NCBI GenBank assembly: GCA_965178125.1
Contig: OZ237776.1
Span: 248,001-312,000, forward strand
Length of the DNA stretch: 64,000 bases
Direction of reading: 5' to 3'
Origin: Bilabrum cf. latius
Taxonomy: Eukaryota
Shown here: piece by piece, positions 1 through 64,000 of the stretch
How the letters are laid out: every line of letters starts with the position of its first letter
How positions within the stretch are numbered: position 1 is the first letter of the stretch
Notes under the pieces: model-generated
What the model saw: the letters and a program-made list of their open reading frames with translations, nothing else
Databases searched by the model: none
What the model was told of the DNA's origin: nothing
Translations under genes and position numbers: made by a program

Positions 1-60
1 TGGTTTCCCATTAAGACGCAATTTGGTTCTTTGGGGTTCCATAAAATCGATTTCGGGCAT
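1..60 (-). CDS. 5' end of a further element gene (partial, MPEIDFMEPQRTKLRLNGKP...)
   Basis: ATG at 60-58 with frame open to the window edge; preceded by the same 32-bp motif found upstream of the helicase. Confidence 0.55.
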   Translation of the reverse strand, partial: MPEIDFMEPQRTKLRLNGKP

Positions 61-79
61 TCTATAGTATCTAATATAT

Positions 80-111
80 TATAGAATACGATAATTATTC
101 TTAAGGTACGA
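80..111 (-). promoter_or_regulatory. Conserved intergenic motif, copy 1 (putative element promoter with TCTA core)
   Basis: Plus-strand TATAGAATACGATAATTATTCTTAAGGTACGA, 29/32 identical to 1791-1822; lies between the helicase stop and the next ATG. Confidence 0.65.
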
Positions 112-117
112 ACTCAC

Positions 118-1776
118 TCACTTCTCAATTTTACAGAGGAATTTGGAAAGTTTTCCTTTTTTGCTTGGAGGGTTTTCTTTTATCCATTTTTGAATAGCGA
201 TGCTATTCTCAACACTCAGTTGTTTCTGGATTTTCTTATGGACTTTTTCCGTCGGTGTAATCTCCTTTTCCAATTCCATCTATTCAATCGTTTCCTACTG
301 CTATGCGACTTGTTTCTGTAGTTCTCTAATCTATTCTCGAAGAACATCCACCTCGGATTTTGCTTTTTCCATCTCAGCAGAATGACGAAGTGCCTAAAAC
401 TTAGATTGGAAGCCTTTTAGTAAGTCTGCGTGTTTCACATTAAATTCTTGTTTTCTCTATTTGTTCATCGTTGAATGAACACCCACCTCTGACAATAGTG
501 TTTTAATCATAGGTGTACCAAGGTTCTTCACTCTACCGTTCAGTTCCTACTTTAGATAATTGCGGAATTCCAAGACTGTCATTTTAAAATCTCTGCCTTC
601 GTCCAGCCACTCTTCTTTTAGAATTTTTAAAACCGGATGTGCGCCATCAAGAATTCCTTTGTAAAAATTCTTTGATTTTGGTGCGAATTGTCCTGTAAAG
701 TCTGGTGATTTATCATAGATTTCAACCAATAACATATAAAATGCCTTAGCCACTTCTGGATTTTCTGTAAAACGTTTTAGTGTTGTAAAGTATTCTTTGT
801 CTCCTTTCTTTGATGTATTCACATCCAAAACACAATATCTACGGATTTCCTCGGTGATTTTGATTGGACTATCATTCGTATCAATAATTAGATTGAATGT
901 ATTCGGACGACTTTCGGATTTGACAAACTTCTCATTACAGGAAAAGTGTTTTTCCGTAATAAGATTTCTTAGTGTTGCCTACATGGCGTCCCAAATAGTT
1001 GGCGAGGCTTTTGGAATTTCATTAAAATTGACTAATAGTTTCCCGTCCAGAATTGAGTTGAAGGCGTCGGGTTGAAGCATCTTGTGTGTAAGCGTCTATA
1101 GTGTAAGGGTATATCCGAGTAGTTTTCTCATAAGGAAGGTAATAATCATCGATTTACCAGTTCCTTGTGGAGATTTCAAATATAGTGCTGTTCCCAACTT
1201 CTTTCCGCCCACAATAACGTGAGCCAACCATTTCATCACAAAATCACACTATTCTTTGTCTTCTGAAGTCCACACCTTCTGGATATGTTCATAAATCATA
1301 GTCGCGCCTGCTTTTGCGTCTTCGGATAAATCCTCTATGTTTCCACAGTTTTCCCGTGTAAGTATAGGTGAACCCATAACGTTAATTGTTTGATTGTCGT
1401 AATCCACGGTAGGTGAATTAAATTTTCTTACAATCGTAAATACGTCGGTATTCTCATTTAAGAACCAGTCTCGTGCTGACCAAGTCTTTACTCTTTTGTT
1501 GCCCACAATCGCGTAAATACAGTGTCCCCCAATCAGGTAATTTTCAGTAATATTTTTATTCGTAAGGAACTACCAGACTGGTTTCTGGGGTTCGTCATCA
1601 CTTATGTTATTCCGATTTAATTCAGATGCTATTAGAAAATACACCCCGCCACCTTGCTCGTGGGTGCGGTAGAAGTATTGTCTAAGGTATTGAATACATT
1701 CCTCTTGTTTTCCGGCATTACATAGGTCCATAAGGCTTTTTGACGAATACGCTTTAGTCGGCAGAGTGAATGACAT
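118..1776 (-). CDS. Superfamily 3 (D5-like) helicase with C-terminal coiled coil, ~552 aa with TAG=Gln
   Basis: One frame from ATG 1776 to TGA 118 with 11 in-frame TAG and no TAA/TGA. Walker A SPQGTGKS, Walker B KLLVNFNE, motif C NLIIDTN, then RRYCVLDV and GDKEYF. The tail reads EQIRELQKQVAQQQETIEQMELEK. Confidence 0.88.
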
Positions 1777-1790
1777 TTTTGTTGTTGTAC

Positions 1791-1822
1791 TATAGAATAC
1801 GAAAATAATCCTTAAGGTACGA
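1791..1822 (-). promoter_or_regulatory. Conserved intergenic motif, copy 2 (putative element promoter with TCTA core)
   Basis: Plus-strand TATAGAATACGAAAATAATCCTTAAGGTACGA; the minus-strand TCTA lies ~16 nt upstream of the helicase ATG. Confidence 0.65.
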
Positions 1823-1833
1823 TACGGGGCATC

Positions 1834-2889
1834 TCAATTTTCTATATCCCACTCCAAAATTAAATTAGGAGCAATTTCTTGGATTTTATTCTTTGGTTCC
1901 CACGTCCAATGTTCTGGTTCTGGAAAATCTTTCCATTCGATTTGATACTCTGTTTCGTTCTCGGATTTTATCTTTTTTGGGAGAAAGATTGTCTGAGCAT
2001 CTCGGTTATTGTCCTCATTATCAAAGTCGATAATCTGTAATTCCTCTTTTGTATAAGCCACTAAATCGTCCTAATCCACAACATATAAAGGTGGTTGTTC
2101 GGGTCTTAATAACACTTTAGTAACCGTTTTGATTTCTGGATTATAGCGTAAATCGGAAGCACGAAAATTTCCGGATAATTTTTGCTGTAAATTTGTAGCC
2201 TTTCTGGGTTCTTCTAATGGTATACGAACTCTTGTACCCTCTTCCAATATATTACAAGCGTCCCCTTTACACTACGTAAAGTCGAAGTGTTCTGGGGGTA
2301 AAGGTGGTTCTTCTATATACTTTTCCAGTTGATATTCATTATAGTTTTCAATGATGTTTGGAAGCATATCCACCCATTCTACGCTTTCATTACCTGTATT
2401 TAACTCATTAACGTTCTATAGGGTAAATATGGCTTTTCCCAACGTTTTATTTAGGTTTTCCACTAATGCCTGTTGTCGGTGGCGACCTGCTTTATTTCTT
2501 CGTACAAATACATCGGTCTCTTCTAAATATCTTTGTAAAGCGTTAAATTCTTTTCCATTATCTATTTCCAAACGGTGCTGCGGTTTCTGGACATTACCAC
2601 GATTGAAAATCTTTTTTGATGCCTTTAATACTTCGTTCTAACGCTTGGTTTTGAGCGGTTCAGCATCGGCCTACTTTGTATGTAAATCAATAGCAGTTAA
2701 TGCGTATTTATAATTATTGTCGTGGGGTAATGATAATAAATCCATTTGTACCACTTGGTGAGGTTCTGGTACATTTACGTGGGGTCGATTTACTCCTTTG
2801 GGTCGTTTTGGTCGTTTCATTAAATTTACAATACGACTGTTGGGATAAATGTTTAGGGATTGTAATATTCTTTCAAAGGCGCTACTCAT
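1834..2889 (-). CDS. Retroviral-type (rve, DDE) integrase with C-terminal chromodomain, ~351 aa with TAG=Gln
   Basis: ATG 2889 to TGA 1834 with 5 in-frame TAG. Catalytic triad in QMDLL, LEIDNGKEF and GRHRQQALVENLNK. Chromodomain-like EYQIEWKDFPEPEHWTWEP at the C-terminus. Confidence 0.9.
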
Positions 2890-3022
2890 TTGCTATATAG
2901 TTCTTTAATAGAGGTATGCTTTTCCTTGCTTAATTTTAATATTTCTTTGTATCCTATATTGTCAAAATTTTTCAATCAATTTTTGTGTTTTTAATTGGAA
3001 AACAATTATAATTTGTTTTTTA

Positions 3023-3368
3023 TTTTCCTTTTAATTTTTATGGTGGCATCATAGGAATTACAACATTTAATTTTAATCTTTGAAAAAGATATCAAAAGAG
3101 CGGAGGGCAAAGCCCGAGCATCTTGGGAACTTAATTTATTTTTTCTAAGTCTCTTATAATTGACCTGTAAAATTGACAAGTTTTTTGGGGACTTTTCGAA
3201 AGGGACTTAAAATACGTTTTCGTTTTCCTTTTAATTTTTATGGTGGCATCATTGGAATTATAACATTTAATTTTAATTGGAAAATATATTTATTCTTTCT
3301 AAGTCTCTTATAATTGACCTGTCAAATCTCTCAATTTTTGGGGGACTTTTCCAAAGGGACTTAAAATA
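3023..3368. repeat. Imperfect direct repeat pair (~3023-3215 and ~3223-3368) in the element terminal region
   Basis: Both copies start TTTTCCTTTTAATTTTTATGGTGGCATCAT and end GGGGACTTTTC(G/C)AAAGGGACTTAAAATAC. Copy 1 has an extra segment with a GGGC-AAA-GCCC hairpin. Confidence 0.85.
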
Positions 3369-3452
3369 CAATTATAATTTGTTTTCGTTTTCCTTATAAT
3401 GTATCATCTCTTGGGTAATCGGTTTGGTTGCTTCGGAGAACAATTTAGTCGC

Positions 3453-3522
3453 TTGGGAAATCCTTGGGAAATCCTTGGGAAATCCTTGGGAAATCCTTGG
3501 GAAATCCTTGGGAAATCCTTGG
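3453..3522. repeat. 11-bp tandem repeat (TTGGGAAATCC) x6
   Basis: Perfect tandem copies read directly; followed by a 12-bp TCGGTTCATCGG duplication. Confidence 0.95.
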
Positions 3523-3972
3523 TCGGTTCATCGGTCGGTTCATCGGTTTGTCGCTTGGTGTAACTACCTTGTTCTCTTGATAAAATACCTTGTTCTCTTG
3601 GGAAAATCCTCGGTTGGTCTCTTGGTCTCTTGGGAATTCATCCTTTCGTTCCTACAGCAAACACAGAGAGGTTTTTGACACTTGGTTAATTTCTTCATTT
3701 TTTCCTACTTTACTAAAACATCTCTGTCTTTGCTGTTAGAGTTTATAAGGGGGATAAAGATTAGAATTCTTCAATTTACCCCTACTTCGTAGGAGTAAAT
3801 TTTATATCTGAAAATGGGTACATAGAGGGGTTCTATAGGGGTTCTTGGGGAACCCCTTGGGAAATCATCTAGGTTTATAGGGAAAACACTTGAGTTGCTA
3901 AATATGCCTTTAAAGGAGGGGCGAGCGTAGCGTAGCCCTCGTCCTCAACGCTTGGTGTACCTACCACCACCT

Positions 3973-6750
3973 GTTGTCCCCCCCGTTGGCGATCGCCCAA
4001 CAGTCGATAACGGTGGGTCAACCTGCAGAAACCACTACGTGCTCCTGTCTCTCATGGCAAGAATGCAGCACGCCTAGGCTGCCGCAGTGGCTAAGAAATA
4101 GCCAAGAAGATCTGTGGGTGATGACAATGACGCAGCGAGCAGTCCTACCATGCCTGGTAGCAGTGCGCCCAACTCAAGCACAAACGACATAAAGCATGCA
4201 TTCCCTAGCATCCGGGCAGAAGAGGACGCAGCGAGCATATGGCATGCGAGGATTCGGAGGCCGAACGAGCTGACCGTGCCTGAGCTTACAGTGCTGCTGG
4301 TGCTGGCTGCAAGCACAATGTACCCGCTCGCCTTCCACGGAACCAGGTATATGGGGCTTCGTCAGGACACGGCAGAGTACATGTTCATCGTGTGCGACAT
4401 CACCGTGCTGCTCCTGCGATACGTGCTCATGGGTGTAGTCGTCGTGTACGACGGCGCTGCGTTGTCAAGGCTTGCGGGAGAGGCGGAGGCGTGGAAGCGA
4501 GAAGCCGCCGATGCCCGCCTCAGCACCATCCAACAGTTCACCAGGTACATCTTCCACGAGGCCCGGGTGCCACTTCAGGCGGTGTCACTGTCGGCGCAGG
4601 AGCTGCAGGAAAGCCTCAAGAAGATTCAGTACAAGGCTGCAAGATTGCAACGCATGAGCAGCCGAACCCGAACCAATCCCTAGCTGCTGAATCGAGCCAA
4701 ACACGGGGCAAACGTAGATCAGCCCGTAGGTGCGTATCATGTGCCAATGTCCAGTGAGGATACCACCCATCAGAGGTTTCTAGGGTCTTCAACGGATGAA
4801 CCGCAGCCTTTTGTGGATCCCACAGCCATAGAAAGGGACGGAGTACCGAGGCGCCGTGGCAAAGGCACCGGCCTCTTGCTCAACTGCAGCGCTCTCACTG
4901 AACGGGTGGATGATGCAACAGAAGTGATACAGCTGCAACAGGAAGGGTGCAAGGGACTGCAGTGCATCTTCGACGACGTGCTCGAGGCCCAGCGCATCGA
5001 GCAGGGCAGGCTCAGGCTAAGGGACGAGGTAGTAGACCTTCACGAACTACTACACTCTCTTGGCAACGATAATGAGCTTGACCAGCGTCCACGATTTGCT
5101 CCATCGGTCGAGCTACTGGTAGGAACGCCAAGATACATACGTTGTGACAGGGGTCGCCTTCTATGGGCACTGTCCTAGCTCACTGCAGCGGCTGGGGCCC
5201 CCAAGGACCGGGCATTGGCGGAAGCAATTTCGAGCCAGGACGCGGTACCACCGCGCGGTGCAAAGTGGTCCGCACCCGAATTGGAACCCAAATCGAGGAT
5301 CGCGGTGCTATGCACCTGCAATACTAGATAGGACCGAGATCCAGTCGATACGAGCGGAAGCCTGCAGATGCTGGGTGACGCTAGCCCTACAACCAGCAAG
5401 CAGAATCTCTATTCTCAGGCACAACTGGTAGTGGCAGGAAAACCCAGCCTGAAGGCTGCGATATCAATGTAGCACGCATCAACCAAAAAAGGTAGTACGA
5501 GTAAAGAGGGCTGTCGTATTGGCAAACGAAACATATCTGACGACACTCCGTGCCGGTTCACTATCGAGGTCACAGACACTGGATGTGGAATGGCACAAGA
5601 TGACATCAACCAGCTCTTCACGCCCTACAAGCAGACCAGACACGGAGTAGAGTACACGGGGTCTTCCTCCGGTCTGGGCCTGTACATCTCCCGCGGGATC
5701 GCTCGATAGATGGGGGGCGATCTGGTGGCATCGAGCGAGGGAGAGGGCAAGGGCAGCGTGTTCACGTTCGAGTTCGAGGCCAAGATCGCACAGGATTTCA
5801 CGAGCTCTGTCGGTGCCGTAACAGAAGCAAGTGGTAAAGTAATCGACAAGGGGTCTGTAGAAGGAACCAAGACTAGCCAAGAGGGCAGCCGTGGATCCCC
5901 AGTTCTAGCTGCACTGCAACCCACTGGCATTCACCGACATGCTGCAGGGTCAGCGTGCTCTGCCATGGAGCAACGGGTTGCGACTGCAGGCCTTTGCTTC
6001 GCCCAAAGTGCAGCTGGCCATTCAATTGATCAGCACGAAGGTACATCGGGCCGTAAAGACCCAGGTGCGTTACCCCGAGCACCAGGTCCTGGCTTGATTC
6101 ACGGGCCTCAGGAGGCTCGACCGGAGCATGGCAGTGCATCTGAGTCAGCCTCGCGCAGCTGTACCACGGCTGTGAGGGTAGTACCCCTTCCAGCAGTAAG
6201 TGGTGGACAGCCGAGTGAGGGTCGACTTCATACAAGTGCAACGAATGTCACGGAGACCCTAGGTATACCAACAGACAGGGCTGCTGTCGGTGCCGATGAT
6301 TCGGTACGTGAAGCCCGAAGAAGCGATGCAATCAATCCGGATCGCTCATTGCATGCATGCAAAGCTTGGTGTCTCATTGTGGACGACGTGCCCACCAACA
6401 GGAAACTGCTCGCCAGGGGCATGCGCAGGCTCGGATACACCGTGCACCAGGCCAAGGACGGGCAGAAGGCAGTTGAGGCGTGCCGGGCCCGGGCCATGGA
6501 GGCGGGGCCGGGGGTGGAGTGCCTGGGCCTGATCACGATGGACAAGTCGATGCCAGTGATGGACGGCGTGGAGGCGACGCGGTCGATCCGTGGAGAGTTC
6601 GGGTCTCGGTTTGTGATTGTGGGCCTGACTGGAGATGCTGCAGGCCCCGAAGCATATGAATTTGTGGCGGCAGGACTTGACGACGTGCTAGGCAAGCCGG
6701 CAAGTGCAGGGGATGTTGTACAGTGGTTGAATCGCTTCATAATGCCGTGA
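3973..6750 (+). CDS. Hybrid histidine kinase 1 (TM-HisKA-HATPase-receiver), 5'-truncated at the element junction
   Basis: Frame open from 3973 to TGA 6750 across TAG only. H-box YIFHEARVPL, G-boxes VTDTGCGM and SSGLGLYIS, receiver LIVDD...ITMDKSMPVMDG...GKP. Lacks the N-terminal TM block seen in the two paralogs. Confidence 0.85.
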
Positions 6751-6850
6751 AACCGGAAATACACGGAGCCGATGATCGCCGCCGGCGCCGCGGCGGCAGC
6801 CGCCGGCGATCGGAAATATACTCTCTCGGCGTTGAGCAGCCACGACTAGA

Positions 6851-9800
6851 ATGGCGGCTTGGGACGAATATTCTGTAGTCCAATTTTGCGTTATTATCAT
6901 GGCGATAATAGTAACTACCTTGTCGATCGCTGATGCAGCACAGTGTGACATTGGGGGGGCGTATGAGCGCCAAGCACCGATGTCGTGCAGCTCGGTGCCA
7001 ACCCGATATTTCGCAAAAGTCGTACGGCTCGGACTAACCTCGTTCGGTTTTGCTCTCGCAATACCGTGTGCCTTCAGTTTGATGCTTTGGACCGGGCAAA
7101 ACGTCAGGGTTCTCTTCGCAGCGTGCTTAGTTGGCAACGTATGTGTGAGGCATTCAACTGTCTTAACGCTAAGGTATTCCGCCACGTTTCCTTCCGTGTA
7201 CATACATGCAGTATAAGGTTATTGCTATCTTGCAGATTGGTGTGATTCTGACGAATCTTGCGAATGGATGGACCGGTTTTGAAGTAGTTGAGGGAAGACC
7301 GGTCGACAACCAGCGACAATACTTCGACGCGTCGCTCATTATGGCAATATTCATCGACGCTCAGATTGCGACTGGTATGCGAAAGAATAGAGTTGTAATT
7401 GGAGGCTCCGCCGCGTCTGTAATGGTACTCATTTCTGCTTCGATGCCCTGGATGCCGGAAGGGAGGTACACTGCTGTCCCAATGCAAGCTGCCATGCTTG
7501 CATTGATGGTTTTGAGCGGTGTATTCATCCTCGAAATAATTAAAGGGTCTGTTGATTACTTCGTAGAGGGTACGTTGTAGGCCGTGCTACGAGCATGCTG
7601 CCGAATTGTAGAGCCGGCTGACGACACGCAACAAAATTTCGCTCCAGATGCAGCGGAGCAAGCTGATCAAGACGGAGCAAGAAAGAAATCGGCGAGCAGA
7701 ACTACGAATTTGTATTTATTCGACGATGCGGCTGTCTCCAATCCGCCTCCTGGCCACCTCCGAATCTTGCTCGCGCCTACGAGCTTCTCGTCGTCCGCGC
7801 CCCGCTGGCAGGAGGACTAGAGATCGAGAGCAACTCACGCTCAGTAGAATGGAATGGGGCATAATAAATGTCATTTGCAGAAGATGAGGATGCCTTGGGA
7901 GTTCACAGTATCTGAGTGGGCGCTCCTGTCTGCCCTCGGTTGTAGCCTGCTCTATCCTGTGCAGTACTACGGCACGCGCTATTTCGGTATGTCTCTGGAA
8001 ACGGCGGATTTATGCTTGCTTGGCTTTGATGTGTGCCTCGTGACTGCCAGGCTGGTCTTGTCCGTCGGTATCGTGGTCAATGACGCCATCGCCGTCCGTC
8101 AAGAGGCAGCCGCAACTGCTTAGTGGAGGGAAGCAGCCTCCAAGGCCCGCCTTAGCACCATCCAGCAGTTCACCAGGTACATCTTCCACGAGGCCCGGGT
8201 GCCTCTTCAGGCGGTGTCGCTGTCGGTGCAGGAGCTGCAGCAGTCTTTCGACCGTCTTGATGCAAGGGCGTCTGGCATCCGGGAGCAGCTGCAGCGTGCC
8301 TCGTCCACAATGAGCCGGCTTGAAAAAAACATACCCGAGTTATCTCCTGAAGACCGGGCAGACCAGCTACTAGCTCAAAGGACCCGCATGATTCTGGAGT
8401 CAGGTAGCCAGGAGAGGGCACTGACGCAGGAGGAAGGGCTAGGGTCGGACGGACCCGTGCTGGTCGACTCACCGGCTATGCACGTGCGCGGGAGGCTGTG
8501 GGATCGACCATACATGACAGATGGGTCTGCATCTGGCGAGTTCGATACCGGTGAAATACAACCACTGCAAACTAATGGCCGGAACGCAGCGTTCTTCCGG
8601 CGCTTGCTGCAGCACCTGGAACCTATGCTTCGTAGCGTGGCTGACTCACGCGAGGTATTCGAGCAGCAGCAGGACGGCGCCAGTGGCCTCCAGATCATAT
8701 TCGATGACGTGCTCGAGGCCCAGCGTATCGAGCAGGGCAGGCTCAGGCTCCGAAATGACGCATTTGACGTACGTGCAGATGTAGTCAATCCGTGCATGGA
8801 GGAGGTCCAAACGGCGGCTGGCGAGAAATCAGTCACGCTGCAGACGGAGGGCCCAGAGAGCACTACTCCTCTGGTCGGCGACCCTGTCAGGGTGCAACAT
8901 GTGCTACGCAACCTCTTATCGAATGCATTGAGGTACACCTCGGCAGGTGGATCCGTCTGCGTGCTGACCCATATCGGTGGAGCTGGTGCCACATTTGAAA
9001 GGGGAAGCGGCTCTACCGCCATGATGGTCTCCTCCGAATCAGCTACTGGGCAGCATAACAACGCTGAAACAACCATGGACGTGGCCTCTACCGGAATGCC
9101 TCGCTTGTTTTTTTCTGAGTTGAATCCATCAAGCTCCGGTCGATCGTATGCTGCCAGTGACACAGGATGGTCCACTAGCCGAGGTAAAGCACTACACGGC
9201 AGGTCTGTATCGGTTGGTTCTGCGCCTGGCGCTCAAGACGCATCCGTTCGGATTCAAGTCACTGATACTGGGTGCGGCATCAGCCACGCGGCACTTGGCT
9301 TCATTTTCCGCCCCTATCAGGGGGCCAGGCACGGCGTAGAGCACACGGGGACATCGTCGGGGCTTAGCTTGTACATCTCGCGCGGGATTGCTCGTCAGAT
9401 GGGTGGTGATCTGCTGGCATCGAGTGATGGGGAGGGTAAGGGAAGCGTGTTCACGTTTTGGTTCAAGTGTACCCTAGACGTGTCCGGCCAGACGACCGTG
9501 AAACACTGGGAAGCATCCCCTCGCACAACCGCAGGCATTGGGCCTACGAAGACCAACATGTAGGCACACCACGCGATAGGCATGACACAACCCGATGGCT
9601 TGAGTCGTGGTTTGGTTCATTTAGGCGCCAAAGCTGCCGATGCCGCAAGTCTTAAGCCTGTAATGTACTCGGGACCCAATCCGGCGAAAGGAGAAAGCCG
9701 CGGCTCTGCGATTGATCGCGAGCTGTTTGCAACGACTAGACGTAGTCGGCGCCGAAGCACCGCAGCGCAGCTGGCGCCAACTAGCGCAGCCACGGGACGA

Positions 9801-10220
9801 AAACACAACTTCATTGAGCTGCGCGCCTGGTGCCTCATCGTGGATGACGTGCCCACCAACAGGAAACTGCTCGCCAGGGGCATGCGCAGGCTCGGATACA
9901 CCGTGCACCAGGCCAAGGACGGGCAGAAGGCAGTGGAGGCGTGCCGGGCCCGGGCCATGGAGGCGGGGCCGGGGTTGGAGTGCCTGGGCCTGATCACGAT
10001 GGACAAGTCGATGCCAGTGATGGACGGCGTGGAGGCGACGCGGTCGATCCGTGGAGAGTTCGGGTCTCGGTTTATGATGTTTGGCCTGACGGGGGATGCT
10101 GCAGGCCCTGAAGCCGATGAATTTATGGCGGCAGGACTTGATTGCGTGATAGGCAAACCTGCAGGTGCCAGTGATGTGCATGAGGCTCTTCTACAACTCG
10201 GCTAGCCAGGGTTGAAGTGA
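6851..10220 (+). CDS. Hybrid histidine kinase 2 (multi-TM sensor, HisKA, HATPase, receiver)
   Basis: Exon 6851-7138, predicted phase-0 intron 7139-7211 (GTATGT...TGCAG), then one frame across TAGs to TGA 10218-10220. N-box NLLSNALRYT; H-box, G-boxes and receiver intact. Confidence 0.85.
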
Positions 10221-10386
10221 AGGGTGCGTGCATGGGAGGTAGATAGCTAGATTCGCTGGCAGCGGATGAAAATACATCCGATGGCATAAAACAAATAGTT
10301 TTTGCTGACTAATTTCAGCCGAATCCTAATCCAGTGAGTACCGCACAGATCCACAAATAGCCCAGCCGGGATCCTGACTACCTGGT

Positions 10387-13300
10387 TTACGAGTCCGACC
10401 GGCACAGGCCAAGACCTGTTGCGTGCACTTCTTTCGCGCTCGCTGGCTTGCCCAGCACCGCATCCAGCCCCTCCGCCTTGAACGCCTCCAAGTCCTCGCC
10501 CAAAGCATCCCCCGTCAGGCCCACAATCATAAACCGAGACCCGAACTCTCCACGGATCGTACGCGTCGCCTCCACGCCGTCCATCACTGGCATCGACTTG
10601 TCCATCGTGATCAGGCCCAGGCACTCCAACCCCGGCCCCGCCTCCATGGCCCGGGCCCGGCACGCCTCCACTGCCTTCTGCCCGTCCTTGGCCTGGTGCA
10701 CGGTGTATCCGAGCCTGCGCATGCCCCTGGCGAGCAGTTTCCTGTTGGTGGGCACGTCGTCCACGATGAGGCACCAATCCCTAATCGCCAAAGAAGTGAT
10801 GCCAGACTCAACTTTCTAGCCTACCCTGCGCATAATTCCCGCCCCTGGGGCTGGGGCAGCCGCTGAGTCGGGCTGTGCCATTGGCACTCTGCCCCTGCCA
10901 CCGGAGGCCCCACCACCTCGTGCAGTGCTGTCAATGTCTGCCTGGCCCGTGTACGTTGCTAGAATAGCACCACCATCCGCAGAATCAATGGATGCATGCT
11001 GCTGTCCGCCGTGCACACGGTCGGATAATTTGAAACGGGAAGAGTGCGGAAGCTTCAGCGCGGCTTCAGCTTCTTCGCTGCCTGGCTGGACAACGGCGGC
11101 ATCCACCGATCCTTTGGCTACATCAGCACGATGCCGCTCAGAAAGGGTCCTATTCGAGCGATTAAGGCCAACGTCCCCGCTGCGTGAAATGGACGATCTG
11201 GAATCCAAGGGACCGTGCTGCATGGATTGTGTCTTCTTGGCATTGGATGCCCCAATGACTTCCACCTTGTGGCTACTGCGGCTCGTGCTGCTTTGCAGCT
11301 GGAGTGCGGGCACCACTCCAGATGTGCCGCCTCTCTTGCCATCGTATAGCGCATCTTTTTCTTTAGGGTGTTTGGAGCTGTCTTGCACCGGTGATGAGAG
11401 CGCTTGCCCAGCAGCTGCAGTCGACTCGCGCACTCGGCTCGACTCACTGCCAGAGCTCTCCGAGTCGTGCGTACGCGATGCAACCGCAGTGGATTTACCC
11501 AAACCGAGGCCAATGCTGCCGTCTTTTACGTCTTCAGCTGAGCGCCCCTGCAACATGGCAGGCGCGACCTTTGCCAGTGACACAGGTATTCCCGAGGCAG
11601 TGCTGCCTTCTGACCTAGCGCTGAGAGGCACGACGGCAGCGAAACTGCCGTGATTGCCGCGGCGCGAGCTTGCCTTGCCTTCCGATTGGCGCACGGAGTG
11701 CATCCCGTCGGCTTCGTGCACGCTCGTGGCGCTCTGCCGGGTGTTCTCCACTGTGGAATTTGAAGCATGCCGCTGGCTCTGGCTCGTGTACCCCACGCTG
11801 TTGAAGCTCAGCTGGGACTCGTTGTCGTCCACCATGTCTCCCAGCAGCTCCATTCCCTGTGCGATGTGGGCCTCGAAGTTGAACGTGAACACGCTGCCCT
11901 TGCCCTCTCCCTCGCTCGATGCCACCAGATCGCCCCCCATCTGACGAGCGATCCCGCGGGAGATGTACAAGCCCAGACCGGAGGAAGACCCTGTGTACTC
12001 GACTCCGTGTCTGGTCTGCTTGTACGGCGTGAAGAGCTGGTTGATGTCATCTTGTGCCATGCCGCAGCCAGTGTCGGTGACCTGTATCGCTAGGCGGACC
12101 ATCGACTCCCGAATGCTGCCCGAGTCCCTAGTGTCTTCAGGCTGGGTCTGTCGCCTGTCCAAGGCCACGGCTATGCCGATCTGACCACCCCGCAGCGTGA
12201 ATTTCAGCGAGTTCGACACCAAATTAGCAAGCACTTGCTTTATCCGAACTGGGTCCCCGCGGATGTGAGAAGGCACGTCCTGCGCTGCATCCGCCCGAAG
12301 ATTCACGCCGTGCTTCTCGGCTGTGCGTCGGAACGTTGACACAATGTCTTGCAGCACCTGCGCCACGTCAACCACCTCGTCCCTTAGCCTGAGCCTGCCC
12401 TGCTCGATGCGCTGGGCCTCGAGCACGTCGTCGAAGATGCACTGCAGTCCCTTGCACCCTTCCTGCTGGGACCGGAGCACGTCACGTGCATCATCGATAG
12501 CAAGCGCCATGCTGCCTTGCAGACGGTCAACCTGCCCAGCATCCACATAGGCTGCCAGTGGATCGCCACCACTTCCATTCATTACCTGAACTGCGCGGCC
12601 TTGCAACCGAGCTTCCCCGTCAGATTGCCCCCCTTCGTCGCCTTCCCCCATCTACGAGTGTATGGACGACCTAACTAGCCGCTTGAGCCTTTTTCTGTCC
12701 TTTGAGATTTCCTTGAGGCTTTCCTGCAGCTCCTACACCGACAGAGACACCGCCTGAAGAGGCACCCGGGCCTCGTGGAAGATGTACCTGGTGAACTGCT
12801 GGATGGTGCTGAGGCGGGCATCGGCGGCTTCTCGCTTCCACTTCTGCGACTCGGCGGCTTGTCTCGATACTGCCATGACATCGTTGTGCAGCACAGTCAG
12901 AGCTAGAGCGCAGCGGCTGGCCACGAATGCGCAAGCGGCTATGGCGGCAATTTGCTGACCTTGATCGTGGGAGCCTCCCAACCAGCGAGGGGCGAAGTAG
13001 GAGGACTGGTACACCAGCCCGACCATGGTGATGAGCACAATGAGTGCCTGGGTCAGCCCGAACGGTTCAGGTTCTTCAGGCTCATCGCGGGCGGCGACTG
13101 CACTTGCGCCGGTACTTTCTTCATCCCCAGGGTAATCGATGCCGATGCTGATGAAAGAGGACCGGAAGGACGCTCGCTTTGGCCGCGGCAGGTGAGCGAG
13201 CACAGGAGCACTTGCTCCAGACGCTGCTCGGCCATCGGCGGGGCGGGCATCTCCCTGCTGCGAGCTGCTCACACTCCCAGATTGCGATTGACTGACCCCT

Positions 13301-14119
13301 TGAATCATGGAATCACTGTCACGCAAGCCTATTGTCCCGCTTAGTGCACCCGCATCGGGACGACAGCAGCAGGAGCACCCGTCGTCCAGTGTCCAAGAGA
13401 GGTACGGGTCCAGGGCCCGGTCAACACCGCCTCGAAACATTTCAAGCGAGACATAGAAGAACCCCACAATGTAGGCTAGTACAGAAACGACGAGGATGAG
13501 CACGTCAGTAACCTGACTGCCGGAAAAGGCCTTCAAGACACACACTAGCCAGATTCCCATGCCTCCGGCGGTGATTCCAGCAAGGCGCCTCCTGCGCGAG
13601 TGCATTGCAATAGGGATTTCATTTGCGATGCACAGCAAGGACGCCCCGCTGTACAACCACAGCTGTGATAGAGTGGGACAGCCAAACGAAAGCCTAGCAG
13701 TTGAGAGCCCGGCCCCAAGCTGTACTAGGCACAGCCATGCCTGCGTCCGTGAAGTGGGCCTCTAAACTACACTATAGGAATAGCAATCACTGGCTTGCTC
13801 CAGAACAGGCTGAGATGCTATGCGAGTCCTTCTGACTTACCGACGCATTTGTAAACGTTGACGTAAGCAGGAACAGCTTGATTCGGCTGGCTGACCAGAC
13901 GTACGCACCAAACGCCGAAAAGCAAGCATAAATACATACAACACCTGAGATTGAAAACCAGATGGCCGGAACCTGGACATCAACACGAGTCTCGATTGTT
14001 TCGCCGATTTGCACGAGTCTATCTGCCACAGAAAGTACCGCAGTGACCAGTGCAGTCACGGCTAGCGATCCATGAAATAGAATTTCTTCGAATGACACGC
14101 TCTATTCCTTTCGCGCCAT
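10387..14119 (-). CDS. Hybrid histidine kinase 3 (multi-TM sensor, HisKA, HATPase, receiver)
   Basis: ATG 14119 (MARKEQSVSFEE with TAG=Q). Predicted intron from GTAAGT at 13840 to ~13762 (acceptor uncertain). One frame across TAGs to TAA 10387. N-box NLVSNSLKFT intact. Confidence 0.85.
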
Positions 14120-14406
14120 CTTTGAATCGTTGGGTATTTGTCCGAACTGGCCCGTTGCGGAGTCCGCACATGACGAGTGTAGTGGTCGCGCAGCATTGCG
14201 GCGATGCTGATAAATGAATGGTCGCACCCTTCAGACCTGTTTCAGACGACGCGGAGTGTATTCGCCCGAGGCAACTAGTTTACCTGCTTTCATATATGCA
14301 TTGCCACGGGCCCACAATCACGGTCCATTCAATAAATCACACCCCATCACGCGTAGTGACCAATGCCTGTATTTTCTTGTTCGCCCCGTGGCGCCCCTCC
14401 TCCCTT

Positions 14407-16630
14407 TCATTCTTCTCCCCCCTACTCGCCCCCCTCTAACCCCGTCCCCATCGCCATCGTCACACCGTCCTCCACCCCCGCAGATTCCTTCAGGCTAGTC
14501 AGCAGGTAGAACACCTCCAGCCTCCGGGCCACAGCTCCCTCCTCCTCACCCACGCAAAGCTCGCAGCACCAGTTCACGAACTCGTCCTCGGTCAGCGGCA
14601 CACGCACGTGCGACCGAACAAGCAATCGGCTTCGGGTCAGAAGAAGCCGACGAACCTTCTCTCGACGGGCTTCCCTTCGTCGCCGCGCCCCTTCAGCGTC
14701 GGGGGCCAGAGCGCTCCCAACAGCGTCGATTGCGGCTCCGAGTCGCTCGCCCAACCCACCCAACGGACCCACGCTCTCCTGCGCTTCAATTTCTGCCTCC
14801 CCGTGCGGGGTGGCACCCCCACCGGTTGCAACCACTTGCGACCAATCGGTGCCAGGGTGCGCCTCCTCGATAGACAGGCCGCGCTCACGGGCGCCGCGCA
14901 TAGCTACAGTCCTGAGTTCCGCTACCGACAGCTCCCCACCGTACCCTGCACCCGAATCATCCCCTGCTCCTCCCGGCGCGCCCCCACTCGTCACACCGTC
15001 CCCGCCACCACCCCCCTCGAGCAGTTCCGGCCTCGCCGCCACCGGCCTCTGCACCATCCAGTCGTTGGGCCTGAGCCTCACCCTCCCCAGCTGCACCGCC
15101 CTCGCCTCCGTGAGGCATTCCCTCGCCTGCTGCTCCGATCGACCGAACCCCGCCTCCTCCCCGATCGCAGTCAGGAAGGGCACCGTGAACTCGTCACTGC
15201 CCCCATTCGCCTCTACCACGAAGCGGTACAACAGCCGAAACAGGCGCTCCCGCTCGGCCCCGCACGGCCACACTCCGCACACCTGGCCCAAGCGCTCGAA
15301 CAGCGAATCTCGAGGAACGTTCGCCAGGGCCTCCTCGGCCAGCGAAAGGAACTGCTCCCGCGTGATAATGCGCGGCGCCGATCCCTGCGATGTTCCGCTG
15401 CCAGCCCCTTGCTTCGCCATCCATGCGCCCAGCACGCGACGGACACCATTGAAGGCCGAATGAGGTTCCGGACTGCCTTCCGATTGCGCGGCGCCGCTGC
15501 CGGCAGCTGCCCCAGCCAGCGCCTCCTTGGGTGGCTGGGAGTCGCCCCTCAGCGCGCGCAGGAGATCCAGGGCCTCTGCGGTGAGGACGTGGCCGTGAGC
15601 GTGAGCGTGAGCGTGAGCGTGACCGCTGGGTGCATCGCGCTGTGGTGCGGCGTATTTGTCGGCGACTCGTCGCAGAGCTGCCTCTACATCCCAATCGGAC
15701 TGCGTGCGGGGGTTTGAAGGGGCTGGTGGGTGGGTGGGTTGGTGGGTTGGTGGGTTGATCTTTTTCGGCGAGATCAGATCGCGTGGGCAAGGGCGAGGGG
15801 AAGCAGACTACCCGATGCGGCAGAGGCAGAGAGGGGGGCAAGGCGGAAGCAAGCAGAGCGGACGACCATATATGACAACGGCGTGGCCAATCCAGGGACA
15901 ATAATAAAAACCCATGTGAAATACGGGGGCCGGGGCAGGGGTCATCCTCGCAGTGACGAGTGGTCCTCGCGGCTCTCTTCAAGTTGCTCTCCATACCACG
16001 CTGCTGGCGAGGAGTCTTACTCACGGAGTCTGGGTAATGAGGCAGGATGCCCACATATTCCAACAATGGAGTCGCCCAAGGGACGGCTGATCGGATGGTA
16101 CGGAGCATTTCGGCCCCCTCGTTCGAATCCTGCTCGCCCAGTCGCCTGCGGTTCACGGTTCGACCGACCAACCACGTTATCGCAGCGAGCGCGAGAAGAA
16201 CAATAGGGATCCGATTGTACAGCTGGCGGCGGATCTCCAATTCTACCGGGTCGTCGGTTGGCGGTGGTGATGGCGGGGGCATCGCGTACAACATTTCAGA
16301 GGGCACCTCGCCCAGCCGCTCCCCCGGTGATCTCCAATTGATTCTCTATTCTAACCGCGACGACTCTTTTGTAGCATCAGAGTCGTACCAGAAGCATCGC
16401 CTTTGGTTGCCGTATACTCTGGATGATGCTCGCGGTGGCACGCGTGACGTGGACACTGCGGGCCCAACAGCAACTACACGACTTTGCAGCAGTGAGGAGA
16501 GGGTTCGGTTTTGTACAACCGCACGTACTGGGCGTTTTAGTCTAAAGACAAACAATTGAAACGGTTTAGACCACCTAATCATTCTGATTGAACGCACCCT
16601 GTGACGATTTGTACTCGGCAATTTAGACAT
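14407..16630 (-). CDS. Hypothetical protein with Arg/Ser-rich N-terminus and one TM helix (possibly mitochondrial)
   Basis: Exon 16630-16025 crosses one TAG; phase-0 intron 16024-15700 (GTGAGT...ACGCAG); exon 15699-14407 ends at TGA. Hydrophobic IPIVLLALAAITWLVG. No family recognised and the start codon is uncertain. Confidence 0.55.
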
Positions 16631-16906
16631 CTCGTAACGTGTAGTTATTGCGGATTGATCTGATATTTTTCAAGTGACATGTCTCCGGACCATCACCACA
16701 AAAAATTCCGTTCACCGTTCGAGTGATACGTAGCTCGTTACACTTAGAGTTATTACGAAGTCTAACTTAAGCAGTTTTACGTCGTTGGGAGGAGCTGCAC
16801 GCACTTGCATACCAGGTACATTCGGAACTTCGCGCGGCGATTGATACGAACAGTAATATTTGGACCGCCATCGAGTTGATAGCATCGTTGAATATACAAT
16901 TATATC

Positions 16907-19551
16907 ATGATGAGTGCGCAACGAGGAGACAGTAGAGTGTTTGTGTCCTAGCATAGAGAAATTGATGCGTCTGGGACCACTCGGGAACAGGTAGGCAACG
17001 TGTTGCCGGGGACAAGACCAACAACGTAGGCTTCAAGTGGCGCCCAAACAAGCGGGTCAGTGTAGTATGTCGGCTACCCTATGCCTGCTGCGGCCACCAT
17101 GCCTCCAACAGGGCAAAGCCCAGGTGCCGGGATTTCTACTGCCCGGCCAGCAGTCTGGTCCGCACACAAGAGTGAGAGAAATATTTAAGATAATCAGCAC
17201 AGACAGGGGGAACCAGATTCGCACATCGAATCATATATGAGAGCCTCGAGCTCCGCGGATCGCCCTTCCGCTCGAGATGCACTTCAAGCTGCGGCAGTGA
17301 CGCAGGAAACCGCCGGGAGGTGCGGCCGCTGCCACCCTTTTTGCGCACCCTGTGTGCGCACCCCAACCCACAGCCCCGTGTGCAAGCTCCGGGCAGCGCG
17401 CAACCCCCCTTCCCATTCAGCCATCTTAAATGAATTTTCAACCATGCCCTCATTCATCCACGACTCTCCACCGCAGCGGCGGAGGGGGCCGAGTACTTTT
17501 TCAACCACGCCACCGGAACGTCCACATGGTAGAGGCCTCCGGAACTCGGAGGGCCACCCGCGCCCATGACTGCACCGGCAGCGGCCGCACAGCCCGCTTA
17601 CATCCCCCAGCAAGCAGTGCCCCAAACCTAGGCGTACGACCACGCCGAGGCGACCCGCCAGAGGGCAGCCGAGATTGCCAAGATGCTGGCAGCACAAGGT
17701 GCCACCGTGCCCGTAGGCCCGGGGGCGCCCATCCAGACGGGCCCACAGGCCACGGGGCCCCCAGGTGCCAACCTGTTCATATTCCACATCCCGAATGACT
17801 GCATGAACGTGCACCTGTACGAGCTCTTCAAGCCGTACGGGCATCTCCTCAGCGCCAGGATCATGGTGGACAAGAGGACGGGACGCGGGAGGGGGTTCGG
17901 GTTCGTGTCGTACGCGTCGGCGGACCAGGCGTAGAGCGCGATCAAGGCGTTGAACGGTTTCCAGATTGGGCACAAGCGGCTGGCCGTGAGCGTGAAGCGG
18001 TCGAAGGATGAGGTGGCCAGGTTCGGGCCAGCAGCGGGAGCAGCGGCCGCCCACTACTAGCAGCAGCAGCAGCAGCAGCAGCAGTTTTACGTGCCGGGTG
18101 CAACGCACGGTGGCGTTGTTGCATCGGCTGGGATGGTTGCCACCGGTAGCGCGGGCATGCAGGTGCCAGGGCAGGTGCAAGCCTTCCATCCGCACATGCA
18201 TGCCGCGCCCTCGCTGCAGGCCCAGGCTACGTAGATGCAGCAGCAGCAGCAGCAGCAGCCTAGGCAGCAGCGGCGCACATCCGACGGGCTGTTCCGGCCG
18301 GACGGCGCGCCCGAGGCACTCGCTAGGCTAGGGATCGGATCAGGGGCCCCTCAGATCCCCCAGGGGTACATGGTCGTCCCCGGGCTGGAGGGACCCACGG
18401 CCCTGCGGGTGGCCCCCGGGGCCGGTGTCCCCAAGTTGGGGGCAAGCTCCGGAGTCATGCCGGGGTCTCCCCGCGGCATGACTGCTGCGCCTGCGTTCGG
18501 GGGTGCTGCAGTGCACGGTGGTGCAGGCATGGGTGGTGGCGTGCCGCTGTCCCCTAGCATGATGGGCGGCGGGGGCGCCGCAGGGTTGTTTGGCCCCAAT
18601 GGGGGGGTATACCCCGGGATGTACCCTATGGGCATGCAGTACGGAACAACGACGCCAGCGCACTCGCCACATATGGCTGTCTCGCAGTCGGCGCCCGCGT
18701 CTGGTGCTACCTCTGCGACTGCGAGCGGCGCTCTGATGTCTTCCACCGCTGGTACCGCAAGCTCAGGGGGTGCTCAAACCAGCTAGGGGTACGTAACTGG
18801 AGCGTCTTCACCGGCACTGCAAGCGCAGCACATGATGATGCTGACTGGGATGGGCGGTTTGGCCGCAGGCGTGCCTTTTGGTGGGATGGGCGGCAGCCCT
18901 CATGCGGGGCCCATGGCCATGCCGATGGGAGGCATGGGCATTGGCATGGGCATGGGCATGGGCATGGGTGCGGGTCTGGGTCTAGGTGGAACCATGGCCG
19001 GGGCTGGGGCCGGTGGCATTCCGTCTTCAGTGGGGGGGGCGCCTCAGGTGCCCGTCACGCCCGGCGGCGTAGCTGCCGCGATGCTGAGCGGGCACAAGGC
19101 AGGGGCCGCGCAATTCGGTTCCGCAATCGGCGAGTGGCGGCAGGAGGCGCCGTTGAGCCCCCTTCGTGCCAGGGCAGTGAGTGACCTCCCCTCTCCCGCC
19201 GACGAGGTCGCCCTGCCTGGCCCGGCCGTGGGGGAAGGAGCCGGTGATTTGGCAGCGGGAGCGGAGAGTGGCAACGGTGGCAGGCTTTCGTCTCCCCTTG
19301 GCCAGGGTGACGGGAGGGGCTCCTTCTTGAGGGGCGGCGGCGCGGGTGCGGGTGCGGGGGCGGGTGCGGGGGGTAACAGGGTAGCTCGGTCGGTCGGGAG
19401 CGCAGAGGCCGCGTTTTTCACCCGGCCAGCGCCCGGCTCGGTGGGTCGTGCGAGCGATCGGGGTTCCTCGGTGCACAGTGTGAGGAGCTCCAACAGCCTG
19501 GCAGATCAGAGCGATGTGAGAGCTGCAGCCAACCCTGGCCATGAGAACTGA
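16907..19551 (+). CDS. WW-domain + CELF/Bruno-type RRM RNA-binding protein with polyQ and Gly/Met-rich tail
   Basis: Removing intron 17172-17476 rebuilds the WW domain WSAHKTAEGAEYFFNHATGTSTWQRP. RRM GPPGANLFIFHIP...GRGRGFGFVSY...AQSAIKALNGFQIGHKRL resembles CELF RRM3. Ends at TGA. Confidence 0.85.
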
Positions 19552-20046
19552 ATTGGATCGGATTGGATAGAATGGGCTCTTTTGCTGGGCGCATTTTATA
19601 GCGTGTGATATTGGCAGGGTGCTCCGCGACAGGCTGAGAACGAGAGAGGAGTAGAGGGTGGGGCTGCAGGCCGGGGGAGAATGCTCCTGCTCTGCGAGAT
19701 ACTATATCTCGCAGGGTCGGTTGAGCGTGCCCGAACTGGCATGAGTGCAGCCCGTGTGTCAAGAAATGATTGTTTCATTTGCCCTTTTGCATTGAACAGC
19801 ATGTACTATTTGGAAGTTGGTGCAGGCCTACAGCTCGATGGCCGCAGACAGCATACAGCTGCCTCTCTGTGAAAACCATATTTAGCACCTTACCACGTTT
19901 TTGCGACGAGCCAACGGTATCCTGCTGAGCAGGCAGCTATCTTCGTAGCGACTCGATACTTTATCTTGTTACTGTTGTTATATCGAGACAATTACATAAT
20001 TACAAAATTTTGGCAGGAATAAGGGCGCTACGAGTATCCAGAGGCA

Positions 20047-23000
20047 ATGGTGAGGGTGCCACACTGGCGCCACAAGGTGCAGACTTGCTGCAAGCGTATG
20101 CATGCGATCCAGGTGCTTATGCGCTTAGCGACTTGTACGATGTGCTATGTTGTACATTTTGAACTTGCCGTCTACTTCGGCATGGCTCACTCCAGTACAA
20201 CTACCAGAAAGGTGGCGTGGGCGTTTCGAAGCGCTGGCGACTCGATGAATTCGGGGGCTTCAAGGACAGACGGCCGTAGTACCGCTGCTTTATGTAAAAT
20301 CTTTGGCATTTCCCATGCCCCTGTGCCATGTGATGTCATGGGTCGCCATATTCGCTGAGCCCTGAAGCGTATCGTAGCTGAAGTGCCGTTGGGTGCTTAC
20401 GGATTCCTTGTGCTGTGTCTAGCAGACCGGCAAAATTGAAGCTTTTGATGTTCTACTTGTCATTCTATGAATACCGCAGGACACCAAGCCATTAGAATAC
20501 AAGAAGCTCACGCAGCGCGGAGACAAGCCGAGTAAACGCTCGGGCCACACGCTCACCTGCCTTTCCGACGGCACCGCTGTATTGTTTGGGGGCCTCTCAC
20601 TGCAGGAACCCGCTGGACCCAACAATGAGCTATACACTGCGACCATAAGCGATTGTGAGTCGTGCAGTGGCCCGTGTATTCTAGATCTCGTGATTCACCC
20701 TGGGGCGAGCTGTCCCTGCTGCTCGGCGTTTCATAGTGATTCTGCGTGACGGCTGGAGGAGCATTGCAATGCGATTGATGCGTATGATGCTGTAAAGTTA
20801 TTTGCCACTTGCATTTTTTTCCCTGGCTACTCTTCTAGTCTTTCGCGCGCCGCAGCCGACATCAACTGGAGCCGAGTACCACCCGCCAAGGCGCGGCAGT
20901 GCCCTGCACCCCGATGGAGGCACTCAGCCACGCTCCTACCTGACGGGCGCATCGTCGTGCTGGGCGGATTTGCCTCCAGCACCACTCGACTGAATGACCT
21001 CTGGCTCCTGGAGCCGGGCAAGGGCACCTGGCAGCAGCCCGCGAGCGTACTCGAGACATCCAGGTAGGCAGTGCACAAGTCGGCTGCATCGGCCAACGAC
21101 GACGACGAGGCTCTCGCCCTGAATGACTCGAAACGGGACTATCTCGACGACCTGGGTGGCGGCGGGGATGCCGCCCAGGCAGGCATCGCGCCGGTGGACG
21201 CGTGCGAAGACGCCCCCACGCCCCGGGGGGCGCACTCCGCCGTGCTGGTGGAGGGGAGCGTGTGGGTCTTCGGGGGGTACGGCGGTTCCGGTTTCGGAAG
21301 GAGGGATTTCTCCGACGTGAGGCGATTCGACCTGGGCGGGGGAGATGCCCCGGGGGCTGCCACCGGAGGGGCCGCAGCGGCAGGGGCGGGGGCGGGGGCT
21401 GCAGACCCAGGCACTGCCGCATCTTCGGGCGGGGTCAAAATCCACGCCAGGGATGGCGGCGCGGGCCAGGAAGCCGCGGGCATCGTGATCGACGACGACG
21501 CGATGGCATGGGTGCCCGTCGACCAGCCAGACGAGGAGTAGCCGCATCCCGAGGGGAGGTCGGGCCACAGCGCTGCAGCCGACAGGCACAGGCTCCTAGT
21601 GTACGGTGGATGGAACGCTTCGCGAAGGTTCGATGACACCTGGGCGCTGGACACGCATACAATGTCGTGGGAAAAGATCGAGACTGCGCCGCTGGGGCAC
21701 GCGGGCTGGAATGCCTCATGCGTTGGTGTGCCCGCAGTCCCGTCGTGGCTCGTGTTCAGCTTCGGCGGCAGCCGTGCACCCATGGACGAGGAGGGCGAGA
21801 GCAAGACGGAGGCGGGTGACGAGACCTTCTCCAACGAACTGTCCATGCTCAACACGGCCATGAAGAGGTGGGAGCCACTGAGCCCCGAGGGCAAGGCCCC
21901 ACGGGCGAGATCCGACGCGGGCATGGGCTTCGATCCCACCAAGCAGAGGCTCATCGTGTTCGGCGGGTGGGCAAACCGGTGGTTCGGAGACGCGGTGTCC
22001 ATCGACGTGTCCTCGGCTGTGGGCCCACCGTACGCAGTGTCTGCCGTGGAGCCGGCACTAGGGCCGGTGACGGGAGGCACCAAGGCAGTGGTCAGGGGTT
22101 AGGGATTCCCAGCCAGGGAGGGCACCAGCATGAACGCGAGGTTCTTCTCCCAGGACGGGCGAAAGTTCGTCGACGCGCAGGCCAAGACGATCGACTCCGG
22201 GTCGCTCGAAGTGGAGACGCCCGACATGCAGGAGATCGGGCCTGGGATCGCAGAGCTTCGGGTGCAGGTGAGGGGACAGGCGCTGACCATCACCGCAGCG
22301 AGCTTCAACTTCTTCGACGTCACGACGTGCGAGAAGTCCCTCTGCTTCGGCGGGGGTCTGGTGCCGGGCGTGGTGGTTGCTACCGGAACGGGGTTCTTCA
22401 TCCAGTCCCGGGACGGCTCCAACCTGAACCGGACCACGGGTGGGGACGAGTACGAAGTGCGCATCATGGCGGGGGGGCAGGGGCCAACAAAGCGGAGGCA
22501 GCTGACCGAGGAGGACGACGGGTGCACTGTCAAGATCGAGGACCTCAACAACGGTATGCACAAGGTGGACTACTTCATCAGGCGCATCCCAAGAGAGGCG
22601 ATCGAGGCATGCGAGCACGAGAAGAAGAGGAAAGGGGGCAACACAAAGGCACTGCCGTCCGTTGAGATCGAAGTAGAGTTCAAGGGAACGTTCGGTGGCG
22701 TGGCCGGCCTGGTCCGCGGATGTCCGTTCACTGTCTCGCTGGTGGATCCCGTGAAGCAGGAGGACAGAGAGGCAGCCGAGGCGGCCGAGCTGCAGATCGG
22801 CAAGGAGGAGTGGCAGAAGGCGGCCGAGGCCGAGCAGGCTGCATCGCTGGAGGCCAAGAAGAAAGAGGTGGAGAAGCAGCGCGCATTGGCCAAGGAGGAA
22901 GCGGAGGAAGCCGCCCGTGAGGCCTGGATGGAGCACGACGGGCCGCCGCCCGAGGCGAAAGCAGCTGCTGCAGCGGCCGCCGCCGGAGCTGCAACTGCAA

Positions 23001-26000
23001 GCGCAGGCGCAGGTGCCTCCGAGGGCAAGGAGGCGGACGAGGCGGCCGCGGCCGCTGACCCCGCCGCAGCCGCCCAGGACGCAGTTCCCGCCACGGAGGA
23101 TGAGTACGTCAGGCGGGAGGCGGAGAAAGCAGTGTCCGCCATCGAGGAGCCAACCCTCGAGGATTTCCCCATTCCTGACAGGCCGGCAGACGACGACCTG
23201 CTGCATTCTCGGCTGGACCAGCTGGAAGAGAGGCTGCAGGGCAAGAGGGAAGAGGCAGCGGCCGAGGTGGCGGGCAGCCCCACGGACGATCGCACCACCG
23301 ATTTCGTCAAAGAGGAGGTGTCCAAACTGGTCCGGATCGCAGAGACGAGCCTCAAGGAGCTGCAGACGCAGCCCGAGGCGGAAGACCTTGATGCCCTGCT
23401 CGTGGTCAAGAACAGGGTGACCTTTGTGTCGGATGAGGCGCCCGAGGTGCACCGCAGGATGGACGGCGCTAGGGAACTGCTCAAGGTCCTCAAGGAACAA
23501 AGGCCTTCCAAAGAGGCCAAGGAGTTCGACAGGACCCTCAAGAAGCTGGACGGGGCCGAGGCCGTGTGGGGCGATTCCAAGAGGCAGCTGCCGATGACCA
23601 AGATCGGAATCGCGCCGCTCGTCAAGAAGCACTCGGCCATCACCAAGGAGAAAATCGAAGAGTACACGCAACAAATGGAGAAGTGGGCGGTCGAGCAGAA
23701 GAACCTCCCGTTCTGGGAGTACAAGACCGGGCCGGATGCGGCCGAGGAGGAGATCGAGCAGGCACGCAAGGCACAGCGAGGCACCACGCTCGAGACGCAC
23801 CGCATGCTTCACCTGGCCAAGACCTTCGAGTTCCCCCACCTCATGGAACGTTCCCTGGAGATCGAAGACATCACGGAGACGGAGCGAGACATCGCCAAGG
23901 AGCTGTGGCAGATCGCCCGCGACACCAAGCAGTTCATCGCGGAAGCCAACACGACCCTCTGGTCCTAGGTCAAGGCGGATGAGTTGGAGGAGGGGGGCAA
24001 GGGCTTCATGAAGCGCATGCGCAAGGCAGCTTCCTCCAGCACCCGATCCAGAGGCACCTACGCCGGCCTGGCAGAGGAGATCAAGGACTTCTTGTCGACG
24101 TGTCCCCTGATCGGGTTCCTGGCTCACCCGAGCATGCGGCCCAGGCACTGGACCAAGCTCATGGCGCAGACGGGCAAGACCTTCACGCCGCCCTATGAGG
24201 ACGCCGACATGAAGCTCAAGGCCGTGCTGGACCTGGAGCTGCACAAGTTCCAGGCCGAGGTGGAGGAGATCTCGGACCAGAGCACCAAGGAGGAGAAGAT
24301 GGAGCAGGGGCTGGCCCTGCTGGACGAGACGTGGGCCGCCATCGTGTGGATCACGGAGGATTTCAAGGACGGCGTCAAGACGGTCAACATGGGGGAAGAG
24401 GATTTCGAGATGCTGGAAGCGCACCAGCTGCTGGTGCAGGGGTTCTGCGCCAACCGGTACATGGCCACATTCAAAGACAGGATTCTGGGATGGAAGGACT
24501 CGCTGAACAACGTGGGCGACGTGCGGCAGCTCATCTCGGACATTCAGCAGCTGTGGAAGTACCTGGAGCCGCTCTTCATCGGATCGGAGGAGGTCCGCAG
24601 GGAGCTGCCCGAGGACTCGGAGAGGTTCGCGGGTGCCGACAAGGAGGTGCGGCAGATCCTGTCGGACATGGTCAAGACGAAGAACATCAGGGAGAGCTGC
24701 GACAAGGAGGGCCTCATCAAGCAGTGCGAGGGCGTGCTGGCCCAGATCGAGAAGTGCAAGAAGGCGCTGGACGATTTCCTGGCCCGGAAGCGGGCGCAAT
24801 TCCCGAGGTTCTACTTCGTGTCGGATCCCGATCTCCTTGACATCCTGTCTAACGGGAACGTGCCCAAGCGCGTGATGAAGCACATCACCAAGGTCTTCTT
24901 GGCCACGCAGACGCTGACCCTGGAGGGAGGCAGCGAGGACGGGCTGGACCGGCCCAAGGCCACCAGGTACATCACCTGCGTGGGCAAGGAGGACCTTCCG
25001 TTCGAACCGGCGGTGGAGCTGGAGGGCAAGCCGGAGGTGTACATGCAGTCGATCCTTGACGGGCAGAGGGGTTCACTGCGGCAGGCCATGGAACGTTCCC
25101 TGAAGCGGTACCCCACCAAGGAGCGAACCGAGTGGGTGATGGACAGGAGGGACGACGGTGAGGCCGCCGACCCTGCCCAGGTGTCCCTCCTGGTGGCCGG
25201 CATGGACTACGTCAGGGGCGTGGAGGCGGCATTCGACCGGATGGAGGAGGGCGAGGCCGATGCTCTCAAGAAGGAGAGCGAGAAGGTCATCGAACAGCTC
25301 TCCGGGCTCATCAGGCTGACCCGCACCAAGATCGGCAAGGGCGATCGCAAGCGCGTCATGTGCCTCATCACCATGGACGCCCACGGCAGGGACGTCCTGC
25401 TCAAGCTCATCCGCGAGGGTGTGGAGCACAAGACGCAGTTCCAGTGGCAGTCCCAGCTCAAGCAGAGGTTCGAGGACGGCGAGGCCAAGATTCGTGTGGC
25501 GGACGCACTCTTCCCCTACAAGTACGAGTACCTCGGGAACGGGTCCAGGCTGGTGATCACGCCGCTCACGGATCGGATCTACGTGACGGCCACGCAGGCT
25601 CTCAACCTGTGCATGGGCTGCGCCCCTGCGGGACCAGCCGGCACCGGCAAGACAGAGACCACGAAGGACCTGGCAAGCGCCCTTGGCATCGTGTGCTACG
25701 TGTTCAACTGCTCGCCCGAGCACGACTACACGTCCCTGGGAAACATCTACAAGGGGCTCAGCGCTTCGGGTGCCTGGGGCTGCTTCGACGAGTTCAACCG
25801 GCTCGTGCCCGCGGTGCTGTCTGTGTGCGCCGTGCAGTTCAAGGCAGTGTGTGACGGCATAAAGGCCCGGGCCAAGGAGGTCACCATCAACGGCGAGACC
25901 GTGCATCTCGAGTGGTCCGCGGGAGCCTTCATCACCATGAACCCGGGGTACTTGGGCCGCTCCGAGCTGCCAGAGGGACTCAAGGCCCTGTTCCGCCCCA

Positions 26001-29000
26001 TCACCGTGATGGTGCCCGACCTGGTGCTCATCTGCGAGAACATGCTCATGGCCGAGGGCTTCGAGGAGGCCAAGGTGCTGGCCAGCAAGTTCTATGGGCT
26101 GTACTCGCTGCTCCGGGAGCTGCTGTCCAAGCAGATGCACTACGACTGGGGACTGCGCGCCGTGAAATCCGTGCTCGTGGTGGCCGGCGGATTCAAGCGC
26201 GCCGAGCCCGACGTGGAGGAGCAGGACATTTTGATGCGCGCCCTCCGCGACTTCAACACGCCTAAGATCGTCAAGCAGGATGAGCCTATCTTCTTCGGGC
26301 TCCTGGGCGATCTGTTCCCAAAGAGGAACCCGCCGAGGAAGGTGATGCCCGTGCTGGAGGACGCCGTGGTCAAGGCCATCGAGCATCGCAAGCTGCACGA
26401 GGACGACGTCTTTAGGCTCAAGGTGGTGCAGCTGGAGGAGTTGCTGGAGATCAGGCACTGCGTGATGGTGCTGGGAGCGGCACAGGCGGGCAAGTCGGAG
26501 TGCTGGAAGACGCTCGCCGATGCCAGGCGCCACCGCACGGACGAGGGCAGGTGCAGCACCAAGTGCGTGGACCTCAACCCCAAGGCAGTGACCCCCGAGG
26601 AGCTGTACGGGTACATCCACCCCGCCACGCGCGAGTGGAAGGATGGGGTGCTCTCCAAGATCATGCGCGACCTGGGGAACGAACCGGGGGAGGACCCCAA
26701 GTGGATCATCCTGGACGGGGACCTCGACGCCAACTGGATCGAGTCCATGAACTCCGTGATGGACGACAACAAGATGCTCACGCTGGCCTCCAACGAGAGG
26801 ATCCCCCTCAAGGGGCACATGAGGATGATCTTCGAGATCAGGGACCTGAGGTTCGCCTCCCCCGCTACCGTCTCCAGGGCCGGCATCCTGTACATCTCGG
26901 TCAGCACGGGATCGCAGTGGCGCTCCCTCATCGCCTCCTGGATCGGCAAGCTGGACATCTCGGAGAAATGCAAGGAGGTGCTGACCGATCTGTTCGGAGA
27001 CGAGGCAGGCTACTGCACGCAGGCCCTGCTCTTCCTCAAGAAGCAGTGCAGGCCCCTGGTCCAGTTCGAGGACGTGACGGCCATTGCGAACCTCTTACGG
27101 CTGTTAGACTGCGTGCTGACGGACGACCTCCGCGCCGAGCTCTCCAAGCCGGAGAAGGAGGGACAGGTCAAGAGCATCCTCGAGACGTATTTTGTGTTCG
27201 CGGCGGTGTGGGCCTTCGGGTCCCCCCTCAGCACGAAGGACGGGGTGGACTACCGGGACCTGTTCTCCAAGTTCTGGAGGGCGGAATTCAAGGGCGTCCG
27301 GATGCCGTCCAGGGACACGGTGTTCGATTACTGGCTGGATCCTGAGACGCTCCAGTTCGAGCCCTGGAAGAAGAGCCCCTTCTTCACGCAGATCGAGTTC
27401 GATTCCACCAAGCAAGCCATGGGCAGCGTCACTGTCCCCACGCCGGAGACGTGCTCCATCAGTTTCTGGATGAATCTGCTTGTGGAGAGGCGCGTGCCCG
27501 TGATGCTGACGGGGTATGCCGGCATCGGCAAGACGCAGCTGGTGAACGGCATGCTGACCCAGCAGGACGAGACCAAGATCACGTCTCAGACGATCAACTT
27601 CAACTTCTTCACGGACGCTCGGGTGCTGCAGGCCAACATGGAAGCGCCTCTGGAGAAGAGAACCTCCACCACGCTGGGCCCGCCCGCCTCGAAGCGCCTC
27701 ATCTATTTCATGGACGACATCAACCTGCCGGAGGTGGATCCCTACGACACCTAGAACGCCATCGCGCTCATGCGGCAACACATGGACTACACGCACTGGT
27801 ATGACCTGAACAAGCTCGCGGTCCGGAACATTGTGGACTGCCAGTATGTGGCCTGCATGAACCCCGCGGCCGGTTCCTTCTTGGTGAACCCCCGCCTGCA
27901 AAGGCACTTCGTGACCTTCGCTGTTGGCTTCCCCGGCCCCACCAGCCTGAACATCATCTACGAGACGTTCCTCGCTGGCCACCTGCAGCACTTTCCCGAG
28001 GAGGTGCAGTCGCTGCAGCCGTCCATCCTCGCTGCCGCCATGCAGCTGCACACGGCCGTCAGCAACACGTTCCGGAAGTCAGCTTAGAACTTTCACTACG
28101 AGTTCAACATCAGGCACCTGTCCAACGTGTTCCAGGGACTGCTCATGGCCCAGCCCGCGCAGTTCTCGGACAAGGCCAAGTGGCCCGTCATGTGGCTGCA
28201 CGAATCCGAGAGGGTGTACGGAGACAGGCTTGTCTCGTACGAGGACCTGGCCAAGTACAGGAACCTGGCCAAGGTGCAGGCTCTCAAGAAGTTCGGCGAC
28301 CAGACTGCCACCCTGCAGGGCTTCTTCGCCGACAAGCCAGAGCCGCTGGTGCTGTGCCACTTCGCCGACAACGTGACGGATAAGGTGTACGACCGTGTGA
28401 CGAGCATGGACAAGCTGAACCACACGCTGGTGGACGCTCTTAAGGAGTACAACGAGCAGTATGCGACCATGAACCTCGTGCTCTTCGAGGACGCCATGAG
28501 GCACGTGTGCAGGATCACCCGAGTGATCAACAACCCGGCGGGGCATGCGCTTCTGGTGGGCGTGGGAGGCAGCGGCAAGCAGTCGCTCTCTCGGCTATCA
28601 GCGCACATCTGCGGCTACACCACGTGCCAGATCACCATCAGCAGCACGTACAGCATGAACGACTTCAAGGAGGACCTCAAGAAGATGTACAAGCTGGCTG
28701 GGATCAAGGACGAGGGCGTGAGCTTTCTGTTCACGGATAGCTAGATCACCAATGAGAGGTTTTTGGTGGCCATGAACGACCTGCTGGCCAGCGGCAACAT
28801 CCCCGACCTGTTTGCCCAGGACGAGATCGACGAGATCAATAACGCGGTGACCTCCAGGGCCAAGGGGGAGGGGTGGGGCACGGACCCGGCGGCACTGTGG
28901 GCCTTCTTCCTGAAGGAGGTCAGGCGGAACCTTCACGTGATCCTGTGCTTCTCGCCAGTGGGCGAGGCGTTCAGGACGAGGTGCAAGCGGTTCCCCGCTT

Positions 29001-32000
29001 TGGTGAACTGCACGGTCATCGACTGGTTCCAGCCCTGGCCTAGGGAGGCGTTGTACCGGGTGGGAAAGCAGGCCCTGGGTCAGATCGCCGACCTGGGTTC
29101 GGACGCGGTGCGGGCGGGCATCGAAGAGTTCATGCCGTACTCGTTCGAGGTGGTGAACGCCGAGGCGAAGAGGTTCCAGCAGCAGGAGCGAAGGTTCGTG
29201 TACACCACGCCCAAGAGTTTCCTGGAGCTGCTCGCGCTGTACAAGAAGCTGCTGGGTGAGAAGCGCGAAGGCGTGGACGCCAGCATTCAGCGGCTGAGCG
29301 ACGGGCTCACCAAGCTGAGGGAGACCGCGGAGAAGGTGGAGCAGATCGAGGCCAGCCTCAAGATTTCACTCGAGGAGGCCGCGGTCAAGCGGACCACTGC
29401 CGAGGGCATCGCAGAGGAAGTGAGCGCGAACAAGGAAATCGTCGAGGCTGAGAGTGCCAAGGCTAACGTTGAGGCGGAGAAGTGTGCCGTTATCCAGGCA
29501 GACGTGTCCAAGAAGGCAGCGGTCGCCAAGGAGAACCTGGACAACGCCGAGCCGCTGGTGCAGAAGGCCGAGGCTGCCCTGAACTCGATCAACGAGAAAG
29601 ATCTGTCCAGCTGCAAGACCATGCAGAAGCCCCCGCCGGGCGTGGATGACGTGTTCGTGGCCACGCAGATCCTGCTTGCCGGCGTCATGCCGACAATTCC
29701 CACGACCAAGACGGGCAAGGTCAAGGACAAGGACAGGACCTGGGAGGCCTGCAAGAAGCAGATGCTGGGCAACGTCAAGGAGTTCATGCAGTACCTGCTG
29801 GGCTTCAAGGAGCGCGCCGCGAACGGTGAGGTGAACAACACCAACTGGAAGGAGGTGAGGCCGTACCTCGCCATGGAGCATTTCGACCCCGACATCATGA
29901 TGGGCAAGAACCCGGCCGCGGCTGGACTCTGCTCCTGGGCCTCCAACATCGTGCAGTACCACGACGTGCTGGTCAACATCCAGCCGCTGAGGGACGAGCT
30001 GGCTGAGAGCGAGGCCAAGCTCGCCGCTGCCAACGCAAAGCTCAAGGAGGTGCAGGACCTCGTGGCCCGGCTGCAGGCGGACCTGGACATCCTGACCACC
30101 AAGTTCAACGCGGCCAACAAGGAGAAGGAGGAAGCCATCAACGCGGTGGAGTCGGGGCAGAGGAGGCTCGACCTCGCCAACCGTCTGACCGCCGCGCTGG
30201 CGGACGAAAATGTCCGTTGGGCTGCCAACGTGGAGCAGCTCACGGGTGATAAGGAGCTGCTGACTGGCGACGTGCTGCTTGCCTCTGCCTTCATCTCGTA
30301 CGCCGGCCCGTTCACCAAGCAGTTCCGCATGCGCCTCATGAACGAGAAGCTGATCCCCTACCTCAAGTCGTGCGCCAAGGAGGAGGAGTTCCCCATGAGC
30401 GAGGAGGCGGATCCTCTCGCCATCCTGACGGACGAGGCCACCGTGGCCGGCTGGCTGTCCCAAGGACTCCCCGACGACCTCGTCTCCAAGGAGAACGGCG
30501 CCATCGTAACGAACAGTGCACGCTGGCCACTGCTGATCGATCCCCAGCTGCAGGGCATCAGCTGGATCAGCAAAATGGAGGAGGAGAAGGGCCTGCACGT
30601 GGTGAGGCAGGGACAGAAGGACATGCTTCGCAAGCTTGAGAGCGCCATCAGCAACGGAGAGCCAGTGCTCATCGAGAACATGAGCGAGAGGGTAGAAGCC
30701 GTTCTCAACCCCGTCATCGCCAGGGCCACTTCGAAGAAGGGCATCGGCAGGCTGACCCTGCAGCTGGGTGACAAGGAAGTTGATTACCACCCGAGCTTCA
30801 AGCTCTACCTGCACACCAAGCTCAGCAACCCCCACTTTCCCCCCGAGATCCAGGCCGAGGCTGCTCTGGTCAACTTCAGCGTGACCGAGGCCGGGCTGGA
30901 AGACCAGCTCCTGGCCCTGACTGTGCAGAAAGAGAGGCCTGACTTGGCCACCATGAAGACGGACCTGATCCAGCAGCAGAACTCGTTCAAGATCAAGATC
31001 AAGGAGCTCGAGGACAACATCCTGGCCAAGCTCGCCGCCGCCGAGGGCGATCTCACCGAGGACGTTGAGCTCATCGAGAGCCTGGAAGACACCAAGCGGG
31101 TGGCCAACGAGATCGCCGAGAAGCAGACGGTGGCCCAGAAATACGAAGCCGAGATCAACATCACGAGCGAGAAGTACAGGCCAGTGGCCCGCCGAGGCGC
31201 CCTCCTGTTCTTCATGATGAACTCGCTGTTCAAGGTGCACACGTACTACATCTACTCGCTGGCATCGTTCGTCAGCGTGTTCGAGCGCGCCATTCAGCTG
31301 GTGAGTGGCAAGGACGACCCGTACCATGACGAGTGGTACGGCGGTGACGAGGACGAGGCGGAGGGGGGAGAAGCGGTCCTGGCAGCTGGTTCGGCCGCCG
31401 AGGCTGAGCCGGCCGCTGCAAGCCAATCCTAGGAAGGCGACGGAGCCGCGGCCGCCGCGGCCGCCGGCGAAGACGCTGGCAAGGGCGACGGCGCCGGGGC
31501 CTCCGAGAGCAAAGAAGGAGAAGGAGAAGCGGGGGCCGCTGCTCCTGCTGCGAGCGGGCAGGGCCTCAAGAAGGGCCTGGACGACGAGCAGCTGGTGATC
31601 CGGTGCGACGTGCTCAAGGGGTCCCTGACCAAGGTCACCTTCGAGTACCTCACCAGGGGACTCTTCGACGGCGACAAGCTGACGGTGGCGGCGCAGCTCA
31701 CGTTCAAGGTCCTGATCGATGCGGGCGAGCTGGACCCGGAGCTGGTCAGGATGCTGGTCATGGGCGATATCGCGCCCGACCCGGGCAACATGGGCGTACT
31801 CAGCGACTGGCTTCCCGACACGGTGTGGCCAAAGGTGCAGGCCCTCTCAAAAGTCAAGCCGGCCTTTGAAAAGATCGGGGACGACATGCAGCAGGATTCG
31901 GACGAGTGGAGGGAGTGGTTCGACCACGAGAAGCCAGAGTCGCAGAAACCACCGGGAGACTATCGCGGCCTGGAGCCCTTCCACACCCTGCTGCTGCTGC

Positions 32001-34039
32001 GGGCCATGCGGCCGGACAGAGTGCCCGCGGCTCTCCGCAGCTTCATCGAGGAGCGGATGGGGGCTGACTACGTGATGCAGAAGCCCTTCGACATGGCCCA
32101 GATCTTTCAAGAGTCCGGGCCCAACGTGCCCGTGTTCTTCGTGCTGTTCCCCGGTGTCGACCCCACGGTATGGATCGAGGCGCTGGGCCACAAGAAGGAC
32201 TTCACCGTGGAGAACGGCAAGTTCATCAACATTTCCATGGGGCAGGGGCAGGAGGAGAACGCCATGAATTCGCTGGACCGATGCTCGAGAGAGGGCGGGT
32301 GGGTGTACCTGCAGAATGTGCACCTCATGCAGGACTGGCTGCCCCTCTTGGAACGCAAGCTGGAGCTGGCCTCTGTGGGGGCGCATGAAGATTTCAGGTG
32401 CTTTATCAGCGCAGAGCCGCCCCCGCTGTCGTACATGAAGAACATGCCCGAGTCACTCATGCAGGGGGCCATCAAGGTGGCCAATGAGGCGCCCGCGGAT
32501 CTTCAGAGCAATCTCATGCGGGCCTGGGACCAGTTCAGCGAAGAGAGGATCCAGCAGTCCAAGAAGCCCGCTGAATTCAAGGCCTGTCTGTTTACCCTGT
32601 GCTTCTACCACGCCGTGGTGCTGGGCCGCAGGAGATTCGGGCAGCAGGGGTGGAGCAAGAGGTACTCGTTCAACGACGGTGACCTCAACGTCTGTGCCAA
32701 CGTGCTCATGCAGTACATCAACAACTCGGAGGACGTTCCGTGGGAGGACCTGCGGTACATCTTCGGCGAGATCATGTACGGCGGGCACATCACGGACTCT
32801 TGGGACCGCCGGACCAACAACACGTACCTGCACGTGTACCTGGAGCCCGGCATCCTCAAGGGCATGGACCTCGCGCCGCAATTCAAGGCCCCAGACACGG
32901 CCGAGCTCGACTACGACGGGCTGACCTCGTACATCAACGACAAGCTGCCCAGGGAGTCTCCGCCCATGTTCGGGCTGCACCCCAACGCTGAGATCGGATA
33001 CCTCACAACGTTCGGAGAGAACCTTTTCTCGACCGTGCTGACGCTGTTCGGCGGCTCGCTGGGCAGCGGCGACGACGAGGAGGGTGGGGGCAGCGCGGCT
33101 GCTGGTGGGCAGGACGCCGTGGTTAGGTCGACCATCGAGGATCTGCTGGAGCGGCTGCCTGAGAACTTTGTGATGATCGACATCGAGATGAAGGCGGAGC
33201 CTCTACTCAAGGAGAAGACATCACCCTACGTGCTGGTGGCCATGCAGGAGTGCACCCGAATGAACGCTCTGCTGACCTACATGCGCACGACTTTGATCGA
33301 GCTGCAAAAGGGCCTGGACGGCCAGCTCAACATGAGCGAGCCGATGGAGCACCTGTCAGAGGCCCTCGCCATCAACGAGACGCCAGGCAGGAACCCCTTC
33401 CACAAGTGCAGCTGGGAAGCGCTCGCGTGGCCCTCCAAAAAGAACCTTCAGTCCTGGTTCGGCGACCTTCTGCAGAGGGTGGCACAGCTGGACCGATGGG
33501 TGGAGGACCTGGTGTGCCCAGTGAGCATCTGGCTGCCCGGCCTGCAGAACCCTACGTCCTTCCTTACCGCCATCATGCAGGTGACGGCCCGCAACACGGG
33601 ACTGCCGCTGGACAACATGACGATTGAGACCCACCTGTCGACGTACACTTCGCCTGAGCAAGCCGAGGAGTACCCGGTGAACGGCATGTTCGCGCATGGC
33701 CTTTTTATCGAAGGTGCTAGGTGGGCCATGGGAGACGAGGCAGGTCCTCCCGAGATGGTGGAAAAGACCGAGTGCGCGGGGTACATCACAGACAGCAGGC
33801 TGAAGGAGCTGCTGCCTGCCCTGCCCCTCATGTACATCAAGGCTGTGGAGGTGCAGGCCCACTGGGATCCTCAGAGCGTGGGATACATGAGGCACGAGGA
33901 AGGGGTGTACGAGACCCCACTCTACACGACCACGTTCAGGGGACCTACGTACGTTTTCTTGGCGACTCTCAAGACGAGAGAGCCCAACACCAAGTGGGTG
34001 AGGGCGGGCGTCGCCATTATCATGCAAAGCGATTCTTGA
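20047..34039 (+). CDS. Axonemal outer-arm dynein heavy chain, kelch-tailed type (Chlamydomonas alpha-HC-like), ~4,450 aa
   Basis: Kelch repeats (RSGHTL..LFGG, RWRHSA..LGG, RGAHSA..FGG), IPT/filamin-like segment, then motor with P-loops GPAGTGKT, GAAQAGKS, GYAGIGKT, GVGGSGKQ. Intron 20655-20855 is well supported; the ATG-only first exon (20047-20049, intron 20050-20479) is tentative. Eight in-frame TAG; ends at TGA. Confidence 0.95.
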
Positions 34040-34273
34040 TTGCCTAGACTTCCTTACGTTTCCCTTCTGTATTTTATCGATAGTCTCGCATCAATCATAC
34101 CTGCCTAGTAGCCGATGGATGTCCGTACATTTCGCTCATCCTTTTTGGATAGAGTCAACCCGTGCCACACGGATCCAAGTTTCCCTTTACCGGATCCCAT
34201 CATGGATCCCAGGACTGTCTGACAAGTTGAGTACCACTTGGATAGATCAAAAGCTCAGCTCATCCTTGTTTGA

Positions 34274-35596
34274 TCAGATTTTCGAGTCGAACAATTCCAG
34301 CATCGCCGGGCCAACCTCTCCCAGCACGTCAGGGGCTGTGGTGCTCCTCCCCCTACGCTCAAAGGCTAGCTGAGAGGCCTTCCGGGTCACTGTGGAAGCC
34401 CCCATGCACGCGTCTCTCACGAGCTGCGACTTTGAGCACTATTTTGATCCACTTTCCCCCGTACCACCTGAGCCGCTGCGCGTCGTCGACTGTGCCCAGC
34501 CGAGGAATGTCGCGAGCACTCCTGACAGGATATCCCCCTGGCCCCCTACTCGCTTGAGCCCCCCTTTAGGCTCGCGCACGTTCTCTGCAACAATATGACC
34601 GTTGCTGCTTGATCTTTCATCAGTCTACTCTGCATCATAGCTTGCAGCTTTCAGCAGCTGTTGCCATGCCAGTAGTCTTGGAAGGCTTGGTTGCCTACTA
34701 CCAGCATCGCTTGAGTGTCCAGCAGCAATACGGCCTTCTGCGGTATGCCCTGGGCCCGACGCCAGCACGCAGACCCGGTCCGTCGGGCCTTTTGCAAGCA
34801 CTGCAAGTGTACCCGCCGTGACCTCCAAGTTTGAGGAGAAGGGAAGCTATCCAACTGCATGTCGCACCAGCCGATCGGTAGCCTCTTGCAGCCTTCGTAG
34901 CTCCTTTCCGTTCGGTGTAAGCACCACAGGAGACTCTGCATTAAGTATCTATGACAATATCTTGGACCTGTCGCTCCAGTGATCTGGTTCTTTGGGTGCC
35001 AGAGGGCTGTCGTTGGCCATGGTTTCCTTGCTGTCTATTACGCTTGGCTGCTCCATGTCTTGCTCTATCACCCACAGGCCATCTGCATCAATCACCAGAG
35101 GCACTTTGAAGTGTAGCGCCAACTCAATAACGCGCCTTGCGCATTCGACGGCACCCTTGGATCGGCCGAGGCCTGGCCCAAGCACGACCGCGGTGGAGCC
35201 CTTCACGAAACGGGAGTGATTATCTGATGGCAGCCATACCGTGCCGTTTTCCTTGAATGAAGGCAACACCAACAGTTCAGGAGAATATGATTTGATGGGA
35301 ATCGCCGCGGACTACGAGCAAAATACAGTGGCAAGATCTCCGCCGGCAAGCAACGATGCGGTCGAGGCGTAGTACGGAGCACCCGTGTACATGTTGCATC
35401 CACCCACTACTAAACTGCGACCATGGTCTCCTTTCGAGTGATTTGCGCCCAGTTCCGGGACCAAATATCGGACGCTATCCGGTGTCGGGCGGTGGTCATA
35501 ATTTTTTGAGGTCGTAATTCGTGAACTGCAACAGCACGAGTGCAGCATCCGGCAAGCAACTAAACACGACACCGCCCGGCAATTTAGCCGGTGCAT
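34274..35596 (-). CDS. NAXD: NAD(P)H-hydrate dehydratase (YjeF C-terminal / carbohydrate kinase family)
   Basis: One frame across TAGs: KGDHGRSLVVGG..YTGAPYYA, AAIPIKSYSPEL, VLGPGLGR, VIDADGL, VLTPN, KRVGGQGDILSG. TGA at 34274. Start could be 35596 or 35623. Confidence 0.88.
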
Positions 35597-36301
35597 AGTG
35601 GATCCAAAAATATGCTGATTCATGTGCAGAACTAAATTCAATTAGAGTCACGTGGCGATCGTTCTGTTCGTACTTGTCACATCTAGCTCCAGCCATGTGC
35701 ACACCTGAACGACAAAGCACGCAGCTGAATCCATCCTAATTGCTGACTTGTACGTATCTGCTCTTCCAGGCCAAACTTGCTGCGCAAGTGATGCTCGTAA
35801 TAATGCAGCTCTTCGACCCCAAGTTGCCCCCGCTGGCCGCCACCCCTGCGAAGCTTGTGCCAGTTGGCCTGTCATACTTGCGTATCGGGGTCCAATTTGC
35901 GCCACATCACCGAGCCGTGCCTTGACACGTCCGCAAAAGCCCATTCAGTGTACACGATAATTCCGGGGCAGCACAACTTAAAGGCTGCTGATTCCACTGG
36001 TGTCCCCCCCACCGCGGCAGCTGGCAGCAGCAAATGCGGAGCCAAGTGCTTGCCTCCACCTCATCGAAATTGAATGAAGATCTACCTGACCAGCAACAAT
36101 TATGTTGCCGCGGCTACCGGCCCGTTTTGGCTTCTTCAAGCGTCAACTGAACTGTTACCAATACCCTTCCCGCACATGCATCGAGCCATGACTAGTGGTT
36201 TGAAAGACTGATGCATACCAAAAAGGTACTCCAGAAAAGACTGGTATCAAAAAGCGAATCACGGCCATAGCGAAGTGGTCGAGCAGCCAGATCCTCCGTG
36301 T

Positions 36302-36742
36302 TCACCATGCCCCGCGCCGCCCGCGCAGCTGTGGCGAGCTGTACAGTCCAAGGTCTTCCCATACATCAACGGCAGCATCAACTGCAACCGACAGAGGGAC
36401 GGGCGCACTCGGAAGGGCACCTCGAAACGTAGGGTTGCGTATCGCCTTGCAAATCCCTGCGACGTCAATTCGTCTGCGGCTCCTCTCTGCACCTGAAGAT
36501 GCCTTCGACGATGTGAATTCCTAAGGTTCAACATGTTCTGTGTTGAAATTCATTTCTCCTTTCAGCCATTTTCTCCTTTGTTCCTCCCATCGTTTGTCTT
36601 GCACAGGTGTAGCTGCAGTCGGTGGCTTGCCACCTTTCCACCGCACTCGGAAAAGCTTGAAGGGGGACTTTACTGTATATACAATACATCTGCGTATCTG
36701 ACTAGACATGCGGCACATATATGGTGGAGTAGATGGTACCAC
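36302..36742 (-). CDS. DUF4050 / Gag1-like small protein (5' end unresolved)
   Basis: Reading through TAG 36521 joins RWEEQRRKWL to PVPLSVAVDAAVDVWEDLGLY, matching the family pattern as I recall it. Ends at TGA 36302. Confidence 0.6.
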
Positions 36743-36915
36743 ACAAAATATTCTGACAGTTCCGATGTGACGAACAACCCCTCCCGATCAGCATGGTGGT
36801 GGTGGCGTGTGCAGAAGAGTTTGTGTGCCTGCAGCCAACACCCAGACTGATTCAACCATTTCATGATAGGCCTCAACAGGCCCCTATACCCAGTCCAAGT
36901 CCAGTCATAAGCTGC

Positions 36916-37916
36916 TCATGCCTCCCCCTCCCACTCCAGCTTGAACCGATCCACGAATGCCTGCATGACGCCGTGCCGCCCCTCGGCGATCTTGCGCCCA
37001 GGCCCAGTTTTCATGAGTCCCTTCAGCAGAAGCAGCTTCTCATAGAAGTGGTTCAGAGTGGTCCCGTCCCCTCGTTTGCCCTGCGCCTTGTATTCCGCCG
37101 ATGACATGCCCACCTTTGGCTCGGCCGCAGGGTCGTACAGCACCCTGCCCTTGGCTCCCCCGAACGTGAAGCACCGGGCGATGCCGATCGCGCCGATTGC
37201 ATCCAGCCTATCTGCGTCCTGCACCGCGGCCCACACTTTGGTGAGGTGAGCGGGCAGATCTGCAAGCGCCTCGAGGCTGGCAGTGGCAGTGCTGCCTGCC
37301 GGTGCTGGTGCTGCTCCTTTTTCGTCACCTTCGGCTGGATCAACCTTGTCACCCCCTGCTGCGGGTGCGCTACCCACGGCTCGGCGGTCGAGCTCACCCT
37401 TGAAACCAACAAATTCAACTACCGTTGCCACGTCGTTTGCAAGCGATTCACTGCCACCGTCCTGCGAACAATATACATGGGAGTATCTTGAAACAAATTG
37501 CGACTAAACGAATACCAATTGTACCCAGTAAAATGATGTTCTAACACAACATATTGCACTAAACTGCTGGTCCACCGCGAAGGGCCGCGGCTCAAATAAT
37601 CAGCGCCCGGAACAACTCCTTGTCAAGTTCTCACGGCTGCCTTGAGGTATTCTCGAACGGTTTCAGATCCAGACTTGCCCCCATCGGCGTACTTCCAATC
37701 CTTAACGTCGTGAAGCAGCGCACACAAGTCAGCAAGCCGAACCTCGGCTTCATTCATGCCCTCTTCGGCGGCAATTCGTCTGGCAAGTTTGCGCACTCGA
37801 TCGATGTGGCTGTAGTCGTGCGATGCGTCGTTACTTGCAAGTTCATCCTTCACATAGCTCTCGGCTTTATTGATTAAAGCATCAGGAATGTCGCTTGTAG
37901 CAAGGACAGCCGCCAT
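36916..37916 (-). CDS. HD-domain metal-dependent phosphohydrolase (YedJ-like)
   Basis: DASHDYSHIDRV, ALLHDVKDWKY, VQDADRLDAIGAIGIARCFTFGG, HFYEKLL. Phase-0 intron 37634-37462 (GTGAGA...TCGCAG). Confidence 0.88.
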
Positions 37917-38849
37917 TTTGAATTTGAAGTGGACTTGCGAGTGGTTGCTTTGCAAGCCGGAACAGGCTCGCCGGCGGTAAAGGATTCGGAGCTACGACCG
38001 ACGTCGTGTGCAGGCCCCCCATCGGGCCCCTCGGGCTACTACAGCTACCCAGAGCATTTTAGCATGAGGCGGCTGGCTGTCTTCGTTGTTTGACCCCCCC
38101 CCCCACCCCCCACCCCCAACTCCCAACCCCAAACCCCCACTGGCAAGCTGCCAGCGGTGGTGCCAAGGCGTGGTGCCAAGGCGGTAGTGCCGTATCCGAT
38201 CTTAGCATCATTCGTGTCGATCAGCCATGCCGGGGCTGCAAACTAGTACAATCGAGTCTGCTGGTGGCCCCCGTGTTCTGTTGGGTCCTCTGGAGTCGGG
38301 GCAGGAACCAGCGGCCCGGGGTATGCGATCTAGACAGGCAGTTATCTCTGGGACAGGTCATTGAATCAGTCAGTCATGAGTTCTAACCAAAGCTCGCAGC
38401 ATCCGGCAACGCGCGCACAGGCCGCCGACCCATGACGGTGCCTACGGCCATCAGAGGGGGCACCGGTCTCTCGTCCGAATGCAAGGCGGTTCATCCACCG
38501 AGTTGTCTGACTGCAGCGCAGACTGCGCATCGATACCATCGTAGTGGTTCCAACTCGTAGCAGCCCATCGATTTGCCCTCGATATGCCGGACAACGGGTA
38601 TTGTCCGGATGCACGCTTTGAAAGAAGAAGATCCATTGGCACGAAGTTGTGTGGTGTGCCATTCTTGCGGGTCGCAGGGCCGAACAATAGACAATACACC
38701 CTGAGCTATAGTTTTATTCGTATCAAACATAACAATTGTATCGACGAAACCTTGTTGTATCGCCCATAGTAAAAGGGAACCTTGCGAAACGGCCGTCGTT
38801 CCTTCGGCACGAGTACATAGGCCTGATAGTACGCTGAGTTCCTCATAAC

Positions 38850-41800
38850 ATGGCGCACCAGGTATGGGCTCTACAAGTATTAATTGCCGTTATTATACCT
38901 TTGCAAAAAGCAAGTTCGATTGGTGTGCGATGCAGGCTGCTGTACTCACTGGATGGGAGAGAGATCGAAGGAATGCCATCCTACAAGGACTGGCCGAACA
39001 ACTTTGCAGTGATTCGACCTCCATGGGAAGGAATTGGTGGGTTTGCGTAGCTAAGCGATAATATGGGACGAGATGACTTCGTTCTCGTGAGTTCATACGC
39101 TCCACAGGCAATGGTGTCTGGGGCAACCTGCCTGGCGATGAGTAGGGTTCAGGCGCCATTGCGGCTGAATAAGACCAGGATACTAGGCCATAGTTTGGAT
39201 TCAGATGAGCTGAGCACAGACCGCGATGTGCGACCTTGGATAACGACGGAAGCCTGGCTAGGTCATTGCAACCCAGTGGCAAGTCCATTGTAGTACCAAC
39301 ATGAATTAACGCTGCGAGGCTGGACGCCTCTCACCACCTTATTGGCGAATCCAGATGATAAATTATATGGAAATCACATGGCGACTCCCTCGGCATCCAT
39401 GGAACCGCACGAAATCGCCATGTTTGCGACCCCTGGCGACGTGGGCGCCCCGGGCGGCTCCAGCCTCCCAGCCACATCGGACGACCTGCTCCTATTCAGC
39501 GGGATCAACGGAAACGCAACCCTCCTTGAGCTGGGTCAGGGCCCGAGGATGGCGGAAGCCGAGACGAGCTCGAGCAGTAGGGGCGACGGCACCCGCACCA
39601 TGGGCATTGCTACCGGGGTGCATCGCATTGCAAGGGAGGAGAACACCACGGGAGAGGGTCTGGTGGGAACCGTGTGCGCGGTGGCTGGAATAGGAGACGT
39701 GACGATGGACGGCAGCCCCGATTTACTGGCGGTGACCCATCAGACGGGGCCTCAGAGCATGGCGGGGGGCGGAGACAGCCTGGCCAAGTTCCACATGGTG
39801 GTGCTGCACCGGCCTCACTCGGGGCAGGCAAGGGCCATGCGAATATTGTCTGCCTCGCCGGGAGGCCAGTCCAACTATACCCAGTTCGTGGGAGGTCTTG
39901 CCATGCTTGGGCCTGGCTATGCGAGCAAAGAGGCGTCTCACGGTTCAATCGATGGGTCGGGTCAGGCACCCCCACTGGGTTTGCCAGGGGGGCTGGAGGC
40001 CCTGGTGCAGTGCACGGTGGTGGTATACGGGTGCACGACGTGTGATGAAACTCGCGGTGCCATTTATTTCTTCTGGATCGAGCACTCTGCCATTCGGCCG
40101 AGGGTTGCTGCAGTAGCTCAGCTCGCGCCCGGCCCCTTGGTCCCTGGGGCGGGGCTGCAGGTGCCTGAGTACGAGGGCTTGGGGAGGTCACTCGTGGCAG
40201 ATGACATCGATGGGGATGGAATCAGGGACGTGGTTGCCAGCACTATGAAGAACAGGCTGCTGATCCTCTTGTTGGCCGCTGGAGGCAGACTGTCCTCCGG
40301 ATGGGAGGCGGGGGCGGTGCTCAAAGACACGGTCTGGGTGGATGGACTGCCCCCGGTACCGTTCGGGTGCCGCATGGGCAATGCAATGCACCTGCTGCCT
40401 CCTCTGCACCTGTATCCTGCAGGCAGCAGGCTGGCTCTGGCGCGCCCGTGCAACCAGTCCAGCGAGCACACCGGTACCATCCAAGTGGCCGTGCTGCAAC
40501 CGGAGCTGGACGTGGCCAATACAACCGCAATGGAAGGCGAGGATGGAATCATGCATCGTGGTTCGAGAATAGTAGGCTGGGAGCAGAGCCAGCTGGCAAG
40601 CCTATCTGTCAATTTGATGTCGGACCCAGCAAAGAGGCACCTGCAGAGGGCCGTGTATTTCGGCTCCGAACTGCCCGCGCTATTCGGACGCAACGTGACG
40701 AGAGCGAACTACAGCGCCGTAGATCAGGTGGGCGTTGGGAATCACGGGCAGAGGCAGTACCCCCGGCCTGGGCTTGCCAGCTTGTCCGCAGTGACCGTAC
40801 TCCGTCGCGACAGCGACTCCCCTGTGCTGGGAGTCAGGGAAGCGAGCCCGAACCGAGGCCTGGGGCGATCCAAGGAAATGATCCCGGTGGGGTCCTCCTG
40901 GCGAGACATGCGGGCAGACAAGCCCCCTCTGTGCTGCGTGAGCTCTCAGCCGGAGGGCATGCAGCCGTCGTGGACCATGGAGCAGGTGGGCCTGCTGCTC
41001 AAAGCACCCTGCCGCAGGGACAGGCCAAGACTGTCAGTGCCACCTGTCGTGGAGCTGTGCGTCGTGCCGACTACGTTGATCGCCGCGCACTCGGGGCAGG
41101 CTGTGCTGGAGAACAATCTGACACGGTTGGATGCATCCACTTCGATGGAGCTGGCAGGTGCCTGCTTCGGGCCGGTGGGAGTGGACGGCAATGCCTCGTC
41201 CTACTAGTAGAATCGTTCTGCACCGGCAAGCTGGCTGTACGGTGTCGTGCAGCAGCCCTGGGTGCCTGCTCGCACCGGTGCATGGGCAGTAGGCATGCAT
41301 TCATCCTTGACGGACCTCACTAGCAGCATTGCACCCCTTGCTTCTGTTCGCCATCCTGGCCAGGGGGTGGATACGCACGAGCAGAACCGTCGGTGGCTGC
41401 CAGAAGTCGGATCGTCTCTACTGAATGCAGCGATCAACTCAAGCACGTGTCCCTCGAATGGTACCTGCAGCACCGCGGGTCCTTCCATGACGCCTATTGC
41501 TGCCATGCTCCCGCCTTTGCCTGCCGGCCTGCTGTCCGTGCGAGTGTCCTATGCCACTACCACAGGGGGTGATTCGGGGCAAGCTGGCGCTGACTGGGCT
41601 ATGGTGGAGTGCAAAGGGTGCTTCTGGGTCGGTTCCACGCAGATGGAGCCGGCCAGGCTGATCGCTGCGTCGGGCCCTGGGGCTGGATCGTAGAGGGGCG
41701 CCGATTTCACCGGGATTCGGACGGGCGAGCACGACGATGCCTCTAGGCCTTTCAATGGTTTTGGATCGGCCGCGCGTTGGTTCGACGTGGACGGTGACGG

Positions 41801-44800
41801 GCAGCTGGACGCAATAGTTGCCTAGAGGGGTGAGCAGCGGCTTATCAATACCATTGAGAGGGAATTCGAAGGTGTCATTTACGTTCTATTCCTGGACTGG
41901 AGGAATAGGAGGCAAGGAGAGACGGTCGCAGAGTGGAGGGATCGCGGGCCCATGCTCAGGCAGGACGTGTATGGCTATGGAGGCGGTCTAGGCTACGCAG
42001 CCTATCGCATGCGCCGAATGGTCGTCGCTGAACTGGGCCTGCCGTCGGAGGGAGAAGCACTTGAGGAGCTGGTCGAGGTGGGTGGATCCATCGACATATC
42101 CAAGAATTGCGTATCAAACGGGACTTTGAACGAGTCAGCGCTCTGGTTCACTGTCGGTGCAGTGCTGGCGAATACATTCAAAGGCGGATTCTGGAGATTT
42201 GCGATAAATCCCGGTGCAACCATGCCACCTGCGGGCAAGCTGCCTATTGTGGGAGCTCCCGTGCCGGGCACCATGCGGTACTATCACTCCGACCGTGCGA
42301 CCATCTCGTCCCAGCTGCAGGGCATCTCGGTGTCTCTCGGCTTGCAATACGACTTGAACGCGTACGTTGGACACAGCGTAGCGGCAATGGATCTCAGTGG
42401 GAGCGGCTGCCGAAGCGCTGTGCTTGTGGGTGCATACGGCTATGTAGGGGAAGAGGGTGCGATCATTGCTACTAAGTATTCAGACGACGGGATGCACTTG
42501 CTAGATCGTGCTCTCATATCCAGAGACACGCCAGATGCTTTCGCGGATGATGGTGCCATGCAGGCCCTAGTCACCCAGTCGTACAACTGGGGCATGTCCG
42601 TGGCGTCTTTGGGCGATCTTGACGAGGACGGGCAGCAAGACCTGCTTGTCGGCGCCTTCAAGACATTGCACTACGTGCCGTGGATGAATGCGCCGGGCGA
42701 GCTGGCAAGGGACGGCGGGCTGTTTCTTGCCTCGATCAGCCGTAAGCTGCAAATCACAAGGCTTGCCAGGATCGGATCATTCGTAGGTGGACCGAACGGG
42801 CTGTTCCCGCATGGCATTCTCCCGTATCGCACAGGCATTGTTGCAACGTCTATCTCTGCGGCAGATTTGGACGGCGACGGGCTGATGGAAGTGGCAGTTG
42901 GAATCGAAAGCTACGAGGTACCTTTCGATGCCACGCAGAGACAGGACCACTACGAAGATTAGCACGATTCGAGCTCCAGGCTAGCGCATGGTGGTGTCGT
43001 TTTGTTTTCGCTGGGTCTGTCTCCTCAGATAAATGAATCGAGCCCAGCCACAGCTTCGATCAGACGTAGGCTGGGAGGATTCGGTGGCACCCTCGACAGG
43101 GCACTCCTCGTTCCTGGCTCTCTGCGACTGATTCACGTCCCGATGGACTACCTCGGTAGCTAGAGCAGGGCAGGCCGTGGAGCGGCCATTGTGGCCGGGC
43201 CATTCACGGACCCGTCAATCCCAAAAGAACCCATGCTGATGCTTGGAGTGCCGGGAGTGGGACCGGGTATACGTCGAGTAGGCACCGGTCTGCTGTACAG
43301 CTTGCCTATGCCCGCTCAGCTGCCATCCGGTGTTGTGTTTGACGCTAGCATCGGGCGGTACCGGCTAGGCAACGCCACAAAGGCCGACAACCCATCAGTG
43401 CATGGCCCAGAGGCCAAGGTGGCCGATGATGCGGTGTTTGGGTTTGGGAGACCCCTTGCTGGTGTGCAAGCGATGGCGGGCGTGCATCCCAGCCGACCAA
43501 CAGCTCATGATTTTGATATTCCTGCGGAAGTCCGGATCATATCAACCATAGGAGCGGTGCCCCGGCCTGACCTGGTCCAGCTGATTGCCGCCGGGGCCGG
43601 TGCCCCGCATCGAAACGGGACCCAATTCAGGCTTCGAAGAGCAACAGCTATGTTTGCGAGACCACGGGGGATCGGGCGGGCGTCCAAACTTGCTGCGTCC
43701 ATCACCGGCAATGACTCGTGTGACGGGGGCGCGTGGGAGGAGCTGCAGTCGCACGCTGAGTTTGGAGCCGACACTCGCCAGCTAGATGCAGCTGCGCTCT
43801 CCAACGGCACAATCCTCGTAACCGATGGAGATAAGTCCGTCCCGCCTGTGTACGATAGTGACATGCTAAGAAGCGACGATTTTGGCGCCAGCTTCTACGT
43901 GTTTAGGCCGGCAGGTACAACACAGGACAGGGCGAGGCAGATCGTCGCTGTGCCTCTCTCGAAGCCCAAGGGACCCACTTCATCCGTCGATTCGTTTGCA
44001 GGCACGGAACAGCAGGCTGGTTCGCAGCAGATCGTAGTCATGGGGCATTCTTCCGAGAATACCTTCCACACAAGCGTTGGCTCCATTCGTGGCATGATCG
44101 CATTCGTGGGGACGCTCGAGGTTCCCAAGCTGCAGCACCATGCCGCAGCCGCGCTGCGGTCCGCTTAGTTCAGCGAAGTGGTCATCATCACGGGTGGAAC
44201 CGATGGTGCTGCGCCTCAAAGCACTACGTACGCCTAGTTTGGAGGATCCTGGGGATTGTCCGGATTACCACCTCTGCCTGGCACATGTTGGGAGCACGCT
44301 ATCGCTGTGGACTCCGATGGTATCGTTGTTGCGGTCGGGTGCGACAGCAGGCACTAGTCAGGCAGCAGTGCGGCACTGGAAACACTTCGAAGTAACGGCA
44401 GCTGGACCATCACGGGAACCACGACCTAGGCCCACCACCGCGGCTACTGGCCGCCGAGGAGGGGCGGGGAGATGGTGGCACTACCCGATGGGAGCCTTGT
44501 GCTTTGCGGAGGAAAAGACGCCACACTTGGTGCCAGCAATATCAATTCAGGTGACGGGATATCCAACACTGCCGTGTTTGCGGACTGCTGGCGTTCGTGG
44601 GACCGGGGTGTCCACTGGGAGCAGCAGCTAGCCCCTGACGGATCCACGGATGTGGGGGTGGGGCCAAGGACAGATTTCGGCATGGTGCATGTGGGTGGTG
44701 GCCGCGTGGTCGCAGTGGGTGGCACAAGTACCGTGACGGCAAGTGGCTGGCTTGGGGTGACTGCAGCTACTTTCTGTCTCTAGCGGCAGCCTGAATCTCA

Positions 44801-47800
44801 CGCGCTACCAGAGGGGCGTGTCATAGCGCCAGACTAGGACCGTCTGCCGATCTTGTGCCCTCGGGGTGGTCAAAGAGGCACTGCTTCCTGCCTGATGCCG
44901 GTGCTGTACCCCGATCTTGAGAACCAAAGGATCCTCATCGAGGTCGCCAGCACTGACCGAAGGTTTGTGACGGACCATGCCATCACAGTTGATAGAATGC
45001 GAGCCACGATCGAGCTGCCATTGTCTAACAGCTCAACCAACGCTACGGAACACGTCACGCTGCGTGAAGCCACCGCGGCGGATGGTGGGCTTTTCGGAGT
45101 GCACGGACTCCACGGGGGGCACCCCCTGCACCTCTTCAAGGCCAGCAGCGAGTCACCAGCAAAAGCAGCGCTGCATGCGTGCTTGAACCAGCTCAACGGA
45201 TCTTATCCGGCTCCGAATGGCACTGCATTCTAGGCACCACCGGCAGCCCCATTCCGAATCGTAATGTCTGCCAACGCCTCTCTCCACGGTGCTCGAGGAA
45301 GGCTGCTGGCTGCCGGGAGGCAGGCAGCAAGCATAGAGCTGGGCTCCACGCGCCCAGGGAGAACAGTTGCCAGGTGCACAGCGTGTTTGGGGCGGGGCGA
45401 GATGCTGCTTCCCAAGGTGGCGTTCGTGGCGGAGGCCGGCACGGCAACTCCGATCTCTGTGTCAGAGGCGTCGTCGCTTGACGTTGAGGGCACAGTGCAG
45501 CGAGGTCTGCAGGTCATCGTCCGCGGCGAGTTGCCAGTGATGTCGCTGCTGGAACATGGCGCCGTGGCGTTCGTGCAGCTTGGCGAATCGCCCTCGTCAC
45601 GCAGCTGGGGCGCGATTCGGCGGTTGGACGGGCACCCTGTCGACTCAGCGGACCTGAGAGAATTGATTGAAGCCAGCGAAACCAGCTCTTTTACCGCGCA
45701 CACCCAGGTCGACTTGATGGTGGATACCGCGGTCCCGAGCTATCTGAGGTATCAGCTCGTGGCTGATTTTCCAATGGTCCACATGCCTGTAGGTGGGGAC
45801 ATTCACGCCGCCGTGTGCACCGTCTGGCCTCAAGATCTACCGGCCGAGATGCAGACCCTGATACCGGCATCCAACCGGACTCACGGATAGACTCGAGCGA
45901 TTCCTCCCGGTGCATTCTCCCGATGGCCAGACACGTTGTTGGGTCGCGTTCCCAGGTCACTTGACGACCTGTAGCACTGGGCAAATGAAAGAGATGAGGC
46001 CGCTTGCTCCTTGGTTCGGGCATACTATGGCTCGGGACAGCGGCATTCGGTCGCGAGCGCAGCAGCGCCCAAAGTGGAGCTGCTAGGCCCCTTGGCGGTG
46101 GTGTCAAACTCCACGGTGAGCCAGCGACCGTGGGTCATGCTGCGAGTGCCGAGTGCCCTGGCATTTAGCGCAGCGGGATCAACAAATCCAGACGGAACGT
46201 TCCTCTCTCTTGCCGGTACTGTCCCGAGGGTGCAGTTCCTTTTAGAGCTGGCTAATTAGACTCAAGTTCCAGTATATAGCGGGTCCGTTGGTTGGGTCGA
46301 GTCCAGGACAGCGGCCGGCTGGCTGAGAGAGGCCGGTACCTCGCAGGCATCGATCAATCGCACCCTTGACACGGATGATAGCGTGCTGCGAATCGGGCAC
46401 AAACTGCCGAGGGCGATGATCGCACGAGCCACAATTGCCAATGCGCCTACGGGACTGGATGGCAAGCTAAGGCTGTTTGCATCCACCTTCGATGGGGGAA
46501 GAATCCGCTCAGAGAATTCCGTGAGCGCGCCGGATGCGCCAGCTGTGCTCTGGTGGTCTCGCCGTCCTGAGGCCGAGATTGGAGCCAACACAACGGCGTG
46601 GCCAGGCGGGTGCATCGCGCTTGGCCCAGGCGCCTGCCCGCAAGACGTATTTGCGGGCGGCAACTCAAGCAGTGGTATCATGCTGATGCCGATACAAGTC
46701 GTCACAACGCGAACCACGCCGCTAAACCCGCCGGTAAACAGATTGAGCGGGCCTATCCTCCGGCCATTCGCACGTCTGCCTGGAAACGTATCGGCTGAGC
46801 TGCTAAACCAGACAGTGGTTCCCGTGTCTGATCGAACGACAGACCAGGCCATGGACGTTTCTTTCACCCTTCAAACTGAAGCTGCCTACTTGCACGCTCT
46901 GTTCCAGCCGTTGGTGCGCAATTTAACCGGGCCAATCTCCGTCTCTACTCAGGAGGTGCAGTCTCTGCAGGGTCAGGGGCTGCACTGTTTGGGTTCGAGA
47001 GAGTACCTACCAATGGAGGTCAGTACGCTATCCCCGCCGGCTGTCGTGCGTGTGCAGGCGCCGGTGCACGTGCCATACAGGTTGCTGAATCGAAGCATCG
47101 ATGGAGTCGCAATGCAGCTGGTAGATGGCACGGGCGGTCCTGGGCCGATCGATTCGATGGATGGGGTCTTCAACCTCAACAATTACACCAACACGCGTTT
47201 GGTGGGACTGACGCTCTTCGGGCAGCAGATATCCTCACATGTCGCTCAGCAGGACATGCAACTGAGGGTGGGTAACGAGCTGTTATTGATTGCTCCGCTA
47301 TTTCGCAATCAAAGGCTCGATCTTATAGCGTCTAACGTTACTGTCAAGGTACGCGTATTCAAGCTGTACAGGGTCTTGAACGAGCTGCAAGCCGCAGCGG
47401 AAGCATCAATTGCCGCCCTGTTGGCAGGAAATGAAACCTTCGAGATGTTTCTCCCCCTTCGAGCGCACGCGATGCAGTGCGGTGGCCCATCATTTATGGA
47501 CCGAGGTTTTAGCAGTGCTGCCACTGCCGGCAAACAGCTAGAAGCAGTACATCCTTCTGTTGGTTTTCATGTTAGGCTCAGTCCTAACCAGACCATCTCT
47601 AGTTCGTTCGAGCCAAAGTACAGCACGCGAAACGTAGAGGACTGGAGGCTGGTTCAGTCAACTGCAGAGCTGCGCGTGCTCAACACTTCTGCCACAGACG
47701 TGCGCTAGCCTCTTAGCATGGTGTTCAATGCAGCAATTTAGTACCCAACTGTGAACGGCATCATGCAGTCCATATTCAGAGAGCAGATCGATGGGTACCT

Positions 47801-50800
47801 GCCCTATCAGAGTATTCCAGAGGGCCAGCGGGTTGACTTCGTGATCGAAGGCCAGGGCCTTTCGCACTACGTTGATGGCAGTGATCTTCTGGTTTTGCTC
47901 GAAGGGTTCGTGTGCGAAGTCAACAGGGGGGGGCATGATCTCGTCACAGCATCACTGCAGGCAGGTGTCTTCCAGAGAATGCTGCAGTCCAGACTCGGTT
48001 TTGCGGCTCGGAGTCACCCCCGTGATGCCGTGGCTCCGTCTGTGTAGCTCACTTTGCGAGTGCATGCCCTTTCTCACACGAATCCGAGGCGTTTCAACGT
48101 GACTGCCTTCCCACCCGTCGATGGCCTGGAATCGATCGAGATGGCTGGGGGTGCGGGGCAACCGGTTGCAGTGCCATTCTCAATGGTGCACTTCGCTATC
48201 GACCCAGCCTTCAGGCTGGTAGATGAATCTTTCGTGTACAGCACTCCCTTAGACGAAGGATCGGAGATCGAGCTGGCAGTGGAGGTACAGCAAGTGCTGC
48301 CGCTTGGGAGGGTGGATGAAATCGTAGCGTTACCGTCGGACAGCTCACTTCTTGCGGGCCTGTTGCAGAGCCAAGCGGCATGGGATCGGATTGATTCTGC
48401 AGCCAAGCCGTCCCCATCTGGTGAGATATCGCCTCTTCAGGCCAACACCACCCTCGGTGGCACAACGACGGAGCAGGCAATCAGGGAGGCAGTAGGATCC
48501 GGGGCCTATCCCATCGTGATGCGGATCGCCGGATAGTCATTGACTGCCCACAGCGGGCGCGATCTGCTTGTGGCTGTTGGCAATTGCTCGTGTGCCGTGT
48601 TGCCTTCCAATTCCACATCGGAAGTCGTCTTCGCTGTGACAACCGCATCGTGCCTGCGGCAGCAGCTGGAATCGAGTGACTTGCTGCAGGCAAAACTCCC
48701 CATTCGTGTCCTTGCGATTCAGGGACACGAGCACTCGTCAGTCGCCCTTTCGTCGGTTTACATGGCTCGGAATTTGTCCTTCGTACGATTCGCCCCTGTG
48801 ATTCCCAATGGCCCAGAGACCCACTTCCTGTTTGTGGCGGCAGACCCCAAACCCTTGCCGCCTCTAGTACCGCACTCCATTATCGATTCTGCTGTAGCCC
48901 ACTTTGTGGAAGGGGTTGGAGGCACACCTCTAGTGCATAGTGAGAGAGTTGCCTCTCTGGATCGGTGGCTAGTGGACTGGCCCTAGGACCCCATGGATCT
49001 TCATGTAGCGGTGGACGTGACTGTCAACATGTCAGACTACGTCGTGGCGTTTCGGGGCATCGCAGCGAACGGCGGGAACGTCGCATCCTTGCTTGTGAAT
49101 GTCACCTTGGGCAGCACACCGTGCGTGTCCCCAGTCGTGGAGGTGATTGATGCCTTGCTGGCAAACGTGACCTGCCGCGCGCCAGTGCGGGCACTGCAGC
49201 GAGACGCCTTGACCCTAGCAGCTGAGCAGAAGCGAAGGCTATGGGCGAGGCCCGATGGCTCGGACAGGCAGGACTGGGCCACGAGACTGCGAGAGATCCG
49301 GGACGGAGGAAGCCCGGGGTTGGTGATGACCGACCGCAGGGTCGCAGCTCGGCTGCCTGTGTCGGTCGCTGTGAGCGCTCGCGGGGGTCGGACGATAGCA
49401 ACCACTGCCAATGCCACCGATTTCGACCAATTATCTTTCGATGCCAATGCAGACGTAGTTGGGCAGGAGCTAATTGTGTGGGCGCCTGCCCCTACTGTGG
49501 ATCTGTTCAACGTGACAGGAATGCACCGAGGTGTCATGAAGGGTGGAGGCTTGCAGGTGTCAGCAAGGTCTATTTTCCCGTCTGCTCCACTTGTTGCAGA
49601 CTTGGAACCATTGCGCACAGACGTTGACTTGATTCATGCTCACATGTCTCTTGAAGAAGCAAAGTATCCAGACAGCTCGATTGGCAGGACTTGGCAAGGT
49701 CAGAGGTTTCTAGAGGTTCCAATCGGCGCCGAATTGCCAATCGCAGTTCTATCAGATGTCGCTAACGTGTCATTTGGGGGAGTTACTGGGTCGTTTCACT
49801 CGGATTATAGACAAGCCATGGATGGGTCTGAATTTTCAGTCAGGCTGGCATCAGCGGTTGACCCAGAACACCCCCTGCTACCTCTGGTGGACGCAGGGAG
49901 ACTCGCAATGGAGGCAGCCAGTGGAAGAGCATCCCAGCAATTGCAGGCAATAGGAGCATGGAATGGGAGGGCTGTGAATATTGTTGCCAAACCACAAGTA
50001 TTTGTTACGTTGCACTCGCTGGAGGACAGGCTGCACCAGCTGAATGCACCCGGTGGTGGAGCCATGGTTGGACAGCAGCGCATAGCGAATGTGTCAGGTA
50101 TACCGTCTGGTCTGACGCTTTACTCACCTACTGAACCAAGTTTTCAGTGCGGGTGGCCTGCAGGATCCGGTCCTGATATATTACAATCGCTGACAAGTCA
50201 GAGTGGCGGCGCGGAGGCCTCCGCCGTTCGATTCGGCAGCGCGGTCGAGTGCAGTGGCGTTGCCCCCCTGCCTCTCGTGTCGGGTAGCATCGATGCATGT
50301 GGCCCGCGAGTGTCTGTATCTCTGCGCGCGTGCTCTGGGGCTATCTTCTCACCTTTTCCTCAGGCTCCGGCCCGGAGCAGCGGGGCGTAGGCTGCTACTG
50401 TGGCGAGCGTGTCTGGCTCGTCAATTGGCCCAGCAGCTGCCACGGCCCTGAGCTGGATGCCGAGGACACTGAACCTGTCGGTGATCCTGAATTCTGCCGA
50501 CTTGTCTAGTCCGCTTGACGTGCTGAATGAGCTGCGGACCGATTTGCAAGTGACATTATCTCCTCCAGCGATGTTGTCCGGTGCGTCTGGTCTGCTTAGA
50601 CAGGTAGAGGCTGGTTCGCCTGTGAACGTGCGTGTCGACGGATGGCAGGGCAGGCTCGGGCAGGTAGAGGCTGCCGGGAAAATGGCCCGAATGCCTGCCG
50701 TCTCGATCGCACAAGTCGCTGTGACATCCTCGACTTCCATTTCTATCGACACGTTTGTACCATCCACAGTGCCTGAGGGGTGGACCGCCGCAGACGATGC

Positions 50801-53800
50801 TGCAGCTCTGCGGAGCGACGACGCTGCAAGGGAACAGAGACCTGACTCTGGTATGGAAGCACTTCGATCGGCCGACGCAGGCGCGGACGGCGGAAACGCT
50901 GGTATCTGTGTCGATGTTGCTATGCAGCTCACAGTGCTTCCTGTTGGAGCACGCGAGGTCGGTGCTGGTGCCATGCGGTTCGCCAGGGCTGGAGCCAAGG
51001 TTCATGTGCATGGCAAAGAGGCAGCGGGCCCGACCCTGGTGCTTGACGGCACCGCTGACCTGTCCATAGGATCGTGTACATCATTGTCCGGCCTCATCCA
51101 GCCGATGGCTGAGACTGCAATCGGGGCTGACGTGGACGTGCTAGATGTGACGAGTGGAGAAACGTTGGATGCGCTAGAGCAGCAGGCAGCTGCACTGGGC
51201 AGAGCGCCGTCATCGCACGAGGCCGCCTTGCTTCTCCTTGCGTACCCGGGTATGGATGATACGGATGCTGGCATCGCTCGTGTGTCGGCTTCCTCCGCGG
51301 CGCTGGCAGCAGCCGCACTGCCAGATCCGTCCTTCACTCTCAGAGTGCCAGTGCGGCCTCTGCAAGGAGAAGGTGTGCTTGTAGCGTGCAGCGGACACAC
51401 CGTGCCTGTTAACGGCGAGCGAGATGAGGCAGAGGCAGCAATAGAACCCACCATGCACCTGGCAGCAGTCACCTGGGATTCATTCGTCGAGACCACTGTG
51501 GACGGTTTGGCAGATGGTGAGACCCAGATCGGGGCATCTTTGCTACCGGCAGCCTCAGCCCGCGTTGACCGCTTCCCCAGATCTTCTCATGGGCAATCGT
51601 TGCCGCCTCCCGCCGGCTGGCTCACCTGCGTGCTCGTGAGCACGACAGAGCAGGCGGCGCTGCAGCTGGCCGCCGGGGTCACGGGGCGATCTTCCCCACT
51701 CGTCACACCCGACGATCTTGCTGGATTGCCTGGGCCCGTGGAGAACGCGGTCTACACCCGACCCCTGGCGGCGGCTGTCCCCGTCAAGACCCAGCCGGTG
51801 CGATGGCCTGAAGCCGGTGACCTCCTGACTAGGCTTCCAGACGCCGTTTGGGGCACAGAGGCGGCCGGAGCTACGGAATCGACCCCCGCTCCTGGCTCTG
51901 CGGCGGCGGTGCTGAACAGGCGAAGCAGGTATGTCTCTGCGTGGGGGTCTCAGGGGGCTATTGTGGACGGGCTCCCCCCTGCTGCTGCTGCTTCGGCTAC
52001 TAATAGTGTGCCAGGTGGTGCCGACGCACCAACAAGACGGCTTGGAGAAGGTTCGTTGGATGGCAGGGCACTAGATGTGCCAACCCCGGATGTGTCGATG
52101 TATGAGAGGTCATTGCAGGGCAACGCCCCATTCAGTGCAGAGATAGCACAGGCAGGCCCAGGCAACGGCACGCTGATCGAGCTGCCCTCGGCTCTGGCCG
52201 AGGCTAGGACCAGACCAGGCTCCAGCAGCGCGTGGGTTGGCCCCAGCTTGGTGCTGAGCGGGGCTTCTGACGTTGCGATCGCGTGTCCGGTTGCAACCGA
52301 TGAGGCCAGCCGCGTGCCATGTCTCGCCTCTGACTCGCTCGTGTTTGTCGGTGGTGCCAGAGGTGAGGTGTTGCAAGTCTCGCTCGATGGAGGTGGAGGT
52401 GTGATTCGCGTCCCAGCCGGACGGGAGGCATGCGATCGCAGCGGTTACCAGGGTGTCCGCCAGAACGCTAGCTCGCAGGACGTGCTGGCGTGCAGTGCAA
52501 GGGCAATCCTGATCGCCAATCCACCGGTGGTTGGACCGAATGGCAGCGCGACCGGGGGCCTGGGGTGGCCTTCTGATGTGGCTGGACTCAGCAGTGGTGC
52601 GCGTGGGCTGAAACCAGTTGATGCATTGTTGGCGCCAATGGGCAAGCGGCGAGCACTGCAATAGAATAGTATCGCAGTCCGGGTTGATCGCCGCACGTTC
52701 GATGAAGCAGCTCATCTGTGTGGCGCCGGGGAGCGACACAGAGCCTGGCTCAGATCCAATTGGCGGAATGCCGGCCCAGATATCCATCCCAGGCTAAGTG
52801 GGTGTGTGATCATTGCGCCTGCATTGGATAATAGCGGTGATGAAGAGCCAACGGGCGACTAGGCTGTGAGTGACACACTCCTACCGGACGAGTTTGTATC
52901 GATTCGCGTCGCAGCAACTGGCAACGACGTAACAACGGCCGCCTCTGGCCCTCTGGCCCTCGTGCTGAAAGGTGGTATCGAGTACGTGGAGCGGTGTGTG
53001 GGATATCCAGAGCCGGGGGCCCTGTGTGCGGACAGAGAGGCCGTGGAGGCCGGACTGGTGTGCGCCTTTGGGGCGGGTGACGAGTGCAAGCCGTGTCCAA
53101 GCGGGGCGGTGTGCCCTGGTGGATTCAAGGCACAGCCACTGCCGGGCTATTGGTCCGAGTCCGAGACAACCGGAGTTGTGCTGCGGTGCGAGCCGCCTGC
53201 TGAGGAGAGGTGCCTGGGCTGGAGCAGCGAGCTAAGCGCATCATCGTGCGGTTAGGGATACAGGCAAGGGTCTACTGGATGCTCGAGGTGCGAGGACGGT
53301 AGGTACCCTGAAGCAGATGGCAGTTGCCAGCTGTGTCCCTCTTCGCCCTCGGTGTGGCTGCTGCTGTAGCCAATGCTGTTGTACGGCGGGGGCGTAATGG
53401 CCGCGTGTATGCTGATGCTGGTGGCAGTTGGCACAATTGCTGCGTTCAGGGGCATCCCTCTGGGACTTGCAGCCAAACGTACGGCTCAATTCACTCTTTT
53501 CTCCGGTGTGCTGCTGCAGACAATCGCGCAGGCTGGCAGGGCGGTGCAACCGGGCTTGCCCCAGTGGTACTACACTGTGGTGCAGATGCTGGACGTGTTC
53601 CGGTTTGAGAGCTCTACCCTGGTGCACCCCGACTGCATCACTACCTTCAAGCTGGCGCAGGAGATGCTGGTGCTCAGCGTCGGGATTCTAATCGCGTGCT
53701 TCGGCTATGCTGCATTCTGGGCCTCTGCACCTGTGGCTCCGCCACAGAGTCTTGAAGCGGCCGGTGTGTAGGAGACCCGTGGGCTCAGTGGCCCAGCCTC

Positions 53801-56501
53801 TGCAGCATCGGCCCGGCCTGCGGTGGCCTTTATCAACCCAATGGCTGTTGCACTGGATCGCCGCAGGGCTCAAGCTTCCCGTACCCCCAACGGTGCAGAA
53901 CCACGGACGCCAACTCGTCACATGCCCCTTGAGAGCGGGGGCTCGAGGCTTCTACAGCTGCACAGCCCGGAACAGGGAAGCCCCGGAACTGACGGGGAGC
54001 AGGCCCCGCAATCAGAAAGCTGGCGAGACCTGAACAGCGGGGGCCTCAGCAGGGGAGATGGGTCAGGATTTCTGGGTGTTGGCGCTCGCGGTTTGTTGAC
54101 GGCGCTGTCGCTGATGTATGCCATCGTGTGCACCACTGTGGTGCAGGTGCTGGATTGCAGGCTCCCGGCGTAGCTCGTCAGAGCGGCGGGACCCGACGGA
54201 ATTCCTTCCGTTGAGCTGCCCTCCTCTGCTCTCGTGGGCGGAAATTCGTCCTCGAGAGACCCGAGCCCTGGGGGCGATGGATTCCCATAGTAGGGTCAGG
54301 ACATGAGCGAGATTGCGACACAGGTGCTGCAGACCTTCGGGCACGGAGATGAGGCTGATGAGGACTCGTTGCTTCTGCTAGCGGATCCTAGCGTGCTGTG
54401 CTTCCGAGACACAGCTCATTGGATTGCGCTTGCTCTCGCAGTTGCGGCTTCGTTATCTGTCATCATTGGGTTCCCACTCGTGTTAATTGTATGGGTTGCG
54501 CCAGAGATTGATCGCACCGTGTTGTCTTCCATGGCGGGGCCACGGTTTCAGGCAGCGCTTGATTTGCTGGATGAATCTAAGCAGGAGAATGGTACCGGTA
54601 GGAGTTCTTGCTGCTGGGCTTCCGGTGAAAACGGCAGCAGTTCCAACAAGCAGATGCCAAACACATCGGGACCGTTCGCCCATGGCGCAGGCATGGCCAC
54701 AGTAAGGCAAATGCAGAGACAGTACGCAGCGGACCAGGTGACCGTACACAACGTAGCACAGGGTCTGGACACATCGGGTCCAGTGCTGAACCGAGACATC
54801 ATGAATGCGAGCAAGCGGAGGGCCAGCGCCGTCCGATTCAGCAACCCGTTGCGGGGAACGAAAGTGCGCAGCCCCATGCGTAGACCCCACGCTCCTGCGT
54901 CACTGCGCTCCGCCACGCCCACCAGCTCCCCCAGCAGCACCAGGTCTAGCTTGAACGAATGGAGCCCAACTGCCGCCGACGAATCACCGCAGGGGGCCTT
55001 GCAGCAAAACCAGGCAGGAGATACACTGCTTGCAAGGCCGGCTACAGCCCTAGTGCTTCAGTAGTCCACACATGTGAGGCACGCTGGTGCAAGCACTCAT
55101 GGAGACTCGAAATTCGCCGATGATTCGAAGCGCAAAAATCCGATGCATTCGACTCGACAGAGCCGATCGAAGGACGACAAGCAAGCAGGGCTGTCCTCAC
55201 CTGATCGTGATGGTGTGAGTGGTGATGTAATGCTGTCTAGCCTTGGATCACCGGATTCACAGGCGGAGTTGTCGGACCTCGCTGTGAGAAGCACAGCCGG
55301 CAGCCCTTGTAACCCAGGCTCGTCGATCGAGCGGCAGCACAGCCAGAGCTCTTTTGGTGTCGCTATTTCAGAGTCGTTAGCGACTGAAGTGTTGGAGACC
55401 GTGAGAGACCGGTCGCTGATCCTGCGGCAGACTCACCGGCTTGCGTACTTTGTGGATGGGGACTACCGTGCCTCCAGGGCGTGGGTGCGTGTGGTGGACT
55501 GGATGGTGCTGCTTTGCTTAGCCGGGCTTGAGGTGCTGTGGGTGCCCAATGAGCCTACTCGAGCTCTTGGCACGGGCATCGCGCAGGTGATTGTCCTGTG
55601 CCTTGCACTGCTCGTCATCGAGTGGGCGGCGCCGTTTCCTGAAGAGTACGAGTGGAAGAGGGTGGGCAAAGCGGGCACTCTGCTGCTGTCCTCTTTGGCC
55701 GTGGGTCTCAACACCGTGGCTGCCATCGATCAGGACCCCGGGATGAGGCGAAGATACGGAGAGCAGCTGCAGACCGCTGCCGTCTGGCTTACGTACGTCG
55801 TTGGCGCGGGTAGCGTGGCGGCACTGATTGTACTGTTCAGCATGTTTTGGTGGACTTTGCTTCAGGAAGACCACGAGAGCCCCGAGGCGATCGCGAAGGA
55901 AAAGAAGGAGGAAGACGAGGCCATACGTAGGCTATCGAGGGTAGCACTGCAAGACGTGGAGGCGTTACGCGCTCGGGTGGCCGGAGGGGACAAGCCCGTG
56001 ATCCGATCGCAGCAGTCGAGGCAGCGCGATTTCCGACTCGCTCTCAGGAACTATGCTCGGGCAAGTGGCAGGGGCGTTGGGCTGGATGAGGTAGCGGCCG
56101 ACGACCCCGAATCATCTACAGCAATCGACGGTGCAAGACTATCAAGGGGCAACAGGGGAGAAATGCCTGTTCTGTCAGAGGCAAAGGCGCACTGGAGGCG
56201 TGCCAGCAGGCTTAGGAAGCTGGAGAAGCTAGTGACTGCAGGTAGATTGCTGGGCGGGGCGGTCCTTGACCGCGGGTCTTTTTCTGGTCCGAGCTCTGGT
56301 GCAAGCCCAGGCGGGAGTCGTGGTCCTGGGAGCGGGACGCCTGCCAGCCCTGGAGCCCTCGCTTCAAGGCACGTGCTTCGCGTGCTCGAAGAGTTCTAGC
56401 AGGTAGACGCTGTTCAAATATCAAGGGAAAGGAACAGCGCCGCAGGGCCCGTTCGCATGGCGAACCGAAGAGGACGCAGGCTTGGGTCAGGACAGACTTG
56501 A
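38850..56501 (+). CDS. Giant intronless membrane protein (~5,883 aa): signal peptide, FG-GAP repeats, kelch/Asp-box segment, Cys-rich stalk, multi-pass TM C-terminus
   Basis: 21 listed ORFs share one frame. Every gap was read by hand and contains only TAG (about 34), ending at TGA 56499-56501. DxDGDG-type motifs, WRSWDRGVHW, CKPCPSGAVCPGG..PGYW, and several hydrophobic helices after 53370. Confidence 0.85.
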
Positions 56502-56775
56502 GAGTACAGGTGTGCGGGTAGGGATCAGGGATCGGATCCTGGGGATCTTGGCCCTTTGTCCTCTCAGGCTAGATCTAACGAAGTTTAGAAACTTAAGATC
56601 CAAGGATGTAATTCATGAATCCGGGATGATATTTACAGGGAATCCTGTATGCTGGTGAGCAAAGCTACAACTGCAAATCACGAGCAAGCTGAATCCGCCG
56701 AATCGGATAGCCGGCCAATCCATGGAGATCAATAAGATAAACCCATGGATCTGCAAGGCTACCTAGCAGAGCGGA

Positions 56776-58275
56776 TCAGTCGAATTGCACTCTGTCCACG
56801 AGCACCGGGTCGGACAGACTTCCACCACCCTCGAACGAGATCTCCAGCCGAAACGGTTGCACCCGCGCCGAGTCGTCAGCCACATGCGTGCGCTTCCACT
56901 CGCAGACCACCTCCATGAAACCACTCGAGGGCTGCTCTGAGACAGCATGGTCGAGGTCACACAAAGCCTTCTCCACCACTGGGGGATCTACCGCTTGACT
57001 CCCTGCAACCTCTCCCATGGTGAGCCGAGCCACCATGCCGCGCCTGCCCCCTTTCACCACCAGCGACACGCTCGTCACACCTCCTTTGGGAGGCACTACC
57101 CGAGGGTACACGAGTCGGGCCCCGGCCCCAGGCACTGCCATGTGGAAGGCCACCCCCCGCCTCGCCATGGCGCCCTGCTCTTGCCCCACAAGTGCGAGGT
57201 CGCTCCCGCTGGTCTCGCGCACCGCGGCTCCGCCCTCCGCCAGGAAGAAATTCTCCGCCTCTACCCGGCCGTGGGTCTCGGCGAGGCTGTGCGTGCTCAC
57301 GCCAGTGCCGTTGATCACGACGGGCGCCATGCTCCCGTTGTTGTAGAAGTGCAAGTAGGCCAGGACCGTGTCCCGGTACTTGCCCGGGTCCTTCGCGTCC
57401 GTTGAGTGGGATCTGTCGTTGGCCGACCAGTACCACTGCCCACCATGCGTCCAGAAGCTCCCATGTCGGTCATGGAAATCCTCTCTCGCATACCAGGGCT
57501 AAGAGGTTGAGCTGCCGATCCTAAAGTCCGGCGCGATGAGCGACTCGTCGATGATCACGCCCTGATAGGTGAACGGGCCGTATGGGGAGGACCCAGTGGC
57601 ATAAAAGCAACCCCATGAGAGGTAGTAGATCCCATTTCGCTCGTGCATGAACGGCTTGTCGTCTGTCTTGTTGCCGTAGGGGCCTGTCGGGTTGAGCACA
57701 TTCAGAGGTCGGGGCGTCTCCGCGAACGAAATCATGTCAGGGGCTAGCCTGGCGATGTAGTAGTCAAATGTGCCCCACACGAGGTAAAACTCCCCGTCGG
57801 TGTCCTTGAATGCGCAGGGGTCTCTGCTCTGCGTGTTGACCTGTCCGCTCGCAACGAGCGGCTTTCCAAGCGGGTCACTGTACGGCCCTTTTGGAGAAGA
57901 AGACGAAAACACCCCGATTTGAGTTGGTCCAGCTGATACGTAAAAATAAGTGCTGCCGTTCCTCTGTGCTCCATCCGTTGCCCAGCACTCGGTAGGATCC
58001 GCGTCCCACTTGAGCTGCGTGGGCGTGAGCACTCGCTCCTTCGTCCATGCCACGAGATCGGGAGAGCTCCACAGCCACCAATCCAGCATTTTGAACCCTG
58101 TGTTCTACGGGGAATAGTCGTGCGTGGAAAACATAAAGAATTCTGTCGATGAGCTACCGTTCGCTTGCATCACGTGAACATGCGGGTCTGCCATGCCTAC
58201 GTTCGGCACTACAGGATTCAGGGCGAAGGAGCCATGCGCTAGCAGCACAATCAACGGAATACGTGCTAGCTACAT
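56776..58275 (-). CDS. Secreted glycoside hydrolase family 43-like enzyme with C-terminal CBM-like domain
   Basis: MQLARIPLIVLLAHGSFA signal peptide (codon 2 is TAG), NP..GMADPH, WSSPDL, CWATD, RDPCAFKDTDGEFYLVWG, YATGSSPYGPFTYQG. Three in-frame TAG; ends at TGA. Confidence 0.82.
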
Positions 58276-58432
58276 GATACAAATGCCGCCTGGGGCTAAA
58301 TCTGGCGCAAACAGCCGTAACATACCAGTTTCAATCACCGATCCACACACTACAAAGCCGACCCGTCTTCTGATGGTTCAGAGCCGGACTATGCTGCCAT
58401 GACACGATGCCAGACCAGACCGGGGTGCCGAA

Positions 58433-59838
58433 TCAATCCTGCTCAGTCGAGCTCACGGCAGCGAGCACGACTGCCATCGCCGCCACGAGGATTCCGCTGC
58501 CGGCAGCAGCCGCACTCGCGACCGCTCCGCTGCCGCTCGGGCAGTCCCCGATCCTGGTGAACTCGCCCCCCTGCAGGGTGGCAGCGCGGGTGGGGCAGTT
58601 GTTCGCATTCAGACTGCGCTGCAACCGGTAGTCGTTGGCACCTCCGTCCGTGGTCTTGGCGATGGTAGCGCATACGGTCTTTGCAGTGGACTCCTGCTCG
58701 CAGCCTGAGCCGCCCGCTGGTGTGCACGACCACCCCGAGAACTTGAGCTGCGTGAATCCCACCTGCGCAGAGATGACCTCGACGTTGCTGTAGGTCACGT
58801 CGTAATCCAGCTCGCTGTCCTCCATGTTCACTGCGCGGGCGCGGTTCGCGCATATGCTGCGGGAATCGGGGCGGAAGAGGGGACACAGCCCGACGGCGAA
58901 CATTTGATCATCATTGCACGTCCGGTGTGCAATGCCGGCATGTACTAGTAGTGTCGCGATATGGAGTTTAGAGAGGAGGCGAGGACAGCGACCAAATCGA
59001 AGCCGCCTGTCCCCGTGGTTGCGATCATATGGGGAGCTACCGCGAGTCCGATCGAGGCAGCAAACACAGCGTCAACCATCTTACGTGCTGGTAATCTGCA
59101 TCGTGGAACCGTCGTCATCCTCATCCGTGAGGCGATAGACCCCGTACAGGGGGCTGGCGGGGGCCGCACCGGGAGAGGGGGAGGGCGCGGCGCCGCACTC
59201 GCTCGTCTTAGAGAGCAAGTACATTGACGAAGTGTCGAAGTTTTCGATGGCTGCGGGACACGCGAGGGATTTGACGTTTGATGTGGCGAGCACGTAGTCG
59301 AAGTTGCTGCCGTTTGCCTTAAAGGCAGCGCAACCGATCACCCCGTCACTGAGCGGAGCCGTATCAGTGGTCAAGTTGCCCAGGTAGGTCGTCATTCCCG
59401 AGCTCGAGTTAAAAGCCTGCTCAGCATCTACGAGACTCCAAGGAGAATTCGAACCACCGAAGTAGAGCGTGGTGTTGGTCCCACACGTGCTGCGCACAGT
59501 AGTACCAAGCAAATCGGATCAACGGACCGCTGCAGTCCTACCTGATGCGCGGAGCGCAAGCAACTTGTGACGATCATCCTTCTCGATCGCTGGTGAACAA
59601 TAGTCTTAAAACACCGCGGCAAGCCTCCGTGTGACCCGACTGAACATGTCGGTGCTACCCCGAACTTGTGTAGGAATCCAAGGGGTACTAGCTGCCGAAC
59701 AACTACTCACTTGATCAACCAGTTCAATTCAGGGTTGTTAGCTAGTGTGAACCTCCCGCTAATCGCTGAGCCATGCGTGCTAAGGCTGAACACCGCCGCT
59801 GCTACCAAGCCTGCGGAGAAGCTGGACCACGGAGGCAT
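58433..59838 (-). CDS. Small Cys-containing surface protein (signal peptide, hydrophobic C-terminal anchor)
   Basis: Three exons (59838-59711, 59489-59085, 58856-58433) joined by frame-compatible phase-2 GT...CGCAG introns. N-terminus MPPWSSFSAGLVAAAVFSL; C-terminus GILVAAMAVVLAAV. Confidence 0.65.
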
Positions 59839-60676
59839 CCACAGATTGATCTTGTCTTGGAAGCCCCATCAGTTGAGAATGAACATTAAGTAGCTAAGCA
59901 TGCACTTACAGCTCGCAAACACGGTACGCATTTCTGTGTACCTGTAGTTCACAGAATGCATGTCGAATTCTGTCAAAAATCAGACGCACCACAAACGCAC
60001 GTCACATTCCCGAGCACACCGAGAGACATGTCCAAAGCGACCCGGTAGCAGGCCTCCCTGGTCCCATGCGCTAGTTTGAACGCAAGGATCATGCAGGTAT
60101 TAGGCATTATACCTACATGCCGCGCTACATATCCTTCAGTTACGTTGCTCGCATCGCCACAGTCACCGTCGCACGTGGACCGACCACGCCCCCATGCGCT
60201 CAATATTGCATCGTGTACCACACTTTTTGCACCAAGCACCGCCTGAACTGGCTTAATTTCTACCTGTGCAGCAGTTTCACTCACTAATTACTACTATATC
60301 TCGATAGAATTGGGGGAGACTCGGCAAGGTGGTCAAGGCCTGTGGAGCACACGAATTGAAGAAGAAGACCATACATTTGTCGGTGGCTAATTCTGCATAC
60401 CGTCCGGGTGGCACATCACGGACAAATTTGAGGTATGGGTACAATATGCTTGTTGCAAATAAGAGAGTGCACGGCGCGCTGAAAGCCTGAGTGAGCCCCC
60501 AACCCAAACAAGACGCCAACATCCATTGTTCATGCTAGCCACGGCACCGTGAGACCTTGATAGTTCTGGATTTGCTTCATCATATCATGGGATACTATTG
60601 GTATTTATTCTTGGGATGCAGGCGGTCGATCGAGCGTATCACATCGAGAAAGCGGCAGTCTCACACTACCGCCGCA

Positions 60677-63600
60677 ATGGAATACCCAGCTGAGCCGCCT
60701 GCATAGCACGGAAGATGGGAAAAAGTCATGTCCGGTGCTGCTCAAAGAAATAGCAAATCAGAGTTAGGTCCTGATGCAGGTGCGTCGCTCAATGGCAACA
60801 CAGTTGCTGCTGAGCATGGCTTCCGAACGGGACGTGCTCTCGACCGTGCAGACCAATTGGCACCACCAGACTTTCATGATCCGTCAGCAGCGTATGGAGA
60901 CATGATTGCAGAGCATGTTTTGCAAGGAGCCATGTTTGGAAGCAGTTCGCGGGTACATGCGCGCTACAGTGACGAGTCCGCCGCCCGTGCTCGACAGCGT
61001 GGTCCTGGCATTGCAGGAAGGTCCAAATCCATGTATGCAAGAACGCCATCGTAGCCTTCTCGTGCGACCTATATATCTACATCTACAAGCAATGAGGTGT
61101 CAGGCCCAGGCGGTCACGGCGGCGACCTCGCCCCGCCGCAGCTGGCACTGGCTGGTGGTGGCAGGGGGGCCTAGGGAGGCCCACCGACAGCAAGCCCACT
61201 GTCGAGACCGAAGAAGGTGCACGCTGCGGAAAGTATAGCCCATGCGCACTCGTCACACCATTTCAGCCTCCCAGCGTCTCCGAAGATGCAACCGCCGCAG
61301 CTGAACGGCGCTGGTGGCCCTGCAAGCATGCTCGCACAAGGGGCTGGTGGCCCTGCAAGCATGCTCGCACAAGGGGCTGGTGGCCCTGCAAGCATGCTCG
61401 CACAAGGGCCTTCAGCTGGGCGATTGACCGCACAAGGGCATTCAGCTGGGCGATTGACCGCACAAGGGCCTTCAGCTGGGCGATTGACCGCACAAGGGCA
61501 TTCAGCTGGGCGATTGGCTGAACAAACAAGGTCACTGTCCATCGCATCTCAGGTCCGTCACGGTGCTATCCATGGTCTTAGAGCGGGCCATGCTCACGAT
61601 GCGGTGGACTCTGCTGCAGGACCAGGACCAGGACCACCAGCAGCATCAGGAGATGCAGCCAGGGGCACGCGGGCTGGCTCTGGCTCTGGCTCTAGCTCGG
61701 GTTCTACATCCCCTGCCAGACTGACGCACCACCGCGTACGCCGCGAGATGTCAGCAAGCAGCCTGTTCGGTGCTCTAGAGCTGCAGCTTGAGCGGGAGCG
61801 GGAGCAGCGGGTCAGGTCAGGTACAGGGGGTGACTCTCAGCGCGACCCTCGTCACACCAGCAGGGCGCTGCGGGACAACGGCAGCAGGGCCGGGCAAAGG
61901 CCTGCGCTGAAACGACCTGCAAGCCATGGCACAATGACCCAGCCCAGTCGGTTGCAACCTACTTCTAGTAGTGTGACCCAAACTGGACGCATTCTCTAGC
62001 ATCAGCTGCCCGCACCCCCGCTGCCATCCACATCTCTGGGCACGAAGCAGATGAATCGGTCGCGGAGATCGGGTGGTGCGAGGCTCGAGCAGCATTCAAA
62101 GTATGACTCGCTTGTGGTCGCAGCTTCTGATTCGTCACAGAGACTGCCGGAGGGTGGGGCTGGGCCGGCAGAGCAGCAGCAGACAAGAGTTTTGGGAGCC
62201 TCCGCTACGCAGCAAACGCTCTCTGGCATCCGAATGGTCGCAGCACAGAACGCTGGTCAGAGGGGCGCTGTGCTCCTCCGCGGCAGGCGCCAGGAAGCGC
62301 CAAGAAACCTGACGGGGCAGACTAGTCAATAGATGTCTAGCCAAGAGCCGGCTGGGCATACCACTCCGAGCGGGTCATCAACTGGAGGAGGACCGGACAA
62401 GTCACCCGCGGCATTCTGGGCTGAGATTCAGGCTGCCTAGTCGTAGAAGGTTTCATGGAAGCTCGACAGTGCCACTACTCAGGGTCGCCATGATGGATCT
62501 AGGACGCTCGGACTGGCAGAACCCAGCAGGTAGTCAGCACCACCACCGCCTCCCGTGATCCCACCACGGCCATCCAACACTCCAGCGGTTGCATAGTTAA
62601 GGTAGTCTGGATCCAGATCCAAGAAGGCGCCCGCTTCCTTGCGCGACAAAGCTACGGCACTTGAGCGTGCCTACTGGAAGGGAAAACTGCCGATGCCCGG
62701 AAGCGGCAGCAACGGCAGCGGCGGGGACGATCCATCTGGAGGAGGGCCCATGTAGGCGTCGGCTAGCCCCGGCGAGCAGGCAAGCGAATCCAAAACATCG
62801 GTCCTGGTTGGTCACGAGGTTGCCACTGGACAGAAAGGACGTGAAACTGCCCAGTAGACTATCCCAAAGGACCTCGACATCCTAGCCGGACTCAAGCCGC
62901 ATGGCACTGCACTGCTTGAGGCCGGCAGCGCATCAACACGGACAGACCGGCCAATGAAGTCGCCGAGCAATGCCACAGACCAATCGCAACTCGCCACAGG
63001 CAAGCCGGATGCTTCAGCTGCACCTGGACGTGGGAAGACTGCGCACTCAGCCGAGCTTCAGCCAGCCGTCCGTCCGACCCGGCTGCCCCCACCACCTCCG
63101 TTGCCGCCGCAGCTGGCTGGGACAGGGCAAGAGACGCATCCAGCCCCACAAGTGGCACGCCAAGGGACTTCAGCATCGATGGCAACTCACGGGCAGTCTA
63201 CCACAGGAACTACTTCGTCGATGGGTGACCTGGTCCGTGACATCACCTCCCCTGATTTCCGTTCGATGGCTGCTGCGTCGAGCCCTGGCGTCCCAGGTAG
63301 GGCGGCTCATGGCGCGGAAAGCAGCCCCAGCTCGAAGCTGGCGTGGTCTCCAAGTGACTCCGATGTGCTCTACGGTCTGGCAGTTCCACTCGGCATGATG
63401 AAGCGTGACGATGAGTTGCACGACGCCGCCAGTGGGGCCGATGAGACCACTGCTAGCAGTGGGCAGAGGAGCGAAGTGATGCATGGCGTGGAGCCTCTAT
63501 CGCGTCGATCGCAGCTCCCAACGCCTCCTCCTCATCCTCAACCAAAAGCCAGCCTTCAGCGGGGTCCTGTGTCTGACCCACTAATGAATGTGGAGCGAGC

Positions 63601-64000
63601 CCACTCATTGCGCGTTGGGGGAGCAGTTCCCGCTGCTAGAGCCACGGCCCGTACCCGTCCTCGACCTCGACAAGACATCGATGCTCTCGACTTCTCTGGA
63701 CCTGCACGGGACACTGATCTGAGCTTGAGCAAAGCAGCGACAGCCACGTGGATACAGGCCCTACCCGTCCCTAGAATGCACCAGTAGACCCAGACATAGA
63801 ACAGCCACAGTGTCACGGGGTTAGAATCGATGGCTGCATTATCTTTGCAGGCAAGTGCTGCACCAAATAGCAAGGGCTGGGATGATCCACCACTGCAGCG
63901 GCCCATGCAGAGTCCAGGCCACGGCACGCAATCAGAGCGCCGAGATTCCTCTTCGAGCCCAAAATCGGAGGTGCAGCGGCCCATGCAGAATCCAGACCAC
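60677..64000 (+). CDS. Large low-complexity Ser/Pro/Gly/Ala-rich protein, partial at right edge
   Basis: One frame from ATG 60677 to the window end with only TAG interruptions. No domain recognised. Confidence 0.7.
61310..61520 (+). repeat. Coding minisatellite: 33-bp unit x3 followed by 30-bp unit x~4
   Basis: Encodes (AGGPASMLAQG)3 then ([P/H]SAGRLTAQG)~4. Confidence 0.9.

What the first reader, a model, noticed from the sequence alone, without database searches (positions are those of the whole stretch)
118..2889. Endogenous virophage/Polinton-like element recoded to the host's UAG=Gln code
Seen: the helicase (11 TAG) and integrase (5 TAG) are full length with intact catalytic motifs and no frameshifts only if TAG is read as sense. 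Examples are VWTSEDKE*CDFVMKWLAH and E*IRELQKQVA*Q*ETIE*. TAG density is far higher than in the host dynein (16 in ~900 codons versus 8 in ~4,450), consistent with AT pressure turning CAG into TAG. Inference: a long-adapted, probably still functional viral element locked to hosts with this code. Standard gene callers would miss it or call it decayed, and any helper giant virus would face the same code.
Basis: partly seen in the sequence, partly recalled or inferred. Interest (0 to 1): 0.92.

Follow-up and report, generated by a model that had tools for sequence, protein, structure and literature searches.

The report
Integrated virophage that reads TAG as glutamine
The first 4 kb of the window is one end of a multi-copy virophage integrated in a GC-rich flagellate genome; its genes, like the host's, read the stop codon TAG as glutamine, so the virus is tied to hosts with this rare code.

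Summary
On the minus strand, a 552-aa D5/VapE-type helicase (118..1776, 11 TAG) and a 351-aa rve+chromodomain integrase (1834..2889, 5 TAG) are open only if TAG is sense. Neither has an in-frame TAA or TGA, and both end in TGA.

- **Host code:** the host (60% GC, long intronless ORFs) also reads TAG as Gln.
- **Element extent:** the element (36% GC) runs from the window start to 3984.
- **Integration:** assemblies of three public runs continue from 3984 into several different GC-rich flanks, so it is integrated at multiple sites.
- **Selection:** another copy differs at 31 listed coding sites, 23 of them synonymous. One is TAG->CAG.
- **Relatives:** six metagenome contigs carry the same integrase-helicase-pPolB order and also need TAG=Gln.
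- **Capsid genes:** the longest contig (L019) adds Sputnik-type major and minor capsid genes, an ATPase and a protease-like ORF.

The family is therefore a true virophage with a mavirus/EMALE-like replication and integration module.

Capsid genes of this particular copy lie off the window. Activity and a helper giant virus are inferred, not shown. Endogenous viral elements sharing a host's variant code have a precedent in Streblomastix. A UAG-only virophage clade was not found in the literature searched.

The parts
1..60 (-). First 20 codons of the next gene, a protein-primed DNA polymerase B (pPolB). It runs off the window start.
   Evidence: Its N-terminus MPEIDFMEPQRTKLRLNGKP aligns with the N-termini of the ORFs that follow the helicase in all 6 metagenome relatives (MITFEDPTRTNLKLNGRP...). 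The L019 ORF matches Pfam DNA_pol_B_2 at E 2.1e-9. A 5735-nt contig of run X5 extends 2830 nt beyond the window start (record 9).
77..111 (-). Conserved intergenic motif upstream of pPolB; putative promoter.
   Evidence: It is 89% identical to 1788-1822 (family D3). The same CTTAAG..CGT..TCTATAGTA core lies between integrase and helicase and between helicase and pPolB in L019, and between helicase and pPolB in L020, L021, L023 and L024.
118..1776 (-). Superfamily-3 (D5/VapE-type) replicative helicase, 552 aa, 11 TAG read as Gln, TGA stop.
   Evidence: Pfam DUF5906 at 57 bits (cutoff 27.6) and VapE-like at 25.2 bits (cutoff 25). PHROG DNA primase at 4.6e-19. Full length against relatives of 534-552 aa.
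1788..1822 (-). Conserved intergenic motif upstream of the helicase; putative promoter.
1834..2889 (-). rve-family (DDE) integrase with a C-terminal chromodomain, 351 aa, 5 TAG read as Gln, TGA stop.
   Evidence: Pfam rve at 38 bits (cutoff 32.6) and Chromo at 26.5 bits (cutoff 25.1). D50, D110 and E144 are invariant in a 30-sequence alignment. 355 homologues score below 1e-30, most of them about 350 aa.
2890..3984 (.). Non-coding terminal region of the element. It holds ~200-nt direct repeats (3017-3077/3217-3277 and 3123-3215/3277-3369), an 11-nt tandem array (3452-3528) and a GC-richer last ~80 nt. It is probably one terminal inverted repeat.
   Evidence: for the repeats. In one search, X5 depth is 50-58 over 3543-4004 against 30.6 in the genes, which fits two copies per element but is only suggestive. 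Contigs stop fitting at 3984.
3984..3985 (.). Junction between virophage and host.
   Evidence: table 7: contigs of X1, X5 and X8 carry loose ends behind 3984/3985 with at least four different continuations. X5 record 16 (566 nt, 0 differences) runs from 3955 to 4520 across this window's junction. GC rises from 0.36 to 0.57.

Best explanation
Window 1-3984 is the right-hand end of an integrated, multi-copy virophage. Read inwards from the terminus, it has about 1.1 kb of repeat-rich non-coding DNA (probably a terminal inverted repeat), an rve-chromodomain integrase, a D5-type SF3 helicase and the start of a protein-primed DNA polymerase B. This is the replication and integration module of mavirus-like endogenous virophages. 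Its relatives carry a Sputnik-type capsid module.

Shown here: the element sits in host DNA at several sites. Its genes are intact only with TAG read as Gln. The host uses the same code (UAG = Gln, with UAA and UGA as stops). Copies evolve under purifying selection. The whole virophage clade, at 56-57% helicase identity, shares both the code and a conserved upstream motif.

Inferred: the genes are translated by host ribosomes with a host tRNA-Gln that reads UAG, so TAG cannot terminate. TAG accumulates at Gln sites through C->T change of CAG under the element's AT bias. The integrase inserts the genome into chromatin, guided by its chromodomain. The TCTATAGTA-type motif is a promoter read by a co-infecting giant virus, as the TCTA motif is for mavirus and CroV. 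That would reactivate the provirus.
For: **Reading frames**
- 16 TAG, 0 TAA and 0 TGA in 903 codons, with P about 7e-22 for no TAA or TGA.

**Host code**
- 10 long host ORFs hold 88 TAG and end in TGA (8), TAA (1) or run off the window (1).
- In three paralogous histidine kinases, the 2 TAG columns with near-identical context both face CAG/CAG.
- Dynein TAG falls on the conserved Gln of FLFTDS-Q-I (Chlamydomonas and Tetrahymena both Q). A second TAG faces Q in Tetrahymena.

**Element code**
- A second copy has CAG where this copy has TAG, at helicase codon 410.
- Of the 16 window TAGs, 5 face CAA/CAG and 1 faces TAG in the L019 group. Relatives' TAGs face window CAA (helicase) and CAG (integrase Q140). 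Q140 is a column where 116 of 147 broad-family homologues have Q.
- TAG columns pair with Gln or TAG in 22 of 47 comparisons (47%). True Gln codons do so in 53%, and eight other residues in 1-8%. Gln is the best BLOSUM62 meaning (1.81, against E 1.05 and K 1.03).

**Integration and copy number**
- One search shows different flanks after 3984 in X1, X5 and X8.
- X5 depth is 30.6 over the genes against 2.0 on the unique host flank.

**Selection**
- 23 synonymous against 8 non-synonymous differences in the two genes, where 21% synonymous sites are expected. Binomial P is 2e-10 and pN/pS about 0.09. There is also an in-frame 3-nt insertion.

**Virophage identity**
- 6 of 7 metagenome loci share the integrase-helicase-pPolB synteny (in L023 and L024 only the helicase and pPolB ORFs lie on the fragment) and in-frame TAGs.
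- L019 adds an MCP (Pfam Sputnik_MCP_1st 5.5e-26, MCP_V20_C 6e-26; PDB 3j26_A 2.8e-34), a penton (3j26_N 2.8e-10) and an AAA ATPase. It has 41 TAG, 0 TAA and 0 TGA in 3841 codons.
- A standard-code IMG/VR relative, L005, has integrase, DUF5906 helicase, pPolB and an A32 ATPase.

**Motif**
-.
Against: - No capsid, ATPase or protease gene of this copy is visible. The window starts inside the element and no genome is held.
- The other end, a terminal inverted repeat and target-site duplications could not be checked.
- 10 of the 16 window TAGs face non-Gln residues in relatives (T, T, G, K, R, A, K, E, Y, M). Most lie in the poorly conserved C-terminal coiled coil.
- One dynein TAG faces Ile in both best PDB hits. 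One kinase-paralogue TAG faces A/K.
- No tRNA-Gln(CUA) lies in the window or in L019-L024.
- The variant list is partial (16 more sites not shown) and comes from contigs, not reads.
- One or more runs may be the source of the assembly, so the junction of this particular locus lacks independent support. Its bridging contig has only 30 letters on the element side.
- The L019 penton hit to Pfam V18-19 (23.7 bits) and the ATPase hits are below Pfam's cut-offs.
Confidence: 0.85

Rival explanations
1. It is a Maverick/Polinton-type self-synthesising element that propagates in the host genome on its own. It has no giant-virus helper and no virophage lifestyle.
For: Only integrase, helicase and the start of pPolB are visible. 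The rve + pPolB pair defines Polintons as much as mavirus-type virophages. It is multi-copy in the genome. No giant virus was seen.
Against: The syntenic relative L019 has a Sputnik-type MCP and penton. These mark virophages rather than Polintons. A conserved upstream TCTATAGTA-type motif precedes the genes, resembling the giant-virus late promoter motif reported for mavirus and type-4 EMALEs (PMC8547959, passages read).
Confidence: 0.1
2. The AT-rich 4 kb is a free virophage or contaminant contig wrongly joined to a host contig. This would make it an assembly chimera rather than an integration.
For: The GC jump is abrupt, from 0.36 to 0.57. The element lies at the very start of the window. 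The contig bridging this junction has only 30 letters on the element side and depth 2 (record 16).
Against: Contigs from three runs of three studies leave the element at the same base (3984/3985) into at least four different GC-rich continuations (table 7). That pattern is expected for many insertions and not for a single misjoin. Element and host also share the rare TAG = Gln code.
Confidence: 0.04
3. The copy is a decaying pseudogene and the TAGs are genuine premature stops. Alternatively, TAG encodes another residue or is ambiguous between stop and sense.
For: Standard gene callers break both genes. 10 of the 16 TAGs face non-Gln residues in relatives.
Against: Only TAG interrupts the frames: 0 TAA or TGA where about 49 are expected. 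pN/pS is about 0.09. TAG and CAG/CAA exchange within and between lineages. TAG columns behave like Gln columns. None of 10 complete virophage genes (2 in the window, 8 in L019) ends in TAG.
Confidence: 0.02

Closest known systems
Mavirus and the low-GC endogenous mavirus-like elements (EMALEs) of Cafeteria burkhardae
   Same: A low-GC element in a high-GC, intron-poor flagellate genome. It has many copies and no evident site specificity. An rve integrase with a chromodomain lies near one end, with a short primase/helicase and pPolB. A short conserved motif containing TCTA precedes the genes (PMC8547959, passages read; window).
   Different: All genes need TAG = Gln, and the host uses that code. 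In the relative L019 the capsid proteins are much closer in sequence to Sputnik V20 (E 2.8e-34) than to the mavirus MCP (6g43, E 6e-7). The gene order from the terminus is integrase-helicase-pPolB.
Sputnik virophage (capsid proteins V20 and V18/19)
   Same: The MCP and penton of the relative L019 match over nearly their full length.
   Different: From recall, Sputnik has a tyrosine-type integrase and no pPolB. Here the replication and integration module is of the mavirus/Polinton type, and the code is non-standard.
Endogenous Polinton-like viral elements of Streblomastix strix that use the host's TAA/TAG = Gln code (Bellas et al. 2023, PMC10120064; passages read). Also the Tlr elements of Tetrahymena, which that paper names; their use of the ciliate code is recalled.
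   Same: An integrated small DNA virus shares its host's reassigned stop codon. That paper takes this as a sign of long association.
   Different: Here only UAG is reassigned, and TAA still terminates 4 of 8 L019 genes. The element belongs to the virophage lineage, with a Sputnik-type MCP, rather than the Metamonada Maverick-Polinton group. A free-standing metagenomic clade shares the code.
TAG = Gln ('code 15') bacteriophages such as crAss-like and Lak phages (listings and abstracts)
   Same: Viral genes carry in-frame TAG read as Gln.
   Different: According to those abstracts, the phages recode against a standard-code host, some with their own suppressor tRNAs. Here the host itself uses the code, and no tRNA was found in the element or its relatives.

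Membership tests
Virophage (small dsDNA viruses with a Sputnik/mavirus-type morphogenesis module) | Virophage-type double jelly-roll major capsid protein | not testable with these tools
   This part of the window's element lies off the window and no genome is held. The syntenic relative L019 meets the feature: Pfam Sputnik_MCP_1st 5.5e-26 and MCP_V20_C 6e-26, and PDB 3j26_A 2.8e-34.
Virophage (small dsDNA viruses with a Sputnik/mavirus-type morphogenesis module) | Penton (minor capsid) protein | not testable with these tools
   Off the window. In L019 the Pfam V18-19 match is 23.7 bits, below the cutoff of 27. The PDB Sputnik minor virion protein 3j26_N matches at 2.8e-10 over residues 7-374.
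Virophage (small dsDNA viruses with a Sputnik/mavirus-type morphogenesis module) | FtsK/A32-type packaging ATPase and maturation cysteine protease | tested here: inconclusive
   Tested only in L019. The 324-aa ORF hits AAA_22, AAA_16 and AAA_14, all below their cut-offs. The 184-aa ORF has no Pfam hit, and its PDB hits are repeat-protein artefacts with no matched stretch. By eye it contains His and Cys motifs (GHW..., CGRHC) in the order expected for an adenain-like protease.
Virophage (small dsDNA viruses with a Sputnik/mavirus-type morphogenesis module) | Replication depends on a co-infecting giant virus | not testable with these tools
   The only hint is the conserved upstream motif.
Mavirus-type endogenous virophage / Maverick-Polinton replication-integration module | rve-family DDE integrase with an intact catalytic triad and a chromodomain | tested here: met
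   rve at 38 bits (cutoff 32.6) and Chromo at 26.5 bits (cutoff 25.1). D50, D110 and E144 are invariant in 30 sequences.
Mavirus-type endogenous virophage / Maverick-Polinton replication-integration module | [quoted passage not shown] | tested here: inconclusive
   Only 20 codons are in the window. They align with the N-termini of the pPolB ORFs of 6 relatives. The L019 ORF matches DNA_pol_B_2 at 37.2 bits (cutoff 25.8).
Mavirus-type endogenous virophage / Maverick-Polinton replication-integration module | Terminal inverted repeats and short target-site duplications | not testable with these tools
   Only one end is in the window. The terminal 1.1 kb is non-coding and repeat-rich. Its contig depth in X5 is about 1.6-1.9 times that of the genes, which is only suggestive.
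Mavirus-type endogenous virophage / Maverick-Polinton replication-integration module | Integrated in host chromosomal DNA, in several copies | tested here: met
   one element end (3984), at least four different flanks, in runs X1, X5 and X8.
SF3 (D5/VapE-like) helicase | DUF5906/VapE P-loop core above the curated thresholds, with Walker A, Walker B and an arginine finger | tested here: met
   One search gives the Pfam matches. GTGKS, NFNE, IIDTN and RRY lie in columns invariant among 4 homologues. The motif names are assigned from recall.
Nuclear code with UAG = Gln only (UAA and UGA remain stops) | In-frame TAG at Gln positions, while TAA and TGA still terminate | tested here: met
   Host. 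Element and relatives.
Nuclear code with UAG = Gln only (UAA and UGA remain stops) | tRNA-Gln with a CUA anticodon, and an eRF1 that ignores UAG | not tested
   The window holds no such tRNA (one doubtful tRNA-Lys only). The genome is not held.

The most novel reading that the evidence does not exclude
The window element and the six metagenome contigs represent the first recognised clade of virophages that live entirely in a UAG = Gln code. One TAG codon is shared across the whole clade, so the code is old within it. Their conserved TCTATAGTA-type promoter then points to an undescribed giant virus that must also express its genes in this code. The host would be a GC-rich, intron-poor flagellate lineage with a UAG-only reassignment. 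Together these would form a complete host, giant virus and virophage system behind a genetic-code barrier.
Probability: 0.4. Interest if true: 0.75.

Novelty: new variant of a known kind. Interest (0 to 1): 0.62.

Why it matters
Endogenous virophages are proposed as heritable anti-giant-virus defences of protists. A virophage lineage whose every gene needs UAG = Gln cannot express its genes properly in standard-code hosts, so the code acts as a barrier to host switching. Shared TAG positions give a way to date the association.

There is also a practical point. Standard-code gene callers and capsid screens will break such elements or score them as decayed. The same applies to any giant virus of these hosts.

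Finally, the element marks a host with a rare UAG-only reassignment, and it provides a candidate promoter motif for finding the helper virus.

Tried and rejected
- **Helicase search of IMG/VR**. It gave only one distant contig, listed twice as L001 and L002, at 29% identity. This was not followed up.
- **Pfam scan of the 5887-aa host ORF and the three kinases.** It failed on the length limit and was not repeated.
- **Motif search in IMG/VR** with CTTAAG N8-10 CGT NN TCTATAGTA. It gave 2 contigs with standard-code, phage-like ORF sets. I judged these chance matches.
- **L019 MCP against IMG/VR**. It found no relative, but the method finds close relatives only.
- **Terminal 1.1 kb against all loci and the rest of the window**. 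Only chance-level matches appeared, so the termini are not conserved with relatives and the window holds no second copy.
- **tRNA scans.** None was found in L019-L024.
- **Expression.** No RNA holder was listed, so expression remains unassessed.
- **Cover of the host flank.** X1 shows no cover of 4005-4466, and X8 covers only 3493-3984 of the element. Parts without cover are not used as evidence.
- **PDB search of two further dynein TAG sites**. They fell in non-conserved stretches and were uninformative.
- **PDB search of the L019 184-aa ORF.** It returned only TAL-effector and WD40 repeat artefacts.
- **Broad integrase family as a test of TAG meaning**. Four of the five window TAG columns are variable. 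The fifth (158) is M in 71 and Q in 58 of 148, so this is weak on its own.
- **Literature.** Searches found no paper describing a virophage with reassigned TAG. Supplementary files could not be read, so tables in PMC10120064 or PMC6905037 might list such cases.
Full report
**Observation**

The first two 2-kb bins of the window have 36-37% GC, and the other 30 bins have 54-65%. On the minus strand of the AT-rich part lie two ORFs that are open only when TAG is read as sense.
- ORF 118..1776 is 552 aa with 11 TAG.
- ORF 1834..2889 is 351 aa with 5 TAG.

With table 11 the longest pieces are 93 and 75 aa. Neither gene has an in-frame TAA or TGA, and both end in TGA. Base composition predicts about 32 TAA and 17 TGA in 903 codons, so the chance of none is about 7e-22. 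The five other frames each hold 9-34 of them per gene. This is not chance.

**What the two proteins are**

The first is a superfamily-3 helicase of the D5/VapE type. It matches Pfam DUF5906 at 57 bits against a cutoff of 27.6, VapE-like at 25.2 against 25, and a PHROG 'DNA primase' family at 4.6e-19.

The second is an rve integrase with a C-terminal chromodomain, at 38 bits against 32.6 and 26.5 against 25.1. In an alignment with 29 homologues, D50, D110 and E144 are invariant. Both proteins match their relatives in length.

A third gene starts at 60 on the minus strand and runs off the window.

**The host reads TAG as glutamine**

Read with TAG as sense, the GC-rich part holds long intronless ORFs.
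- A dynein heavy chain of 4429 codons has 8 TAG.
- A 5887-codon ORF has 34 TAG.
- There are three paralogous hybrid histidine kinases and several others.

With the standard code these break up. Of the ten ORFs, eight end in TGA, one ends in TAA and one runs off the window.

Among the three kinase paralogues, 19 alignment columns hold a TAG. Only two of these lie in near-identical context, and both face CAG/CAG. One in a half-conserved context faces A/K. The rest lie in unalignable regions.

In dynein, one TAG falls on the Gln of FLFTDS-Q-I, which is Q in both best PDB hits. One faces Q in Tetrahymena and A in Chlamydomonas, and one faces Ile in both. Two further sites lie in non-conserved stretches. 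So the host uses UAG = Gln, with UAA and UGA as stops.

**The element is integrated and multi-copy**

I laid the assembled contigs of four public runs on window 1-4600.
- The element stops fitting at 3984/3985 in runs X1, X5 and X8.
- Beyond that base the contigs continue into at least four different GC-rich sequences.
- A 566-nt contig of X5 with no differences spans 3955-4520, which is this window's own junction. It has only 30 letters on the element side.
- In X5 the summed contig depth is 30.6 over the genes, 50-58 over the last 450 nt and 2.0 over the unique host flank.

Depth of this kind is not a copy number. It does agree with many copies and with a terminal repeat present twice per element. 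One or more of these runs may be the source of the assembly, so the different flanks are the stronger evidence, not this locus.

The element therefore spans 1-3984, which is wider than the finding. Positions 2890-3984 are non-coding, with ~200-nt direct repeats and an 11-nt tandem array.

**Copies are under purifying selection, and TAG exchanges with CAG**

The contigs of X1 and X5 represent another copy that differs at 33 listed sites; 16 more sites were not shown.
- 31 of the listed sites fall in the two genes.
- 23 are synonymous and 8 are not, where 21% synonymous sites are expected. The binomial P is 2e-10 and pN/pS is about 0.09.
- There is also an in-frame 3-nt insertion.
- One difference turns helicase codon 410 from TAG into CAG.

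**Relatives show what the whole element is**

The helicase has three close database homologues, at 91, 57 and 56% identity. Their translations already carry Q at the TAG sites. They were probably called with a TAG = Gln model, so they are not independent evidence.

A scan of metagenome contigs with an alignment of those homologues gave seven loci. Six are close relatives, at 56-57% identity. All six show in-frame TAGs; four (L019-L022) carry the full integrase-helicase-third gene order and two (L023, L024) show helicase-third gene only, with 2, 4-6 and 8-10 TAG in integrase, helicase and third gene respectively.

In the longest locus, L019 (13 kb of a 15-kb contig, 40-47% GC), the standard code leaves no ORF above 283 aa. 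TAG = Gln gives nine genes:
- integrase (rve + chromo);
- helicase (DUF5906);
- pPolB (DNA_pol_B_2, 2.1e-9);
- two ORFs of unknown function;
- an AAA ATPase (hits below cut-offs);
- a 184-aa ORF with His/Cys motifs;
- a penton protein (Pfam V18-19 at 23.7 bits, below cutoff; PDB Sputnik 3j26_N at 2.8e-10);
- a major capsid protein (Sputnik_MCP_1st 5.5e-26; MCP_V20_C 6e-26; PDB Sputnik V20 at 2.8e-34; mavirus MCP at 6e-7).

These nine genes hold 41 TAG and no TAA or TGA in 3841 codons. Of the eight that are complete, four end in TGA and four in TAA, and none ends in TAG.

The window's truncated third gene (MPEIDFMEPQRTKLRLNGKP) aligns with the pPolB N-termini of all six relatives.

Sixteen IMG/VR contigs encode more distant, standard-code integrase homologues. 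I annotated two of them. L005 has an A32-type ATPase, pPolB, the integrase and an adjacent DUF5906 helicase that is 27% identical to ours over 340 residues. L003 has pPolB and a GIY-YIG gene next to the integrase.

**TAG means Gln in the virophage clade too**

Codon-level alignment of the window genes with the six relatives gives the following.
- Of the 16 window TAGs, 5 face CAA/CAG and 1 faces TAG in the L019 group. Ten face other residues, mostly in the variable C-terminal coiled coil of the helicase.
- Conversely, relatives' TAGs face window CAA (helicase) and CAG (integrase Q140). At Q140, 116 of 147 homologues of the broad, mostly standard-code family have Q.
- One helicase TAG is shared by all seven sequences, so TAG as sense predates their divergence.
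- Across clade representatives, TAG pairs with Gln or TAG in 22 of 47 comparisons (47%). Genuine Gln codons do so in 53%, and eight other residues in 1-8%.
- Gln is the best-scoring meaning (BLOSUM62 mean 1.81, against E 1.05 and K 1.03).

**Regulatory motif**

A 35-nt stretch is 89% identical upstream of the helicase and of pPolB. Its core, CTTAAG..CGT..TCTATAGTA, recurs between integrase and helicase and between helicase and pPolB in L019, and between helicase and pPolB in L020, L021, L023 and L024. TATAGTA-like cores precede most other L019 genes.

Hackl et al. 2021 (PMC8547959, passages read) report several matching features. A 'TCTA' motif lies upstream of mavirus and type-4 EMALE genes and corresponds to the CroV late promoter. 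Low-GC EMALEs carry the rve integrase near one end together with pPolB and a short primase/helicase. EMALEs have 30-50% GC in a high-GC host. The architecture here is the same. That this motif is a giant-virus promoter is my inference.

**TAG density**

The element has 1.77 TAG per 100 codons, and TAG makes up 32% of Gln codons. L019 has 1.07 (21%). The ten host ORFs average 0.54 (11%), with a range of 0.17 (dynein) to 1.23. The contrast with dynein alone exaggerates it.

**Mechanism: what is shown and what is inferred**

Shown:
- integration at several sites;
- intact genes only under TAG = Gln;
- the same code in the host;
- purifying selection;
- a virophage capsid module in syntenic relatives.

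Inferred:
- translation by host ribosomes and a host tRNA-Gln(CUA);
- integration guided by the chromodomain;
- reactivation by a giant virus through the conserved promoter;
- confinement of the lineage to hosts with this code.

**Comparison with what is known, and novelty**

The closest system is the mavirus/EMALE-Cafeteria association. The capsid genes of the relative are nearer to Sputnik.

An integrated virus sharing its host's variant code has a precedent. Bellas et al. 2023 (PMC10120064, passages read) note that the endogenous elements of Streblomastix strix use its TAA/TAG = Gln table. Paez-Espino et al. 2019 (PMC6905037, passage read) mention an ochre-suppressor tRNA in a virophage clade as a possible sign of reassignment in hosts.

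Five literature searches found no description of a virophage with reassigned TAG. Supplements could not be read. UAG-only codes are rare; the listing includes Panek et al. 2017 (PMC5304391) and work on phyllopharyngean ciliates. I saw only their titles and the starts of their abstracts.

I rate this as a new variant of a known kind: an endogenous virophage, here in a UAG = Gln code.

**Limits**
- The rest of this copy, its second end and the host's tRNA and eRF1 could not be examined.
- Expression is unassessed.
- The host's identity was not pursued.

Noticed in passing
window 3985-64000: The host is a GC-rich (54-65%) eukaryote with long intronless ORFs. It reads UAG as Gln while UAA and UGA terminate (88 TAG in 16389 codons of 10 ORFs). 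This is a rare UAG-only nuclear code. The lineage was not identified.
   Followed up: partly
window 3799-13836: Three paralogous hybrid histidine kinases with receiver domains lie side by side (3799-6750 +, 7173-10220 +, 10387-13836 -). They share near-identical blocks. The virophage end abuts the upstream region of the first.
   Followed up: partly
window 38838-56501: A single 5887-codon ORF with 34 TAG. It is too long for the Pfam tool, so its function was not examined.
   Followed up: no
window 56245-56320: ARAGORN calls a tRNA-Lys(UUU) inside the 3' end of the 5887-codon ORF. Rfam finds no tRNA at gathering score anywhere in the window. It is probably a false positive.
   Followed up: partly
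window 3493-3984 (run X8): Run X8 holds the terminal ~490 nt of the element joined to different flanks. None of its contigs was laid on the integrase or helicase genes. This could mean solo termini, a non-autonomous derivative or a diverged element with the same ends.
   Followed up: no
L019 5019-7879: Two ORFs of 381 and 477 aa lie between pPolB and the ATPase in the metagenomic relative. They have no Pfam match. The 381-aa one is Gly-rich at its N-terminus.
   Followed up: no
window 20750-21505: The dynein stop-to-stop ORF has no ATG in its first 251 codons. The true start, or an upstream exon, is unresolved.
   Followed up: no
L005 (IMG/VR), 5043-12828: A standard-code viral contig with an A32-type ATPase, pPolB, an rve integrase (35% identical to the window's) and an adjacent DUF5906 helicase at the contig end. 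It is a more distant relative of the same replication and integration module.
   Followed up: partly
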